A DNA stretch of 60,061 bases, taken from Candidatus Omnitrophota bacterium. Its GTDB lineage: Bacteria > Omnitrophota > Gorgyraeia > Tantalellales > Tantalellaceae. A program made the position numbers and the translations under genes. Below, one piece after another: positions 1 to 60,061 of this stretch (positions are counted from its first letter, which is position 1; the number at the start of each line of letters is the position of its first letter). The notes below the pieces were generated by a model, which saw only the letters and a list, made by a program, of their open reading frames with translations, was not told the origin of the DNA and did no database searches. The stretch spans positions 1 to 60,061 of the forward strand of contig JADHWG010000004.1 in NCBI GenBank assembly GCA_016783605.1, in the 5' to 3' direction.

Positions 1-104
1 TAACCCCGTAGGTTGCCCCCCCCCTTGACAACCTCGTAGGTTCAACCTACGAGGTTACGGATCGAGGTCGCGGGCGGTTAAAGGTAAACAGATAGAGGAG
101 AATT

Positions 105-1145
105 ATGAAATATGAAACCGTAAGGTGGAGAAAAAATAATGTGGAGCTTATTGACCAAAGGATTCTTCCGGCGGAAATGAAGTATGTCAGATGCCGCCAC
201 GCGCGGGATGTTGAGTTGGCGATCAGGACGATGAAAGTTAGAGGTGCTCCGGCTATCGGGATAACGGGAGCGTATGGGGTGTATTTGGGGATAAGGAACA
301 GCCGCGCGAAAGATTTCAAAAGTTTTGAGAAAGATATAAAAAAAACAATAAAGTATTTGGGCGCTTCACGTCCGACGGCTCGGAATCTTTTTTGGGCTTT
401 GGAAAGAATGCATGAAGTGGCGAGAATTAACAAAGAAAGATCAGTTTTTAGCATAAAGAGGTTGATGCTGGCGGAAGCTCACGCCGTACTCGCCGAAGAC
501 AGGAAAATATGTAGAGCAATAGGCAAACATGGAAGCGCCCTCATTGAAAAGGGTTCTTCCATTTTAACGCATTGTAACGCGGGTGGGCTTGCCACGGCCG
601 ATTATGGAACGGCTTTAGGTGTTATTTTCGCCGCAAAGGCGAAGATACGGAAAGTTTATGTGGATGAGACGCGCCCGCGTCTACAGGGCGCGCGGCTTAC
701 CGCGTGGGAGCTTATAAAAGCCAAAGTGCCGGCCGTTTTAATTTGTGATAATATGGCGGCGTCATTAATGGCGAAAGGACAAGTTGGTGCTGTAATCGTC
801 GGAGCGGATCGGATCGCGTGTAACGGAGATACCGCCAACAAGATCGGGACATATTCTTTGGCGATAGCGGCAAAATATCACAATATACCTTTTTATGTCG
901 CGTCCCCTATATCAACTTTTGATATGTCTATTTCTTCCGGAGACCAGATCCCGATCGAGAAAAGATGCGAATCGGAAGTTAAAAAAGTTAATGGGAAATA
1001 TATTACCGTAAAAGACATAAAAGCGGAAAACCCGGCGTTTGATGTGACTCCCGGAAAACTTATTACGGGAATAATTACAGAAAAAGGCGTAGTTAAAAAC
1101 CCAAACAAAAGAAGAATAAAAAAAATATTAAATAAATGTTCGTAG
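105..1145 (+). CDS. mtnA: S-methyl-5-thioribose-1-phosphate isomerase
   Basis: VRGAPAIG, RPTA, THCNAGGLAT, DETRPRLQGARLT, ANKIGTY, NPAFDVTP motifs. Confidence 0.95.
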   Translation: MKYETVRWRKNNVELIDQRILPAEMKYVRCRHARDVELAIRTMKVRGAPAIGITGAYGVYLGIRNSRAKDFKSFEKDIKKTIKYLGASRPTARNLFWALERMHEVARINKERSVFSIKRLMLAEAHAVLAEDRKICRAIGKHGSALIEKGSSILTHCNAGGLATADYGTALGVIFAAKAKIRKVYVDETRPRLQGARLTAWELIKAKVPAVLICDNMAASLMAKGQVGAVIVGADRIACNGDTANKIGTYSLAIAAKYHNIPFYVASPISTFDMSISSGDQIPIEKRCESEVKKVNGKYITVKDIKAENPAFDVTPGKLITGIITEKGVVKNPNKRRIKKILNKCS

Positions 1146-1187
1146 AAGCGGCCCTTGTGACCGCCCTTGAATAACAAATTAAAAACA

Positions 1188-2084
1188 ATGAAAGAAATTA
1201 AATTTATTGAAAATATACGAGCGCGCGCCGCCGCCGAGAAAGACGTGATTGCCGGTATCGGAGATGATGCGGCGGTGCTGAAGCATGACTCGAAACAGCA
1301 CTTGCTATGGGCGGCGGATATGCTTGTCGAGGACGTACATTTCAGCTTAAAGGACGCCTCTTTCAATAAGATCGGGCGAAAGGCTGTTGCGGTAAACATC
1401 AGCGATATCGCCGCTATGGGTGGCGTTCCGAAATATATTACGGTTAGTATCGGAGTTCCGCCCTATGTGAAAATAAGAAATTTAAACAATATTTATGACG
1501 GGATATTCAAAATTTGTAAAGCTTACGGTATATGTTTGGTCGGCGGAGATACCAATAGATCCGGCAAACTGGTAATAGATGTTTCGATCATCGGATCGGT
1601 TGAAAAAAAACGGTTGGTTTTACGCTCCGCCGCGAAAGAAGGCGATATCATTTTGGTTACCGGGCCGATCCCGGATGGAAGAAAAACTCATTTTGATTTT
1701 ACTCCGCGTCTTAAAGAGGCAAGGTTCCTCACCGGAAAATATAAGATCTCGTCAATGATAGATATTTCTGACGGTATCGCGCCCGACATTGGAAGAATCT
1801 GTTGCCAAAGTGGTGTCGGATGTGTGATATCTGAAGAAGCCGTACCGCTTTCTGAAGGTCTTTCGATAAAAGACGCCTTTTATTACGGAGAAAATTTCGA
1901 ACTTTTGTTTACCATGTCTCCGAAAGAGGCAAGGCGGCTGTTTCTCGACCTGTCGAAAAAAAACAGTTTTAAAAAAGTTTTTTTTGTTATTGGTGAAATT
2001 ACGAATAAAAATAAAGGAATGTATTCCCGCGGGAAAGAGGGAGTACTAAAGAAACTGAAAATGGAAGGATACAGGCATATTTAG
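1188..2084 (+). CDS. thiL: Thiamine-monophosphate kinase
   Basis: GIGDDAA, VNISDIAAMGG, GGDT, DISDG motifs; start moved to the ATG downstream of a REP. Confidence 0.93.
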   Translation: MKEIKFIENIRARAAAEKDVIAGIGDDAAVLKHDSKQHLLWAADMLVEDVHFSLKDASFNKIGRKAVAVNISDIAAMGGVPKYITVSIGVPPYVKIRNLNNIYDGIFKICKAYGICLVGGDTNRSGKLVIDVSIIGSVEKKRLVLRSAAKEGDIILVTGPIPDGRKTHFDFTPRLKEARFLTGKYKISSMIDISDGIAPDIGRICCQSGVGCVISEEAVPLSEGLSIKDAFYYGENFELLFTMSPKEARRLFLDLSKKNSFKKVFFVIGEITNKNKGMYSRGKEGVLKKLKMEGYRHI

Positions 2085-2245
2085 GTTACACGGTACATGT
2101 TACAGGTTACACGGTACAGGTTACAGGTTGCACGTTACAGGTTACAGGTTTTCCGCCGGAGGCGGACCCGCCTCCGGCGGGAAAACGTGCAACCTGCAAC
2201 CTGCAACCTGCAACCTGCAACCTGTAACCTGTAACCTGTAACACG
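2084..2245. repeat. Inverted heptamer arrays (GTTACAG-like / CTGTAAC-like) around a CCGCCGGAGGCGG-AC-CCGCCTCCGGCGG palindrome
   Basis: Directly visible; related copies at 6690-6790 and 11974-12077. Confidence 0.85.
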
Positions 2246-2265
2246 TTGCCACATTTGGTGGATTT

Positions 2266-2736
2266 ATGAATGCTAACAAAACTATTATAACCGCCTCTCC
2301 GGAGGAGACTATTCAATTGGGGGCGCGTTTTGCCGCAAAGTTAAACGCGGGGGATGTTGTCGCTCTTATCGGAGATCTGGGAAGCGGGAAAACGGTTTTT
2401 GTGAAGGGGATGGCTTTGGGGCTGGGCGTGAAAGATCCGCTTTACGTGAATAGCCCTTCGTTTGTGATCCTGAAAGAATATACGGGAAAGAAAAAATTGT
2501 ATCATTTTGACGTTTACAGGCTTGACCAAAAAGGGTTTTGTGAAACGTTGGATCATGAAAAATATTTTTATGGCGACGGTATTACCGTTATAGAATGGGC
2601 GGACAAAATTGATCTTATTTTACCGGAGGGGCATGTGAAAATAAAAATATCATATGAGGCAGGCGATAAAAGAAGTTTTCAATTTTCTCCTCCGGAAAAA
2701 TATAAAAAGATAATAGGCGATTTACGGAAGGCATAA
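2266..2736 (+). CDS. tsaE: tRNA t6A biosynthesis ATPase TsaE
   Basis: GDLGSGKT, SPSF, YHFDVYRL, IEWAD. Confidence 0.95.
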   Translation: MNANKTIITASPEETIQLGARFAAKLNAGDVVALIGDLGSGKTVFVKGMALGLGVKDPLYVNSPSFVILKEYTGKKKLYHFDVYRLDQKGFCETLDHEKYFYGDGITVIEWADKIDLILPEGHVKIKISYEAGDKRSFQFSPPEKYKKIIGDLRKA

Positions 2737-3423
2737 ATGAAGATATTGGCTTTTGACACATCAACAAAGTTTTTAAGTATAGCTTGTATGGAAGATTCTT
2801 CTCCCCGAGCTGTTTATCACAAAGATGTTTGTGTTCGTCACAGTGAAATGCTGGTTGTCGAGATCAAGAACTTATTAAAGAAGTTGAATTGGAAATTGAC
2901 TGACATAGATCTAATTTGTGTAGGATCTGGCCCGGGATCTTTTACGGGGTTAAGGATCGCGTTTGCCACGCTTAAAGGGTTATGCTTGGCGGGCGGAACA
3001 AGAGTTTCCGCTATTCCGAGTATGGACGCGATGATTCGAACGCCTGCGGCGGGCGTTTACAAAAAAACCGGTAAAAAATTGATCGCGCCTTTTCTCGATG
3101 CAAGAAAAGGTAAAGTGTATACGTGTATTTATGAAATGTCGCGCGATAAAATACATAAACTTACGGATTATCTTCTTGTTCGAGCTGAAGACTTTTTAAA
3201 AGAACTGAAAGAGGAAGTTTTTTTCTTTGGAGATGCTGTTCCCAAATATGAAAAAGAATTGGTTTCTTGTAAATTTGCTCTTTTAGGCAATCATATGGAT
3301 TGGTATCCAAAAGCGGTGGAAATTGGACGCGCGGCTCTGAAGAGATCGGTAAAGAAAGCCGATGACGTTGAAACGCTTGAACCATTATATCTGTATGAAA
3401 AAGAATGCAATGTGTTAAAATAA
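2737..3423 (+). CDS. tsaB: tRNA t6A biosynthesis protein TsaB
   Basis: ILAFDTS, GPGSFTGLRI, DARKG, PLY. Confidence 0.93.
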   Translation: MKILAFDTSTKFLSIACMEDSSPRAVYHKDVCVRHSEMLVVEIKNLLKKLNWKLTDIDLICVGSGPGSFTGLRIAFATLKGLCLAGGTRVSAIPSMDAMIRTPAAGVYKKTGKKLIAPFLDARKGKVYTCIYEMSRDKIHKLTDYLLVRAEDFLKELKEEVFFFGDAVPKYEKELVSCKFALLGNHMDWYPKAVEIGRAALKRSVKKADDVETLEPLYLYEKECNVLK

Positions 3424-3468
3424 TAAAAAACCATCGAGTGAAACACCTAATATGGTTTGCGCGCCCTT

Positions 3469-3512
3469 CGACAACCTCGTAGGTTGCTTTGCAACCTACG
3501 AGGTTGTCGAAG
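3469..3512. repeat. GTAG-type REP palindrome, CAACCTCGTAGG family
   Basis: ACAACCTCGTAGGTTGC...GCAACCTACGAGGTTGT; family members at about 29-57, 13765-13810, 24539-24582, 38870-38917, 41920-41968 and 43468-43518. Confidence 0.85.
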
Positions 3513-3549
3513 GGCGGGGCGGTTGATAAATAAAAAGAATAGGGATAAT

Positions 3550-4674
3550 ATGGCGGCTTATCGTCCTACTTGGGCGGAAATAAATTTGGGCGCGATAAAA
3601 CACAATTTAAATTGCATTCGTTCTTTGCTGGATCCGAAAGTGAATGTTTTGGCGGTTGTAAAGGCAAACGCTTATGGACATGGGATTTGCGAGGCGAGCC
3701 GTGTTCTTTGGGAAAACGGCGCGAATTATTTGGGAGTGGCAACCGTTGATGAGGCGCTCGGTTTAAGGAATGAGGGGATAAATGCTCCGATCTTGGTGTT
3801 GGGGGCGGTTCTTTGGGAAGAGGCAAATGCCGCAGTTAAAAACAATATCACTTTGACTTTATGTGATTCACCCCTTTTGGAAGCGCTTTTAGAAATAGCG
3901 AGACAGACGAATATTACACCGAAAGTGCATATTAAAGTGGACACGGGAATGGGAAGGATAGGAGTTTGGCACGAAGAAGCGTTTGAATTTATTCGTCAGG
4001 TGCATTCAAAGAATGAAATTGAAATGGAAGGCATATATACTCATTTTTCCGCCGCGGCGCGTGACAAATTGGTGACACAGCTTCAGATAGATTCTTTTGA
4101 GAAAATCTTGAAAAATGTCGAAAAAAGCGGTATTCGTTTAAAATACAAGCACGCCGCTAACAGTATTGCCGTGGTAGATTGGAAATTATCCCATTTAAAC
4201 ATGGTTAGGCCCGGTATTTTACTTTACGGGGTGTATCCCAAAGAAGATTTTCGCGAGAAGGTCAAACTGAAAAGCGTTATGAGTTTGAAGACTCGTATCG
4301 TACATTTGAAAGAAACTCCTCCGGGTCGGGCAATAAGTTACGGACGGACTTACATAACGCAAAAAAGGACAAAAATAGCGACGATCCCGATAGGATACGC
4401 CGACGGATATGGAAGAATATTGTCGAATAAAGCGGAAGCTTTGATCGGCGGAAAATATTCCAGAATTGTCGGGATGGTTACAATGGATCAGACTCTTATG
4501 GATGTGGGGCATATCAAGAACGTTAAGATCGGCGATGTTGTTGTTCTTATCGGGCGGCAAGGTTCTTCGTCCATCAACATTGAAAGGATCGCGAAGCTCG
4601 CCGGAACGATTCCTTATGAGATATTGTCGGCTATAACCGACAGAGTTCCGCGGATATATACCCCGTCGGTATGA
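3550..4674 (+). CDS. alr: Alanine racemase
   Basis: AVVKANAYGHG (PLP lysine), KVDTGMGRIG, ISYG, GYADG; start reassigned to ATG 3550. Confidence 0.96.
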   Translation: MAAYRPTWAEINLGAIKHNLNCIRSLLDPKVNVLAVVKANAYGHGICEASRVLWENGANYLGVATVDEALGLRNEGINAPILVLGAVLWEEANAAVKNNITLTLCDSPLLEALLEIARQTNITPKVHIKVDTGMGRIGVWHEEAFEFIRQVHSKNEIEMEGIYTHFSAAARDKLVTQLQIDSFEKILKNVEKSGIRLKYKHAANSIAVVDWKLSHLNMVRPGILLYGVYPKEDFREKVKLKSVMSLKTRIVHLKETPPGRAISYGRTYITQKRTKIATIPIGYADGYGRILSNKAEALIGGKYSRIVGMVTMDQTLMDVGHIKNVKIGDVVVLIGRQGSSSINIERIAKLAGTIPYEILSAITDRVPRIYTPSV

Positions 4675-4748
4675 TGTGCTCTTGATGTGGACAAATAACC
4701 GTCAAGGATGGGATAGGGCGAAAAATTTTTCGCCCATATCTCGTAAAA

Positions 4749-4777
4749 GTAGGGGCACGGCATGCCGTGCCCCTACG
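4749..4777. repeat. GTAG-type REP, GTAGGGGCACGGCATGCCGTGCCCCTAC family
   Basis: Perfect palindrome; variants at about 19002, 24603, 35410-35525, 41269, 48035-48112, 48540-48610, 50020, 56320-56400, 57549-57710 and 59379. Confidence 0.85.
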
Positions 4778-4846
4778 TATTTGTTACCTGAATTGTGACA
4801 ATATACAAGGGGCGAATGATCATTCGCCCTTAAGATAACAACCTTA

Positions 4847-4874
4847 TTGACAAAGTCCCGCCATGTGTTATACT
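4847..4874 (+). promoter_or_regulatory. Candidate sigma70 promoter of the ilv operon
   Basis: TTGACA-16 nt-TATACT with extended -10 TG. Confidence 0.55.
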
Positions 4875-4994
4875 TCTTACTTACGGAAATTGTGAGATTT
4901 TTGCGGCAATATTAAAGAAAATATTATTATTGTATAATAAGGTGCGAGTTTGATTGGTTTTTACATATGATTTATTAACATTGAAGGGGCGAAT

Positions 4995-6689
4995 ATGGGT
5001 AAAATCACCGGTGCTGAAATATTGATAGAAAGTCTTAAAGCAGAAGGGGTTAAGCATGTTTTTGGATATCCGGGCGGGTCAATTATTCCGCTTACGGATA
5101 AACTGTATGGAGAGAAAGAGATAAAGTTCTATCTGACGCGTCATGAGCAAGGCGCGGTACACGCCGCTGACGGATACGCGCGCGCGACCGGGAAAGTGGG
5201 TGTTTGCATCGCGACATCCGGTCCCGGAGCGACTAATCTTGTTACGGGGATCGCGACGGCCAATATGGATTCAATTCCCATTGTGGCGATTACCGGGCAG
5301 GTTAATTCTTCTCTCATCGGCAATGACGCGTTTCAAGAAGCTGATATGGTTGGGATAACGCGTCCGATCACCAAACACAACTATCTTGTGAAAGATATCA
5401 AGGATCTAGCCAGAGTGGTGAAAGAGGCGTTTCATATCGCGAGAACGGGCCGACCGGGTCCGGTTCTTATTGATCTGCCGGTGGATATTCAGTTTAAGGC
5501 GGCGGAATTTAAATATCCCAAAACAGTTGCTCTAAAGGGATATAACCCGACTTTTAAAGGACATATCGGTCAGATGAAACGGATCGTGAAAGCGATCGAG
5601 AAATCCAAGAAACCGATAATTTATGCCGGCGGGGGGATTATTCTTTCCGAAGCGAGTAAACAGCTTATTGCTTTCGCGAGAAAAACAAAAATTCCGGTAA
5701 CGACAACTTTGATGGGGTTAGGCGGATTTCCGGAAGACGATCCTTTAAGTCTCGGTATGCTCGGGATGCATGGTACCGCGTACGCGAATCATGCCGTACA
5801 GGAAGCGGATCTGATTATTGCCATCGGAGCCAGATTCGATGACCGGGTTACAGGCAGGCTTGATACTTTCGCGCCTCACGCGACGGTTGTGCATATTGAC
5901 ATAGATCCGGCAAGTGTCAGTAAAAATGTTCATGTGGATATTCCCGTTATCGGTGACGCGAAGCAAATTCTTAAAGAACTGCAGAATTTGATAAAAGAAG
6001 GAAAACATGCCGCGTGGCATAAAAAAATTGCCGAATGGCGAAAAGAAACACCGCTCGCGTATAAGCAGGACAATAAATTGAGACCTCAATATGTTATTGA
6101 AGAGATCTGTAAATTAACAAAAACCGAAGACGTTATTATTTCCACGGAAGTTGGACAAAACCAGATGTGGGCCGCGCAGTATTACACGTACACGAAGCCG
6201 AGAACTTGGATCTCGAGCGGTGGTTTGGGAACTATGGGGTACGGTTTTCCGGCCGCGCTCGGCGCGAAAGTCGGCAGACCGGAAGCGATGGTTTTTGATA
6301 TCGCCGGCGACGGGAGTATTCAGATGAATATTCAGGAATTGGCGACGGCGATGATAGAAAAAATTCCGGTAAAGATAATTATTTTGAATAACGGTTGTCT
6401 TGGGATGGTACGTCAGTGGCAGGAACTTTTTTATGATAAGCGATACGCGTTTACAACCTTAGCAAAAAAAAGTTGTACGAAGTGTCCTGATTTTGTGAAA
6501 CTGGCGGAAAGTTACGGCGCCAAAGGTGTGCGAATAACAAAAAAAGCGGATGTAAAAAAAGCTCTTGAGGTCGCGATCAAGGAAAAGGGTACGATCATTC
6601 TTGATTTTATAGTTGAAAGAGAAGAAAACGTGTTCCCGATGGTGCCGGCGGGAGAATCTATTGGTAATATGCTTCATGGATTGGCGTAA
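4995..6689 (+). CDS. ilvB: Acetolactate synthase large subunit
   Basis: [28 protein letters not shown] ThDP motif, MVRQWQ. Confidence 0.97.
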
Positions 6690-6790
6690 GCAAGTTGCAA
6701 GTTACAGGTTGCAAGTCACAGGTTTCCCGCCGGAGGCGGGTCCGCCTTCGGCGGAAAAACGTGAAGCCTGCAACTTGTAACCTGTAGCGT
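6690..6790. repeat. Heptamer arrays around a CCGCC(G/T)-type palindrome
   Basis: Same architecture as 2084-2245. Confidence 0.75.
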
Positions 6791-6864
6791 GAAATACCTA
6801 TGAGATTAAAACTACCATTCGATTTCAGCAATTAACGCTCGACGACTAAAAAAGGAGATTGAAT

Positions 6865-7347
6865 ATGCCGAAATTTGTAATAACTGTTTTAGTTGAAAAT
6901 AAATTTGGAGTGTTAGCCAGAATCGCGGGGCTTTTCAGCGCGCGTGGATTTAATATTGATTCTTTGGCTGTCGGAGAAACGGAAAGTCCCGACATCTCGC
7001 GCATGACAATTGTTGTCGAAGCGGATGAGAAAATATTGGAACAGGTGAAAAAACAGTTGAATAAGCTGATCGATGTGATCAAAGTGCAGGATCTTACCGG
7101 CGGAGAATATGTCGATAGAGAACTTCTCCTGGTTAAAGTTAAATCGGAGAACACCAAAACGCGTGAGAAGATCGTACAGATTGCGGGATCCACTGGTGCT
7201 GAGATAGTTGATATGGGTAAAAAGTATCTTACAATTGAAGAAACCGGTGATGAACATAAGATCAAAGCCCTGATAGAACTTCTGAGGCCTTACGGTATTC
7301 TTGAAAGCGTAAGAGGTGGAAAGATCGCGTTAACAGCGGATAAATGA
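6865..7347 (+). CDS. ilvN: Acetolactate synthase small subunit
   Basis: ENKFGVLARIAGLFSARGFNIDSL ACT domain; SD AAGGAG. Confidence 0.95.
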   Translation: MPKFVITVLVENKFGVLARIAGLFSARGFNIDSLAVGETESPDISRMTIVVEADEKILEQVKKQLNKLIDVIKVQDLTGGEYVDRELLLVKVKSENTKTREKIVQIAGSTGAEIVDMGKKYLTIEETGDEHKIKALIELLRPYGILESVRGGKIALTADK

Positions 7348-7469
7348 TTGGTCGAAAGAATTTCGACCAATCATCCTGAGAAGCTCTTGCGACGAAGGAT
7401 CTCAATCGAAAGAATTTCGACCAATCATCCTGAGAAGCTCTTGCGACGAAGGATCTCAATCGAAAGAAT
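7344..7469. repeat. 14-bp-arm hairpin plus 54-bp direct tandem repeat (2.2 copies)
   Basis: TCGAAAGAAT units begin at 7352, 7406 and 7460; hairpin ATGATTGGTCGAAA-GAA-TTTCGACCAATCAT. Confidence 0.9.
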
Positions 7470-7502
7470 GATTCAATACCAAACAAACGAAGGAGAAAAA
7501 CA

Positions 7503-8492
7503 ATGGCGAAGATGTATTATGACAAAGATGCTGATATGAACACTATCAGCGGCAAAAAAGTGGCGATAATCGGTTACGGGATACAGGGACGCGGACAGGC
7601 GCTTAATTTAAGAGACAGCGGAGTTACTGTTCTGGTAAGCGAACTTGAAGGTACGGTGAATTATGAGCAAGCGGTTAAAGACGGTTTCAGTGTTTTGTCC
7701 GCGGAGGAAGCGGCGAAACAAGCTGATATTATTCAAGTTTTAACACAAGACCATGTTCAGGGAGCGGTGTATAAAAACACGATAGAAAACAATCTTAAAG
7801 AAGGAGATTCTCTTGTTTTCTCTCACGGGTTTAACATACATTTTAAACAGATCGTGCCGCCGGAAAATGTGGATGTTTTTATGGTGGCGCCGAAAGGTCC
7901 GGGAGCGTTGGTGAGAGAGATGTACGAACAGGGTAAAGGCGTTCCTTGTCTTATCGCCGTGTTTCAGGATTTCTCCGGTAAAGCGAAAGATAAAGCGCTC
8001 GCTTACGCGAAAGCTTTGGGCGGAACCAGAGCCGGTGTTATTGAAACCACGTTTAAGGAAGAAACCGAAACGGATCTTTTCGGTGAACAGGCCGTTCTTT
8101 GCGGCGGCGCGTCGGAACTTATTAAAGCCGGATTCGACACTCTTGTCGATGCCGGATATCAGCCTGAAATAGCCTATTTTGAATGTCTGCATGAGCTGAA
8201 ACTTATTACGGATCTTGTCTATAAATACGGCATTTCCGGGATGCGCAGTAGAGTTTCGGATACGGCGGAATACGGAGACATTACAAGAGGAAAAAGGATT
8301 GTCGGACCCCAAACGCGCGAGGAAATGAAAAAGATCCTTGGTGAGATCCAGTCGGGAAGTTTTGCCGATGAATGGATAAAAGAAAACAAAGAAGGCCGGC
8401 CGAATTATAACAAGATAACCGAAGAAGAAAAACAGCACAGAATCGAAAAAGTCGGAAAAGAACTTCGCGGTATGATGCCGTGGATGGAGTAA
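7503..8492 (+). CDS. ilvC: Ketol-acid reductoisomerase
   Basis: [38 protein letters not shown]. Confidence 0.97.
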
Positions 8493-8632
8493 GAGCCGTA
8501 TGTCGTATATGGTATATCGTATATCGGAAGAACTTCCCCCGTTGAAGACGGAAGCTTTTCACGATATACGATATGCGACATACGACATACTAACCTAACC
8601 CCAATAGGGTTGGGTTCAAGAACGGGGTTTTT

Positions 8633-10180
8633 ATGAAAAACGATAAGGTGATCATTTTTGACACGACTTTAAGGGACGGGGAACAGACTCCCGGGGCGAG
8701 TCTTTCGGCGAACGAAAAACTCAAAATAGCTTTTCAGTTGGAAAAGCTTGGGGTTGATGTTATTGAAGCGGGGTTTCCACGCACGAGTCCTGGAGATCTT
8801 GAGGCCGTCGGAATGGTTGCCGAACACGTGAAGAAACCCATAATATGCGGTTTGGCCAGAGCCACCAAAAAAGATATTGATGATGCCGCGCACGCGTTAA
8901 AAAAAGCGAAGCGCCGAAGGGTTCACATATTTTTGGCGACAAGCGCCATACATCGCAAATATAAACTGCGTAAAGCGAAAGACGAAATTCTAACCGCGGC
9001 TGTCAGCGCGATTAAATACGCAAAGCGAAAATTTTCCGACATAGAGTTTTCTCCGGAAGATGCCTCTCGTACGGAACTCGATTTTCTCGCGCGTGTTACT
9101 GAGACCGTTATTAAAGCCGGGGCGACAACGGTGAATATCCCCGACACGGTCGGGTATTCCGTGCCGGAAGAATTCGCGAATGTGATAACGTATCTTAAAG
9201 AAAAAGTTTCGAATATCGATAAGGCGGTTATAAGCGTTCATTGCCACAACGATTTAGGGTTGGCGGTAAGCAACTCTTTGGCGGCGGTTTCGCACGGCGC
9301 GCGTCAAGTGGAATGCACGATCAACGGTCTCGGAGAAAGAGCGGGAAACGCCTCTTTGGAAGAGATCGTTATGGGGCTAAAAACGCGTAAAGACATCTTT
9401 GGAACACTAAAAACAAATATCAAAACCAAACAGCTTTATAAGACCAGCCGATTGGTTTCGCGTCTTTCCGGGATTTTGGTTCAGCCGAATAAAGCGATCA
9501 TCGGCGAGAACGCGTTCAGTCACGAAGCCGGAATTCATCAGGACGGAATATTAAAAAGAAGAGACACTTACGAAATTATCCGGCCGGAAGACGTTGGGTT
9601 TAAAGGAACGAAACTTGTTCTCGGCAAACTTTCCGGGAGCCACGCGTTTTCGGAACGACTTAAAAAATTGGGGTATTTTCTTGAAAAAGAAGAACTTGAC
9701 CAAGCTTTCGGCAGGTTTAAGGCGTTGGCGGATAAAAAAAGTAAGATCTTTGACGAAGATCTGGCGGCGATCGTTGAAGATGAATTGGCGACGGTGCGTG
9801 AGGAATATAAGCTTATTGATTTCGAGGTGATAAGCGGCAACAAGATCAATCCTTTAGCAAGCGTGAAGCTCACCAAAGAGAAAAAAACTGTTACGGCGAC
9901 GGCGAACGGAGACGGACCGGTGGACGCGTGCTTTAAAACCATAGATAAAGCGATCGGGCTTAAGGGGAAACTGATTGATTATAAAGTGAGTGCCGTTACC
10001 AGCGGAAAAGATGCTCTCGGAGAGGCAAGTGTTAAGATCAAGTTCGGAAAAGACATCGCCATCGGAAGAGCTTCCAGCACGGACGTGATCGAAGCAAGCG
10101 TGCTCGCGTACGTTAATGCGGTTAATAGGCACGCTTTGAGAAAAAAATCAAAAATCAAAAGGCAAAAATCATATAAATAG
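8633..10180 (+). CDS. leuA: 2-isopropylmalate synthase
   Basis: FDTTLRDGEQ, HCHNDLG, GERAGN, HQDG, C-terminal regulatory domain (GDGPVDA). Confidence 0.96.
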   Translation: MKNDKVIIFDTTLRDGEQTPGASLSANEKLKIAFQLEKLGVDVIEAGFPRTSPGDLEAVGMVAEHVKKPIICGLARATKKDIDDAAHALKKAKRRRVHIFLATSAIHRKYKLRKAKDEILTAAVSAIKYAKRKFSDIEFSPEDASRTELDFLARVTETVIKAGATTVNIPDTVGYSVPEEFANVITYLKEKVSNIDKAVISVHCHNDLGLAVSNSLAAVSHGARQVECTINGLGERAGNASLEEIVMGLKTRKDIFGTLKTNIKTKQLYKTSRLVSRLSGILVQPNKAIIGENAFSHEAGIHQDGILKRRDTYEIIRPEDVGFKGTKLVLGKLSGSHAFSERLKKLGYFLEKEELDQAFGRFKALADKKSKIFDEDLAAIVEDELATVREEYKLIDFEVISGNKINPLASVKLTKEKKTVTATANGDGPVDACFKTIDKAIGLKGKLIDYKVSAVTSGKDALGEASVKIKFGKDIAIGRASSTDVIEASVLAYVNAVNRHALRKKSKIKRQKSYK

Positions 10181-10277
10181 GGACGTCACCCATTTAATTA
10201 GGTGAAAAAATACTTATAACGCAAGCGAATGACGTTCCTATTTGATCGGTTAATTAAATGGGTGACGTCCCTATTTA
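10174..10277. mobile_element. MITE/REPIN-like element with 27-bp perfect terminal inverted repeats
   Basis: TAAATAGGGACGTCACCCATTTAATTA (10174-10200) and its exact reverse complement (10251-10277), 50-bp spacer. Confidence 0.75.
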
Positions 10278-10290
10278 AAAGTTGTTTATT

Positions 10291-11199
10291 ATGACAGATC
10301 AAAATTCAAAAAAATTGTACGGGCTTTTGGGGCGGAACATAAGTTATTCTCTTTCGCCCGCCATGCATAACGCCGCGTTTAAGCATTTTGGGATTCCTGC
10401 GGAATACGTGATCTTTGACAAAAAACCTGAAGAGTTAAAAAGTTTTTTTGAAAACGAAGTTTTAACCGGGAAGATCAGCGGGTTGAATGTTACTGTGCCG
10501 TATAAGTTGGATGTTAAAAAAATATTGGATGAATATGGTGCGGAAGTAGAACCTTTGGCAAAATTGAGCGGCGCGGTTAATACCATAATGGTGGCTGATG
10601 GAAAGCTCAAAGGTTATAACACGGATGCTTCCGGTTTTTTGAAATCTTTAAATGAAGATGCGGGATATAGGTCTCAGCCTCATAACGGAAGCGTTTTTGT
10701 AATCGGTGCTGGTGGTGGAAGTCATGCGGTATGTTTTGTTTTAGCTTCTACGTATAGTGAACTTAAGAACATATACGTATATGATGAAAAAGAAACCCAA
10801 GCAGATATTTTGAAAGAGAATTTCCAGAATGCGCGAAAAGTATTTCCCCATATTCCAGATGTTTTGCGTATTGTTGAAGAGAATGAAAGAGAAGAAATAA
10901 TCAAAACCTGTAATTTGATCGCAAACACTACCCCTTGCGGTACAAACGTGGGAGATCCCATTCCGATTTCACCTGAATGGTTAAAACCGGGTATGACGGT
11001 ATATGATCTAGTTTACGCTCGGGAAACAGAACTTATTAAAGCGGCAAAAGAAAAAGGACTTAAGGCATCAGGTGGGCTTGGGATGTTGGTAATGCAGGGC
11101 GCGATGTCGTTTGGGCTTTGGACCGGGGAAAAAATTGAAGAAATAAAAAACATCATGAAACAAGCCGCGCTCGAGAAACTCGCAAACAAAAAGGCATAA
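10291..11199 (+). CDS. aroE: Shikimate dehydrogenase
   Basis: SLSPAMHN, NVTVPYK, GAVNT, NTDASG, GAGG, YDLVY, GLGMLVMQG. Confidence 0.93.
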   Translation: MTDQNSKKLYGLLGRNISYSLSPAMHNAAFKHFGIPAEYVIFDKKPEELKSFFENEVLTGKISGLNVTVPYKLDVKKILDEYGAEVEPLAKLSGAVNTIMVADGKLKGYNTDASGFLKSLNEDAGYRSQPHNGSVFVIGAGGGSHAVCFVLASTYSELKNIYVYDEKETQADILKENFQNARKVFPHIPDVLRIVEENEREEIIKTCNLIANTTPCGTNVGDPIPISPEWLKPGMTVYDLVYARETELIKAAKEKGLKASGGLGMLVMQGAMSFGLWTGEKIEEIKNIMKQAALEKLANKKA

Positions 11200-11964
11200 A
11201 TGGAAAAACTTGTTATCTTCATTTTTGGCGCTATAATCGGCAGTTTTCTGAATGTTTGTATTTATAGGCTTCCCTTAGGTAAATCCGTTGTCCGTCCGAG
11301 ATCTTTCTGTCCTTTCTGCGAAAAACCCATTTCCTGGTTTGATAACGTGCCTCTGGTAAGTTTTATAATCCTTTTAGGCAAATGCCGTGCGTGCAGGCGG
11401 TCGATATCGATAAGATATTTTTTGGTGGAACTTGTTACGGCATTAAGCGGTATTTTGCTTTTATCGTATTTCCCGCTCGGCGTTAAATTTTTTGTATATT
11501 GGATCTTTACGTGGAGTTTGATCGTAATCACTTTCATTGACATTGAACACCAGGAAATCCCGGACATTATCAGTCTTCCGGGGATAGTTCTCGGGCTTAT
11601 TTGTATGACGGTTTTCAAATTGGACGGGTCCCTGACACATGTGTGGTCGTTACTAAATTCCGCCTTAGGTGTTTTAGTCGGCGGAGGGATGATGTTTCTT
11701 TTGGGAGTGGTGGGAGAATTTATTTTTAAAAAGGAAGCGCTTGGCGGCGGGGATGTTAAGCTGATGGCGATGATGGGTGCTTTTCTCGGATGGAAACTGA
11801 TTATTTTAACGTTTTTCTTAGCGCCTTTTATGGGAGCCGGAGTAGGTCTATTTATGAAGATCCGGTTTAAAAAAGAGGTTATCCCATATGGTCCGTATCT
11901 TTCCGCCGGCGCGATAATAAGCTTGTTGTACGGACACGAAATATTGCGATATTTGTTTGGATAA
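11200..11964 (+). CDS. pilD: Type IV prepilin peptidase/N-methyltransferase
   Basis: GSFLNVCIYRLP, CxxC pairs, GGGDVKL, PYGPYL. Confidence 0.93.
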   Translation: MEKLVIFIFGAIIGSFLNVCIYRLPLGKSVVRPRSFCPFCEKPISWFDNVPLVSFIILLGKCRACRRSISIRYFLVELVTALSGILLLSYFPLGVKFFVYWIFTWSLIVITFIDIEHQEIPDIISLPGIVLGLICMTVFKLDGSLTHVWSLLNSALGVLVGGGMMFLLGVVGEFIFKKEALGGGDVKLMAMMGAFLGWKLIILTFFLAPFMGAGVGLFMKIRFKKEVIPYGPYLSAGAIISLLYGHEILRYLFG

Positions 11965-11973
11965 CGGTTGATC

Positions 11974-12077
11974 TGTTGCAGGTTACACGTTACACGTTTC
12001 ACGCCTTCCCGCCGAAGGCGGACCCGCCCTCGGCGGAAAAACCTGAAACCTGTAACCTGAAACCTGTAACCTGTAAC
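11974..12077. repeat. Heptamer arrays around a CCGCC palindrome
   Basis: Third copy of the 2084-2245 architecture. Confidence 0.75.
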
Positions 12078-12092
12078 CAAAAAGGAGTAGAT

Positions 12093-13238
12093 ATGCTCAG
12101 ATATATGACCGCGGGTGAATCTCATGGGGAAAGTTTGGTGGCGATTCTTGACGGTGTGCCGGCCGGTCTTAGGCTGGATTCGGGAGGAAAAGAAATTATC
12201 ACGCGTGAGCTTGCCAAAAGAATGCATGGATACGGAAGAGGCGGGCGTATGGAGATAGAAACTGCGGGTAATTTTAAGATCCTTTCAGGGATAAGGAATG
12301 AGGTCACCATAGGAAGCCCGATAGGGATAGAAATTCCCAATAAAGATTTTAAGATCGATTCACTGCCTGAGATCAAATCTCCTCGTCCCGGGCATGCGGA
12401 TCTGGCAGGTATGCAGAAATACGCCCTGAAAGAGGCAAGAAGTGTTCTGGAAAGGGCGAGCGCGCGTGAAACTGCCGCGAAAACCGCTTTGGGGGCGATT
12501 GCCAGAATTTTGCTTCTGGAGTTTGGAATAGAGGTCTTAAGTCACGTGACGATGATCGGATCCGTCAAGGCGAATACAAAACACCTTTCGTTCGATGAAA
12601 TATTGGAATTAAGCGACGTAAGCAAGTCGCCTGTACGGTGCGCGGATAAAAAAGCCGAGAAAAAGATGTGTAATGAAATAGACAAAGCAAAAAAACGAGG
12701 GGACACGCTCGGAGGTGTTTTTGAAGTTATCGCGCGCGCGGTGCCGCCGGGGCTCGGAAGTTATATTCAGTGGGACAGAAGGCTGGATGGAGAACTGGCG
12801 AGGCAGATCATGTCCATTCCCGCGGTGAAGGCGGTATCAATCGGCGAAGGGATCGAATGCGCGTCGCTTGCCGGTTCCAAAACACATGACCCGATCGGAT
12901 ATGACACGGAAAAGAAAAGTTTTAAAAGAGCCTTGAATAATGCCGGCGGTATCGAAGGCGGCATTTCAAACGGAGAACAAATAGTGGTGAAAGGATTTAT
13001 GAAACCTATCGCGACTCTTGCGAAGCCGTTGGCGTCGGTAAATGTTGATGATAAAAGTGAAAGTTTCGCGGTAACCGAACGAGCGGATGTATCGGCCGTT
13101 GCCGCTTGCGGAGTTATCGCGGAAGCGGCGATGAGTTTGACTCTCGCGTGGGCGTTTATGGATAAATTCGGTTCGGATTCTGTTCGAGAGATACGCCGGA
13201 ATTATGACGGATATACGGAACAACTCAAAAGTATGTGA
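12093..13238 (+). CDS. aroC: Chorismate synthase
   Basis: TAGESHG, PRPGHAD, ERASARETA, NNAGGIEGGISNG; SD AAGGAG before ATG 12093. Confidence 0.96.
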   Translation: MLRYMTAGESHGESLVAILDGVPAGLRLDSGGKEIITRELAKRMHGYGRGGRMEIETAGNFKILSGIRNEVTIGSPIGIEIPNKDFKIDSLPEIKSPRPGHADLAGMQKYALKEARSVLERASARETAAKTALGAIARILLLEFGIEVLSHVTMIGSVKANTKHLSFDEILELSDVSKSPVRCADKKAEKKMCNEIDKAKKRGDTLGGVFEVIARAVPPGLGSYIQWDRRLDGELARQIMSIPAVKAVSIGEGIECASLAGSKTHDPIGYDTEKKSFKRALNNAGGIEGGISNGEQIVVKGFMKPIATLAKPLASVNVDDKSESFAVTERADVSAVAACGVIAEAAMSLTLAWAFMDKFGSDSVREIRRNYDGYTEQLKSM

Positions 13239-13240
13239 TC

Positions 13241-13753
13241 ATGAAGAATATAATTGTTACGGGATTTATGGGAACGGGAAAAACGACTATCGCGAAAGTA
13301 CTCGCGAAAGAGCTTGGTAGAGTGTATGTGAGTATCGATGAGAGAATAGAAAAACGCGAGGGAGAGGCAATTACCGATATCTTTAAAAATAAAGGAGAAC
13401 CCTATTTCAGAAAGCTTGAAAAAGAGATCATAGAAATCATTTCGAAAAAGACCGGACAGGTGATAGATACCGGAGGCGGAGCTATTTTGAACGAGGAAAA
13501 CAGGATTAATTTAAAGAAAAACGGCATAATAATCTGTTTTTGGTCGGAGCCTCGCGTGATATTTGAGAGAACAAAAAAATATGTTCACCGACCGCTTTTA
13601 AACGTGGAAAATCCCGAAGAGAGAATCAAAGAACTTTTAGAAATGCGTCGAGCGCGTTACGAAAAAGCGGATTTTCATATAGATACAACCGATTTTGATA
13701 TGGACGGTATTATCAAAAAAATAAACGAGATAATGAAAAAGCAAAAAGATTAA
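13241..13753 (+). CDS. aroK: Shikimate kinase
   Basis: GFMGTGKT, GEPYFR, TGGG, RPLL. Confidence 0.95.
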   Translation: MKNIIVTGFMGTGKTTIAKVLAKELGRVYVSIDERIEKREGEAITDIFKNKGEPYFRKLEKEIIEIISKKTGQVIDTGGGAILNEENRINLKKNGIIICFWSEPRVIFERTKKYVHRPLLNVENPEERIKELLEMRRARYEKADFHIDTTDFDMDGIIKKINEIMKKQKD

Positions 13754-13870
13754 GCGTAAGCCGTAACAACCTCGTAGGTTCAACCTCGTAGGTTGAACCT
13801 ACGAGGTTGAATGGAAGGTGAGCTCTGTGCCATGTACCGTGTAAGATAAATCAGGAAAGTGAGGGGGAAA

Positions 13871-14902
13871 ATGGGGCGAGCGGGGAAAAGGTCGGATAAA
13901 ATTAATGTCAATGACAAAAATACCGTGTTGTGGGCGCTGTTTTTTGAGAAGCTGCTGCAGAATGTTACGGCTTCCGTTATGGTTACCGATGACGCGGGAA
14001 AAGTTATATTTGTGAATGAAAATTATCTAAATTTTTTTCGTTTTGATGAGAAAGATATCGTAGGGAAAAGCTGGATCGATGTAATAATTCCTCAAGATCA
14101 ACGTCCGAAAGTTGAAAAGATATTTAATGACATAAAAAAAAGAAAAATGCTCGGCAAGTTCAACACTCCCGTGAACGGAAAGAAGAAAACTGACGATTAT
14201 TTGTGCTGGATCGCGATACCTTTGGAAAAAAAGAGAACCATGCTGTATACGTTTATCGGAAAAAAAGGAGACGGCGCGGACAAACGGATGGTTAAAGTTT
14301 TTGACAACACAAAAGTAATGCTTAATACGGCGTATGCTGAAGTTGTTGAAACGATCTTTTCGGCGGCGGAAAAAAGCGAACCGGGAACGGCGAAACACGC
14401 GGTTCGTGTAATGTTTTTCGCCGTAACTTTGGCAAAAAAACTGAAGATAAAAAAAGACGGGATAGAACGTCTTAAAGTGGCTTCTCTTCTTCATGATCTT
14501 GGTAAATTGGCGTTGGATGACAGGATTTTGTTAAAAAAAGGAAAATTGGATGAGGAGGAGTTTAGAGAGATAAAAAAACATCCGATTGTGGGATCGGAAA
14601 TAGTGAGTCTTGTTTATTTTTTAAAGGATATAATCCCGATCATGGCCAACCATCATGAAAATTATGACGGGTCAGGGTATCCTGAAGGTATAAAAGGGGC
14701 GGATATTCCGCTGGAAGCCAGAGTGCTCGGTATCGCGGATATCTATGAAGCGTTAACGGCGGATCGTCCTTATCGCAGAGGATTTTCTCGGGATGACGCG
14801 GTCGATATTATGAATGGCGAAAAGGGCAAAAAGCTCGATCCGAAGATTACGGATATTTTTCTTGAGATGGTACGAAACGGTGAGATCGAGGAGGTTGTGT
14901 GA
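13871..14902 (+). CDS. PAS-domain HD-GYP cyclic di-GMP phosphodiesterase
   Basis: N-terminal PAS-like region; LHDLGK, HHENYDGSGYPEG, ADIYEALT, RPYR. Confidence 0.88.
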   Translation: MGRAGKRSDKINVNDKNTVLWALFFEKLLQNVTASVMVTDDAGKVIFVNENYLNFFRFDEKDIVGKSWIDVIIPQDQRPKVEKIFNDIKKRKMLGKFNTPVNGKKKTDDYLCWIAIPLEKKRTMLYTFIGKKGDGADKRMVKVFDNTKVMLNTAYAEVVETIFSAAEKSEPGTAKHAVRVMFFAVTLAKKLKIKKDGIERLKVASLLHDLGKLALDDRILLKKGKLDEEEFREIKKHPIVGSEIVSLVYFLKDIIPIMANHHENYDGSGYPEGIKGADIPLEARVLGIADIYEALTADRPYRRGFSRDDAVDIMNGEKGKKLDPKITDIFLEMVRNGEIEEVV

Positions 14903-16017
14903 CGAGTGTTCCCGCGCGCGATATGATAGCGCTTAACCTTATACCGGGACTTTCTCCGCGGGTGATCAAGCGTCTTCTCGAAAGTGTCGCGAAGCCCGAT
15001 GAAATATTTCGGATGACGGAAAGTGAAATAAGAAAAATTGTTCTAAAACCCGCAGGTCTTGCGGCGAAAATACGCGGCGCGAAATTGACATCCGAATATA
15101 AAGAAGAACTCGCGTATATGCGCGAGAACAATATAGAAGCAATTTGCGTTAAAGATGAGTCTTATCCGGAAAATTTAAAGAATATATACGATCCGCCGGC
15201 TGTTCTTTATTCGCGAGGCGCGTTAACCGGAGTCGGCGAGAACGCTGTCGCGATGGTGGGAGCCAGAAGATGTTCGGCTTATGGACTTCAGATGGCTGAA
15301 CGCATCGCGTTCGATCTGGCAAAAGAAGGAATAACGGTTGCCAGCGGTATGGCCAGAGGAATAGATACGGCCGCGCATAAAGGCGTGGTTAAAGCCGGAG
15401 GGAAAACTATCGCGGTAATGGGCAGTGGTTTCAAGCACATATATCCTCCGGAAGCGAAATCTTTAATTCCCGCCATCGCGGAAAAAGGTGCCGTTATTAC
15501 CGAATATGCGTCCGGGACGATCCCGTTTAAAGGGAATTTTCCGCGGCGAAACAGGATCATAAGCGGAATGGTTAGGGCGGTTATAGTTGTTGAAGCGGCG
15601 GTTAGGAGCGGCGCGATGATAACCGCGAATTTCGCGCTTTCCGAAGGCCGGGACGTGTTTGCCGTTCCGGGGCGAGCTGATTTTTATTCGTCAAAGGGAT
15701 CAAATATGCTGATACAGAAGGGCGCCGCTTTGGTGATGAGCGCGGACGATGTGCTTAAAGAGTTGAATGTTGAAAACGGTAAAACTAAAAATGATGTCGT
15801 CTCAAATGTTTCTCCGCGCTTGGGTTCGAGGAAAGAATATGGCGGAATGATAGAACTTCTTAAAACGGAGTCCCCGGTGCATATTGACCGAATTTCCGAA
15901 GAAACCGGGATAGAACTAAAAAATTTATCGGCGGTACTTCTGTCTTTACAGATCAGAGGCACAATAAAGGAACTGCCGGGGAAGAATTATATATTGGCAA
16001 ACCAAAAAGGAAAGTGA
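14899..16017 (+). CDS. dprA: DNA-processing protein DprA
   Basis: YPENLKNIYDPP, SGMARGIDTAAH, FPRRNRIISG; upstream of topA. Confidence 0.95.
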   Translation: MTSVPARDMIALNLIPGLSPRVIKRLLESVAKPDEIFRMTESEIRKIVLKPAGLAAKIRGAKLTSEYKEELAYMRENNIEAICVKDESYPENLKNIYDPPAVLYSRGALTGVGENAVAMVGARRCSAYGLQMAERIAFDLAKEGITVASGMARGIDTAAHKGVVKAGGKTIAVMGSGFKHIYPPEAKSLIPAIAEKGAVITEYASGTIPFKGNFPRRNRIISGMVRAVIVVEAAVRSGAMITANFALSEGRDVFAVPGRADFYSSKGSNMLIQKGAALVMSADDVLKELNVENGKTKNDVVSNVSPRLGSRKEYGGMIELLKTESPVHIDRISEETGIELKNLSAVLLSLQIRGTIKELPGKNYILANQKGK

Positions 16018-16024
16018 AACTTTT

Positions 16025-18109
16025 ATGGCTGAGAAAAAGAAATCAAAAAAATCACCCGTTAGAAAAACGGGCGCCTCGCAGGCGAAATATTTGGTGATAG
16101 TTGAGTCTCCGGCGAAATCTAAAACCATAAACAAAATATTGGGCAAGGATTATAACGTGCTTGCGAGTATGGGGCATATTATCGATCTGCCGGTAGATAA
16201 AATGGGGATAGATTTCGACAATGATTTTAAACCCGAATATCGCGTCTTGAAGGGCAGGAAAAAATATCTGACGAGTCTTAAAAAAGAAGCAAAAACGTCT
16301 ACCGCGATATATCTCGCGGCGGACCCTGACCGTGAAGGTGAAGCGATCTGCTGGCATCTTAAGAATCAGCTTGAGAACAAAAAGATAAAAGTGTTCAGAG
16401 TGAGTTTTGAAGAGATAACCGCTAAAGCCGTTAAAGCCGCGTTCGATCATCCCGGCGAGCTTGATATGAACAAAATATACGCTCAGCAGGCGCGTAGAGT
16501 TTTGGACCGGATAGTCGGATATTCTTTAAGTCCGCTTTTATGGAAAAAGATCACAAGGGGCTTAAGTGCCGGAAGAGTACAATCGGTAGCGGTTATGCTT
16601 ATAGTAAGAAGAGAAGAAGAGATCAAGAAGTTTAATGCCCAAGAATATTGGAGTCTTGACGCGCTTCTTCGAAAACAGAAAGCTTTGCCGCCGGAAGAGG
16701 CGGCATCGAATGAATTTAAAGCGCGTCTGATGAAACATAAAGGCGAAAAAGTAGACGTTAAAAGTGAAGATGAAGCGAAAAAAATGATTTCTGAGATCGA
16801 GCGGGAAAAGTTTATTGTTCGTTCCATAAAACGGCGTGACAAAAAAAGTTATCCCCGCGCGCCGTACACAACTTCGTCTCTCCAGCAGGACGCGTTCAAC
16901 CGATTGAATTTTTCGGTAAACAAAACCATGCGGATAGCCCAGAGTCTTTATGAAGGTGTGGAACTGGGCGGGGAAGGAAGTGAGGGGCTCATAACGTATA
17001 TGCGTACGGATTCGGTTAACGTATCGAATGACGCGATCGAATCGGCGCAGAAATACATATTGAAAACATTCGGCGAAAAATATTGTCCGAAGAAACCGCC
17101 GCAGTATAGATCCAAGAAGAGAGCGCAGGAAGCGCATGAAGCGATCCGGCCTACATTGCCGCTTCGCCCGCCGGAGGAAATTAGTTCTTATCTCCCGCCG
17201 GACGAATTTAAGTTGTATAGGCTCATATGGAAAAAGTTTATTGCCAGCCGTATGGAAAATGCTCTTTTTTCGGTTTTGACGGTAATGATAGATGCCGGGG
17301 ATTATGTGTTCCGCGCCGGCGGAAGCCGGGTTATTTTTGACGGGTTCTTAAAGGTGTATAGAGACACCAAGGGCGATGAAAATACCGATACCAACATTCC
17401 TCCGCTTGAAGAAGGGGAACCTTTGGACCTTAAGGAAATGTTTCCTGAACAACATTTTACGAAACCGCCTCCGAGGTATTCGGACGCGTCTTTAGTTAAA
17501 GCTTTGGAAGAAAAAGGGATCGGCCGGCCTTCAACGTACGCACCGACAATAAGAACCGTAATAACTCGCAACTACATAAAACGTATGGGTAAAACTCTGC
17601 GGCCGACGGAACTTGGCGAATTGGTTAACGGTCTTCTAATGGAAAATTTTCCGGATATCGTTGATGAAGAGTTTACCGCGAAAATGGAAGAGGAATTGGA
17701 TAATATCGAGGATGGGAAAACGGAGTGGGTTTCAGTTCTCAAAAAGTTCTATAAGCCTTTCGAGAAAAAACTTGAAGAGGCTAAAGAAAAAATGAAAAGC
17801 GTTAAACGCCAAGCTGTTAAAACTGACGAAGTGTGTGAAGATTGCGGCAAACCCATGGTTATAAAATGGGGTCGAAGAGGACGATTTTTAAGCTGTTCGG
17901 ATTTTCCAACCTGCCGAAACGCCAAATCCATAACGACCGGCGTCAAGTGTCCGGAAGAAAATTGTGACGGAGAACTTGTTGAACGCAAGTCTTCCAGAGG
18001 CATGTTCTACGGATGTACGAAATATCCCAAATGTACGCATACCACAAGAAAGCTTCCGCCTCAAGAAAACGCGTCCGGGGAAAAAGAAGAATCCGTCGAA
18101 GAGGAGTGA
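16025..18109 (+). CDS. topA: DNA topoisomerase I
   Basis: IVESPAK, DPDREGEAI, SAGRVQS, ITYMRTDS, C-terminal Zn ribbons. Confidence 0.97.
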   Translation: MAEKKKSKKSPVRKTGASQAKYLVIVESPAKSKTINKILGKDYNVLASMGHIIDLPVDKMGIDFDNDFKPEYRVLKGRKKYLTSLKKEAKTSTAIYLAADPDREGEAICWHLKNQLENKKIKVFRVSFEEITAKAVKAAFDHPGELDMNKIYAQQARRVLDRIVGYSLSPLLWKKITRGLSAGRVQSVAVMLIVRREEEIKKFNAQEYWSLDALLRKQKALPPEEAASNEFKARLMKHKGEKVDVKSEDEAKKMISEIEREKFIVRSIKRRDKKSYPRAPYTTSSLQQDAFNRLNFSVNKTMRIAQSLYEGVELGGEGSEGLITYMRTDSVNVSNDAIESAQKYILKTFGEKYCPKKPPQYRSKKRAQEAHEAIRPTLPLRPPEEISSYLPPDEFKLYRLIWKKFIASRMENALFSVLTVMIDAGDYVFRAGGSRVIFDGFLKVYRDTKGDENTDTNIPPLEEGEPLDLKEMFPEQHFTKPPPRYSDASLVKALEEKGIGRPSTYAPTIRTVITRNYIKRMGKTLRPTELGELVNGLLMENFPDIVDEEFTAKMEEELDNIEDGKTEWVSVLKKFYKPFEKKLEEAKEKMKSVKRQAVKTDEVCEDCGKPMVIKWGRRGRFLSCSDFPTCRNAKSITTGVKCPEENCDGELVERKSSRGMFYGCTKYPKCTHTTRKLPPQENASGEKEESVEEE

Positions 18110-18116
18110 TCCCCGG

Positions 18117-18989
18117 ATGAAGCGTTTTATGGAAAAGTTTGAAAGGTATCTTGACGTAGAGAAGAACTATTCGGTGCATACCTTGAGAAGTTATAAAGCT
18201 GATCTTTTAGCCTTCGCGGAGTTTGTCAAAGACAGACCTCCAAAAGATATTACGCGCGGCGACGTAAGACGATTTGTGGCGGAACTGAAATCCGGAGGTG
18301 TTTCAAAACGTACGGTTGTAAGAAAAATTGCCGCTATTCGATCTTTTTTTAAGTTTCTTTTTAGAGAGGGTCATATTGAGAGCAATCCGGCGGGAAGCAT
18401 ATTCACTCCGAAATTGGAAAAAAGACTTCCGGAATTTTTAGATTGCGAACAAACGCTTAAATTGATCACCTCTCCCGTAACCGATAGTTTTTGGGGACTT
18501 CGAGACAGGGCGATCTTGGAAGTTTTGTATTCTACGGGGATGAGGGTGAGTGAAGTGGCTTCGCTCGAGATGGAAAATATCGATCTTATTGCCGGAGTGG
18601 TTAAAGCCAGAGGTAAGGGTAAAAAAGAAAGAATGGCTTTACTGGGAGTTGAAGCTCAAAAAAACCTCAGAAAATATTTGACCGAAGCGAAAGAAATACG
18701 AAAAAACGATACAAGAGCAGTATTTCTTAATAAGTTCGGATCAAGACTTTCGGATAGAGGCATTAGGCGTCTTGTAGAAAAATATGTCAAAAAATGCAGT
18801 ATTAAACAAAATATTTCACCGCATTCTATTCGGCATTCTTTCGCCACGCATTTAATAAATAATGGCGCGGATCTTAGAAGCGTGCAGGAACTTTTGGGAC
18901 ATAAAAATCTCTCAACAACGCAAATATATACGCATCTCGGATCCGAACGAATAAGAAAAATGTATTCCAAGGCGCATCCGAGAGCATAG
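18117..18989 (+). CDS. xerC: Tyrosine recombinase XerC
   Basis: RDRAILEVLYSTGMRVSE, HSIRHSFATH, LGHKNLSTTQIYTH; dprA-topA-xerC synteny. Confidence 0.88.
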   Translation: MKRFMEKFERYLDVEKNYSVHTLRSYKADLLAFAEFVKDRPPKDITRGDVRRFVAELKSGGVSKRTVVRKIAAIRSFFKFLFREGHIESNPAGSIFTPKLEKRLPEFLDCEQTLKLITSPVTDSFWGLRDRAILEVLYSTGMRVSEVASLEMENIDLIAGVVKARGKGKKERMALLGVEAQKNLRKYLTEAKEIRKNDTRAVFLNKFGSRLSDRGIRRLVEKYVKKCSIKQNISPHSIRHSFATHLINNGADLRSVQELLGHKNLSTTQIYTHLGSERIRKMYSKAHPRA

Positions 18990-19040
18990 AACGCGCCAAT
19001 CCGTAGGGGCACATTGCATGTGCCCCATATTCCTACACAA

Positions 19041-19092
19041 TTGTCATCCTCGCGCTTGTCCGGCTTTGCCGGGAACGCGGGGATCTATAGCA
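19041..19092. repeat. GTCATCCTCGCG / GGATTCCCGC-type palindromic repeat
   Basis: Exact reverse complement at 53289-53340; family members at 26823, 37572, 39969-40160 and 47277-47400. Confidence 0.8.
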
Positions 19093-19111
19093 TGAATGTG
19101 GAAGAACTAGA

Positions 19112-20386
19112 ATGAGAATTTTATACGACATAGCTTTTATTGTTTTCGGGATCATTTATTTTCCGTATTTGGTGGTTAAGGGAAAGATGCATAAAAATTT
19201 TATGCAGAAATTCGCTTTTCTTCCGAAAAAGATAATAAATTTGGAAAAACCGGTTTGGATACACGGAGTAAGTGTGGGGGAAGCGGTTTTGGCGGTTAAA
19301 CTTGCCAGCGCCGTGAAAGAGAAATTTCCCGACCGGCGAATAGTTGTTTCAACCACTACCGAAACCGGGATGGATATAATTTCTCGGCAAGGGAAAGGTG
19401 TTATAGACGGAGTGTTTTATTATCCGTTCGATTTGAGCGTGGTTGTGAACCGCGCCGTGCGTCTTATAGACCCCGAGGCATATATCATGGTCGAAACGGA
19501 GATATGGCCTAATCTTTTGGGGGCTCTGGCGAAAAGAAACATTCCGGCCATTATCGTTAACGGAAGAATATCGGACAATTCGTTTAAAAATTACCGGAAA
19601 ATAAAGTTCGTTACGCGCCGCATTTTCAGGAACATAACTTGTTTCTGTATGCAGTCGGAGCGTGACGTTCGGAGAATTAAAGAACTCGGCGCGGACGCGG
19701 ACGCGACGTGTGTAAACGGAAATATGAAATTTGACGGCAAGGCGCCGCGTCTTGAAGAAAAAGAACTTTCCCGGGGTAAGCTTGGATTTAACGACGAAAG
19801 GCGCGTTTTGGTCGCCGGAAGCACTCATTTTCCTGAGGAACAAATGATCGTTGACATATATAAAGATCTAAAGCGAAATAATCGAAATTTACGGGTTGTT
19901 TTGGTTCCCAGGCACGTTAAGAGGTGCTCTTCCGTAAGCGCGATGATAGAAAAAAACGGTTTAAAGACGCGCAAATTTTCCGATTGTCTTAGTGAAAACG
20001 CGCCTTTTTCGGAAGACATGGACGTGCTTTTGGTGGATACGATAGGGCATCTTAAGGATATCTACGCTGTCGCGGATGTTGTTTTTATTGGCGGAAGCTT
20101 GGCCTCAAAAGGCGGACAAAATCCGATAGAGCCCGCCATGTGGGGCAAACCCGTTATTTTCGGACCGGAAATGTTCAATTTCAGAAAAGTCGCGGATATC
20201 TTTATTGAAAATTCAGCGGCAATTTGTGTGAAGAACTCCGGTGAACTGAAAAATACGATAGAGACATTACTAAAAGATCCCGATAAAAGGACAAAAATAG
20301 CAAAAAACGCGCTCAAGGTTATTAGCGACAATTCAGGAGCGGTGGAAAGAACGGTCGAAGAATTGAGCAAATACATAATCGGTTGA
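19112..20386 (+). CDS. waaA: Kdo transferase
   Basis: WIHGVSVGE, ETEIWPN, NGRISD, GSTH, GGQNPIEPA. Confidence 0.95.
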   Translation: MRILYDIAFIVFGIIYFPYLVVKGKMHKNFMQKFAFLPKKIINLEKPVWIHGVSVGEAVLAVKLASAVKEKFPDRRIVVSTTTETGMDIISRQGKGVIDGVFYYPFDLSVVVNRAVRLIDPEAYIMVETEIWPNLLGALAKRNIPAIIVNGRISDNSFKNYRKIKFVTRRIFRNITCFCMQSERDVRRIKELGADADATCVNGNMKFDGKAPRLEEKELSRGKLGFNDERRVLVAGSTHFPEEQMIVDIYKDLKRNNRNLRVVLVPRHVKRCSSVSAMIEKNGLKTRKFSDCLSENAPFSEDMDVLLVDTIGHLKDIYAVADVVFIGGSLASKGGQNPIEPAMWGKPVIFGPEMFNFRKVADIFIENSAAICVKNSGELKNTIETLLKDPDKRTKIAKNALKVISDNSGAVERTVEELSKYIIG

Positions 20387-20440
20387 TCGGTGTGTAGAGT
20401 GCTCAAGCCAAGCCTGTAAGGGGAAAAATAAGAGTGGAAC

Positions 20441-20477
20441 TTGACATTGTATCCAAAATTGACTACAATTGTAGTCA
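20441..20477 (+). promoter_or_regulatory. Sigma70 promoter with overlapping palindromic operator for the MNT-HEPN module
   Basis: TTGACA-17-TACAAT; perfect 18-bp palindrome TGACTACAATTGTAGTCA (20460-20477) covers the -10 element. Confidence 0.75.
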
Positions 20478-20491
20478 GGAAGGATAACAAT

Positions 20492-21088
20492 ATGGATATT
20501 TTTAAAATTGCCAAATCAAAAACACGGGCGAAGATATTAAAGCATTTTTTCTTGAATAAAAAGGACAAATACTATTTGAGACAATTGGAAAGAATACTTC
20601 GAATCCCCGTGGGCAATATTCGCCGAGAACTTCTTTCTTTAGAAAAGATAGGACTTTTTCGAAAAGAAAAAAAGGGGAAAGAAATTTACTATTTCTTGAA
20701 TACGAACTTACCGATTTTTCGAGAAATTGAAAAGATCATATCCAGTACAATAGGGATCGAGGCTATTCTCAAACAGGGTTTTCAAAGCATAAAGGGAATT
20801 CGGTTTTGTTTTATATATGGCTCGGTTGCAAAAGGAAAAGAAGATTTTTTTAGTGATGTGGATTTGTTTATTGTGGGTGGAGAGAATGAAGAAGATGTAA
20901 TACTTGAAACTGTCAAAAAAATGGAAAAAGAAATTTCACGCGAGATAAATTATACGATTTTTACGGAAGAGGACATAGCGCAAGGACTTAAAAAGGGCAA
21001 AGTGTTTTTAAAGGATGTGTTGAAGGGGCACAAGATATTTTTAATAGGTGATGAAAATGGTATGGAAAAAGTTATTGGAAAGCGGTAA
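20492..21088 (+). CDS. wHTH plus minimal nucleotidyltransferase (MNT) antitoxin
   Basis: N-terminal HTH (YLRQLER..NIRREL); YGSVAKG...SDVDL. Confidence 0.85.
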   Translation: MDIFKIAKSKTRAKILKHFFLNKKDKYYLRQLERILRIPVGNIRRELLSLEKIGLFRKEKKGKEIYYFLNTNLPIFREIEKIISSTIGIEAILKQGFQSIKGIRFCFIYGSVAKGKEDFFSDVDLFIVGGENEEDVILETVKKMEKEISREINYTIFTEEDIAQGLKKGKVFLKDVLKGHKIFLIGDENGMEKVIGKR

Positions 21089-21485
21089 GGTTCAGAAAAA
21101 AAGTATATCGGCGGAGGAAGTAAAAATAGTTCTTGGCAAGGCGCAAAGAACATTGCGTAGTGCCGCACTTTTGTTGGAAGAAGATGAAGAATCAGCGTAT
21201 CAACTGGCATATGAGGCTATGCTGATCGGTGGAAGAGCTTTGATGTTTTCTTACGGCGTTAAACCGCGAAGTGTCGGCGCGCACAAAATTACCGTTGAAT
21301 TCTGTGAGTTGTCTTTGGGAAAAGAGTATCAACTGTTTATTGGAAAGCTTGATCGGGCGCGGAAGAAAAGACATTATTTGATGTACGGTATAGGGCAAAT
21401 CATTTCTTCAACCGAAGCCGCCAATTTGATACAAACAGCGGAAAAATTTTTATCAATAATTGAAAAAGAAGTTAAATGGCACTAA
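21057..21485 (+). CDS. HEPN domain toxin
   Basis: AYQLAYEAM, GAH, RKKRHYLMY; overlaps the MNT gene. Confidence 0.8.
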   Translation: MVWKKLLESGKVQKKSISAEEVKIVLGKAQRTLRSAALLLEEDEESAYQLAYEAMLIGGRALMFSYGVKPRSVGAHKITVEFCELSLGKEYQLFIGKLDRARKKRHYLMYGIGQIISSTEAANLIQTAEKFLSIIEKEVKWH

Positions 21486-21559
21486 TTTGCTAAGGCTTAA
21501 TGTCGTTTGGGATAATAACGTATATATAAACCGGAAAGATATATCGCGCGGACATAAAT

Positions 21560-22600
21560 ATGACACGATTCAAAAAATACATACTGATGTTGATGAAAGA
21601 CGAGCACGGTGGAGTATGCGGCGCAATTGTTAAAGGAGTTTTACGAATAGTTTCATGGGGATATCTCGCGGTGGTAAAAATTATTGATAAGGCGTATAAA
21701 AACGGGATCAAGCGTAAATATAAAGCGCGCGTGCCGGTGGTGAGTGTCGGAAATCTTACGTTGGGGGGAACAGGGAAAACGCCTTTTGCCGTATTTTTAG
21801 CCGATTTTTTTCTTTCGCGGGGGAAAAAACCGGCCGTTCTAACAAGAGGATATGGGCGAGATGAAAGCGTGATGTTAAAAAATGAAATGCCGCTTGTTTC
21901 GGTTTATGTCGGAGGTGACAGGGTTTTGAGCGCGCGGCGCGCGGTAGAGGACGGGCGCGATTTGCTTATTCTTGACGACGGATTTAGTCACAGGCGAATA
22001 GAAAGAGACTTAAATATCCTTATGATAGACGGCGTGAATTTTTTTGGCAATAGAGCGGTATTCCCGCGAGGAGTTTTGAGAGAGCCTGTTTCCGCCATTG
22101 AACGGGCGGATATGTTCGTTCTGACGAAAGTTGATAGCGCCTCTCGCGCGCGGATAGAGGAGATCCGCTCATTTTTAGAAAAAAACGCGCTCGGGAAACC
22201 GGTTGTCCGCGCGCGGCATAAGCCCTCTTGCTTAACTGATGTTACCGGTGCCGCTTATAGCCTGAGTTCTCTTAAGGGAAAAAGGATATCGGTCGTAAGC
22301 GGAATAGGTGATCCGGATTATTTCGCTTTTTTATTGAGAGAAGAGGGAGCAAAAATAGTCTCGCGCCATGATTATATTGACCATCATGAGTATACGCAGA
22401 GAGATGTCGATGAGATATATCTCGCGAGTGTTTCAAAAAAAACGGAAAACGTAATTATGACAGCAAAGGATTATGTAAAAATTAAAAAATTGGATCTATC
22501 TCGAATGGAAGAGAAAATTTTCATTTTAAACATCACGATTGACGTCACCTCGGGAAAGGAGATTTTAGTTGATAGACTTAATCGCATCATTACTGGTTAG
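21560..22600 (+). CDS. lpxK: Tetraacyldisaccharide 4'-kinase
   Basis: SVGNLTLGGTGKTP, TRGYG, LDDGFSH, PRGVLRE, DHH. Confidence 0.95.
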   Translation: MTRFKKYILMLMKDEHGGVCGAIVKGVLRIVSWGYLAVVKIIDKAYKNGIKRKYKARVPVVSVGNLTLGGTGKTPFAVFLADFFLSRGKKPAVLTRGYGRDESVMLKNEMPLVSVYVGGDRVLSARRAVEDGRDLLILDDGFSHRRIERDLNILMIDGVNFFGNRAVFPRGVLREPVSAIERADMFVLTKVDSASRARIEEIRSFLEKNALGKPVVRARHKPSCLTDVTGAAYSLSSLKGKRISVVSGIGDPDYFAFLLREEGAKIVSRHDYIDHHEYTQRDVDEIYLASVSKKTENVIMTAKDYVKIKKLDLSRMEEKIFILNITIDVTSGKEILVDRLNRIITG

Positions 22601-24524
22601 AGGACTGAACAAAATACTGCACGTTATGCCGATGAGTTTTAATTTATGGCTTGGCAGAAGAGTCGGATCGCTTTTATATATGTTTAGCGGCAAACGCGCC
22701 GACGTCGCGTACGCGAACATTAAAGCCGCGTATTGTCTCGGGCATGATCCTTCCATGAAAAAGAAAACCCCGCTTGAAATGAGACGTCTCGTAAAAAGGA
22801 CTTATGAAAATATGGGCGAAACTTTTGTGGAAATACTTTCAATGACAAAGGCAAATAAAGCGTATATTGAAAAATATGTTACCGTTCGGAATATGGAAAG
22901 AATAGAACAGGCGTCAAAAAATCCGAACGGGATGATATTAGTGTCAGCGCATTTCGGCAATTGGGAACTTAGCACCGCGACAAGCGCCGCCAAAGGGTTC
23001 CAACTGCATGTTCTGACCCGAGACCAAAAGATGAAACGGCTGTATGAACTTTTGAACGTGATCAGGGAAATGATGGGAAATGTAGTGATACGTAAGGGAG
23101 CTGACATAAAAACGTTGTTTAGAGCGCTTAGAGCCGGTAAGGGTATCGGGCTTCTCGCGGATCAAAACGGAGGAGCGCACGGCATTTTGTCCGAATTTTT
23201 CTCCCGCGAAGCGTCAAGCGTTATCGGACCATATCGGCTCGCGCAAAATAGCGGCGCGTGTATACTTCCGGCCTTTATTCATAGGACGGGAGGAAGTCCG
23301 CGTCAGGAACTTGTGCTTGAAGAACCGATGTTTATCGGAAGAGGAGAAGACATTACTCCGTATGTTGATAAATTTAACCGGCTTTTGGAAAAGAACATAA
23401 GACGGTCTCCCCACAGATGGCTTTGGATGCATAAAAGATGGAAAATGACGCCGGAAAAATATGTTGTGGTTTTAGACGACGGCAAAAAGGGACACTTGAA
23501 ACAGAGTTTGCAGGTGGTGAGACAGATAAAAAGCTATAGAAAAGGCGAAGGTTATGCCGATGAACATTTGAAAGTGGAAATTCTGCCGGTCAAGTTTAAA
23601 AATAAAACCGCTAAAACGATATTTAATTTGTCAAATTTGTTTTTTACGCGTTCGCGCCGCGCGGGTTTAAAAAGTTTAAAAAGAGCGCTTGAGGAAGAAA
23701 GCTATAAGCGCCTTTCCGGCGCGTATGCCGACGTTATCGTAAGCTGTGGATCGACCTCGGCGACAGTTAACGTGGTGCTGAAAAAAGAGAATTATTGCCG
23801 AAATCTTACGATATTGGATCCCGGGTTTTTCCTGCGAAAAAAATTCGATCTTGTGGTAGTGCCAAAGCATGATCATGATCGAAAGAGATTTGATGACGAA
23901 AAGACCGTGGTGACATTGCTCGCGCCGAATCTTATAATGCCTTGCGTTTCACGCGGGGCGAATGAAGGGCCCAGATTCGCGTGTATCGGGCTTTTGTTCG
24001 GAGGGGACAATTATTATTTCAGTTTCGATAAGGATCTGACAAAATGTGTCGCGGAAGAACTCGGGAAAATAAACGCGGCGGAAGGCGCGGAAATCCGGGT
24101 TACGACCTCACGCAGGACTTCCGCCGAGGCCGAAAAAACGCTTAAAGAAACTTTGGAGAGAACTTGCGGGAAACTTAAATTCATCTCAGGAAAAGAAGAT
24201 AAAGACGAACATACCGTGGAGAAGATTCTTTCGGCAAGTGACGTGGTTATTGTTTCGGGAGAAAGCATTTCAATGGTTTCAGAAGCGGTGAGTTCCGGAA
24301 AAGCCGTTTTGGTGTTTATGCCGAAAAAACGCCTCCCGGAAGTTACCAAATACGAGAAATTCGTACGCGGGCTCGAGGGAAAAGGATATCTTGAGCGGGT
24401 GTGCCCCGAAGACATATCAAGCAAAGTAACGGACATAATGCCTGAAGTCTTAAGCGGCAGAAAAAAAATCCGCATACCGGACGATAATAAACGAATACAA
24501 GAGAAGATGTACAAACTCTTCTAA
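22569..24524 (+). CDS. Fusion: lipid A acyltransferase (LpxL-like) plus ELM1/GtrOC1-family putative glycosyltransferase
   Basis: N-half HFGNWE, LADQ, WLWMHKRWK; C-half DGKKGHLKQS, VVPKHD, TTSRRT, SGESISMVSEAVSSGK. Confidence 0.8.
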   Translation: MIDLIASLLVRGLNKILHVMPMSFNLWLGRRVGSLLYMFSGKRADVAYANIKAAYCLGHDPSMKKKTPLEMRRLVKRTYENMGETFVEILSMTKANKAYIEKYVTVRNMERIEQASKNPNGMILVSAHFGNWELSTATSAAKGFQLHVLTRDQKMKRLYELLNVIREMMGNVVIRKGADIKTLFRALRAGKGIGLLADQNGGAHGILSEFFSREASSVIGPYRLAQNSGACILPAFIHRTGGSPRQELVLEEPMFIGRGEDITPYVDKFNRLLEKNIRRSPHRWLWMHKRWKMTPEKYVVVLDDGKKGHLKQSLQVVRQIKSYRKGEGYADEHLKVEILPVKFKNKTAKTIFNLSNLFFTRSRRAGLKSLKRALEEESYKRLSGAYADVIVSCGSTSATVNVVLKKENYCRNLTILDPGFFLRKKFDLVVVPKHDHDRKRFDDEKTVVTLLAPNLIMPCVSRGANEGPRFACIGLLFGGDNYYFSFDKDLTKCVAEELGKINAAEGAEIRVTTSRRTSAEAEKTLKETLERTCGKLKFISGKEDKDEHTVEKILSASDVVIVSGESISMVSEAVSSGKAVLVFMPKKRLPEVTKYEKFVRGLEGKGYLERVCPEDISSKVTDIMPEVLSGRKKIRIPDDNKRIQEKMYKLF

Positions 24525-24672
24525 TTACCGCCCGGGAAACAACCTCGTAGGTTGAACCTCGTAGGTTGAACCTACGAGGTTCAATTGCACCAACTTTCGC
24601 ATGGGGGCACATGCAATGTGCCCCTACGGATTACGAGGTTGTTGGTTGGGTTTGACGATTAAAGACGGAATT

Positions 24673-26766
24673 ATGAATATATTACAACTTGTTCCAAAAT
24701 TGAATATCGGCGGTGTTGAAAAGGGCACGGTTGAGGTGGCGCGTCATTTGGTGCTTACCGGTCATAAAGCGGTTGTTGTCTCGGGCGGGGGGGAGCTGGA
24801 AAAGAATCTTGCGGCTATCGGGGCGAGGCATTATAAAATACCGATCGGCAGGAAAAATCCTTTTATAATGCTTTATTGCTATTTCAAGCTGAAGCATGTC
24901 GTCAGGAAAGAAAATATCAATATTGTGCACGCGAGGAGTCGTATTCCGGCGCTTATCGGTTATTTCGCGGCAAGACGAAGCGGGAGAATCTTTATCACCA
25001 CGGCGCATGGACAATACAGAAAGCATTTTATAAGCAGAGTGATGGGGTGGGGAAAGATAGTTATTGTCGCGAATGAAACCATGGCCAGGTACATGAGAGA
25101 TAATTTTGACGTACCCCTGAGAAAGATCGTTATTGTGCCCAGAGGTGTTGACTTAAAAAAGTTTTCGTTCGAACTGCCGTCAAGACACGTGGGAAAAACT
25201 GTTCGAATAGGGATGATATCGCGATTTACGCCTTTAAAAGGCCATCTCGATTTTTTGAAAGCCGTCTCATATGTTTCAAGAAAAATGCCGAATATAGAAG
25301 TCATTATGATGGGGGACAAACTTTCCGCGAAAGAAGAATATATAAAGAAGATAGAGCTGACTATACGGCGCCTTACTTTGGGAAGCGTTGTAAAATTTGT
25401 GAGTAGTCGAGAAGATGTCGCGAAGGTTATGAGCTCTCTGGACGTTCTTGTATCCGCGAACCGGGAGCAGGAAGCTTTCGGCCGATCCGTTATCGAAGCG
25501 CAGGCGAGAGGACTGCCCGTAGTCGCGACCAGAGTGGGCGGCGTGATCGAGAATGTTATAGACGAGAAAACAGGACTGCTGTCGGAACCCGGAAACCCTC
25601 GGGAGATGGCGGAGAAGATATTGAGATATATAAACGACTTGTCTCTCTCTCAGAAAATAGCTCGCGCGGCAAGAAAACACGTGGAAGAAAACTATTCGAT
25701 CCAAAAGACGATGGCTTTGACAATGGCGGCGTACGCGCGCGCTAGAGAAGAAAAAAAGATACTTGTTTTTAAGATAAGTTCTTTAGGGGACATTATTCTG
25801 GCTACACCGTCACTTAAAGCTATAAGAGAAAGGTATTCCGGCACTCCTTGTGTAAAAGTTCTTGTGGATGTCAGATTTAGGAACGTTTTAACCAACTGCC
25901 CGTATGTAGATGAAGTGATCACATGCGATTTTGCCGAGAGAGACAAGGGCCTCGGTTTTTTAAAACTGGCTGCGAAACTGAGAGCCGAAGACTTTGATAT
26001 GTCGATAGATCTTCAGAACAGCAAGAAAAGCCATCTTTTAGCTTTTTTAGCCGCTATCCCGGAAAGATACGGATACGATAATAAAAAAATGAGCTTTTTG
26101 ATCAACAGAAAAATAGGTCTTCCGGAGAAACCTCTTCAGCCGGTTGAACATCAGTCGTGTGTCCTGGGGCTGATGGGAATCACGCGCATAGAAAACAAGC
26201 TTGAGCTTTGGCCGGATAAGTCTGACGAAGAATGGGTGGAGCAATTTTTTAAGGACAGCTGGCTTAAAGACGGCCAAAAACTTATCGCTTTCAGCATTTC
26301 CGCCAGCCGAAAATGGCAGTCAAAAAATTGGGGAGTTTCACATATGGCGGAAATTGCCGGAATGCTCGCGAAACAAAAAGGAGTGAGGGTTGTTCTTATC
26401 GGCGCTAAAGAAGATAAAGAACTGGGCGAGAAATTTATGAAAAAAACAAAAGCGAAACCGATCAATGCCATAGGCAAAACAAATATCCCGCGAGTTATCG
26501 CCCTTATTAAAAGATGCGATGTGCTTCTCACCGGAGACAGCGCTCCCATGCATATAGCCGCGGCTGTCGCAACTCCGTTCGTCTCTATTTTCGGCCCTAC
26601 GGATCCGGCAAGACACGTGCCGCCCGCTTCAAAGCAAAAGATCTTATATAAAAAACAAAAATGTTCGCCATGTTACGAATCGGTATGTTTAAAAAAAATG
26701 AAATGCATGACAGCCATTAAACCCGCCGAAGTTTACGACGCGCTGGTTGATATGGCGAATGGTTAA
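24673..26766 (+). CDS. Fusion: GT4 glycosyltransferase plus GT9 heptosyltransferase-like domain
   Basis: GGVEKGT, EAFGRSVIEA (GT4); SSLGDIIL, TGDSAPMHIAAA, FGPT (GT9). Confidence 0.85.
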   Translation: MNILQLVPKLNIGGVEKGTVEVARHLVLTGHKAVVVSGGGELEKNLAAIGARHYKIPIGRKNPFIMLYCYFKLKHVVRKENINIVHARSRIPALIGYFAARRSGRIFITTAHGQYRKHFISRVMGWGKIVIVANETMARYMRDNFDVPLRKIVIVPRGVDLKKFSFELPSRHVGKTVRIGMISRFTPLKGHLDFLKAVSYVSRKMPNIEVIMMGDKLSAKEEYIKKIELTIRRLTLGSVVKFVSSREDVAKVMSSLDVLVSANREQEAFGRSVIEAQARGLPVVATRVGGVIENVIDEKTGLLSEPGNPREMAEKILRYINDLSLSQKIARAARKHVEENYSIQKTMALTMAAYARAREEKKILVFKISSLGDIILATPSLKAIRERYSGTPCVKVLVDVRFRNVLTNCPYVDEVITCDFAERDKGLGFLKLAAKLRAEDFDMSIDLQNSKKSHLLAFLAAIPERYGYDNKKMSFLINRKIGLPEKPLQPVEHQSCVLGLMGITRIENKLELWPDKSDEEWVEQFFKDSWLKDGQKLIAFSISASRKWQSKNWGVSHMAEIAGMLAKQKGVRVVLIGAKEDKELGEKFMKKTKAKPINAIGKTNIPRVIALIKRCDVLLTGDSAPMHIAAAVATPFVSIFGPTDPARHVPPASKQKILYKKQKCSPCYESVCLKKMKCMTAIKPAEVYDALVDMANG

Positions 26767-26910
26767 CGAATAATAAAGAATCTGATAGGATATAAGGGGC
26801 TGTCGCAAAATACCCCCAAAATGTCATCCTCGCGAACGCGGGGATCTATGATATAAAGTGGGCAGAATGGAACTCTTCATTTGAAGATTGACGAGGTACT
26901 AGTATCACGA

Positions 26911-28014
26911 ATGATGAAAATATTACTTTTAACTACACACATTAATATCGGCGGTGTCGGATTCTATACCGTGAACCTCGCGAAATATCTCCGAAAAATG
27001 GGGCACGAACCGGTTGTGGTCTCCTCCGGAGGCGATCTTGAAGAACTCCTACAAAAAGCCGACGCCAGGCATATTAAGATGGACCTAAAAACAAAAGCGG
27101 AATTCGGCTTTAAAGTCGCCAAAGCGATACTCCCTTTGACCCGTTTGGTCCAAAAAGAAGGTTTTGATGTTATCCACGCCCAGACACGCGTCGCGCAAGT
27201 CGCCGGAGGCATAGTTTCAAAAATTACGCGCGTGCCGATAGTTTCAACAGGTCACGGTTTTTTTAAACACGAAAGACTCTTTCGAAAACTTTTTCCTTTC
27301 TGGGGAGATAAAATCATCGCGATAAGCGAAAGCGTACGCGGACATCTTATAAACGATTTTCATATAGACGAAAAAAAGATAACCGTAGTTTATAACGGAA
27401 TAGAACTTGACCGATTCTTAAGAAAAAACGGTAAAATAGACCAAAATATGAGAGATAAAATGTCTTTAGATCGAGATCTAACGATCGTGGGCGCCATCGG
27501 AAGACTTTCTTCGGTCAAAGGCTACATTTATCTAATCAAAGCATTTAAAAAAGTCGCCGAAAAAAACAAAAACGCGCGGCTCTTACTCGTAGGCGAAGGC
27601 GATGAAAAACCAAAACTGGAAAAAGAAGTGAAAGAGGCAGGATTAACGAATAAAGTCATATTCGAATCAAAAAAAATGGCAACTGAAGACTATCTATCAG
27701 TTATGGATATTTTCTGCCAGCCGTCGATAAAAGAAGGCTTAGGCTTAGCGCTCATCGAAGCAATGGCATCCGGAAGAGCGTGTATAGGAAGCAACGTAGG
27801 CGGCATCCCCGAAATAATAGACGACGAGATAGACGGTATCCTGGTTCCTCCGGAAAATCCGGAAGCTCTGGCAGAAGCAATAACCCGCCTATTGAGCGAC
27901 GCCGAACTAAAACAAACATTCTCCACCCGCGCCCCCCAAAAAGCCCAAACCAAATTTTCCATAGAAGAAAATGCAAGAAAAACGGCGGAAGTATACGAAG
28001 AAGCGAGAAGTTAG
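26911..28014 (+). CDS. GT4 glycosyltransferase
   Basis: GGVG, HAQT, EGLGLALIEAMASG, GGIPEII. Confidence 0.9.
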   Translation: MMKILLLTTHINIGGVGFYTVNLAKYLRKMGHEPVVVSSGGDLEELLQKADARHIKMDLKTKAEFGFKVAKAILPLTRLVQKEGFDVIHAQTRVAQVAGGIVSKITRVPIVSTGHGFFKHERLFRKLFPFWGDKIIAISESVRGHLINDFHIDEKKITVVYNGIELDRFLRKNGKIDQNMRDKMSLDRDLTIVGAIGRLSSVKGYIYLIKAFKKVAEKNKNARLLLVGEGDEKPKLEKEVKEAGLTNKVIFESKKMATEDYLSVMDIFCQPSIKEGLGLALIEAMASGRACIGSNVGGIPEIIDDEIDGILVPPENPEALAEAITRLLSDAELKQTFSTRAPQKAQTKFSIEENARKTAEVYEEARS

Positions 28015-28041
28015 GAAAAAAATAGTGTCTGCCCCTATTTA

Positions 28042-28252
28042 TGCTAATGTTTTTCCGGAAGAACACAAACAGATCAAAATATTCGCGGCTATTCACGGAG
28101 AGATCATACGGGAATATGTGATGGAGAGTGTACGCGAACGTTTAGAAGGAGAAAAAGAACAGGCGCAGTTAACAGCAATGACTATGAAAATCGATCAGCC
28201 GTTGAAGGAAGTCTGGGAAAACGAAAAGGACGCGGAATATGACAAAATATAA
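28042..28252 (+). pseudogene. 5'-truncated RHH-type antitoxin remnant
   Basis: PEEHKQIKIFAAIHGEIIREYV...WENEKDAEYDKI coupled to a PemK remnant; no plausible start after the boundary motif. Confidence 0.5.
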
Positions 28253-28406
28253 ATGTCGAGATGTTGTTCTTGTCGATGTGATGTTTTCGGATGGATCCGG
28301 GATAAAAAAAAGACCCGCACTTATTCTTCCTTCTTTGGTTACGGGAATTTTTCAAACGATAAATGGGAAACTGATCAATCGAAAGTTAGCTGTATTGGTT
28401 CGTTAG
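28239..28406 (+). pseudogene. PemK/MazF-family toxin remnant, 55 aa, internally deleted
   Basis: Manual translation: MTKYKCRDVVLVDVMFSDGSGIKKRPALILPSLVTGIFQTINGKLINRKLAVLVR*. Confidence 0.7.
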
Positions 28407-28749
28407 TTTTGATGTAAAGCGATTTATAAGAGTCAATCATATCTTTTATATGTTCAAAGGTATCGGGGTTAATTTCTTCTTTTTTTATAATGTTTTTCGC
28501 TACTGCCATAGATATTAATACATCTTCACAGGGAAGATTATATTTTTTCCAAAGTTCTCTGAAAATACCATTATGAAATTTATGAATTATTTCTTTAAGT
28601 TGGAAACAATCTATTTTTTTTGTTCGCCATCTGTCAAAATATTTAGCTAAATGTTCAGTGTAGTTATCAAGTTCCCGTTTATATGCTACGCTAACCAATT
28701 CCTTTAAATTTTTTTTTATTGGTTTGGGATATTTTTTCATTTTATTCAT
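28375..28749 (-). CDS. Hypothetical protein (minus-strand cassette)
   Basis: 124-aa ORF starting 7 nt after the GTTAGCA of a minus-strand attC. Confidence 0.7.
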   Translation of the reverse strand: MNKMKKYPKPIKKNLKELVSVAYKRELDNYTEHLAKYFDRWRTKKIDCFQLKEIIHKFHNGIFRELWKKYNLPCEDVLISMAVAKNIIKKEEINPDTFEHIKDMIDSYKSLYIKTNEPIQLTFD

Positions 28750-28756
28750 TATTTTA

Positions 28757-28825
28757 TGCTAACGCAAAAGTTCACCTGCCGCCGAATGAAGTGAGGGAAC
28801 CAAATAGCGCAGTGATTTGTTATGT
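28757..28825 (-). mobile_element. Degenerate attC site (21-bp deletion)
   Basis: Minus strand ACATAAC...GTTAGCA; near-identical to attC 35081-35170 but lacking TACCTGACCGCCAAATTGCTA. Confidence 0.8.
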
Positions 28826-28834
28826 GTTTTTATT

Positions 28835-29053
28835 TTATGAAACCCATCGCAGTGAAGGTTTACGATGAGAATGAACGCAATCAATTAAGTACAGATCTAT
28901 CAAATTCTGGTATGGAATACCTATTTTCTCCGATAGATTCTTAAAATAATCAATTACTTCTACTCCTATCCTCATGGTAACCTGTCGTTTCAACCGTTTA
29001 GCATAAGGATTTTTTCTTTTTTTCATTTTAGCCAGATCGTATTCTTTCTTCAT
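28835..29053 (-). CDS. BrnA-family antitoxin
   Basis: MKKEYD..NPYAKRLK, VTMRI, IPYQNLI. Confidence 0.88.
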   Translation of the reverse strand: MKKEYDLAKMKKRKNPYAKRLKRQVTMRIGVEVIDYFKNLSEKIGIPYQNLIDLYLIDCVHSHRKPSLRWVS

Positions 29054-29343
29054 GATAAACCTCCAATATATTCTTTTTCTTCTCTTTTAGTTGCTTTGCG
29101 AGCGGATATTATTCTTATCATCGATGCGCTTTTTCTATAACAGTGACAAACCAACAAAGCACGTAATTTATAACTCAACCCTAAAAGGAGCAATCTATTT
29201 TCTTTAGAAGAATGCGTGTTATCGTAGAATTCAATAGCATTATCGTCATAAAAAACTGTTTGAGCTTCTTCAAAAGAGACGCCATGCTTCGCCTGATTTA
29301 TCTTATCTTTTCGTTCATCCCATTCAAAACGAAGCTTGCTCAT
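29050..29343 (-). CDS. BrnT-family toxin
   Basis: FEWDERK..N..KHGVSFEEA, RIISARKAT. Confidence 0.92.
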   Translation of the reverse strand: MSKLRFEWDERKDKINQAKHGVSFEEAQTVFYDDNAIEFYDNTHSSKENRLLLLGLSYKLRALLVCHCYRKSASMIRIISARKATKREEKEYIGGLS

Positions 29344-29349
29344 AATTAT

Positions 29350-29378
29350 ATTATACCTATGTCATAATGACATGTCAA
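29350..29378 (-). promoter_or_regulatory. Consensus sigma70 promoter of brnTA, probably leaderless, with operator palindrome
   Basis: TTGACA-17-TATAAT-6 nt-ATG; ATGTCAT-T-ATGACAT in the spacer. Confidence 0.85.
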
Positions 29379-29475
29379 GACTGCTCTCTCTTTTTTTAAC
29401 CATTATATGTCGAATCCGCTTTTAATGGTATTATAGAAGAAAAGCAGAAATAGTCGAGGCTATCCTAACAAAATC

Positions 29476-29505
29476 TTGACAAATCTTCCAAAATTATGCG
29501 ATACT
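29476..29505 (+). promoter_or_regulatory. Candidate cassette promoter (Pc-like)
   Basis: TTGACA-18-GATACT with extended -10 TG, about 55 bp upstream of the first cassette crossover. Confidence 0.6.
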
Positions 29506-29519
29506 GAGCTTGAAAATTA

Positions 29520-29565
29520 GTGACGTTATCAAAAAAAAGTGGATGCTACATATTAACTGTTATAT
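29520..29565 (+). mobile_element. Candidate attI site
   Basis: GTTATAT (29559-29565) complements ATATAAC closing cassette 1; no attC hairpin precedes it. Confidence 0.55.
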
Positions 29566-29586
29566 AAAAAATAAAGGAGAATACTA

Positions 29587-30042
29587 ATGGAAGAAAAAAT
29601 AATAATACCTGATGGAAATTTTGAAGTAGTTCGCGAACAAGGAGAATATTTTAAGGCAGGAATTCAGAGTATGGTTTCTTTAAATAAAAAACTTATTGAA
29701 ACAAATAATCAATTAAATGAGCTGGGAAGACAAATTAAGGATTCAGCTATATTATTGCAAAAATCAAGTGAAAAAACTGCTGAAACAAATAACAAATACA
29801 CAAAATCATTAGTTAAGCTTACATTTGCGTTAGTATTTGTCGGATTAGTTCAAGGTCTTATAATGTATTGGAATTCAAGCATAATGGGAAAACAAACAAT
29901 AGCTATGGAAAAGCAAGTTTCAGCTATCAATAACCAATCTCAATCAATACAAGCCCAAACATATATTATGGAAAAACAGGCTAAGATAATGGCTGCGCAA
30001 TACAACAAAAGTCTTCCGTTAGGAAGTGCTGAACAAATGTAA
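29587..30042 (+). CDS. Cassette 1: coiled-coil single-TM hypothetical protein
   Basis: SD AAGGAG; hydrophobic LTFALVFVGLVQGLIMYW flanked by Q/N-rich heptads. Confidence 0.75.
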   Translation: MEEKIIIPDGNFEVVREQGEYFKAGIQSMVSLNKKLIETNNQLNELGRQIKDSAILLQKSSEKTAETNNKYTKSLVKLTFALVFVGLVQGLIMYWNSSIMGKQTIAMEKQVSAINNQSQSIQAQTYIMEKQAKIMAAQYNKSLPLGSAEQM

Positions 30043-30049
30043 AAAAAAT

Positions 30050-30123
30050 ATATAACAATTCAATCAACCGGACTTTTTCCGCGGCTTCGCCGCTCCAAAA
30101 GCCGGTTATTTCAAGCGTTATAG
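30050..30123 (+). mobile_element. attC site 1
   Basis: ATATAACAATTCAATCAACCGG...CCGGTTATTTCAAGCGTTATAG; classic top-strand attC pattern. Confidence 0.92.
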
Positions 30124-30137
30124 GAAAATAATTAAAA

Positions 30138-30791
30138 ATGGAAAAATTAAATAAAGAAATCGTTGTGCAAACCTGGTTTTTTCGTGGACTTGAGGATATA
30201 TTTTTTGCTTTTCAAATTGAATCGCCTTTTCGCTACGAACCATTTTTTCATACGATGGGTTTTGAAATGATATGCAAATCATATTTATTGGCTAAAGAAT
30301 CAGCTAAATATGAAAACATGGAAAGGGATCAGGCAATCCAAAAAATTAATACATTAGCAATACAATGGGGTCATAACATAAAGAAAATGGTTGATGAGAT
30401 AAAAAACGACATAAATAATCCTGTTTTTTCTGCCGCATTAAGTGCGAGCTACGATTCTTTTACGGGGGACCAATTCATCAAAGTAATGGAAGCTGCTTAT
30501 TTAGAATGTCGCTACCCTGTGCCTAAACACATTCATGAGGAATTCCCAATAGATGGACAAACAGATCTTCATTGGGAGCCTCTTGCTTCATCTGGTCTCG
30601 AGAAATTTTGTTTTGCATTCATGAAGAAAATCATAATTTATTTAAAGAAAAGATTTAATATACCCATACCCAAAAAAGAATTTGATAAAATCATAACAGA
30701 CGAGGCAGGGGTAAGATTCTGTAATTTATTTTTAAAAGATATTCCAAATGATTTTTTAGAAAATGAACCTATAACAAGTCATTTCACCTGA
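30138..30791 (+). CDS. Cassette 2: HEPN-like protein
   Basis: FEMICKSYLL, WGHNIKKM, YLECRYP resemble HEPN signatures. Confidence 0.65.
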   Translation: MEKLNKEIVVQTWFFRGLEDIFFAFQIESPFRYEPFFHTMGFEMICKSYLLAKESAKYENMERDQAIQKINTLAIQWGHNIKKMVDEIKNDINNPVFSAALSASYDSFTGDQFIKVMEAAYLECRYPVPKHIHEEFPIDGQTDLHWEPLASSGLEKFCFAFMKKIIIYLKKRFNIPIPKKEFDKIITDEAGVRFCNLFLKDIPNDFLENEPITSHFT

Positions 30792-30842
30792 CCTTTTCTG
30801 CGGCTTCGCCGCTCCAAAGGCAGGTGAATTCCGATGTTATGG
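30769..30842 (+). mobile_element. attC site 2
   Basis: CTATAAC...TTCACCTG..CAGGTGAA...GTTATGG. Confidence 0.9.
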
Positions 30843-30849
30843 TAAAAAT

Positions 30850-31479
30850 ATGACTTACGAAGAAAAAATATTTCTTGTTTGCGGTTCTGGGGTAACGGTA
30901 TCATTCGCATATGAAAGACTACTCTCAACTATCGACGCTGCGAGGATGCAAATGAAACGAATATGGGATCAAATATCCTTGTTACCAAAACAGCCCGAAT
31001 TATCTCCTACTGATCCAGAATTTCAAAATAAAGCAAAGGAATATAAAATAACAGTTCAAGGAAACTATCGTCCAATTTTCAACGATATACATTTTTATTT
31101 TATTACTTGGGGCGGAATTAGATCAATGATGGGCGTTATTGCAAATCAACCAGAATTCAAAGAAGCAAATATAATTTTCAATTCACACCGTAAAACCATC
31201 GAACATTATATAAATGCGAGAAACACCTTCGAACACTTTGACGAGAGGCTTCCAGGATGTAAAAACCACGAACGGGTTAAAGAAGTTCAGGCACAAGGAG
31301 CTAGCCCGAGAAAAATTTTGAAAGGTATTTCAAAGAAAGGGTATTATCTACATTCCGATAAAAAATGGGACATAAAACCTTCCAGTTTAAAATTATTAGA
31401 AGAAATAACTCAGGAATTTATAGGCGCTGTTAATAGCAAGATAGATCTATTGTTGAAAGAAAAAAATATAAAACCATAA
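30850..31479 (+). CDS. Cassette 3: hypothetical protein with an Rx4H (HEPN-type) motif
   Basis: ARNTFEHFDER in a helical protein. Confidence 0.65.
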   Translation: MTYEEKIFLVCGSGVTVSFAYERLLSTIDAARMQMKRIWDQISLLPKQPELSPTDPEFQNKAKEYKITVQGNYRPIFNDIHFYFITWGGIRSMMGVIANQPEFKEANIIFNSHRKTIEHYINARNTFEHFDERLPGCKNHERVKEVQAQGASPRKILKGISKKGYYLHSDKKWDIKPSSLKLLEEITQEFIGAVNSKIDLLLKEKNIKP

Positions 31480-31541
31480 CAATGCGCTTCAGCGAATTTG
31501 TACCGCTGCGCGGTCCAAATCGCTGAGCTTAGACGTTATGA
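31474..31541 (+). mobile_element. attC site 3
   Basis: CCATAAC...TCAGCGA..TCGCTGA...GTTATGA. Confidence 0.9.
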
Positions 31542-31551
31542 GAAAAAAATA

Positions 31552-32376
31552 ATGAAGAAAAAACTAATAAATCAGATACGAAGCCTTCTTGATGAAGGAG
31601 AAAAATTTACGTTTAGCAATTTTTGCTATCCTCATAATCAACCTGACAGATGGGGCGGCGAGGATAAACCTGAATGGCTTGCATGGAAAACTAGAAGCTA
31701 TAACTTTATTTCTCAAATTGCAGCTCCTAATTCTTCCGCTCAGACATTAGCAGAAACCGCTATAGGAATTAGTACAAGTGGGAATTATCCAAAAGAATTT
31801 GAACGCCTAAAAGAAACCATGATTAAGGCTTTAAAATTAGCTGAGCAAAGCATAAGAAAAGACTCCTTTGGAGAGCTTAAAAAACAATCAATAAAAACCA
31901 CTTCCACTAAGTTTTCAAATAAAATTTTTGTTGTCCATGGTCATGATCATACATTAAAGGCGGAAGTCGAAAGCTTCCTAAATGATATTGGGCTGGAACC
32001 AATTATACTGCATAAAAAACCTGATGAAGGCCAAACTATCATTGAAAAATTTGAGAAGCATAGTGACGTTGGGTATGCATTTGTTTTACTTACACCAGAT
32101 GAAATAGCCTACACTATCGATCAAGACAGTATTTCTGATCAAAAACGTAAAAAAGAGAAAAGAACTCGTCCAAATGTAATCTTTGAATTTGGATATTTTG
32201 CAGGAAGATTAGGACGAAATCGTGTGTGTTGTGTATACAAAGAAAGCGTAGCTGTTCCAAGTGATTTAAAAGGATTTCTGTATAAAGAAATTAAAATATC
32301 ATTTAAGGAAAAAGCATATGAAATAATGCAAGAACTTAGCGCAGCAGGATATAAAATAAAATTTAAAAACTCATAA
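31552..32376 (+). CDS. Cassette 4: TIR-domain protein (CAP12/Pycsar-type TIR)
   Basis: KIFVVHGHD, TIIEKFEKHS, FVLLTPDE, RPNVIFEFGYF, PSDLKG. Confidence 0.88.
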   Translation: MKKKLINQIRSLLDEGEKFTFSNFCYPHNQPDRWGGEDKPEWLAWKTRSYNFISQIAAPNSSAQTLAETAIGISTSGNYPKEFERLKETMIKALKLAEQSIRKDSFGELKKQSIKTTSTKFSNKIFVVHGHDHTLKAEVESFLNDIGLEPIILHKKPDEGQTIIEKFEKHSDVGYAFVLLTPDEIAYTIDQDSISDQKRKKEKRTRPNVIFEFGYFAGRLGRNRVCCVYKESVAVPSDLKGFLYKEIKISFKEKAYEIMQELSAAGYKIKFKNS

Positions 32377-32444
32377 CAACTCAATCGAGCGGATTTTTCC
32401 GCCGCTAAAACGACTCCAAAAACCGCTCATTTCAAGCGTTATGA
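32371..32444 (+). mobile_element. attC site 4
   Basis: TCATAAC...GAGCGG..CCGCTC...TTCAAGCGTTATGA. Confidence 0.9.
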
Positions 32445-32459
32445 GAAAAAAATAATAAA

Positions 32460-33086
32460 ATGAAAAATATGTGTCCACCGTGTATGGATAGAACAATATT
32501 AAATTTATTGACATTGCTAATCACAGGAGCAGGTATATTTGCTATATTGATTAAGTATGATGTTCCTCAGTTAAGCTACGCTTTCTTTGACGAAAATCCC
32601 TATGCGATAAAGCGAGACGTTATCAGTAAAATTTTAACTAGCACTTTTATCGGGTTAGCTTCCCTTGGTTTATTTCTACAGGCATATGGCATGATTATTG
32701 GGAACAAACTAAATGAAAGAGTTTATGACTATTCTTTTTATACAAAATTTTTTCTAGTTGGAATCGTTGGAATGTTCGTTTTTGTTGTTACTCTAGGTGC
32801 TATAGGTAGATGTATAGCTAAAAAAACATGGTGGCCTAAAATTATTCAAAGCCAATCCGAAGCTTTCAAAATGGCGGGAGATATCATAAGAAATAAAGGA
32901 TTCTATAACAAGGAATTGGATAAAATTGAAAAATTTTCTGATGAACAAAAAGAAGAATTGCCAATCCAGCGCTATCAACAATGTGATAAATATTTAACCC
33001 AAATAGAAGATTTATTGGAAATACGAAATATCCCGAAAATTAGAGAAGAAAGATATAGGAAATTAGAAAAATATTTTAAAGAATAA
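32460..33086 (+). CDS. Cassette 5: 3-TM membrane protein with soluble C-terminus
   Basis: Three hydrophobic stretches; flanked by attC sites. Confidence 0.7.
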   Translation: MKNMCPPCMDRTILNLLTLLITGAGIFAILIKYDVPQLSYAFFDENPYAIKRDVISKILTSTFIGLASLGLFLQAYGMIIGNKLNERVYDYSFYTKFFLVGIVGMFVFVVTLGAIGRCIAKKTWWPKIIQSQSEAFKMAGDIIRNKGFYNKELDKIEKFSDEQKEELPIQRYQQCDKYLTQIEDLLEIRNIPKIREERYRKLEKYFKE

Positions 33087-33090
33087 AAAC

Positions 33091-33161
33091 TCATAACAAA
33101 GCAATCCAGCTGACCAATTCCGCACTTCGCGCGGTCTTGGCAGCTGATTTTTTCGTTATAT
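33091..33161 (+). mobile_element. attC site 5
   Basis: TCATAAC...CAGCTG..CAGCTG...GTTATAT. Confidence 0.88.
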
Positions 33162-33873
33162 GAAAAAATATAAAAAATGGTATTACAACCATGCACCATT
33201 CTTTTTTAGAATATATATATTGTCGATGTTTTTTTTACTACACTCAACAAATATGTATGCACAGAATTTACAATCAATAGAGTTTGCGGAACATGAAAAT
33301 AATTACATCGCGACAACCCTTAAGCTAATGACTGAGTTAGGATTTGTGGTGCGGGATACATTTAAAAACAACATGAATCTAGATGACTTTTATTCAAATG
33401 GGAATAAGTACAATGGGGCAAGGCTTTTTCGTATTAAGTGGATAGATACTACAGATAGTGGTTATGCAGAGGTACAAGCAAAAAGGGCTTATAAAATTAA
33501 GAATTATTCATCTCAAGCCTACGATGACTATACAATCTTAATGCTTCAAAAATATAAAGCCCAATACAGAGAAGATCCAATTATTCACGAGTGTGTTCAT
33601 TTCCTTCAGCATGCTACTCATAAGGATGAAAGTAATTATATTGATTTTACCGGCAAAAATTATCGTGAATATGTTATGCAACGCACAGAATTAGAAGCTC
33701 ATTTGGTGCAGATTCTTTATATTGTTAAAAATAATCACGAAAGATTAAAAAAGCATCTGTCAAGAGAACAACAGCTAAAGCTTGAAAAGATAATTTCTGA
33801 ATATAAAAAATCTCGAAATATTCTTGCTGGGGTTGAGGCCATAATAATGTGCAAGCAAGGAGGCTTGATCTAA
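33160..33873 (+). CDS. Cassette 6: putative exported zincin metalloprotease-like protein
   Basis: IIHECVHFLQH (HExxH) plus downstream ELEAH; hydrophobic N-terminus. Confidence 0.6.
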   Translation: MKKYKKWYYNHAPFFFRIYILSMFFLLHSTNMYAQNLQSIEFAEHENNYIATTLKLMTELGFVVRDTFKNNMNLDDFYSNGNKYNGARLFRIKWIDTTDSGYAEVQAKRAYKIKNYSSQAYDDYTILMLQKYKAQYREDPIIHECVHFLQHATHKDESNYIDFTGKNYREYVMQRTELEAHLVQILYIVKNNHERLKKHLSREQQLKLEKIISEYKKSRNILAGVEAIIMCKQGGLI

Positions 33874-33991
33874 AGTTAATACTTAGCGGTTTTATGACAT
33901 GTAAGGCTACCTTGATTTCGGTACTTAAACCTTTGATTTTTACTTCTTTCGAAATATTTGGGAACTTTAGACAATATGATAATATGAAAAC

Positions 33992-34057
33992 ACATAACAA
34001 TTCAATCAACCGGGCTTTTTTCGCTCGCCTCTGGCGGGCTCCAAAAGCCGGTTATAA
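33992..34057 (+). mobile_element. attC site 6, lacking its R' end
   Basis: ACATAACAATTCAATCAACCGG...CCGGTTAT, without the TTCAAGCGTTAT seen in attC1. Confidence 0.8.
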
Positions 34058-34072
34058 ACGATTTGGAAAACA

Positions 34073-35086
34073 ATGAAATCAAACAGTGAAATGATAATCT
34101 ATCAGTCTCCTACCGGCAATATAAAAATAGACGTCCATTTGGAAAATGAAACCGTCTGGCTAACCCAAAAACTGATGGCAGAGCTTTTTCAGACCGCTGT
34201 ACCCAATATAAACATGCATCTTAAAAGCATTTATGAAGAAGAGGAATTAACAGAAGAGGCAACTATTAAGGATTTCTTAATAGTTCAAAAAGAAGGTAAC
34301 CGAGAAGTAAACCGTAAACAGAAATTCTATAATCTGGATGTTATTATATCTGTGGGATATAGAATAAAATCACAAACTGCAACACAATTCCGTATCTGGG
34401 CAACCAAGAGGCTAAAGGAATACATTGTTAAAGGTTTTGTCCTCAATGACGAAAGGTTTAAAACCGGCAATTCCATGAATTATTTCAATGAGTTGCAGGC
34501 GCGTCTACGAGAAATACGCCTTTCTGAAAGGTTTTTTTATCAAAAAATAAAAGACATTTATGCAACCAGCATAGATTATGATCCCAAAGATGAAGAAACG
34601 ATCGAATTCTTTAAGATAATACAAAACAAACTACTCTGGGCAATCAGTAGCCAAACAGCCGCGGAACTTATTTACAGGAGAATAGACGCTTCTTTGCCTT
34701 TATTAGGTATGCAGTCTTATGACAAGGATAACGTTGGAAAAATCAGGAAAAGTGATGTCAGCATTGCCAAAAACTATTTAAATGAAGAAGAAATAAAGCT
34801 TCTTGGTTTATTGGTTGAACAGTACCTTGCTTTTGCGGAAACAATGGCACAGCAACATACACCAATGTACATGAAAGACTGGATGAGCAAACTGGATAAT
34901 ATTTTACAGATGAATGGCAGGGAACTACTTACCCATGCCGGAAAAATAAGTCATCAAATGGCTATTGAAAAATCAAATCAGGAATTAGAAAAATATAACG
35001 AAGAACAAAAAAAAATAACCCATGAACAAAGTTTAAAAGAAATTGAAGAGGATATAAAGAGATTAAAAAAAGATAAAGATACATAA
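34073..35086 (+). CDS. Cassette 7: RhuM-family protein
   Basis: ETVWLTQKLMAELF, YNLDVIISVGYRIKS..ATQFRIWA, GFVLNDERFK. Confidence 0.92.
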   Translation: MKSNSEMIIYQSPTGNIKIDVHLENETVWLTQKLMAELFQTAVPNINMHLKSIYEEEELTEEATIKDFLIVQKEGNREVNRKQKFYNLDVIISVGYRIKSQTATQFRIWATKRLKEYIVKGFVLNDERFKTGNSMNYFNELQARLREIRLSERFFYQKIKDIYATSIDYDPKDEETIEFFKIIQNKLLWAISSQTAAELIYRRIDASLPLLGMQSYDKDNVGKIRKSDVSIAKNYLNEEEIKLLGLLVEQYLAFAETMAQQHTPMYMKDWMSKLDNILQMNGRELLTHAGKISHQMAIEKSNQELEKYNEEQKKITHEQSLKEIEEDIKRLKKDKDT

Positions 35087-35170
35087 CAAATCGCTGTACC
35101 TGACCGCCAAATTGCTACGCGATTTGGTTTCCTCACTTCGTTCGGCGGCAGGTGAGCTTTTGCGTTAGGA
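35081..35170 (+). mobile_element. attC site 7
   Basis: ACATAAC...ACCTGACCGCC..GGCGGCAGGT...GTTAGGA. Confidence 0.88.
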
Positions 35171-35179
35171 GAAGAAAAA

Positions 35180-35413
35180 ATGAATAATAATTCGGGATAC
35201 TATAGCGATGATGGGGAAAAATTAAATCCAAATCTTATCTCTAAACCATCATTATGTACAATGTGTAAAAAAGATGATAATCCAGAAGAAGAAATATTGT
35301 GTAATCTAAATAGGTTGGACCAAACAGATTCTGAAGAATTTAAATGTTATTCATATGAACAAAAATATAATCCGAATTCAGACGAAGAGTCAAAATATCA
35401 TGCATCACTGTAG
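35180..35413 (+). CDS. Cassette 8: small acidic four-Cys protein
   Basis: CTMC..C..C; SD AGGAG; stop codon supplied by a REP. Confidence 0.7.
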   Translation: MNNNSGYYSDDGEKLNPNLISKPSLCTMCKKDDNPEEEILCNLNRLDQTDSEEFKCYSYEQKYNPNSDEESKYHASL

Positions 35414-35525
35414 GGGCCGGGCCTGCCCGGCCCTCCAATTAATAATAACAAGGCGTGGTATAAACAATAAATTATCGAAGAATAATAAATCATAAATTAA
35501 AGGACAAGGCATGCCTTGTCCCTAC
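35410..35525. mobile_element. REPIN-like doublet of GTAG REPs
   Basis: GTAGGGGCCGGGCCTGCCCGGCCCT ... AGGACAAGGCATGCCTTGTCCCTAC. Confidence 0.7.
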
Positions 35526-35558
35526 AGGATATTTGTGATAAAACGAAAATAAACAAAA

Positions 35559-35580
35559 TTATAACAATTCAATCAACCGG
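35559..35580 (+). mobile_element. Left half of an attC site, truncated just before intI
   Basis: TTATAACAATTCAATCAACCGG matches the attC1/attC6 left arm; right arm absent. Confidence 0.75.
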
Positions 35581-35591
35581 TATTTTGGGGG

Positions 35592-37065
35592 ATGAAGAGT
35601 ATGCGGGAAGAGATTTTACCGGAATTTCAGAGGTTTTTAATTGCGAAGGGGCTTGGCAGTTCCAGGACTGCGCCTTATCACGCGTATTGGGTGGGCAGGT
35701 TTCTATCGTTTTCCAACGATCACCGGGACTTGTCTTTTGAGGCAAGGATGAGTGAGTTTTTTAGTTATCTGAGGGGTCGGGGAGTTTTTCTCCGAACCCT
35801 CATCCCGAGCAAAGCGAAGGATCTCTGGTTAATTTTTCAAAAGGGTCTAATAGAGATCCTTCAGCCCTTTGGGCTTCAGGATGAGGAGTCGGGAAACTCC
35901 CCGACCCCTCAGTTATCTTCATCATCATAACACTGCGGATTGGCAAATGGAGCAAGCATGGGAGGCGGTTAAAATTTATTTCGAACATTTTCAGGCAATT
36001 GATACGAAGCAAGTATCTGATGTGTCTTATTTTGGGCATAATTTTGCCGAGTCGGACATTATTGACAGGGCGCGTCAGGCACTACGTCTTAAGCATTATT
36101 CATATGCTACAGAGCGGGCATATCTTGATTGGGTCAGGCGGTTTTTTGTTTATGTTCAGAATGAAAAAAAGAAGGATGACGCGAAGTGGCCCGTAGGTTC
36201 TGATGACGTAAAAGAATATCTGAGTTATCTAACGACGAAGCAAAAGGTTTCTTCATCAACTCAGAATCAGGCTTTCAACGCGCTTTTATTTCTGTTTAGA
36301 GATGTGCTTGGGATTGAGCTAAGCGGGTTAAGCAAGGTTGTACGGGCTAAAAGGGGGCCTAAATTGCCCGTGGTGCTGACGGTAGAAGAAGTTCGCGGTT
36401 TGTTTCAATTTGTAAAAGAAAGAAATCTGCTTATTATTCAGTTGTTGTATGGTGCGGGTATGCGTTTAATGGAAGTGGTGCGTTTACGGGTAAAAGATAT
36501 TGATTTTGATTCGGGGTTAATATTTGTACGAAGTGGTAAGGGGGATAAAGACCGTTCGACTATCTTGCCGCGGGTTACAAAAGAACAATTATGCGGCCAT
36601 TTAGAAAAGATAGAGATTTTACATAAAAAGGATATTGATCAAGGACATGGCGAAGTGTATTTACCGAATGGGCTTGGGCGTAAATATCCTAATTCTGCAA
36701 AAGAGTGGGGATGGCAGTATGTGTTCCCCGCGTCAAACCTTTCAGTCGATCCGCGCAGTGGGAAAGTGCGGCGTCATCATATCAGTCCCAGTACGATACA
36801 AAAAACGGTTAAAGAGGCGGTTAAAAAAGCGGGGATCGTTAAGCCCGCGACCGTTCATACTTTAAGGCACAGTTTTGCCACGCATCTTTTAATGAATGGG
36901 GTTAACATAAGGGCTATTCAGGAACTTCTGGGGCATAAGAATGTTGAAACAACAATGATTTATACGCATGTCTTAAGAGAAATGGCGAACATGCCCAAGA
37001 GTCCGTTAGATAATCTTTATGGGGAAGATCTAACGCGGGAGAAGGTTACCGGATTATTGAAATAG
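35592..37065 (+). pseudogene. intI: Integron integrase with N-terminal extension, frameshifted by a MITE; core domains intact in ORF 35869-37065
   Basis: LKHYSYATERAYLDWV, STQNQAFNALLFL, GMRLME, IntI-specific insert VYLPNGLGRKYPNSAKEWGWQYVFP, HTLRHSFATH, LGHKNVETTMIYTH. Confidence 0.9.
35771..35910. mobile_element. 140-bp MITE inserted in intI
   Basis: 17-bp perfect TIR GAGGGGTCGGGGAGTTT; 8-bp TSD AGTTATCT at 35763-35770 and 35911-35918. Confidence 0.93.
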
Positions 37066-37196
37066 TGCAACGGTTCTATTTCTTGACCTATTGGGCAGAA
37101 GACAATCGGAGAAGGCTGAAAAAATAGAATCCTTTTTTTGATTGGATGGAGAAATTAAATTAGTACGCAAATTCAATTCATGGAAGGAAAATTTAG

Positions 37197-37490
37197 ATGA
37201 AAAAATCAATTATTCCATTGGAGCAGAATGATTTCTTTCTTTATACGGGTGTTGACGGTAAGGTGAATGTTGAAGTGTTCCTGAAAGATGAAACGGTTTG
37301 GCTTACACAAAAAGCGATGGGGCAACTTTTTGGGGTTGAAAGCAACACCATTACTTATCATCTGAAAGAAATATATAAGTCGGGAGAACTTGAAGCGGAT
37401 GTAACTGCTCGAAAACTTCGAGCAGTTCAAGCCGAAGGGGAAAGAGAGGTAACAAGGACAAAAATAGGGACAGACACACACTTTAGGTAA
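37197..37490 (+). pseudogene. 3'-truncated RhuM-family gene
   Basis: ETVWLTQKAMGQLF..HLKEIYKSGEL..EGEREV, then abrupt switch into the AAATAGGGACAGACAC motif. Confidence 0.8.
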
Positions 37491-37649
37491 TTAGGGACGG
37501 TTTTTTTTGATTGAACAGATCCCGAAATATCGGGATAGCAAGGGTGTGAGTGAGGTGTTTCTGATTATTGGAGATTCCCGCCTTCGCGGGAATGACAAAG
37601 GGCGCGAGGATGACAGTGAAGGGAAGGTGCTATAATTACTGTTATCGAT

Positions 37650-37735
37650 TTGAAGTCACAATCTGTGACTTCAAGTTGGGGTAGAAGGCGTTATTTTTCG
37701 CATATTTTTACTGGGCAAGGAGTGGCGATGCTCTT
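37650..37735 (+). pseudogene. ORF6N-domain gene fragment
   Basis: Manual translation LKSQSVTSSWGRRRYFSHIFTGQGVAML resembles the ORF6N motif ...SQ..TSSWGG.R..PYAFTEQGVAML. Confidence 0.7.
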
Positions 37736-37755
37736 AAAATTAAATGGAGAGCGAT

Positions 37756-38814
37756 ATGAGTATCTTGGTGAATAATAAAGAGTATAGACAGTGGCTTTTA
37801 AAGCTGAAGAGTAAAATCCAAAAGGCTCAAATCAAAGCCGCTGTTAAAGTGAATACAGAACTTTTATTGCTTTATTGGGAAATAGGTGCGGATATAGCTC
37901 AAAAGCAAAAAAATGCCAAATGGGGAACAGGATTTGTTGATCAATTGAGCAAAGATTTAGTGCGAGAATTCCCAGATATGAAGGGATTTTCCCGAACGAA
38001 TCTTTTGTACATACGTAAATGGTATTTGTTTTATTCAAAAGGGATTGAAAAAGTCCCACAAGTTGTGGGACAAATAGAACGTTCTCAAATTAAAGATATT
38101 TTTTACATTCCATGGGGGCAAAATAGGGAAATTATTACCAAGTGTAAAACTACAGACGAGGCTCTTTTTTATGTACAAAAAACCATTCAACATAATTGGA
38201 GCCGTAATGTCCTTGTACATCAGATAGAAAGCGGTCTTTTTGAGAGAGAAGGAACATCTGTCAATAATTTCACCTTAACTCTCCCCAAACCGCAGTCTGA
38301 CCTTGCGAAACAAACTCTTAAAGATCCTTATGTGTTTGATTTTTTAAGTATGACCGAAGATTATCATGAAAAAGAACTGGAAAATGTTCTTGTTGAGCAC
38401 ATAACGAAATTTTTATTAGAGTTGGGTGCGGGGTTTGCTTATGTTGGGCGGCAGATTCGATTAGAAGTTGGCGAAGGTGAGTTTTTTGTTGATCTGTTGT
38501 TTTATCACGTAAAACTACATTGTTATGTTGTGGTGGAATTAAAGACCGGTAAGTTTGAGCCGGAACATGCGGGGAAATTAAATTTTTATGTAACAGCCGT
38601 AGATCGTCAATTAAGGTCAGTATCAGATCAGCCGACTATTGGCATTCTTATTTGTAAAACAAAAGATAAAATCGTGGCAGAATATGCGTTAAGCGACATT
38701 AAAAAACCGATAGGAGTTTCACAGTATCAATTAACAAAAGCATTACCCAAAAAGTTTAAATCCAGTTTGCCGTCAATTAAAGAAATTGAGGCGGAATTGA
38801 GTGATAAGAAATAA
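37756..38814 (+). CDS. YhcG/DUF1016 PD-(D/E)xK nuclease-domain protein
   Basis: AAVKVNTELLLLYWEIG, GFSRTNL, KDPYVFDFL, FLLELGAGFAYVGRQ, DLLFYH, VVELK. Confidence 0.92.
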   Translation: MSILVNNKEYRQWLLKLKSKIQKAQIKAAVKVNTELLLLYWEIGADIAQKQKNAKWGTGFVDQLSKDLVREFPDMKGFSRTNLLYIRKWYLFYSKGIEKVPQVVGQIERSQIKDIFYIPWGQNREIITKCKTTDEALFYVQKTIQHNWSRNVLVHQIESGLFEREGTSVNNFTLTLPKPQSDLAKQTLKDPYVFDFLSMTEDYHEKELENVLVEHITKFLLELGAGFAYVGRQIRLEVGEGEFFVDLLFYHVKLHCYVVVELKTGKFEPEHAGKLNFYVTAVDRQLRSVSDQPTIGILICKTKDKIVAEYALSDIKKPIGVSQYQLTKALPKKFKSSLPSIKEIEAELSDKK

Positions 38815-38950
38815 CCTTGTTTGTCTTTTGAAGAGAGGAAAATTGTTTTAAAATTGGGCGATCTACCGGCAACCTCGTAGGATAGTGGTGTGGGGACGCG
38901 CTCCTAACCTGCGAGGATGCCGGTGGGGAGTCGATGAAAGTGGATAACAG

Positions 38951-39994
38951 ATGAAACGAATACTTATTTTTGAATTGAATTGGCTGGGGGATATACTTTT
39001 TTCTTTTCCGTTTATTCGGGAGGTGAGGAGGGCGTTTCCTTCGGCGCGTATCGCGGTGGCGGTTGTGTCTCGGTATCGGGGGCTTTTTGCGGGGAATGCG
39101 TGTGTTGATAAGGTGCATGTGCTTTCGGACTCGCGCGGCGCGGGGGCTTTTTTGGAGAAGGTGAGATTTGCGCGGGAAATTGCCGGGGAGAAATATGATG
39201 CTTGTTTTTTTCTGAAACCTTCTGTTTCTAAGGGGGTTATGGCGTTTTGCGCGGGGGTTCGTTCGCGTATTGGGTTTGGCGGGAAGCGGATGTTTTTGAC
39301 CGAATATGTGAAGGCGCCTTCGGAAAACGTGCATAGGGCTCGGCGGTTGTTGGCGTTGGCTGGGGGGTTTGGCGGCGCGGTTGGGGATGATACGTATGAA
39401 TATGTTGTGCCGGCGGAAGATCCGGGAAAAGTTGATAAGTTGGTTCATTCTGCGGCGGAAGGCGGCTGGCGAGTTATTGCGTTTAATCCGGGAGGAAATT
39501 GGGGGGCTAAAAGGTGGCCGGTGGAGAATTTTATTTGTTTGGCGAAGGGTGTTCTCGAAAAATTCAGCGGTGTTGAAATTGTTGTTACCGGCGCGAAAAA
39601 GGATGTGGGACTTGCGGAAAAAATAGTTTCGGGGGTTGGAAGTGAGAGGTGTTATTCTGTCGCGGAAAAAACGGATTTGAGGGTTCTGGCGGCGTTGTAT
39701 AAAAGGTGCGCGCTTTTGGTTAGCGCGGATTCGGGACCGATTCATTTGGCTTCGGCGGTGGGGACGACTACGATCGGTATTTTTGGGCCTACGGATCCGG
39801 AGGTTACCGGGCCGAGAGGGGTGGGGAAAAGTGTTATTGTGCGAGAGAGAGTTGATTGTAAAATTCCTTGTTATGAAGAGGTGTGCGGGGAAGATTATGT
39901 GTGTATGAGAGATGTGACTGTCGGGAAAGTTTTTAAAGCGGTTTGTGCAGAATTGGGTGGTGGGAATAGAGATCCCGGGTCAAGCCCGGGATGA
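38951..39994 (+). CDS. GT9 LPS heptosyltransferase (WaaF-like)
   Basis: NWLGD, KRWP, DSGPIHLASA, FGPT. Confidence 0.88.
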   Translation: MKRILIFELNWLGDILFSFPFIREVRRAFPSARIAVAVVSRYRGLFAGNACVDKVHVLSDSRGAGAFLEKVRFAREIAGEKYDACFFLKPSVSKGVMAFCAGVRSRIGFGGKRMFLTEYVKAPSENVHRARRLLALAGGFGGAVGDDTYEYVVPAEDPGKVDKLVHSAAEGGWRVIAFNPGGNWGAKRWPVENFICLAKGVLEKFSGVEIVVTGAKKDVGLAEKIVSGVGSERCYSVAEKTDLRVLAALYKRCALLVSADSGPIHLASAVGTTTIGIFGPTDPEVTGPRGVGKSVIVRERVDCKIPCYEEVCGEDYVCMRDVTVGKVFKAVCAELGGGNRDPGSSPG

Positions 39995-40258
39995 CAAATG
40001 TGTGGCGGGGATGACAGAGTTGGGAAGCGGGAAAGACGCTCCCTTTTGTCATCCTCGCGGATGCGGGGATCTCTTGGGATGTATAATGTGTTAGGTTTTT
40101 TTATTTTTATATTATGGATTCCCGCGTTCGCGGGAATGACGGGGTTTGGATTCCCGCGTTCGTAGGATGGTAGCAAAGAGCGCTACCAACCTACGAGGAT
40201 GATGGTAAAGAGCGCTACCGACCTACGTGGATGGTGGTGAGGTGCGGGGTGTGATATT

Positions 40259-41272
40259 ATGAAAATAGATGAGAAAAAAGTTAAGTCTATATTGTTTGTA
40301 ACTTTGAATAATCTGGGGGATATTATTTTGACTACTCCGGTGTTTTTGGAGCTTTGTCGGAATTTTCCGGGGGCGGTTATTGATGTTATGACAGGAAGTG
40401 CGGGAGAGGAGATATTTGTTTCGCATCGGGCTGTTCGGCGGGTTGATAAACACAGGAGGCGTCTTTCGGTTCTTCAAAGGATTCCTGTGGTGCGGGCTCT
40501 TAGAAAAAAGCGGTATGATCTTGTTATTGATCTAAAGAATTCTCTTTTGCCGAATTTGATCGGGGCGCGGTATCATAGGAGTTTGATGAGTTTAATTTTG
40601 GAGCCGGTTAAGCGGAAAATTCGGCGTCATAAAAAAGAAGAACATTTAGCGCGGTTGGCGGATTTGGGGATAGAGGCGTCCGTTCCTTCCGATTTTTATA
40701 TTCCGGAGGCGGAAGAAAATAAAAAATATATTTGCGAAGTTATGGGTTCACGCGGGAAAGCCGTTATTTTGAACCCGGGGTCGAAAAGTCATCTTAAGAG
40801 GTGGCCGGCGGAAAAATTTGCTGAGCTTGGGGATAGATTAAGTTCGGAGTTGGGTTGTGGGATATTTCTTATTGGGAACGAAGCGGATAAAGAAGTTGTT
40901 GAAAGGGTAAAGCGCGGGATGAAGTCTCCTTTTGTGGATCTATGTTGTCGGACGTCGGTGTCTTGTCTTTATTCGGTTATGAAGAGGAGTGTTCTTGTTG
41001 TTACGGGGGACAGTGCGCCGCTTCATGTCGCGAGTGCCGTCGGTGTCCCGGCGGTCGCGATCTTTGCTTCGACGGATGAAGTTAGGTATGGGCCGTTATC
41101 GGCGGGGAGTGAGGTTGTGGTTCCGGCGGTTGAGTGCAGGCCTTGTAATTTAGCGAATTGCGCTTTGGGGCGTGAAAATGGGTGTATTACGGATATAGGA
41201 ACGGAAGAAGTTTATAGCGTGGCGAAGGAAATTTTGGAGTTTATCGCACCACCAACCAGCGTAGGTTATTAG
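40259..41272 (+). CDS. GT9 LPS heptosyltransferase-family protein
   Basis: NNLGDIILTTP, KRWP, DSAPLHVASA. Confidence 0.88.
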   Translation: MKIDEKKVKSILFVTLNNLGDIILTTPVFLELCRNFPGAVIDVMTGSAGEEIFVSHRAVRRVDKHRRRLSVLQRIPVVRALRKKRYDLVIDLKNSLLPNLIGARYHRSLMSLILEPVKRKIRRHKKEEHLARLADLGIEASVPSDFYIPEAEENKKYICEVMGSRGKAVILNPGSKSHLKRWPAEKFAELGDRLSSELGCGIFLIGNEADKEVVERVKRGMKSPFVDLCCRTSVSCLYSVMKRSVLVVTGDSAPLHVASAVGVPAVAIFASTDEVRYGPLSAGSEVVVPAVECRPCNLANCALGRENGCITDIGTEEVYSVAKEILEFIAPPTSVGY

Positions 41273-41341
41273 GGCACGGCATGCCGTGCCCCTACGGTAC
41301 GCGAAGTTGCCGGTGGGGGAAGAAAGAATGGGAGTGGTATT

Positions 41342-41872
41342 TTGGGCAGGATTATTATTAAGCTGGGGGATATTACCGATGAGGACGTGGAAGTGGTTGT
41401 GAACGCGGCGAATGTGGGGCTTCGCGGGGGCGGTGGTGTGGATGGGGCTATTCATCGCGCGGGAGGTGTTTCCATTATGGAGGAATGCGGGCAGATTGGC
41501 GGGTGTAAAACAGGTGAAGCTGTGATTACGAACGCGGGGCGATTAAAAGCTAAAAAGGTGATCCATACTCCGGGACCGGTTTGGAAAGGCGGGGGAAAAG
41601 GGGAAGCGGAGTTTTTGAGAAGTTGTTATCGGAATTCTTTTCGTCTTGCGAAAGAAAACGCGTTGAGAACAATAGCGTTTCCGGCGATAAGCGCGGGGGT
41701 ATATGGGTATCCGATCTTTGAGGCCGCGAAGATCGCTTTGGAAGAAGGGATTCGTTGTAAGGGTGATTTTGATGAGGTGAGATTCGTATGTTTTTCGGAA
41801 GAAGGTTATCGGGTTTATTTGGGAGTGTATGAAAGAATGACAAATGACAAAGCACAAATGACAAGAGAATGA
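41342..41872 (+). CDS. Macrodomain O-acetyl-ADP-ribose deacetylase (YmdB-like)
   Basis: GDIT, VNAAN, GGGGVDGAIH, AFPAISAGVYGYP. Confidence 0.93.
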   Translation: MGRIIIKLGDITDEDVEVVVNAANVGLRGGGGVDGAIHRAGGVSIMEECGQIGGCKTGEAVITNAGRLKAKKVIHTPGPVWKGGGKGEAEFLRSCYRNSFRLAKENALRTIAFPAISAGVYGYPIFEAAKIALEEGIRCKGDFDEVRFVCFSEEGYRVYLGVYERMTNDKAQMTRE

Positions 41873-42002
41873 CAAATGACAAAATTCAAAATAACGAGGG
41901 ACAAGCTGATGCCCCGCCACCAACCTCGTAGGATAGTGGTGTGAGGGGCCACCACTAACCTACGAGGATGGTGGCGGGGCAGGTTGTAAATGGAGTTAAG
42001 AT

Positions 42003-43076
42003 ATGGAATATAAACGAATATTGATAACTCGGACGGATCGGTTGGGGGATGTGGTGCTTTCCACTCCGATTATTCGGTTTATGCGGAAGATGTATCCTTC
42101 GGCTTATATCGCTTTTATGGTGAGGCCGGAAAATCGTGATGTTGTGGAGAATAATCCGCATTTGGATGAAGTTATAGTTTATGACAAATACGGGTTGGAA
42201 AAAAGTTTTTGGAAAACTTTTTTGTTTGCTTTAAAACTTCGGAAAAAGAAGTTTGATGTGGGAATCGCTTTACATCCGACGAATCGAACGCATATTATTT
42301 TGTTTCTGGTCGGGATTCCCTCGAGAATCGGGTATGACAGGAAGATGCCGCGGCTTCTCACGCGGGCGATAGCGCATGAAAAAGAGAAGGGCGAAAAGCA
42401 TGAGATCGATTATAATTTTGATCTTTTGACACAGGCCGGGTTTAATACTGAGCGTGCCGATAGGCGTCCGTATATTGTAACTTCCGATGATGATAAAAAA
42501 TTGGTGCGGGTGATAAAGAAAGAGTTTGGTATTGGCGAGAATGTAATTGCTTTTCATATTGGCGCGAGTTGTCCGTCAAAGAGGTGGGCTCCGGAGAAGT
42601 TTGCTTATGTCGCGGATAAATTGGCGGAAAAATATCGAGCGGATATTGTTTTGATTGGCGCGGAAGAGACCGGTAAGTTCGCGGATGAGATGATAGCGAA
42701 AATGAAAACAAGACCTATCAGTTTGATAGGCGCTTTGCTTATAGGGGAACTCGCGGAGTTTCTCGCCGGGTGTCGGGTGTTTATTTCGAATGATTCCGGG
42801 CCTGTGCATGTCGCGGTGGCGGTAAAAACGTCCACTATAGTTATTTTTGGGCGTAGTGACCCGGGACTTTCTCCCAAAAGGTGGGCTCCGGCGGGGGAGA
42901 AGGATATTGTGCTTCATCGAGACGCGGGGTGCGGGAGGTGTTTGGCGCATAATTGTGAGAAGGATTTCGCGTGTTTGAAGGCGGTTACGGCGGAGGAAGT
43001 GTTGGAAGGGGTTGAGAGGGTGTTGGGGGGATTTTATTCTAGAAGAAAGGGCAGACATGGAAATTGTTTTGGATGA
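42003..43076 (+). CDS. GT9 LPS heptosyltransferase-family protein
   Basis: RTDRLGDVVLSTP, KRW, NDSGPVHVA. Confidence 0.88.
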   Translation: MEYKRILITRTDRLGDVVLSTPIIRFMRKMYPSAYIAFMVRPENRDVVENNPHLDEVIVYDKYGLEKSFWKTFLFALKLRKKKFDVGIALHPTNRTHIILFLVGIPSRIGYDRKMPRLLTRAIAHEKEKGEKHEIDYNFDLLTQAGFNTERADRRPYIVTSDDDKKLVRVIKKEFGIGENVIAFHIGASCPSKRWAPEKFAYVADKLAEKYRADIVLIGAEETGKFADEMIAKMKTRPISLIGALLIGELAEFLAGCRVFISNDSGPVHVAVAVKTSTIVIFGRSDPGLSPKRWAPAGEKDIVLHRDAGCGRCLAHNCEKDFACLKAVTAEEVLEGVERVLGGFYSRRKGRHGNCFG

Positions 43077-43374
43077 TGGGAATTTTGGTTCTATAGTGTT
43101 GGAATCTTCCGGGGCGGTTATGGTGGATTTTTGGGCCGAATGGTGCGGGCCGTGCAAAATGTTGGCTCCGGTCATAGGGGAAATAGCTAAGGAATATGAG
43201 GGGAAAGTGAAGGTTTGTAAGCTGGATGTTGAAAAAGGGCCGGAAACGGCTAAGAAATATGGAGTTATGAATATTCCGACGGTAATATTCTTTAAGGATG
43301 GAGAAGTTGTGGACAAAATCGTGGGTCTCGCGGCCAAAAACGATATTATATCAAAGATAAACAGGTACATTTGA
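43057..43374 (+). CDS. trxA: Thioredoxin
   Basis: VDFWAEWCGPCK, IPT. Confidence 0.95.
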   Translation: MEIVLDDGNFGSIVLESSGAVMVDFWAEWCGPCKMLAPVIGEIAKEYEGKVKVCKLDVEKGPETAKKYGVMNIPTVIFFKDGEVVDKIVGLAAKNDIISKINRYI

Positions 43375-43400
43375 CATTCTTTGGAAGAACGTGCTAAAAT
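43371..43400 (+). promoter_or_regulatory. Candidate sigma70 promoter of the hldA-kds operon
   Basis: TTGACA-18-TAAAAT with extended -10 TG. Confidence 0.55.
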
Positions 43401-43610
43401 ACCTGCTCACAATAGGTTATGAATTTAAAGCGGGTGCGGTAAGTTGGTGTTGGAGGTAGTATACCACCAACCTCGTAGGATAGTGGTGTCGGAGCCACCA
43501 CTAACCTACGAGGATGGTGGTCTCGAGAGTGGTGTGGGGAGTTTTGCGATATACGACATGCGACATACGACATACGATATATGTGTTTTTATTAACTAAA
43601 ACCGGAGGGT

Positions 43611-44615
43611 TTGGGAGTGAAAAGATATAGATTTTCGGCTATAAAGAACACGGTTAAGAAGTTTCGGGGGAAAAGGGTTCTGGTGATAGGGGATCTTTTG
43701 CTCGATCAGTTTCTTTGGGGGGATGTTTCCAGGATCTCTCCTGAGGCGCCTGTTCCGGTGGTGTGGGTTAAGCGTGACGGGTTTATGCCGGGCGGGGCGT
43801 GTAATGTCGCGAATAATCTCGCGGATCTGGGAGCGCGAGTTTCTATTGTTGGAATTGTTGGGGGAGATGAAAAGGGCGGTATTTTAAAATCTTTACTTGA
43901 AGAACGGGGAGTTTGTACCCGAGGAATTATTTCGGATGAGAGTCGTCCCACTATTTTAAAGACTCGCGTTATCGCGCATCACCAGCAGGTTGTTCGCATC
44001 GACAGGGAAGACACCTCTCACGTCACGGGTAAGCAGTTGCAAAAAATAAAAAAATATGTTTCCGAGAACATTGAAGATTTTGACGCGGTTATAATTGAGG
44101 ATTATGGTAAGGGAGTTATTACGCCGAGCCTTTTAAAAATAGTTGTTCCGCTGGCGAAGCGTTATAAGAAAATAGTCGCGGTCGATCCGAAAGAAAATCA
44201 TTTTTCGTACTATAAGGGAGCTACGGTTTTAACCCCTAATCATCATGAGGCCGCCAAGGCAGTGGGGTTTAAGCTTGACGATGAAACAGCTTTTGAAAAA
44301 GCCGGCGTGAAGTTAATAAAAAAACTGAACGCGGAAGTCATACTTATAACGCTCGGAGAGAAAGGCATGATGGTTTGCCAACGAGGGAAGAAGCCTTGCA
44401 GAATTCCCACTCTCGCTCAGGAAGTGTTTGATGTTTCCGGTGCGGGTGACACTGTGATATCGACATATGTGCTCTCGGTCATTAGTGGAGCCTCTCCCGT
44501 TTTGGCGGCTCATATGTCAAATTGCGCGGCGGGAATCGTTGTTGGAAAGGTTGGGGTTGCCGCAGTAAGTACCGCGGAATTACTTGATAAATTAAAAAAA
44601 GAAACAAGTGTTTAA
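43611..44615 (+). CDS. hldA: D-glycero-beta-D-manno-heptose-7-phosphate kinase (RfaE domain I)
   Basis: RISPEAPVPV, GGACNVA, DYGKG, DVSGAGDTV. Confidence 0.92.
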   Translation: MGVKRYRFSAIKNTVKKFRGKRVLVIGDLLLDQFLWGDVSRISPEAPVPVVWVKRDGFMPGGACNVANNLADLGARVSIVGIVGGDEKGGILKSLLEERGVCTRGIISDESRPTILKTRVIAHHQQVVRIDREDTSHVTGKQLQKIKKYVSENIEDFDAVIIEDYGKGVITPSLLKIVVPLAKRYKKIVAVDPKENHFSYYKGATVLTPNHHEAAKAVGFKLDDETAFEKAGVKLIKKLNAEVILITLGEKGMMVCQRGKKPCRIPTLAQEVFDVSGAGDTVISTYVLSVISGASPVLAAHMSNCAAGIVVGKVGVAAVSTAELLDKLKKETSV

Positions 44616-44661
44616 TCCCGAACGGTAAAATTTTGGGCATAACGGAAGGGAGGGGGTCATA

Positions 44662-45474
44662 ATGAGAACTGTAGCTGTAATACCCGCAAGGTGGCAATCT
44701 ACCAGGTTGAAGGGGAAAGTTCTTGCCGATATAGCCGGAAAGCCGATGGTTCAGCATGTTTGGGAAAGGGTTAATGAGGCGCGAGGAATAGATGAAGTGA
44801 TAGTCGCGGTGGACAAAGGAAAGGTGCTTAGAGCGGTTAACGCTTTCGGAGGGAAAGCGGTTATGACGGACCCGAAGCATTCTTCCGGTACGGATAGGAT
44901 CGCGGAAGTCGCGCGTTCCGTTCCGGCGGATATTTTTGTTAATGTTCAAGCGGATGAACCGTTGATAGATCCTATCATGATAGATGAGCTGGTAAGCGTG
45001 TTTGAATATGAGCGCAATATCAATATGGGAACGTTGATCAAGCGAATTGACTCTGAAGAAGAAATTAATGATCCCAATGTGGTAAAAGTTGTGGTGGACA
45101 GAAAAGGGTTCGCGATATACTTTTCTCGAGCTCCGATACCCCATATGGATCGGTTTGAGGAGCGAATGGATGGCTGGGAAATTCATAAAACGGAAAACGA
45201 AGACGGGGGATATTTTAAACATATCGGATTATATGCCTATACTAAGGATTTTTTGTTTACATATACGAACCTTCCGAAATCCGCGTTGGAAATGGAAGAA
45301 AAATTGGAACAGCTGAGAGTTCTTGAACACGGATACAAAATAAAAACTGTAGAAACAAGATATGATTCTATCGGAGTTGATTCAGAGAAAGATCTTGATG
45401 AAGTGAGGAATATTTTAAACAAACAAAAACCGCCTTGCGGAGCGGAATGTAACGCCGGAGACGGACACATATGA
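44662..45474 (+). CDS. kdsB: CMP-Kdo synthetase
   Basis: IPARWQSTRLKGK, SGTDR, HIGLYAY, LEQLRVLE. Confidence 0.95.
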   Translation: MRTVAVIPARWQSTRLKGKVLADIAGKPMVQHVWERVNEARGIDEVIVAVDKGKVLRAVNAFGGKAVMTDPKHSSGTDRIAEVARSVPADIFVNVQADEPLIDPIMIDELVSVFEYERNINMGTLIKRIDSEEEINDPNVVKVVVDRKGFAIYFSRAPIPHMDRFEERMDGWEIHKTENEDGGYFKHIGLYAYTKDFLFTYTNLPKSALEMEEKLEQLRVLEHGYKIKTVETRYDSIGVDSEKDLDEVRNILNKQKPPCGAECNAGDGHI

Positions 45475-46289
45475 ATAAAATAACTGTCAAAACGGGCACC
45501 GTTTGCATCGGGAATGAAAGTCCTCTGGTTCTTATCGCGGGACCGTGTGTGATCGAATCTGCCCAAAGCGCCGAATGTCACGCGGAGGAAATAAAAAAGA
45601 TCACGGAAAAATTGAACGTGCCGTTTATCTTTAAATCAAGCTATGACAAGGCTAACAGAAGTTCGGTAAATTCTTTTCGAGGGCCGGGAATTAAAAGAGG
45701 TCTAAAAATTTTGGGAACCGTTAGGGATAAATTCAATATTCCGGTATTAAGCGATGTTCATTGTGTCTCGGAAGTTGAGCCGGCGGCGGAAGTGTTGGAT
45801 ATTATTCAAATCCCGGCTTTTTTGTGCCGTCAGACGGATTTGATAGTGAAAGCCGCCAAAACCGGTAAAACGGTCAATGTGAAAAAGGGACAGTTCATGT
45901 CGCCGTATGAGATGAAAAATGTTGTTGAAAAAATAGAGTCCGCGGGAAACAAAAATATTCTTCTTACGGAGCGAGGAACTTCGTTCGGGTATAACACGCT
46001 TGTGAATGATTTTCGTTCGCTTGTTATGCTGGAGGAAATGGGGTATCCGGTGGTGTATGACGCGACGCATTCGGTTCAAGCCCCCGGCGGAAACGGCACT
46101 TCATCAGGCGGCGATTCGAAATATGTTTTGCCGCTTTCACGCGCCGCGGTGGCTGTGGGGTGTGACGCGTTATTTGTTGAAGTGCATATGGATCCGGTGT
46201 CAGCTATGAGTGACGGCGCGAATATGCTTAAACTCGAAGATCTTGAAGGATTTTTGATACAAATTAAAAAAGTACGAGAGGCGATATAA
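45471..46289 (+). CDS. kdsA: Kdo-8-phosphate synthase
   Basis: AGPCVIE, DKANRSS, QIPAFLCRQTDL, DATHSVQ. Confidence 0.96.
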   Translation: MNKITVKTGTVCIGNESPLVLIAGPCVIESAQSAECHAEEIKKITEKLNVPFIFKSSYDKANRSSVNSFRGPGIKRGLKILGTVRDKFNIPVLSDVHCVSEVEPAAEVLDIIQIPAFLCRQTDLIVKAAKTGKTVNVKKGQFMSPYEMKNVVEKIESAGNKNILLTERGTSFGYNTLVNDFRSLVMLEEMGYPVVYDATHSVQAPGGNGTSSGGDSKYVLPLSRAAVAVGCDALFVEVHMDPVSAMSDGANMLKLEDLEGFLIQIKKVREAI

Positions 46290-46293
46290 AAAA

Positions 46294-47253
46294 ATGAGTA
46301 TGACAAGAGCAAAAAAAGTGTTGATGAATGAAAGTAAAGCGATCGCGCGGTTGGCCGAAAGATTGGATAACGAGTTTGAAAAAATAATCAAGTTTTTGGT
46401 TAAAACAAAAGGGCGAATTATCGTCACGGGTATGGGAAAGCCCGGGTTTATCGCTCAAAAAGTTTCCGCGACACTTTCTTCGACCGGGACTCCGTCACTT
46501 TATCTTCATCCGGCCGAAGCTTTACATGGAGATCTTGGACGGGTTATCTCCGGAGACGTGGTTATCGCGTTTTCGAATAGCGGCGAGACTGAAGAAATTG
46601 TAAGGCTTATTCCCATTTTAAAAAAGATCGGCGCGGTGCTTATTTCCGTGACGGGTAATAAAAAATCAACACTCGCCGCGAACAGTGATTATGTTATTGA
46701 CAGTTCCGTACAAAAAGAAGCTTGCCCTATGGGGTTGGCTCCGACGACCTCAACGACCGCAATGCTGGCTTTGGGGGACGCTTTGGCGATAGCGCTTCTT
46801 GAGAAAAAAAATATTCAGCCGAAAGATTTTGCTCTGTATCATCCGGGAGGGCTTTTGGGGAAAAGACTGCTTCTTAAGGTAGGGGATATTATGAGGGGCA
46901 AATCAAAAACGCCGATAGTGACCAAAAACACGAAAGTGCGGGATGTGCTTTTAAAGATCACGAAAATGCGTGCGGGATCTGCCAGTGTCGTTAATGATGA
47001 GGGTAAATTGATAGGGATTTTCACCGATGGTGATCTGCGCCGCCATTTTGAAGACGGGCAGGATCTATTGAATTCCAAAGTCGGGAATATTATGACGAAA
47101 TCTCCCGTTACGATCACGCAGGATCAGTTAGCCGCCGAAGCTTTTAAAATTCTTACCGCGAAAAAAATTGATGAAATTCCCGTAGTTGACGGTCAAAAAA
47201 GACCTGTTGGTATTTTGGATGTTCAAGACGTTTTGGAATCGGGATTGGTTTAG
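46294..47253 (+). CDS. kdsD: Arabinose-5-phosphate isomerase (SIS plus CBS)
   Basis: GMGKPG, EALHGDLG, APTTST, HPGG, CBS pair. Confidence 0.94.
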   Translation: MSMTRAKKVLMNESKAIARLAERLDNEFEKIIKFLVKTKGRIIVTGMGKPGFIAQKVSATLSSTGTPSLYLHPAEALHGDLGRVISGDVVIAFSNSGETEEIVRLIPILKKIGAVLISVTGNKKSTLAANSDYVIDSSVQKEACPMGLAPTTSTTAMLALGDALAIALLEKKNIQPKDFALYHPGGLLGKRLLLKVGDIMRGKSKTPIVTKNTKVRDVLLKITKMRAGSASVVNDEGKLIGIFTDGDLRRHFEDGQDLLNSKVGNIMTKSPVTITQDQLAAEAFKILTAKKIDEIPVVDGQKRPVGILDVQDVLESGLV

Positions 47254-47447
47254 TGTACGCGGACTCGCCTTTCTAATTGTCATCCCCGCCTTTCTAATTG
47301 TCATTCCCGCGAAAGCGGGAATCTATTAGGATTGAGATTCCCGCTTTCGCGGGAATGACAAGGGGAAGGCGGGAATGACAACTGGAGAAGCGGGAATGAC
47401 AGATCGCGCGTTTTACGTTTTGAATTTTAACAGTGGGAGTAATGCTT

Positions 47448-47987
47448 ATGCTGAATAAATATTCGCCGGATGTAGTAGAGAAGGCAAAAAAAATAAAATT
47501 GGTCATATTTGATGTTGACGGCGTTCTGACCGACGGCAGGATCATTTGCGATAATTATGGTAATGAGATAAAAAATTTTGACGTGAATGACGGATTCGGC
47601 ATAACTCTTCTTAAGCGTGCCGGGATGAAGTGTGTGATCCTTACGGCGGCCGGCTCGCCGCTTGTTATCAGGCGCGCGAAAGTTCTTAACATTGATAAAG
47701 TTTATCAGAAGTGTCACTATAAGATAGAGGCGTATAAAAAACTGAAGAAAAAATTTAAAGTAAATGACGAAGAAATTTGTTTTATCGGTGATGATCTGAT
47801 TGATATACCGCTATTAAAGAGAGTGGGACTGGCCATATGCCCGCGAAACGCGATGCATGAGGTGAAAGATTTTGCTCATTATGTGTCTGAAAAAAACGGC
47901 GGACGCGGCGCGGTTAGAGAAATTTGCGATCTTATATTGAAAGCCGGAGGAGTCTGGGAAAAGGTAACGTCTCGTTATTTTGAGTGA
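47448..47987 (+). CDS. kdsC: Kdo-8-phosphate phosphatase
   Basis: DVDGVLTDG, GDDLID, GGRGAVRE. Confidence 0.94.
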   Translation: MLNKYSPDVVEKAKKIKLVIFDVDGVLTDGRIICDNYGNEIKNFDVNDGFGITLLKRAGMKCVILTAAGSPLVIRRAKVLNIDKVYQKCHYKIEAYKKLKKKFKVNDEEICFIGDDLIDIPLLKRVGLAICPRNAMHEVKDFAHYVSEKNGGRGAVREICDLILKAGGVWEKVTSRYFE

Positions 47988-48152
47988 TCGTTACAGGAAA
48001 TAGCCGCTACAGGTCGCACCCTTCTGAGAACCTCGTAGGGGCACGGCATGCCGTGCCCTCATGGGATTGGTGATTTGTGTGACTAAAGGGCACGGCATGC
48101 CGTGCCCCTACGAGGTTGTTTTGGGTTGAGGGAGGGAATAACGGGGGAAGTT

Positions 48153-48527
48153 ATGTACGAAGTTAAAGTTAAATCAAAATTCAGCAGTGCTCATTATTTG
48201 CGGGGGTATAAGGGCAAGTGTGAAGAATTGCATGGGCATAATTGGCATGTTGAGGTGGTCTCTTGCGCCGGAGAACTCAATGATATCGGTATGGTTGTTG
48301 ATTTCGGTGAGTTGAAGAAAGAACTTAACGAAATTTTGCGGTGTCTTGACCATAAACATTTGAATGAGTTGGAATATTTTAAAACAGTGAATCCGACGTC
48401 GGAAAATATTGCGAAGTATTTGTATGACAACTTGACGGGAAAGATCCCCGAAATAAAAATCAGTACGGTTACGGTCTGGGAAACGGATTCTTCCGCGGCA
48501 ATATATGTACCCGGTCCGTATTCGTAA
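48153..48527 (+). CDS. queD: 6-carboxytetrahydropterin synthase
   Basis: FSSAH, CEELHGHNW, PTSENIA, VWET. Confidence 0.94.
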   Translation: MYEVKVKSKFSSAHYLRGYKGKCEELHGHNWHVEVVSCAGELNDIGMVVDFGELKKELNEILRCLDHKHLNELEYFKTVNPTSENIAKYLYDNLTGKIPEIKISTVTVWETDSSAAIYVPGPYS

Positions 48528-48640
48528 AATATCAACGCGGGCACATGCAATGTGCCCCTACGGGGAATTTTATTTGGGCGCCAATCGTAGGGCACATTGC
48601 ATGTGCCCGGATGTTCGTCGGCGGGATTTCGAGAGGCATT

Positions 48641-49312
48641 ATGAAAAAGGCTGTGGTTTTATTGTCGGGGGGAGTGGATTCGGCGGTTACTCTTTTTATG
48701 GCGATGAGAGAGTATGAGTGTACGGCGCTCGTCTTTGATTACGGACAGAAGGCGCGAGGAGAGTTGATCTCCGCTCAGGAGCTGGCTCGGGCGGCGGGAG
48801 TTCGGATAAGTTTGATCAAGATAGATCTTCCGCGTTGGGGATGCGCTCTTTTGGATAGCGAAGTGGAAATTCCGAAGGGCGAGGATGTGAGCGCGGATGG
48901 AAAAGTGCCGGAGACGTACGTTCCGGCGAGAAACATGATCTTTTTAAGTTTTGCCGTTTCGTTGGCGGAAACCGAAGGCGCTCGGGCTGTTTTTATCGGC
49001 GCGCATCAGCTTGATTATTCAAATTATCCGGATTGCAGGACTGAGTTTTTTGAAAGTTTCAATAATATGATAAAAGTCGGGACAAAGGCGGCCGCCGGCT
49101 CCCAGCCGATTCGGATAATAACACCTGTTATTGATATGACCAAAAAGGAGATCGTCGAACAAGGCGCGCGTCTCGGTGTTCCATTCGAATATACCTGGTC
49201 TTGTTATGACGGAGAGAAAACCCCTTGCGGAGAATGCGAATCATGTTTGTTTCGAGTGGCCGCGTTCAAAGAAGCCGGAGTGAAAGATCCGGCATTAAAG
49301 AATAGAGACTGA
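48641..49312 (+). CDS. queC: 7-cyano-7-deazaguanine synthase
   Basis: SGGVDS, YVPARN, YPDCR, TWSCY..CGECESC. Confidence 0.95.
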   Translation: MKKAVVLLSGGVDSAVTLFMAMREYECTALVFDYGQKARGELISAQELARAAGVRISLIKIDLPRWGCALLDSEVEIPKGEDVSADGKVPETYVPARNMIFLSFAVSLAETEGARAVFIGAHQLDYSNYPDCRTEFFESFNNMIKVGTKAAAGSQPIRIITPVIDMTKKEIVEQGARLGVPFEYTWSCYDGEKTPCGECESCLFRVAAFKEAGVKDPALKNRD

Positions 49313-49314
49313 TC

Positions 49315-50001
49315 ATGCAGGCGAAAATTTCAGAGATGTTTTTATCTTATCAGGGAGAAGGGCCGTTTTTGGGAAGTAGGCAATTGTTTATTCGTTTTTA
49401 TGGGTGTAACTTAAATTGCACGTATTGCGATACGATCCTGGAAAGTTATAAATCTTTTTCAAAAGAGGCGCTTTTGGGAAAGATACTGGATTTTGAAGAC
49501 AATTACAACGAACTTACGCTTACCGGCGGAGAGCCTCTTTTGTCCGGAACTTTTTTGTCAGAGTTTTTACCGTTATACGTGAAGCATCAAAAAAAACCTG
49601 TTTATTTGGAAACCAACGGTATTTTGGCAAAGGAAATGAAAAAGATCGTTAAGTATGTCGACATTATCGCCATGGATATTAAACTGCCGTCATCTACCGG
49701 CATGGCGGATGAGGTATGGAAAGGGCATAAAGAATTTATTGATATAGCGAAGGAGAAAGAGCTTATTGTGAAGACGGTTATTACGGACTCAACAACAATT
49801 GATGATGTAAAAAAAATGAGTTCGATAGTAAACGATGCGGATAAAGAATTTATTGTGGTTTTGCAGCCGGTGACCCCGTATAACAACGCGAAAGTTCCTG
49901 ACGAAGAAATGCTCTCTTTGTTCAAGAGGTTTATCATTAAGGAAACGGGTAAGGAAACGATCATTTTGGGGCAAAGCCATAAGTGTTTGGGGATCAGGTA
50001 G
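49315..50001 (+). CDS. queE: 7-carboxy-7-deazaguanine synthase (radical SAM)
   Basis: SYQGEG, CNLNCTYCDT, TGGEP, ETNG. Confidence 0.92.
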   Translation: MQAKISEMFLSYQGEGPFLGSRQLFIRFYGCNLNCTYCDTILESYKSFSKEALLGKILDFEDNYNELTLTGGEPLLSGTFLSEFLPLYVKHQKKPVYLETNGILAKEMKKIVKYVDIIAMDIKLPSSTGMADEVWKGHKEFIDIAKEKELIVKTVITDSTTIDDVKKMSSIVNDADKEFIVVLQPVTPYNNAKVPDEEMLSLFKRFIIKETGKETIILGQSHKCLGIR

Positions 50002-50077
50002 CGCAAGGTAAACAGCTTCGTAAGGGCACGGCATGCCGTGCCCCTACGAAGCTGTTAGCGGGGAGTTGCGGAGGAAC

Positions 50078-50470
50078 ATGAGAAAAACTTATAAAAAATT
50101 GCAGGAAAATGTTCGCAAGATTAAGTTTCCCAAGATAGATGTCTGGGAAAACAAATATCAGGATAAAAAGTATCTCGTAAAGTTCAGTACGTCCGAGTTT
50201 ACGTGCATTTGTCCAAAGACATCTCTTCCGGATTTCGCGACGATCTTTGTGGAATATGTCCCGAGAAAAAATTGTATAGAGCTTAAGTCTTTTAAAGAAT
50301 ATTTGGTCGCGTATCGTGGATATGGAATATTTCACGAACATGTGACTAATCGTATTTTGGAAGACATAACGAAAAGTTGTAAACCTTATTATGCGAAAGT
50401 TCGCGGTGAGTTCAATATTCGTGGCGGAATAGCCACAACGGTTGAAGCGGAATATAAAGATGAAAATTAA
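50078..50470 (+). CDS. queF: preQ0 reductase (type I)
   Basis: EFTCICPKTSLPDFA, ELKSFK, FHE, RGG. Confidence 0.94.
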   Translation: MRKTYKKLQENVRKIKFPKIDVWENKYQDKKYLVKFSTSEFTCICPKTSLPDFATIFVEYVPRKNCIELKSFKEYLVAYRGYGIFHEHVTNRILEDITKSCKPYYAKVRGEFNIRGGIATTVEAEYKDEN

Positions 50471-51359
50471 AACTCGAAGATATCATATTTATTATTGGGC
50501 AAAGTTTTTATTGAGGATCGGGAGTTTAATTCCTTTAAGAGTGAGTCTTCCGATCGCTTCTTTTATAGGCAAAGTGGCTTTTCGAATCTTGCCGAAATAT
50601 CGACAAATCGCCATAGACAATTTGAATATGGTTTATAGCGATGACCGTGCCGGAAACGTAAAAATAGCTGAAAATGTTTTTTCCAATCTTGCAAAGAACG
50701 GCGCGGAGTGGGTTAAACTTTCGGTTATGGATCCTAAGGAATTTGATAAAGTTGTCACTGCTACCGAGGGGCTTGAACGGCTTGATAAGGTTCTTGCCGC
50801 CGGGCGCGGGGCGGTTGTGCTCGGGTTTCATTTCGGGAATTGGGAAATGCTGGGTTTCGCGCTTAGAAGCCGCGGATATCCGGGGGTTTTGGTTGCCCGC
50901 AGGATATATTTTCATAAATATGATAAATTCGTTAATCGTCTTCGAAAGAAGTTTGACGCAAAAGTGATCTATAGAGAAGAGTCGCCGAAAAGAATGCTGC
51001 GTGAATTAAAATCGGGAGGAATATTGGGGATTCTTGCCGATCAGGATATCGATAGTGTTGGCGGCACTTTTGTTGATTTTTTCTCGAAGAAAGCGTATAC
51101 ACCGCAGGCGCCGGTAAAGATAGCGATGGCCGCGAAAACACAGATCGTTCCGATCTTTATTGTTCGAAAGAAAGATAATACGCATAAATTGGTGGTCGAA
51201 GACGTGATCGATGTCGCCGGATGCGAGAATACGGAAGAAAATGTGACTCGTTTTACGCAAAGTTGGACAAGTCTTTTGGAAAAATATGTCAGGAAATATC
51301 CGGAACAATGGGTGTGGATGCATCGGCGCTGGAAAACCGTTTCTTCCGAAAAAAAGTAA
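50460..51359 (+). CDS. Lipid A biosynthesis acyltransferase (LpxL family)
   Basis: HFGNWE, LADQD, PEQWVWMHRRWK. Confidence 0.9.
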   Translation: MKIKTRRYHIYYWAKFLLRIGSLIPLRVSLPIASFIGKVAFRILPKYRQIAIDNLNMVYSDDRAGNVKIAENVFSNLAKNGAEWVKLSVMDPKEFDKVVTATEGLERLDKVLAAGRGAVVLGFHFGNWEMLGFALRSRGYPGVLVARRIYFHKYDKFVNRLRKKFDAKVIYREESPKRMLRELKSGGILGILADQDIDSVGGTFVDFFSKKAYTPQAPVKIAMAAKTQIVPIFIVRKKDNTHKLVVEDVIDVAGCENTEENVTRFTQSWTSLLEKYVRKYPEQWVWMHRRWKTVSSEKK

Positions 51360-51390
51360 AAAAAAACCGGTTTACGGAAAGAGGGGATCT

Positions 51391-52287
51391 GTGGTAAGAG
51401 GTATTATAAGATGGTTGATATTCGCGATCATTATTGCGGTTATTACGGGAGTGGTTTTAAAACGGTGGAATGAGAAGCCCGAGGGGCATTCTAAAACGGC
51501 AAGTTTGAATAAACCGTCCGCCGGTGAGGAAATAGAACAGACGGTTAGGGCTTTTTCGATAGACGGTCGAAGTTCCGGAGGAGCGGATAAATGGAACCTT
51601 ACGGGAGAATCCGCGGAAATAAAAGAAGACGAAATACATCTCTATAATCTCATAGCGAATGTGTATGGAGAAAAAGCGGCGGGGGAGATCACTTCCGATA
51701 AAGGAATATATCGAAAATCGGACGGAGAAGTGGAGTTGTTGGGAAACGTAGAGGTGGTTTCGGACGATGGGACTACGCTTGAAACCGACCGTGCCGTTTG
51801 GTCACAGTTGAAAAAGGAAGTGGAGACTGACAGTCTTGTTCGTATTACCCGAGAGGGGATGACCGCTGTCGGAACGGGAGGAATCGCCAATTCCGACAAA
51901 AAAATTGCCATACTTAAAAAGGACGTAACCGTCACTATGGAACCGGCAACAGTGGTTGATTGCGACGGGATCTTAGAGGTTGACTATGATAACAATACCG
52001 CTGTCTTTTTCGATAACGTGCGGATAAAGGATAAAGAGGGGATGCTTTTCGCGGATAAGCTTACGATATTTTTTGATCCGGAAACACAAGAAGTTGTTAG
52101 AGGAGAAGCGGAAGGGAATGTGAAAATAAAAAAAGGAAAAAGCTATACAATGAGCGAGAAAGCCGTTTTTACCGAAAGCACGAAACACGCGGAACTTTTG
52201 GGCCGTCCGAGAGTTGTTATCGATCCTGAAGAGTTGGCGGAGCTTGAAAAACAGGAAAACAGTGAGTTTGATACGGAAAAGTTTTAA
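51391..52287 (+). CDS. lptC: LPS export protein, LptC-like with a second LptA/OstA-like jellyroll
   Basis: N-terminal TM; LLGNVEV..LETD (LptC-like); FADKLTI..AEGNVKI..LLGRPRV (LptA-like); directly upstream of lptB. Confidence 0.7.
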   Translation: MVRGIIRWLIFAIIIAVITGVVLKRWNEKPEGHSKTASLNKPSAGEEIEQTVRAFSIDGRSSGGADKWNLTGESAEIKEDEIHLYNLIANVYGEKAAGEITSDKGIYRKSDGEVELLGNVEVVSDDGTTLETDRAVWSQLKKEVETDSLVRITREGMTAVGTGGIANSDKKIAILKKDVTVTMEPATVVDCDGILEVDYDNNTAVFFDNVRIKDKEGMLFADKLTIFFDPETQEVVRGEAEGNVKIKKGKSYTMSEKAVFTESTKHAELLGRPRVVIDPEELAELEKQENSEFDTEKF

Positions 52288-52313
52288 TACCGGATTAAAA
52301 GATAGGGGAGAAG

Positions 52314-53036
52314 ATGCATCTATTGGAAACCAGGGATCTGGTCAAAAGATATGGCGGAAGAGATGTTGTCAAAGGTATGAGCATTAATGTTCATAGAGGT
52401 GAAGTTGTCGGATTGTTGGGTCCGAACGGCGCCGGGAAGACGACGACGTTCTATATGGTTACCGGTATTATCGCTCCGGATTCCGGACGCATTATTTTTG
52501 ATAAGAAAGACATTACGAAACTGCCGATATGTCAGAGGGCGCGTTCAGGTATAGGGTATCTTTCGCAGGAACCGTCTATTTTTCGAAAACTTACGGTCGA
52601 AGAAAACATTATGGCGATCATGGAAACTCTTGGGTTCCCGAGAAGGGAAAGAGTGAGACAGTTAGATAATTTGCTGAATCAGCTGAAAATCGCGCATTTG
52701 CGCAAAAGTAAGGCCTATACATTGTCAGGTGGAGAAAGACGCCGGCTTGAAATAACACGAACATTGGTTACCAACCCAATGTTCATATTGCTGGATGAAC
52801 CTTTTAGCGGAATAGACCCTATCGCGGTTTTTGATTGTCAGGAGGTTATAAGAGAGCTAAAAGAGATGGGACTGGGAATTCTGCTCACGGATCATAATGT
52901 TAGAGAAACGCTTACCATTACCGACAGGTCCTATATAATGTATGAAGGTCAAATACTGATCTCCGGATCGCAGGAAAAACTAATAAACGATCCGAAAGCG
53001 AGAGAGATATACCTGGGAGAGAGGTTTAGCATGTGA
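52314..53036 (+). CDS. lptB: LPS export ABC ATPase
   Basis: GPNGAGKTTTFYM, LSGGERRRLEI, DEPFSGIDP, TDHNVRETL, YLGERF. Confidence 0.96.
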   Translation: MHLLETRDLVKRYGGRDVVKGMSINVHRGEVVGLLGPNGAGKTTTFYMVTGIIAPDSGRIIFDKKDITKLPICQRARSGIGYLSQEPSIFRKLTVEENIMAIMETLGFPRRERVRQLDNLLNQLKIAHLRKSKAYTLSGGERRRLEITRTLVTNPMFILLDEPFSGIDPIAVFDCQEVIRELKEMGLGILLTDHNVRETLTITDRSYIMYEGQILISGSQEKLINDPKAREIYLGERFSM

Positions 53037-53044
53037 ATGAGACT

Positions 53045-53081
53045 TGCCTTTCCCGCTTCGCAAAGCGAAGCGGGAAAGGCA
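53045..53081. repeat. Perfect 17-bp-arm palindrome
   Basis: TGCCTTTCCCGCTTCGC-AAA-GCGAAGCGGGAAAGGCA. Confidence 0.85.
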
Positions 53082-53232
53082 TAGCCGAATTCATCCCCGC
53101 AAGCTCTAAGCGGGGATCTAGTGCCGAGTGCCCTTGCAGTTTGAGTTCAAAACACCCTACGAGGTTGCAATGACAGCGTCACGCTTATGTTTATTGGTTT
53201 TTGTTATTTTTGTATTGTAGATTCCCGCGTTC

Positions 53233-53410
53233 CAGACTGTGTCAAAAGTGGAATTTTGCAGTTTCTTTTTAAAATTTACTCCACTTTATGCTATAGATCC
53301 CCGCGTTCCCGGCAAAGCCGGACAAGCGCGAGGATGACAATTTTTTTCAGTCGTTTTTGTGGAAGTGACTCTCCACTTTAGAAAGTGCCGCCGACTTTTG
53401 ACGCAGTCTG
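53233..53410. mobile_element. 178-bp MITE nested in a REP hairpin
   Basis: TIR CAGACTG(T/C)GTCAAAAGT; TTC duplicated at both ends; removal restores ATTCCCGCGTTCGCGGGAATGAC. Confidence 0.85.
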
Positions 53411-53571
53411 TTCGCGGGAATGACAAAAAGGGCGCGGGAATGGCAAGGAGGGGTGTCGCTAACTTTAATATCTATTGAAAATGGCAACGCTTAGTGGTAT
53501 ATTATTGTTTTTTTGGACGAGGCGGGATGTAGAGGGAAGTTCTTTTTGAGTATATGGAAAAGGGGTTCGAT

Positions 53572-54114
53572 ATGGATATTATTCTTACCGGTAGAAATTT
53601 TGGTCTGGATGAAAGTTTGAAAGAATATCTCATCAAGAAAATAAACAGACTGGGCAAGACTTATGAAGGGATTTATCGATGTGAAGTCATTCTGGAAGAA
53701 GAAAAGCTAAGAAAAAACGCGGAAATCATCCTGCATCTCAAACGAAACAAGCTGGTGGTGAAAGAAAGTTCCGATGATATTTATGGGTCGATCGATGCCG
53801 CGGTTCACAAATTAAAAACACAACTTAGGAAACTTCACGGAAAAATGTCTTCTAAAAGGCGTTCTGTTGGTGTTTTGGATAAGATGGTTTCAGGTTTTAC
53901 TGATCCTGAAAATAACGTCTCCGAAGATGAAAAAGGGCAAATTATTCAAATGAACGTTTTTGCGGATAAACCGATGCTTCCGGAAGAAGCGAAACTTGAA
54001 TTGAAACTTATGGATAAAAGTTTCATTATGTTCAAGAATGCCTCCACGGGTGAAGCGAATGTGTTATACAAGAGAAGTGACGGAAATCACGGGTTGATAG
54101 AACCTGATTTCTAA
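53572..54114 (+). CDS. hpf: Ribosome hibernation promoting factor (long HPF)
   Basis: IILTGRN, DIYGSIDAAV.KL..QL, KPM..EEA, VLYKRSDG. Confidence 0.9.
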   Translation: MDIILTGRNFGLDESLKEYLIKKINRLGKTYEGIYRCEVILEEEKLRKNAEIILHLKRNKLVVKESSDDIYGSIDAAVHKLKTQLRKLHGKMSSKRRSVGVLDKMVSGFTDPENNVSEDEKGQIIQMNVFADKPMLPEEAKLELKLMDKSFIMFKNASTGEANVLYKRSDGNHGLIEPDF

Positions 54115-54169
54115 AAATGATGAGTTTAAAACAGAAAAATCCAAACGGATAGGGAAAAGGCGAAATAAA

Positions 54170-55441
54170 ATGAAAAGTAAAGTGAAAAAATTAGAAGGAA
54201 CAGCTAAGCAGTTTGATGTTGAAATGCCGAAAAACGCGGTGGATGAAACATTTAAAGAAGTGCTTGCGGATATACAGAAAAGCGCAACCCTTCCCGGGTT
54301 TAGAAAAGGTAAAGTTCCATTGGATATGGTACAAAAAAAATATGCCGACGACGCTGATAGCGAATTAAAACGTAGATTAATTCCCCGGGCGTATCAAGCG
54401 GCTTTAAAGACGCACGATGTGACCCCGGTCGGTTATCCGGAAGTTTGGGATGTGAATGTTTCTGAAAAGGGTCTCGCGTTCAAAGCGAAAGTGGACGCGT
54501 ATCCCAAGATTGATCTGGGTAGATACACGGCGCTCGCAGTCAATATTTCAAAGATCAGCGTTACGGATAAAGAGGTTGATGAAGTGATGGAGCGTTTCCG
54601 GAACCTGCAGGCGGATTTTACGGATACTGAAGGACCTCTCAAGAAGGGTGACTTCGCGATAGCGAATGTTGAAACTTTTGCCGATGGAAAAGCGATATCC
54701 AAGGAACGTGAAAATATGTGGATAGAAGTTTCCAAAGAAGCGTCTCTTCTCGGAATGGGCGAAAAACTGGAAGGCGCGAAAAAAGGTGATAAAAAGGAAA
54801 TAAAGGTGACGCTTCCGGAGAAATATCCGGACGAGAAATATGCCGGAAAAGAGGCATTGTTTAAGGTTGAGATCAAAGAAACCAAACAGAAAAAATTGCC
54901 TGAACTTAATGACGAGTTCGCGGTTAGAATAGGTTCGGCTACGATGCCAGACGCGCGGGAAGAAGTTAAAAAGCAATTGTTGGAGAGAAAAGAGGCGGAT
55001 CTCAAGGTCTCCATGAAAAATCAGATAATGGAGCAGTTATTAAAAAAACACAAATTCGATCTGCCGGTTTCGATGGTGCATCGGCAGTTAAAAGTTTTAT
55101 TGGAACGGGCGGAAGAAGAGCTTAAGTCGAAAGGTGTGGACGAAAAAGTGATAGAGGAGCATAAGGAAAAGCTCAAAAAAAGTCTAACAGTGGAAGCTGA
55201 GAATAAGGTAAAACTGTATTTCATTTTGGATAAAATAGCCGGGATCGAAAAGATCAGCGTGTCCGTCGAAGACGTTGATAACTGGATCAAGGTTCTGGCA
55301 GGGTCGTATCAAAAACCGTTCGAAGAAGTGAAAAAATATTACCAGGAACATGATCTCCTCGGCGGTCTGCAGGAACAGCTCAGAGAAGAAAAAACTTTGG
55401 ATTTTATTTTGGAAAAAGCGGAAACTATTTCAAAGAAGTAG
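54170..55441 (+). CDS. tig: Trigger factor
   Basis: PGFRKGKVP; FKBP-like middle domain; upstream of clpP. Confidence 0.95.
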   Translation: MKSKVKKLEGTAKQFDVEMPKNAVDETFKEVLADIQKSATLPGFRKGKVPLDMVQKKYADDADSELKRRLIPRAYQAALKTHDVTPVGYPEVWDVNVSEKGLAFKAKVDAYPKIDLGRYTALAVNISKISVTDKEVDEVMERFRNLQADFTDTEGPLKKGDFAIANVETFADGKAISKERENMWIEVSKEASLLGMGEKLEGAKKGDKKEIKVTLPEKYPDEKYAGKEALFKVEIKETKQKKLPELNDEFAVRIGSATMPDAREEVKKQLLERKEADLKVSMKNQIMEQLLKKHKFDLPVSMVHRQLKVLLERAEEELKSKGVDEKVIEEHKEKLKKSLTVEAENKVKLYFILDKIAGIEKISVSVEDVDNWIKVLAGSYQKPFEEVKKYYQEHDLLGGLQEQLREEKTLDFILEKAETISKK

Positions 55442-55504
55442 AGGCGAGGCTTGCCTGTTCCTATATGGGCGTCTATCCCCTACAACTAAAAGGAGGGAAC
55501 ACTT

Positions 55505-56098
55505 ATGAGCATAATACCTATGGTGATCGAAAAAGAAGGAAGACTGGAGAGGGCGTATGATATTTATTCGCGTCTTTTGAAAGATCGTATTATTTTCATA
55601 GGTTCTCCCATAGACGATAATGTGGCGAATATTGTTGTGGCGGAACTTTTATATTTGCAGATGGAAGATCCCGATAAGGATATCAATGTCTATATCAATA
55701 CTCCCGGAGGAAGTGTTACGAGCGGATTATCCATTTATGATACAATGCAGTTTGTTAAACCGGACGTCAATACATATTGTTTGGGCCAGGCTTCCAGTAT
55801 GGGCGCGGTTCTTCTTGCCGCCGGGACAAAAGGAAAACGTCACGCGCTTCCGTATTCGAGAATAATGGTTCACCAGCCTTGGGGTGGAGTTCAAGGCGCG
55901 GCGGCCGATATACACATTCAGGCGAAAGAAATACTCAGGTTAAGAGATATGTTGGAAGGGATCCTTGTAAAACATACCGGTCAAACTTCCGAACGTATAA
56001 AAGCGGATACGGACAGAGACTTTTTTATGAGCGCGGAAGAGGCGCAAGAATACGGTATTGTGGATAATGTCGTTACAAAAATTTCTCGGAAGAAATAA
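55505..56098 (+). CDS. clpP: Clp protease proteolytic subunit
   Basis: [27 protein letters not shown]. Confidence 0.97.
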
Positions 56099-56107
56099 AA
56101 TTATAGA

Positions 56108-56146
56108 AATCCCCCCTAACCCCCCTTTAAAAAAAGGGGGGGGAAT
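56108..56146. repeat. CCCCCCTAACCCCCCTT..AAGGGGGG palindromic repeat; may also act as a terminator
   Basis: Directly visible just after clpP. Confidence 0.55.
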
Positions 56147-56421
56147 GGTCATTTAATATAGCGTAGGGGCGGGCCTTGCGTCCGCGGGGATGACAATGTT
56201 TTTAATTCTACCTACTCTGGTGGAATTGATGGTCAAACGTAGGGTGTGCATTGTCACAATTTAGGTAACCGTCTATAATTGGACCAACATATAATGGTTA
56301 TCAATGATGATGGGGATAAAAGGGCCGGGCAGGCCCGGCCCCTACGATTTGTTGGGCATGTTTTATATTATTCGTAGGGACAAGGCCTGCCTTGTCCGAT
56401 TAAGTGAAGAGGAGACAAACA

Positions 56422-57552
56422 ATGAGAAAGTACAGATTAATGGCTCCGGGTCCGACACCGGTTCCGGAAAAGGTGCTTTTAAGGATGGCGGATACGTTAA
56501 TTCATCACAGAACTCCGCAATTTCAAGCCGTATTAAAAGATGTGAACAAAAAACTGAAAAAAGTTTTTAAAACAGAGAACCCAGTGTTCATCTTCGCCTC
56601 AAGCGGTACGGGAGCTATGGAAACTTCCGTTATTAATCTTCTTTCAAAAGGGGATACGGCTCTTGTGATTAGTGGCGGCAAGTTCGGCGAACGGTTCGGA
56701 GAAATTTGTGAGGCGTATGGAGTTCGGACGGTAAATTATGACGTTGTTTGGGGTGAGGCGGCCAGCGCGGATGTCGTAAGAGACCTGTTAAAGAAGAATC
56801 CTGAGATAAAAGCGGTGTTCGGCACTTTATGCGAGACCTCAACCGGGGTTGTAAACGATATTGAAAAAATAGCGAAAGTTGTTGCCGAAACGCCGGCCGT
56901 ATTTGTTGTGGACGCGATAAGCGGATTGCTCGCGGACGAACTTAAAACGGATGTGTGGGGAGTGGATGTCGCGATCGGCGGTTCTCAAAAAGGGTTTATG
57001 CTTCCGCCGGGACTTTCGTTTTTAACTCTTAGCGCCAAAGCGCGAAAACTTATTGAAAGTTCGGACCTGCCGAAATATTATTTCGACTTGAAGGCGGCTC
57101 TAAAATCTCATGCTAAAGACGATACGCCGTGGACGCCGGCGGTCTCGCTCATTATGGGACTGGATACGATTTTGGATATGATATTGGAAAAAGGATTGGA
57201 TAATGCTCTTTCGTATCACGCTCGTTTGGCCGCGGCAACGCGCGCGGGAGTGGAAAATATGGGATTGGAACTTTTCGCGAAGGCTCCATCAAACGCGGTT
57301 ACGGCGGTAAAGGTTCCCGAAGGAATTGACGGCGCGGCGTTTGTCAAAAAAATGAGGGATGAACAAAAAATTACAGTTGCCGGAGGTCAGGCAGAGCTTA
57401 AAGGCAAGATCTTCAGGTTAGCTCATTTGGGCTATACCGATGAGTTTGATACGATATCCGCTTTGAGCGCCGCGAGTATTGTGCTTAAACAGTTGGGATG
57501 TGACGTCGAATTCGGTAAAGGCGCCGCAAAAGCGGAAGAAATGTTTATGTAG
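56422..57552 (+). CDS. Class V PLP aminotransferase (serine-pyruvate / SerC-like)
   Basis: PGPT, SSGTGAME, ETSTG, VDAIS, GSQKG; adjacent to serA. Confidence 0.9.
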   Translation: MRKYRLMAPGPTPVPEKVLLRMADTLIHHRTPQFQAVLKDVNKKLKKVFKTENPVFIFASSGTGAMETSVINLLSKGDTALVISGGKFGERFGEICEAYGVRTVNYDVVWGEAASADVVRDLLKKNPEIKAVFGTLCETSTGVVNDIEKIAKVVAETPAVFVVDAISGLLADELKTDVWGVDVAIGGSQKGFMLPPGLSFLTLSAKARKLIESSDLPKYYFDLKAALKSHAKDDTPWTPAVSLIMGLDTILDMILEKGLDNALSYHARLAAATRAGVENMGLELFAKAPSNAVTAVKVPEGIDGAAFVKKMRDEQKITVAGGQAELKGKIFRLAHLGYTDEFDTISALSAASIVLKQLGCDVEFGKGAAKAEEMFM

Positions 57553-57784
57553 GGGCACATTGCATGTGCCCGCTTATGAATCGCCGCCAGATTCTATTGT
57601 GAGGGCACGGCATGCCGTGCCCCTACGATAGAGTGAAGCCCGTTGGTGGGGTGAATGGTTTTTGGAGAATGGTCGTTGGTTGTTCGTAGGGGCACATTGC
57701 ATGTGCCCGATGGTTGCTTGAACGGGGCGAATAACAATCAACGAGCCAACGAACTAACGAGCCAACGAAAAAAGGGAGAATGAC

Positions 57785-59383
57785 ATGGATTCCATAAGAG
57801 TATTAATAAGTGATCCTCTCGCGGTGGAAGGTGTGGATGTCCTCAAAGATAATAATTTCAAAGTTGACGAAGTTTCCAAACTTTCGGAAGAGGAACTTGT
57901 AAAAAAGATAAAAGGTTATGACGCGCTTATTGTGAGAAGCGGAACGACCGTGACAAAAAAAATAATTAATGCGTCCGATAAACTGAAAATCATCGGTAGA
58001 GCCGGTGTCGGGCTTGATAATGTTGATGTCGGCGCGGCTTCGAAAAAAGGAATCATTGTTATGAACGCGCCGGCGGGGAATACCATTTCGACTGCCGAGC
58101 ACGCTTTCAGTCTTATGCTTTCGCTTTCCAGAAATATTCCTCAGGCGGATCATTCAATGAAAGAAGGCCGGTGGGATAGGAAAAAGTTTATGGGGGTGGA
58201 ACTTTACCGCAAGTGTTTAGGGATAATAGGTATGGGGAGGATCGGCACGGAATTTGCCAAAAGAGCGCTTAGTTTCGGGATGAAAGTTATGGCTTTCGAT
58301 CCGTTCCTTTCGGAAGAAAGGGCCAAAGCTCTTCACATAGAACCGGCTGATCTTGATAAGATCCTCAAAAACGCGGATTTTATTACAATACACACTCCTC
58401 TTACGGATGAGACGCGCCACCTTATAGACGAGAAGGCGTTTAAGAAAATGAAAAAAGGTGTGCGGATCATTAACGCCGCCAGAGGCGGTATCGTTGATGA
58501 AAAAGCGTTAGCGAGAAATTTGGAATCAGGTAAAGTTTCAGGCGCGGCGTTTGACGTGTATGAATCTGAGAAAAAACCGCCCGTGGCAAGCCCGATAGTG
58601 AATATGGAACAGGTGATCACGACGCCTCACTTGGGCGCGTCGACGGAAGAGGCGCAAGTTAATGTCGCCATTGATATCGCGCGTTCTGTCTCGGACGCTC
58701 TTTTGGGCAAAGGGTTTCGTAATGCCGCGAATGTACCCGCGATGGAAGGGGAGGCTTTGGAAGCGCTTGAACCGTATGTAAATTTAGCTGAAAGACTGGG
58801 GTCCATACAGGCACAGCTTATCGATAAACCCATAAAAAGCATTACGGTCAAATATATCGGAGAAATCGCGGAAATGGATGTGTCGGTTGTCACGCGCGCT
58901 TTGGTAAAGGGGATATTCAATCCGATCCTTGATGAGGAAGTAAATTATGTGAATTCCATGATGATCGCGAAAGAAAGAAGCATCAGGATCATTGAAAAGA
59001 AAACTTCAAAAATAATGGATTTCGCTAACCTAATAAGTGTTGAATTTGATACGGGTAAGAAAAAACATTTTATTATGGGTACGCTTTTTTCCAACAAAGA
59101 GCCGCGTGTCATAAAAATGGATAAGTATTATGTCGAGGCGATCCCCGACGGATATATGCTGATCGTAACCAATAAAGATGTTCCCGGAGTTGTCGGGAGA
59201 ATAGGAACATTGCTGGGTAAATACGATATTAACATTGCCGGGATGAGTTTTGGACGAGATAAAAAGACCGGTGAGGCTATCAGTCTTCTTAACATCGATA
59301 GCGAAGTGCCGAAGGATATATTAAAAAAGATGAAACAGTCGAAGGATGTTGAAGATATAAAGCAAGTTCGTGTAGTTGTGTAG
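57785..59383 (+). CDS. serA: D-3-phosphoglycerate dehydrogenase (long form, ASB plus ACT)
   Basis: GRAGVGLDNVD, GMGRIG, PHLGASTEEAQ, DVPGVVG ACT. Confidence 0.96.
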   Translation: MDSIRVLISDPLAVEGVDVLKDNNFKVDEVSKLSEEELVKKIKGYDALIVRSGTTVTKKIINASDKLKIIGRAGVGLDNVDVGAASKKGIIVMNAPAGNTISTAEHAFSLMLSLSRNIPQADHSMKEGRWDRKKFMGVELYRKCLGIIGMGRIGTEFAKRALSFGMKVMAFDPFLSEERAKALHIEPADLDKILKNADFITIHTPLTDETRHLIDEKAFKKMKKGVRIINAARGGIVDEKALARNLESGKVSGAAFDVYESEKKPPVASPIVNMEQVITTPHLGASTEEAQVNVAIDIARSVSDALLGKGFRNAANVPAMEGEALEALEPYVNLAERLGSIQAQLIDKPIKSITVKYIGEIAEMDVSVVTRALVKGIFNPILDEEVNYVNSMMIAKERSIRIIEKKTSKIMDFANLISVEFDTGKKKHFIMGTLFSNKEPRVIKMDKYYVEAIPDGYMLIVTNKDVPGVVGRIGTLLGKYDINIAGMSFGRDKKTGEAISLLNIDSEVPKDILKKMKQSKDVEDIKQVRVVV

Positions 59384-59460
59384 GGGTACATTGCATGTGC
59401 CCGATGTTGGCGCCTGATTTGGTGCCCGTGTGATTTTTTATAAAACAAAAAGGGGTAATT

Positions 59461-60061
59461 ATGTCGCAAATAGAAAAAAAGAAGAAAAATACCATTAAAA
59501 TTATTGATGTTACCAACCGTGACGGTGTGCAAACTTCGCGGCTTGGGTTGGCAAAACTTCAGAAAACGATAGTGAATTTATATCTGAACAAAATGGGCGT
59601 TTTTCAGTCTGAGTTCGGATTTCCGTTCACAAAACACGAACTGAATTATTTAAACGCCAACCTTGAACTGGCTCGCCGCCAAATTTTGTATCCGATGCGG
59701 CTTTCCGGATGGATCAGAGCCGTTGAATCCGATGTTCGAAGCGCCGTCAAAAATACGAATGTAGAATATCTCAACATGTCCATTTCGACCTCGGATCAGA
59801 TGATAAAACATAAATTTGCCGGAAAAATTGATAAAAAAGGAGTTATTCAATCAGTTGTTCGCGCGGTGAAACTTGCCAAAAAAGAGGGAATTAAATCAAT
59901 AGGTGTGAACGCGGAAGACGCATCGAGAACGGATATGAAATATCTTATGGAATTCTGCCGGGCGGCGAAAGATGCCGGCGCGGATCGTCTCAGATATTGC
60001 GATACGCTCGGGTTTGATGATCCGTTTACGATCTATGACCGCATTTCTGAGCTTGTCAACG
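59461..60061 (+). CDS. Homocitrate synthase/LeuA-family (DRE-TIM) enzyme, partial at window end
   Basis: Manual translation MSQIEKKKKNTIKIIDVTNRDGVQT...NAEDASRT...RYCDTLG. Confidence 0.8.
   Translation, partial: MSQIEKKKKNTIKIIDVTNRDGVQTSRLGLAKLQKTIVNLYLNKMGVFQSEFGFPFTKHELNYLNANLELARRQILYPMRLSGWIRAVESDVRSAVKNTNVEYLNMSISTSDQMIKHKFAGKIDKKGVIQSVVRAVKLAKKEGIKSIGVNAEDASRTDMKYLMEFCRAAKDAGADRLRYCDTLGFDDPFTIYDRISELVN

Follow-up and report, generated by a model that had tools for sequence, protein, structure and literature searches.

Can a locus be a working integron when its recombination site and its integrase gene lie at opposite ends of the cassette array, and how would such an arrangement arise? 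In canonical sedentary chromosomal integrons, intI and attI are adjacent, PintI and Pc diverge and the cassettes are transcribed away from intI. Integron models treat intI, attI and two divergent promoters as one compact platform, to which the regulation of the integrase (for example, SOS control at PintI) is tied. In the 60,061-nt stretch analyzed here (the window; contig JADHWG010000004.1 of a Candidatus Omnitrophota bacterium), an array of seven strong attC sites and eight plus-strand cassettes (29559-35580) leads directly into a plus-strand intI (Table 1). A distance of 6041 nt separates the predicted attI crossover (29559/29560) from the intI start (35601); the two share a strand and are neither adjacent nor divergently transcribed. 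Because intI starts only 20 nt past the last attC remnant, the array is not a CALIN either, a class with no integrase nearby. The locus is a genuine chromosomal integron with a third topology, in which a putative Pc/attI, cassettes and intI follow one another on one strand. A sequence-only reading had proposed this order, with Pc/attI at the far end and the array running head-to-tail into intI; it is borne out by the same order in a sister species.

Table 1. Features of the integron and its flanks in the window.
Feature	Position	Strand	Basis
Glycosyltransferase gene, left chromosomal flank of island	26881..28014	+	ORF; function read from translation
124-aa ORF, minus-strand cassette outside the plus-strand array	28375..28749	-	ORF list
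Opposite-orientation attC ending the BrnTA cassette	28751..28829	-	63.6 bits, training-set member
brnT-brnA toxin-antitoxin cassette	28835..29343	-	PF04365 E 1.4e-28; PF12441/PF14384
Integron platform (leftward promoter-like, Pc-like, attI core)	29403..29561	+	Homology to two sister copies
Leftward promoter-like site TCGACT-16-TATAAT	29457-29430	-	Consensus match
Rightward Pc-like site TTGACA-18-GATACT with TG	29476-29505	+	10/12 consensus matches
Strong attC sites 1-7	30046-30129, 30765-30848, 31470-31547, 32367-32450, 33087-33167, 33988-34072, 35077-35176	+	Covariance model
Cassette 1: 151-aa ORF (29587-30042), attC1	29560..30117	+	GTTATAT/ATATAAC, 7 of 7
Cassette 2: 217-aa ORF, attC2	30118..30836	+	Heptamer 7 of 7
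Cassette 3: 209-aa ORF, attC3	30837..31535	+	Heptamer 7 of 7
Cassette 4: TIR-domain protein, CAP12/Pycsar effector type, attC4	31536..32438	+	PF10137 E 1.1e-35; 7 of 7
Cassette 5: 208-aa ORF, attC5	32439..33155	+	Heptamer 7 of 7
Cassette 6: 237-aa ORF, attC6	33156..34060	+	Heptamer 6 of 7
Cassette 7: rhuM-family gene, attC7	34061..35164	+	PF13310 E 6.6e-103
Cassette 8: 77-aa ORF, REP-like hairpin pair (35408-35527), attC8 remnant	35165..35583	+	ORF list, repeats
attC8 remnant, R'' and L'' only	35559-35583	+	Model 15.6 bits, E about 1
intI N-terminal 56 codons and target site	35601..35770	+	Residues 1-57 of intact ortholog P0001
MITE, 140 bp, inside intI	35771..35910		TIRs and target duplication
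intI remainder: SAM-like and catalytic domains	35911..37065	+	Frame shifted by 1 versus N-terminal part
Non-cassette filler, REP-like stretch included	37197..38814	+	ORF list, family scan
Second rhuM-like gene, truncated	37197-37490	+	ORF list, family scan
yhcG/DUF1016 nuclease gene	37744-38814	+	ORF list, family scan
Heptosyltransferase-like gene, right chromosomal flank, same flank in sister	38951..39994	+	Function read from translation

The attC sites were scored with a covariance model trained on eight sites of this window (seven plus-strand and one minus-strand), and the scores of those eight thus follow by construction. Aligned with one another, they are imperfect palindromes with RYYYAAC and GTTRRRY at their ends, fold into hairpins and show compensatory changes in 11 of the 20 predicted consensus pairs. 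Each of the eight plus-strand ORFs is followed by its own attC. The pairing of core and inverse-core heptamers pointed out earlier proved significant: in 5/8 cassettes the 5' heptamer is the exact complement of the cassette's own attC R'' (7 of 7 positions), a result equaled by 0.06% of all 40320 partner permutations (P = 0.0006), and the match is perfect in 4/4 cassettes on contig C207 of the sister. Plus-strand attC sites, ORF-attC order and matching cassette ends together confirm that the array runs rightwards. The R' of attC6 is degenerate (GATTTGG). Elsewhere in the genome, we found a single further attC match (contig C62, 43.5 bits).

Left of the platform, the brnT-brnA cassette has its own consensus promoter (29378-29350, 12/12 matches), and its assigned 5' end, TTAAAA, fails to complement its own R'' (ACATAAC). 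The minus-strand attC that ends it is 85% complementary to attC7 over 71 nt, a comparison independent of the model. The 124-aa ORF beyond matched no Pfam or NCBIfam family.

Next to the array, the ORF at 35869-37065 matched the integron integrase family TIGR02249 with 419.4 bits (cut-off 265) over profile positions 2-315 of 315, placing intI on the strand of the array as previously read, and the remainder of the gene also matched PF13495 and PF00589. Its start had been put at 35592; homology moves it to the ATG at 35601. Comparison with the sister gene (dS = 0.226, dN = 0.039, dN/dS = 0.17) indicates that intI evolved under purifying selection. Only 11-20 nt separate the last attC from the start codon, and the 11 nt in the sister bear out the observation that intI has no room for a promoter of its own; between 34995 and 36409 there was no plus-strand promoter-like site. 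We found no attC downstream of intI in either window or sister, and the covariance model likewise found none in the filler at 37197..38814. Within its own genome, the window gene was the sole high-scoring match to IntI, the others being Xer-like (E about 1e-13 to 1e-17), and no second integron integrase was found.

The half attC reported before intI does exist, since 35559-35580 matches the R''-L'' half of both attC1 and attC6, but it is not the scar of an inversion: relative to the complete attC8 of the sister (27.1 bits, E 0.0028), it is a 34-nt internal deletion. A full site reaching into the intI coding sequence (35555-35640; 15.6 bits, E about 1) was rejected, because its right half encodes the family-conserved ILPEFQ(K/R)FL and the resemblance to attC was therefore treated as chance.

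We then considered the platform at the far end, whose left limit we infer at about 29403. Its putative attI core ends in CATATTAACTG↓TT, and crossover would fall between 29559 and 29560. Three platform copies, one in the window (P) and two in the sister (P and P'), are identical through CATATTAACTGTT and then lead into different cassettes. Because they agree up to CATATTAACTG↓TT and diverge beyond it, 29540-29561 behaves as attI and is our candidate for that site, in support of an earlier call at 29520-29565. The first cassette at this site has a 5' heptamer that exactly complements its own R'' in both species (GTTATAT/ATATAAC in the window, GTTATAC/GTATAAC in the sister). The two promoter-like sites lie where they had been reported (leftward TATAAT at 29430-29435); the rightward, Pc-like site is known as a consensus match alone and is conserved in sister P'. 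Promoter-like matches were not enriched overall (40 versus 34.9 +/- 6.2 in shuffles). Two candidates within the platform were set aside, namely TCCTAAC at 29463-29469 as a junction (it falls among 12 nt that sister P' lacks, and the sequence to either side is homologous) and a weak attC-like match at 29470-29537 (17.9 bits, E 0.34). A search of 400 other genomes from the phylum for platform P gave only short matches at chance level, none of them significant, and nothing corresponding to it was found upstream of intI in 91 other loci.

The sister species, whose IntI is 92% identical, has the same order of platform, cassettes, attC and intI on two contigs of genome G001. Four attC sites are found on contig C207, whose reverse complement opens within platform sequence that is 90% identical to 29508-29575. 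In this reading, the end of C207 and the start of contig C74 have 55 identical nt in common, a link that is an overlap within repeated attC sequence. On C74, plus-strand attC sites at 586, 1642 and 3288 are followed by plus-strand intI at 3368. There, GGAGG and the intI start come after the attC8 core site, with R' GTTTGGG leading into GGAGGAACAGT-GTG(intI). The attI-proximal cassettes differ between the two species, and the intI-proximal rhuM cassette is common to both at 95-96% identity. For intI, dS was 0.23 versus 0.75-1.2 for flanking genes; intI is thus far younger than its flanks, and either horizontal exchange or homogenization must have affected the integron core, whose descent is not simply vertical. 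The sister's second platform copy, P', is inverted and lies downstream of intI beside the heptosyltransferase gene, a placement that the model of origin set out below does not predict.

Related loci are canonical, which makes the layout of the window the exception it had been taken for. In 160 related intI loci, with positions relative to intI read by eye, 88 of the 94 attC matches (26/28 and 62/66) were upstream of intI on the opposite strand, and the sole plus-strand upstream matches (n = 2) belonged to the sister species' contig. Matches occurred in only 48 of the 160 loci because this window supplied all of the model's training sites. A genome of the same family (G008) shows the canonical succession of minus-strand attC, GCCTAAC, 235 nt and intI, and the large N-terminally extended family that includes the IntI described here is canonical in its other members.

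How did the platform and intI come apart? We consider it probable that a promoter/attI platform flipped and that cassettes were then inserted between attI and intI. A flip of the ~155-bp platform would most likely have converted a canonical integron into an empty state, Pc-attI-RBS-intI, through a double-strand recombination with attI as one partner and, as the other, an attI-like GTT site shortly before the intI ribosome-binding site, and would have stranded the old cassettes (BrnTA and the 124-aa ORF) on the minus strand. IntI acting in trans would then insert and exchange cassettes at the re-oriented attI, each insertion moving intI further from Pc. The DNA past the last attC of the array is what originally followed attI, and attI would therefore once have stood directly before the intI ribosome-binding site. 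According to the available text of PMC4792948, IntI1 inverts DNA between inverted attI sites via a second strand exchange; that of PMC10127599 reports inversions that depended on integrase and took place between GTT secondary sites in inverted orientation. An inverted repeat would be expected at the platform ends; the one observed (17/22 matches) was not significant, its score being reached in 124/2000 neighborhood shuffles and equaled or exceeded at eight other places in the window. Because intI has no promoter of its own, its transcription would come by read-through from Pc or cassette promoters; expression dependent on array length, as previously suggested, is plausible and consistent with the sequence. 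We infer the flip rather than observe it, because we found no relative with the platform canonically beside intI.

An alternative with the same final structure as a platform flip is the one-step inversion of a canonical array together with its attI (about 29.4-35.6 kb), which would have left its distal cassettes on the minus strand and brought its last attC against intI. The minus-strand cassettes and attC just beyond the platform, the G↓TT at the attC-intI junction and the canonical layout of the relatives would all suit such an event. We nonetheless regard this inversion, which the sequence-only reading had offered for 29.4-35.58 kb, as unlikely and not the best fit. The attI-near cassettes differ between species and have perfectly matching ends, while the distal rhuM is shared; the array is therefore not a frozen inverted block. 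The half attC that the inversion should explain is a later deletion. In addition, the available text of PMC4792948 describes inverted reactions involving folded attC sites as unproductive, with no clear increase in integrase-dependent inversion for inverted attC sites in a chromosomal assay and abortive replicative resolution of inverted sites. No joint of the other orientation occurred in the contigs of four runs, which drop rare variants and leave minority forms invisible. Joints in run X8 (for example, 30691 -> 37191 with a 21-nt side) had low support and were ignored.

It is improbable, in our judgment, that intI itself moved like a cassette, with two GTT secondary sites serving to excise the segment from TTTGGGGGAGG to about the stop codon and R' of the last attC in an existing plus-strand array receiving it. 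The block shared by window and sister does span attC8 R' to ...GAAGGTTACCG, 14 nt before the stop (window 37051), with unrelated DNA on both sides, and the genomes resemble each other far more in intI than in its flanks. However, neither genome has an attC after intI, TTACCG complements attC8 R'' worse than other candidates do (read by eye from the sequence), and the minus-strand cassettes left of the platform would be unexplained. To our knowledge, there is no case of an intI gene mobilized as a cassette.

There is also a slim chance that two unrelated pieces adjoin, an array with the attI-like platform of a lost integrase beside a solitary intI without its own attI or array. No homolog of platform P was detected near any other intI, and the sister's P' is an orphan without an adjoining integrase, both in keeping with this idea. 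Against it, R' of the last attC runs directly into the intI ribosome-binding site, alike in two species; intI is under purifying selection and cassettes turn over at P in IntI fashion; and the genome yielded no other integron integrase. A chimeric contig is very improbable even for a repeat-rich, 72-contig metagenome-assembled genome, given the same order in a different species, the position of both junctions outside long repeats and the check at both junctions for misassembly, which was passed with contigs of run X4 from an independent study (28000-30079 and 34468-35799 covered, 0 differences).

The preferred reading, platform flip followed by cassette capture, leaves an integron that shares much with canonical ones: a bona fide IntI, attC sites with R''/R' cores, hairpins and compensatory changes, cassettes made of an ORF and attC with matching ends, a Pc-like promoter followed by one candidate attI (G↓TT) for insertion, a toxin-antitoxin cassette that has a promoter of its own, and a defence-type (TIR) cassette. 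It differs in that this attI/Pc lies across the array from intI, 6.0 kb away, and in that intI is downstream of the cassettes, co-directional with them and without its own promoter region. The inverted-integrase integron of the Treponema (T. denticola) type has intI transcribed toward attI in the order intI, attI, cassettes, as given in the available text of PMC3607928. Here, by contrast, the order is attI, cassettes, intI, with array and attI upstream and no attC downstream of intI, and the IntI comes from the extended family described above. Annotation tools that record only an 'inverted' intI would merge the two topologies. Integrase-mediated inversions (Escudero et al. 2016; Souque et al. 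2023) were laboratory events in reporter constructs or plasmid backbones, and the available text of PMC4792948 and PMC10127599 describes no natural integron with its own platform flipped and still working. We found no description of the attI-cassettes-intI topology in the literature searched, and Supplementary Figure S2 of PMC4889954, on inverted integrases, may hold similar cases.

Two species thus provide a natural example of a platform taken apart, with cassettes exchanged at a candidate attI 6 kb from an intI under purifying selection; cis-linkage of intI and attI would therefore be dispensable in nature. Integrase expression may also be coupled to array length. A tentative and rather doubtful extension is a self-limiting integron with intI as the permanent last gene of the cassette operon, in which expression of intI from Pc would be highest with an empty array, drop with each captured cassette and be restored by excision. 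More boldly still, the ~155-bp platform might be an integrase-invertible switch between two attI-like sites, redirecting Pc and the opposite promoter between the left array (BrnTA and beyond) and the right array plus intI.

In this genome the integron is decaying, with intI split by a MITE in addition to the 34 nt lost from the last attC. The MITE is short and non-coding, with inverted-repeat arms of 25 nt (92% complementary), and is flanked by an 8-bp target duplication, AGTTATCT, at 35763-35770 and 35911-35918; this sequence is single in the sister's intact intI, which represents the empty site. No MITE-free intI joint was seen in the contigs of the four runs, which drop rare variants. An Rfam search returned only a sub-threshold plant miRNA match to the MITE hairpin, which is spurious. 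The 1.65-Mb genome contains 27 other near-full-length copies of the element (130 nt or longer, with 88% identity or more).

The window locus is built of integron parts, but its topology is not canonical. Within an island of ~10.5 kb, bounded by a glycosyltransferase gene and a heptosyltransferase-like gene, we found eight plus-strand ORFs, the first seven of which are each followed by a strong attC site, with ORF stop codons placed within the R'' core or just 5' of it. The covariance model was built on the window's own attC sites, whose scores follow by construction; in the attC alignment, 11 of 20 consensus pairs carry compensatory changes (RNAalifold). In five of the eight cassettes the 5' heptamer is the exact complement of the cassette's own R'', a self-match equalled in only 0.06% of 40320 partner permutations. 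The heptamer argument of the sequence-only reading, and the rightward array polarity, were thus borne out.

Features of the island and of related loci (window positions unless a contig or locus is named)
Feature	Position	Strand	Basis or remark
Glycosyltransferase gene	ends 28014		left bound of island
ParD-like and PemK/MazF-like gene pair	28026-28406		
Platform P	~29403-29561	+	Pc-like promoter, attI core
Rightward promoter-like site	in P	+	TTGACA-18-GATACT with upstream TG
Leftward promoter-like site	in P	-	TCGACT-16-TATAAT
Cassette ORFs (n = 8)	29587-35413	+	
attC1 to attC7, starts	30046, 30765, 31470, 32367, 33087, 33988, 35077	+	covariance model
TIR cassette ORF	31555-32376		PF10137
REP-like hairpins	35408-35527; 37535-37650		
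attC8 remnant	35559-35583		half attC
MITE in intI	35771-35910		140 bp
Integron integrase ORF	35869-37065		TIGR02249
Heptosyltransferase-like gene	begins 38951		right bound of island
Sister attC sites	G001:C74:586-666, 1642-1723	+	model search
Sister complete attC	G001:C74:3288-3362	+	model search
Sister intact intI	G001:C74, begins 3368	+	
Second sister platform, P'	L192 (G001:C74) 5612-5745		inverted
L170 intI	7133-8395		metagenome contig
L170 attC upstream of intI	5079-5167	-	
L170 attC downstream of intI	9773-9837; 10643-10726	+	
Lone attC-like site	G000:C62:1069-1145		43.5 bits
Example MITE copies	G000:C48:22167-22321; C61:46547-46694		
REP-like hairpins in L202	~330-370		reverse complement

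Two cassette ORFs matched a known family: a TIR protein of the CAP12/Pycsar effector type (E = 1.1e-35), likely to have an anti-phage role as a single cassette, and a RhuM-family protein (PF13310, E = 6.6e-103). No Pfam or NCBIfam family matched the remaining six. At the probable left edge of the island, a ParD-like antitoxin gene precedes a PemK/MazF-like toxin gene seemingly truncated after ~33 codons, and the apparent truncation point is the start of the minus-strand cassettes. Elsewhere in the window genome, the lone attC-like site lies 3' of a 218-aa ORF, as a single cassette outside the integron.

We compared the platform with its two copies, P and P', in a sister species of the same genus (G001), whose intI is 92% identical at the protein level. 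All three are identical through CATATTAACTGTT and then continue into three different sequences. The first cassette at window P begins with GTTATAT, exactly complementing its own R'' (ATATAAC), and that at sister P with GTTATAC (R'' GTATAAC); heptamer and R'' also fit in all four cassettes on sister contig C207. Matching cassette ends are the signature of attI × attC products, and judged by these sequences the far-end site behaves as the attI that had been proposed there. Homology between P and P' extends from the crossover to ~29415 and contains two back-to-back promoter-like sites. In P', both -35 boxes are covered by a perfect palindrome of 28 nt (GGATTAGTCAAGATATCTTGACTAATCC), which may be an operator; in the window platform it is broken by a 12-nt insertion.

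Contigs from a different study (run X4) span 28000-30079 and 34468-35799 with no differences from the window, and those from run X1, perhaps the source sample, cover the same two spans, again with none. The layout is therefore real and not misassembled at either junction. Contig breaks fell in attC1, within rhuM, in a miniature element (MITE) and in a REP-like repeat, none at the junctions in question. No joint among the run contigs, which hide minority forms, supported the opposite orientation of the block.

The sister species shares this order. Its contig C207 (reverse) opens within a stretch 90% identical to window 29508-29575, continues through four cassettes and four attC sites, and shares its last 55 nt exactly with the start of contig C74, where a complete attC (27.1 bits, E = 0.0028) is followed by an intact intI; as joined through this identity, the order is platform, cassettes, attC, intI. 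The C74 part recurs in a metagenome contig (L112), which continues into right-hand chromosomal genes common to the window. Compared with the complete sister site, the window's half attC has lost 34 nt, comprising the loop, L' and the G of R', and retains TTATAACAATTCAATCAACCGG followed by TTTGGGGGA...; this comparison identifies it as a decayed attC and rules out its earlier interpretation as a rearrangement scar. The sister's R' (GTTTGGG) is intact and runs via GGAGGAACAGT into the GTG start of intI, and intI therefore occupies exactly the position where the next cassette would start, 11 nt past the core site, confirming that there is no space for a promoter of its own. Because no plus-strand promoter-like site was found between window 34995 and 36409, intI transcripts would most likely arise by read-through from Pc or cassette promoters.

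Rearranged integrons as such are already known, since inverted integrases are paraphyletic and sporadic according to the relevant passages of Cury et al. 2016 (PMC4889954). In the Treponema-type integron, intI is described as transcribed toward attI (PMC3607928), and the window topology differs from this; the main-text portions of the literature searched held no published description of an attI-cassettes-intI topology. We surveyed 80 genome and 80 metagenome loci with related IntIs, each turned so that intI lay on the plus strand, and judged attC positions relative to intI by eye. The attC model is narrow and most loci had no match; at E up to 1 it gave 28 matches in 18 genome loci and 66 in 30 metagenome loci. 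Minus-strand sites upstream of intI accounted for 26/28 and 62/66 of these, supporting the claim that the window layout is non-canonical. Four matches were on the plus strand downstream of intI (L098, L069 and two in L170), and only two were on the plus strand upstream, both in L112, the sister's contig. In G008, from the same family, a minus-strand cassette, GCCTAAC and 235 nt with promoter-like sequences precede the intI ATG, a canonical arrangement. Metagenome contig L170 has arrays on both sides of a related intI.

Cassettes insert between the G and TT of attI, so the DNA after the last attC would once have followed attI. Because the intI ribosome-binding site now follows that attC, the empty ancestor would have been Pc-attI-RBS-intI, an arrangement that probably arose when the ~155-bp platform of a canonical integron flipped. 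Just beyond the platform, the minus strand carries brnTA, which has a 12/12 promoter of its own, together with an attC (85% complementarity to attC7) and a 124-aa ORF; these cassettes sit where an old array left in place would remain, which favors the flip. So do the reports that IntI1 inverts DNA between inverted attI sites through a second strand exchange (PMC4792948) and that integrase-dependent inversions occur between inverted GTT secondary sites (PMC10127599). Inversion of the entire cassette block in one step, raised by the sequence-only reading partly to explain the minus-strand remnant, is disfavored, as no clear inversion was obtained with inverted attC sites in the same published data, with replicative resolution abortive (PMC4792948). 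Some observations do not fit the platform flip: the inverted repeat at the platform ends is weak (17/22; 124/2000 shuffles do as well, and other places in the window score at least as high), and the assigned 5' end of the BrnTA cassette is not complementary to its own R''. No unflipped platform was seen, and P had no detectable relative outside the window and sister genomes. The flip also leaves P' unexplained. This copy lies downstream of the sister intI and points back at it; behind P' is a single minus-strand ORF of 203 aa, and the heptosyltransferase gene flanks it on the opposite side. P' may be what is left of a second integron.

The attI-proximal cassettes differ between the two species, and the distal rhuM cassette is common to both at 95-96%. 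This turnover, together with an intI dN/dS of 0.17 (at dS 0.23), is sequence evidence that the rearranged integron kept working after the change, which adds to its interest. Flanking genes (window 38951-43344 versus L112 4669-8769) had dS of 0.75, 0.91 and 1.20, far exceeding intI (0.23) and rhuM (0.09); this points to exchange or homogenization of the integron core after host divergence, at a conserved chromosomal site, with horizontal exchange as one option. Some products of the sister array look, by eye, like IS200/RAYT-type transposases.

The window integrase ORF (419 bits; cut-off 265) is a member of a very large family of N-terminally extended IntI proteins, ~430-440 aa long, several of which are labelled by their sources as Omnitrophota or Thermodesulfobacteriota integron integrases. 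Its best match, the intact sister ortholog P0001 (436 aa, N-terminus MREEILPEFQ), reads ...SEFFSYL|CHHNTADW; in the window both parts are in different frames, 148 nt apart. Between them is a 140-bp element with 25-nt inverted ends and AGTTATCT on either side, present in 27 further near-full-length copies, many at contig ends. The window intI is thus interrupted by a palindromic MITE, flanked by a target duplication of 8 bp, and the gene truly starts at ATG 35601. For a genome of 1.65 Mb the MITE is very abundant, and as it often lies at contig ends it probably fragments the assembly. The N-terminal extension of ~100 aa matched no Pfam family and is well conserved (P0001 residues 1-100, alignment A2; for example, L6, F9, Q10, W30, F34 and W65). 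GC-rich REP-like hairpins (GTAGGGGCCGGGC...) occur at two places within the AT-rich array, and hairpins of this type are also present in locus L202.

Follow-up and report, generated by a model that had tools for sequence, protein, structure and literature searches.

Several families of mobile genes from defense islands carry a palindrome of 25 to 32 bases at one fixed spot, and the element stays symmetric even at the cost of changes to the protein. Judged from sequence, it is probably a site recognized by the encoded proteins. Few uncharacterized genes are as common in defense islands and in type I restriction operons as RhuM, ORF6N, KilA-N, and DUF1016; to our knowledge, a ligand is known for none of them. 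A DNA element conserved above the protein sequence points to the DNA on which these proteins probably act, and the E. coli K-12 genes yhcG and dinD provide a testable handle. The element is also a clear bacterial case in which nucleic acid symmetry dictates amino acid sequence, and it calls for caution with codon-based evolutionary models and in recoding palindrome-bearing genes. A search of titles, abstracts, and passages found no published description of palindromes in RhuM, ORF6N, or DUF1016/YhcG genes.

Four palindromes and their host genes

The window, the whole 60,061-nt stretch of Candidatus Omnitrophota DNA analyzed here, contains four in-gene palindromes that a sequence-only reading had reported in RhuM, ORF6N, and YhcG genes, and direct recomputation reproduced all four as perfect at their exact coordinates, three of them with a length of exactly 25 nt (Table 1). 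Pfam and PADLOC profiles bore out the identities proposed for the RhuM gene, the RhuM fragment, and the DUF1016/YhcG gene. The ORF6N assignment is tentative: the remnant matches PF10543 at positions 55 to 85 only, as expected for a truncated copy, and its score lies under the cut-off. This remnant starts exactly at its palindrome, with stop codons directly upstream, and ORF6N remnants are present in this genome while an intact ORF6N gene is absent. The two RhuM palindromes do occupy homologous positions, as had been proposed, since they lie in the same codon register; the likeness of the RhuM fragment to full-length relatives stops about 11 codons past its palindrome. The intact RhuM gene has 80 relatives at 67 to 93% identity from many phyla, archaea among them, and the KilA-N and ORF6N genes of the comparison sets match their own Pfam families. 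Comparison of the RhuM and ORF6N profiles gave a probability of 1.4%; the description of the families as unrelated therefore holds on present evidence, and homology of their two sites cannot be claimed.

Table 1. Palindromes and palindrome-bearing genes, with positions in the window
Feature	Position	Strand	Details
RhuM-family gene, intact, 337 aa	34073..35086	+	PF13310, E 7e-103, 343.8 bits against a cut-off of 33.7; PADLOC candidate PDC-S05, E 3e-137
RhuM-type palindrome AACTATTAAG-GATTT-CTTAATAGTT	34261..34285		10+5+10, perfect; codons 63-71 (ATIKDFLIV), ATG 188 nt earlier
RhuM N-terminal fragment, 97 aa	37197..37490	+	Without Pfam match; PDC-S05, E 4e-29
Second-subfamily RhuM-type palindrome AACTGCTCGAA-AAC-TTCGAGCAGTT	37403..37427		11+3+11, perfect; TARKLRAV
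ORF6N C-terminal remnant (LKSQSVTSSWGRRRYFSHIFTGQGVAML...)	37650..37775	+	PF10543, E 6e-4, 20.5 bits, below the cut-off of 27.8
ORF6N-type palindrome TTGAAGTCACA-ATC-TGTGACTTCAA	37650..37674		11+3+11, perfect; DUF1016 start 70 nt downstream
DUF1016/YhcG gene, intact, PD-(D/E)xK nuclease family	37744..38814	+	PF17761 and PF06250 (145.2 and 225 bits); PADLOC candidate PDC-S02, E 7e-158
DUF1016-type palindrome GTCCCACAA-G-TTGTGGGAC	38053..38071		9+1+9, perfect; VPQVVG, ATG 309 nt earlier

An ORF6N remnant upstream of DUF1016 is not a general rule, as protein matching found one at 0 of 80 loci; at the DNA level, loci L171 and L180 have such copies upstream of DUF1016, and L237 has a complete ORF6N gene. 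An integron integrase (TIGR02249, 419 bits) is located between the palindrome-bearing genes. The window as a whole contains 31 perfect palindromes (arm of at least 9, loop of at most 6), mostly members of REP-like repeat families, and genome-wide there are 504 (arm of at least 10, loop of at most 5), whereas block shuffling of the genome leaves 8. These REP-like families are abundant in the genome, and their sequences are unlike those of the RhuM, ORF6N, and DUF1016 palindromes. Neither joints nor inversions were seen at the palindromes in contigs assembled from four DNA sequencing runs. In one run assembly (X4), contigs break off at 34281, 37652, and 37681, as expected from short assembly words at shared repeats.

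Conservation of symmetry inside and outside the genes

Conservation, scored in distinct sequences only as complementarity of at least 10 of the 12 arm pairs at homologous codons, is seen directly in relatives of all four genes. At the same 25-nt register, this level is reached by 44 of 50 RhuM relatives; for the RhuM fragment the count is 19 of 23 relatives, for ORF6N genes 23 of 25, and for DUF1016 genes, at the homologous site, 46 of 60. Among control places in these genes, only 6 of 2,777 reach it. In five gene sets, the site is palindromic in 77 to 97% of distinct sequences versus 6 of 3,340 background places, and this dyad symmetry at one fixed site spans many phyla. The palindrome lies about 190 nt past the ATG in four of the sets and about 300 nt past it in DUF1016 genes. 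In 74 RhuM genes comprising 71,836 windows of 25 nt, at least 10 pairs occur in 74 windows. The palindrome column accounts for 64 of them and position +8 nt for 9, from a subclade whose palindrome is shifted; the remaining 1 lies at another place. The same genome has perfect chance palindromes in two housekeeping genes, a clpC-like gene and glgP, and neither is conserved: 29 orthologs of the former and 17 of the latter lack it. The palindrome module is duplicated in tandem, and in frame, at two loci (L247 and L229) and in E. coli yhcG, and the palindromes are still perfect in truncated or stop-containing gene copies and in orphan remnants.

Enrichment beyond codon-shuffled controls was found as well. 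Pairing in RhuM genes averages 10.3 of 12 against 7.65 of 12 under synonymous resampling of the peptide, and 82% of distinct sequences pair better than their resampled counterparts (p<=0.05). Compensatory changes are observed directly: double-sided substitutions occur at 9 of the 12 RhuM pairs, and the arm differences between genes are paired changes that alter amino acids, such that peptides as unlike as TTRKIRVV and TISILETV are both encoded by palindromes. The earlier claim that symmetry is retained at the nucleic acid level while the peptide varies is thus borne out by paired changes across RhuM, ORF6N, DUF1016, and KilA-N sequences. The RhuM, ORF6N, and DUF1016 palindromes are not chance. 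Some conserved peptides are intrinsically quasi-palindromic, as the resampled RhuM value and the glgP control site (mean pairing of about 6 of 12) illustrate, and a protein-level constraint with accidentally palindromic codons could appeal to them; pairing above the resampled level and the symmetry kept by very different peptides and by noncoding copies leave that explanation, or chance, with virtually no probability. It is refuted by the resampling, the control places, and the noncoding orphan copies.

The pattern of mismatches bears on whether DNA or mRNA is constrained. G.T and A.C mismatch cells are about equally common (47:56 overall), and pairing extends to a center of 0 to 1 nt, which a hairpin loop could not use: the KilA-N center is GAATTC in 44 of 45 sequences, and in RhuM genes the F codon is TTC in 58 of 60 and the central codon is always RAW. 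This DNA-level signature is itself a direct observation, and it indicates from sequence patterns that the constraint acts on DNA rather than on mRNA. An mRNA hairpin controlling the stability, processing, or translation of potentially toxic genes is for the same reasons very unlikely. Stems of 10 to 13 bp would fold, and some free copies adjoin a ribosome-binding site or directly trail a gene end, yet G.U would be tolerated no better than A.C, no U-run follows the hairpins, and a search of positions 33800-39000 for known structured RNAs (Rfam 15) gave two sub-threshold matches, neither at a palindrome.

Copies of the palindromes, overlooked in the sequence-only reading, are also observed outside genes. 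A copy with at least 80% identity to the gene's own palindrome lies no more than 150 nt upstream of the ATG at 6 of 23 ORF6N and 6 of 69 KilA-N loci (control windows, 0 of 92 and 0 of 275) and at none of the RhuM and DUF1016 loci (0/64, 0/76, and 0/55). Together with the in-gene palindrome, the promoter-proximal copy of ORF6N and KilA-N genes gives the layout of an operator pair. One ORF6N gene is preceded by an array of about nine copies in 750 nt, and neighboring free copies differ, yet each is symmetric in itself. In viral contigs, 68 of 81 exact RhuM-type matches are without gene context; 64 distinct RhuM-type orphans have unrelated flanks, and five viral records with an orphan each carry one copy and no RhuM-like gene. 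Among 30 exact ORF6N-type matches, classed by eye from translations, 15 are without gene context, 12 lie in ORF6N genes, and 3 lie in another long frame. A copy of the yhcG-type palindrome is present after E. coli gltD.

The peptide encoded by the palindrome is a plausible DNA-contacting segment in RhuM. In an AF2 model, amino acids 30 to 110 form a helix-turn-helix followed by a beta-hairpin (pLDDT 70 to 88), and residues 63 to 71 are predicted to form the first strand of this hairpin, or wing; the mean pLDDT of the full-length model is 51.6, and its usable parts are this region and the C-terminal helix. The best fold matches (VIA) are winged-helix DNA-binding domains, at Z scores of only 7.2 to 7.3, a level common for the tool, and a sequence search returned no solved structure for RhuM, DUF1016, or ORF6N. 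Genes combine their N-terminal, palindrome, and wing modules in mosaic fashion; the inner arm tracks helix type and the outer arm tracks wing type, a pattern for which linkage and symmetry can account. The sequence-only reading had further envisaged a diversification mechanism with a local peak of hypervariability. The RhuM peptide varies more than the gene does on average (1.59 versus 0.81 bits), but it adopts few discrete states and ranks 41st of 328 nine-residue windows, so that the peak is not unique and the diversification claim is not upheld.

Possible functions of the palindromes

We give a probability of roughly 45% to the reading that each palindrome is the cognate binding site of the DNA-binding protein its gene encodes, serving in aba-like self-immunity or as an intragenic operator. 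The palindrome would be a two-fold symmetric site in double-stranded DNA, read by a protein dimer through the RhuM N-terminal winged-helix-like domain, the ORF6N/KilA-N domain, or the DUF1016 N-domain of the same gene. The recognition site would run through the coding sequence at the fixed distance from the start codon given above, and because it would have to stay symmetric, the codons, and hence the peptide, would follow the DNA. The purpose of binding would be self-recognition, with negative autoregulation as one option, exerted at some ORF6N/KilA-N genes jointly with the second copy near the start codon; alternatively, the site may be an aba-like "self" mark that restrains a defense protein. 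Free copies in phages and beside genes would be stand-alone recognition or immunity sites. The earlier proposal of a self-encoded site read by its own product is thus the best-supported reading, in which we infer the binding of the site, the identity of the binder, and the effect of binding from the fixed-position symmetry, the DNA-level signature, the upstream and phage copies, the winged-helix model, and the BstA/aba precedent. Against the cognate site, reading by a dimer alone leaves the symmetric variation among neighboring free copies unexplained, an upstream copy is lacking at RhuM and DUF1016 loci and aba is not a palindrome, and the same layout would need to have arisen in each of three or more unrelated families. 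Palindromes also stay perfect in broken gene copies and in a genome without an intact ORF6N gene, the link of helix and wing to the arms can be explained otherwise, and the fold matches are at a common level.

A serious rival, although we consider it unlikely, is a quasi-palindrome that maintains itself: hairpin-templated strand switching, or mismatch correction within a hairpin, would copy one arm onto the other with no selected function, and the protein would tolerate the outcome. This accounts for the symmetry of every copy despite the differences between neighbors, for symmetry up to the center and the equal frequency of the two mismatch types, and for the perfect palindromes of pseudogenes and orphan remnants and the tandem duplications. 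It does not explain why the palindromes are restricted to these gene families while those of clpC-like and glgP genes are unconserved, why four gene sets share one position, or why there are cognate promoter-proximal copies and, in phage sequences with unrelated flanks, over 60 discrete copies of 25 nt. Rather improbable is structure-forming DNA, a cruciform or single-strand hairpin used in recombination, insertion, or mobility, which would make the palindrome a junction for exchanging modules or cassettes, possibly via the neighboring integron integrase. The palindrome size fits classical cruciform-forming repeats, and the centers are AT-rich. The start of the ORF6N remnant, a locus (L145) that changes to another gene right past the palindrome, RhuM fragments of which several stop 8 to 11 codons past it (a count biased by the query used), and the mosaic modules with an integrase between the genes all fit this picture; RhuM and DUF1016 are, moreover, enriched beside programmed-inversion loci according to one report (PMC9881135). 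Crossovers between unlike palindromes, however, would yield asymmetric hybrids, and none was seen. Two scans, both of low power at this divergence, covered intact RhuM genes: breakpoints did not cluster at the palindrome (five pairs with LR>40 at columns 251, 251, 329, 351, and 548, versus 173-197 for the palindrome), and of 147,822 triplets in a strict triplet scan, 2 gave events, both away from the site.

More speculative, and a long shot, is an extension of the cognate-site reading in which the palindrome encodes the wing strand that reads that very palindrome. A single hairpin-templated change would then alter both the site and the specificity and so give rise to interchangeable "immunity types." Phages would collect free palindromes, either singly or as directly adjoining copies of different types, and use them as decoys to neutralize RhuM-, ORF6N-, and KilA-N-type defense proteins. 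If this is true, the in-gene palindromes are the visible half of a widespread, undescribed code of defense and counter-defense that includes yhcG and dinD of E. coli K-12; decoy function of the phage-borne copies would by itself add a new layer to both.

Comparison with known systems

Intragenic auxiliary operators (lac O2 in lacZ and gal OI in galE) and replication origins within rep genes (pT181 repC and phiX174 gene A) resemble the proposed sites as protein-binding DNA within coding sequence, and some of them have a promoter-proximal partner. They differ in being read by a separate regulator or serving replication, and we know of none that forces compensatory amino acid changes across a whole gene family. 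Template-switch mutagenesis of quasi-palindromes, as in the Ripley model and the E. coli thyA and lacZ reporters, accounts for concerted arm change and for the perfection of short palindromes; it is, however, a mechanism rather than an element, and it predicts neither conservation specific to family and position nor phage-borne copies. REP/REPIN sequences (with RAYT transposases) and attC sites are likewise short palindromes, dispersed or arrayed, whose structure is conserved over sequence, but they are longer and imperfect, lie outside genes, and have defined flanking motifs or extrahelical bases. attC, an imperfect palindrome of 57 to 141 bp, has R''/L''-L'/R' boxes, whereas the palindromes described here have no R/L boxes; at 25 nt and without extrahelical bases they are too short and too perfect for attC. 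Identity with integron attC was rejected, the palindromes being 19 to 27 nt long and perfect, without unpaired bases.

Perfect inverted repeats of up to 284 bp, with both arms coding, have been described in functional protein-coding genes of animal mitochondria (2019, PMC6649704); as described there, they occur in many genes, with no link to DNA binding or defense and no free-standing copies. The nearest precedent is BstA of prophage BTP1, a defense protein with a KilA-N-like domain, which, according to Owen et al. (2021, PMC8585504), is suppressed by aba, a 63-bp DNA-based element that overlaps its own gene, is cognate to each BstA variant, and retains its effect on transfer to a different phage or plasmid. 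The 63 bp straddle the start codon, 29 bp upstream and 34 bp coding, and are marked by terminal direct repeats rather than by a palindrome (PMC8585504), whereas the present element is a perfect palindrome of 25 to 32 nt located well inside the gene. Unlike BstA/aba, it belongs to chromosomal islands of a single gene and recurs across several families. The likeness lies in a short DNA element that overlaps the gene of a putative DNA-binding defense protein, suggested here by a sequence signature of DNA-level symmetry and variant-specific copies.

Four in-gene palindromes in a defence island

A palindrome search of the window recovered all four palindromes exactly where the sequence-only reading had placed them. 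Pfam and PADLOC identify the genes around them: the RhuM gene and the RhuM fragment match PDC-S05, a PADLOC single-gene defence candidate, the DUF1016 gene matches the candidate PDC-S02, and an upstream TIR gene matches PDC-S35. All these genes and the ORF6N remnant lie within an island of ~10.8 kb (roughly 28.1-38.9 kb), where palindromes of three families, RhuM, ORF6N and DUF1016, stand side by side; LPS heptosyltransferase genes flank the island, and the rest of the contig is housekeeping. The source genome (1.65 Mb, 95% complete) carries ORF6N palindrome remnants on three contigs and no intact ORF6N gene.

Palindromes (arm+centre+arm, nt) and other features of the window
Feature	Position	Form	Context
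RhuM palindrome	34261-34285	10+5+10	inside intact RhuM gene
RhuM-fragment palindrome	37403-37427	11+3+11	inside 97-aa RhuM N-terminal fragment
ORF6N palindrome	37650-37674	11+3+11	at very start of ORF6N remnant
DUF1016 palindrome	38053-38071	9+1+9	inside intact DUF1016/YhcG gene
Integron integrase	35869-37065		same strand as flanking RhuM, ORF6N and DUF1016 genes; TIGR02249, 419 bits
148-nt element	35763-35910		25-nt terminal inverted repeats
High-depth stretch	37574-37740		contains a 'CGCGGGAATGAC'-type repeat and the ORF6N palindrome
Nucleotidyltransferase and HEPN gene pair	20441-21485		toxin-antitoxin-like module between kdtA and lpxK
Palindrome in that pair	20460-20477	9+0+9	at start of first gene
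REP-like palindromes	30-56, 3462-3516, 13767-13811, 24552-24584

The 148-nt element interrupts the integrase gene (frames 35592-35930 and 35869-37065). It is missing from one contig of sequencing run X9, which joins 35762 to 35911, and 8 nt at the joint match both sides, probably as a target duplication. Three metagenomes cover the element at very high depth, indicating a high-copy MITE-like element; summed contig depth over the high-depth stretch is likewise very high (540-667) in three metagenomes.

Conservation of the symmetry in relatives

The genome has 504 perfect palindromes with arms of at least 10 nt, where a shuffled copy has 8. REP-like repeat families account for nearly all of the 504 (for example AACCTCGTAGGTT, with 41 copies genome-wide, and GGGCACGGCATGCCGTGCCC, with 166); only 46 are singletons, some of them inside housekeeping genes. 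Because palindromes are so common here, the deciding question is whether those in the four genes are conserved in relatives. We compared 80 RhuM relatives (67-93% identity; Bacteroidota, Desulfobacterota, Cloacimonadota, Cyanobacteria, Methanosarcinaceae and others), 80 relatives each of the RhuM fragment and DUF1016, and ORF6N genes at 30 loci of the phylum to which the window belongs.

Complementary pairs between 12-nt arms at the homologous site (controls: other places in the same genes reaching at least 10 pairs)
Gene set	Distinct	At least 10/12 pairs	Mean	Controls
RhuM	50	44/50	10.8/12	4/1098
RhuM-fragment relatives	23	19/23	10.35/12	0/86
ORF6N	25	23/25	11.44/12	1/224
DUF1016	60	46/60	10.25/12	1/1369

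Among 71,836 25-nt windows of RhuM genes, 74 have at least 10 pairs, 64 of them at the palindrome column and 9 where one subclade has its palindrome shifted. At 9 of the 12 RhuM arm pairs both sides have changed, for example from A-T to G-C, and the peptide changes with them: threonine and valine are exchanged between arms (ACT...GTT to GTT...ACT), K..L becomes R..R, and a second RhuM subfamily encodes both TTRKIRVV and TISILETV palindromically. Resampling of synonymous codons in RhuM left 7.65/12 pairs against 10.3/12 observed. Two palindromes in other genes of the same genome served as negative controls and behaved as expected of chance palindromes: a 10/12 palindrome in a clpC-like gene is absent from 29 orthologues (2-8/12), and a perfect 12+1+12 palindrome in glgP from 17 (2-9/12). 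These comparisons confirm that the in-gene palindromes are far from chance and support the earlier proposal that symmetry is kept at the nucleic-acid level.

Similar palindromes were found in a fifth gene set and in a model organism. A KilA-N gene (PF04383) at a fetched locus, L124:1988-2019, holds a 16+0+16 palindrome, represented by 45 distinct 32-mers among 80 relatives (L340-L419); 646 of 720 pair cells are Watson-Crick, with compensatory arm changes, and the centre is GAATTC in 44/45, within peptides that include KPLEFEGF, NSIEFDGI, KGNEFVTF and NYGEFAII. In Escherichia coli K-12, yhcG (L420, NC_000913.3, 3367827-3368954) carries three tandem in-frame palindromes (11/12, 11/12 and 12/12; IHQTMSGEL, GIPQTPSAEF and KIWQTLSAKS), and a similar free copy lies just past the gltD stop codon, 7 kb away. 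In the one dinD gene examined (L421, 3817760-3818584), an SOS gene for a Bro-N protein, an 11/12 palindrome, ACCATTTCGAGG-AGAT-CCTCGATATGGT, lies 176 nt into the coding sequence and encodes DHFEEILDMV. The median distance from ATG to palindrome is 188 nt in RhuM, 203 in RhuM-fragment relatives, 195 in ORF6N, 199 in KilA-N and 298 in DUF1016 genes. Profile comparison gave no support for homology between the RhuM and ORF6N N-terminal domains (probability 1.4%), so we term these places similar rather than homologous.

In-frame tandem duplications of the palindrome module were seen in an ORF6N gene (L247:1571-1633, ALRSQNVTLN and DSRSQIVTLK) and a DUF1016 gene (L229:581-667, IVQQPVGQI and FWQQPVAKI), every copy being symmetric and the sequences unlike. 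A RhuM-type palindrome, CAGTTGTCCGAAAAAATCGGACAACTG (QLSEKIGQL), sits where a RhuM gene meets a gene that by eye resembles hsdS (L126:2561-2587).

Copies outside the genes

Palindromes of these types also occur free. Upstream of the ORF6N gene at locus L254, about nine ORF6N-type palindromes lie within 750 nt, each perfect or nearly so and all different in sequence, the last ending 15 nt before the ATG; one or two copies are present at L252, L260, L263, L265, L270, L249 and L253. Two archaeal DUF1016 loci also have upstream ORF6N-type copies (one at L171, three in tandem at L180), and in the window itself 70 nt separate the ORF6N palindrome from the DUF1016 gene downstream. Within 150 nt upstream of the ATG, 6/23 ORF6N and 6/69 KilA-N loci have a copy sharing at least 80% identity with the palindrome of their own gene; control windows gave 0/92 and 0/275, and the same test found none at RhuM or DUF1016 loci (0/64, 0/76 and 0/55). 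At L124, the locus of the KilA-N gene above, an orphan copy sits 19 nt before a RhuM fragment.

In viral contigs, 30 exact ORF6N-type matches, sorted by eye, fell into ORF6N genes (12), another long frame (3) and no recognisable gene (15). In the viral loci L439, L442 and L444, the palindrome (701-725) is in frame (FLKSQFATSK) within a long open frame lacking ORF6N context. The 25-nt RhuM-type pattern, for which we estimate about 40 bits and hence less than one chance match, was found in at least 111 viral stretches. Eighty loci examined held 81 matches, 13 in RhuM-like genes and 68 outside. The flanks of the 64 distinct orphans are unrelated, and symmetry ends exactly at the 25-nt edge in 45/64; orphans at L453, L455 and L489 abut other RhuM-type palindromes. 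Around them lie ordinary phage genes, among them those for methylase, scaffold, integrase and PrimPol. Five viral records with an orphan have one copy each, two of these records being at least 99% complete, and no RhuM-like gene was found in the five by phmmer or by the PDC-S05 profile, which does give hits in control genomes.

What the palindromes may be

Three features point to a constraint on DNA. An RNA stem should accept G.U far better than A.C, and G.T mismatch cells are not more frequent than A.C cells: in the five gene sets they stand at 3:3, 21:13, 8:6, 7:29 and 8:5 (total 47:56). Symmetry also reaches the innermost positions, leaving one central base or none, too few for a hairpin loop; the F codon of RhuM genes is TTC in 58/60 and the central codon always AAA, AAT, GAT or GAA. 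Finally, no Rfam family matches and no U-run was seen after the stems. An mRNA hairpin is very improbable.

We propose that the palindrome is a putative cognate site, which the DNA-binding domain encoded by the same gene would recognise as a dimer. We put this at roughly 45%. In its favour are a dyad symmetry kept at DNA level, the paired, operator-like copies of ORF6N and KilA-N genes, the copies carried free by phages, a predicted fold of DNA-binding type and the experimental precedent of BstA and aba. Conservation, the signature at DNA level and the existence of free copies are direct observations; that a protein binds, which protein it is and to what end are inferred. The reading corresponds to the self-encoded operator of the sequence-only reading, which is the best-supported proposal, if unproven; the diversification mechanism proposed with it found no support. 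The chief difficulty lies in the array copies, which differ from their neighbours and yet are each perfectly symmetric, something that a reader protein does not account for. Each copy must then belong to its own protein type, or else a symmetrising process acts as well. Array copies each symmetric yet unlike their neighbours are what hairpin-templated strand switching or mismatch correction would leave; as sole cause this main rival is rather unlikely, but it could well act together with binding. Improbable, too, is a junction for recombination or mobility. Gene fragments that begin or end at palindromes and the nearby integron integrase suggest it; against it, no hybrid asymmetric sites were seen and breakpoints of intact genes are not clustered at the palindrome.

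Overall, AF2 models RhuM poorly (pLDDT 51.6), with better scores at residues 30-110 (70-88), where helices span 32-38 and 43-55 and strands 65-74 and 77-86. In this model a beta-hairpin follows a helix-turn-helix, and the palindrome would code the first strand of that hairpin. A fold search matched this part best to partition proteins, in their winged-helix DNA-binding domains (3ez9_A, Z 7.3; 8csh_A, Z 7.2, rmsd 2.3 over 53 residues), at a Z level rated common. Across RhuM genes the inner arm tracks the type of helix 43-55, and the outer arm one of four wing types (VQxEGxRxV, TTAxDGK, TTTxHGAKTQ and KKFGxS). The left outer arm does so despite its position beyond the centre, indicating strong symmetry coupling. 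This pattern fits a protein reading inner bases by its helix and outer bases by its wing, and is explained as well by linkage plus symmetry.

Our literature search, mostly of titles and abstracts, found no published description of these in-gene palindromes. Milman et al. (2023) place DUF1016 and RhuM among the most strongly enriched annotations beside programmed-inversion targets (odds ratios 17 and 14; PMC9881135), which confirms that both are at home in type I restriction loci; the string "palindrom" is absent from the main text. Coding palindromes are known in hairworm mitochondria (PMC6649704), and aba, a 63-bp DNA element overlapping the gene of the KilA-N-like defence protein BstA, suppresses BstA as DNA and variant-specifically (PMC8585504). 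The palindromes may belong to a known kind of DNA site, one carried within the gene whose own product reads it.
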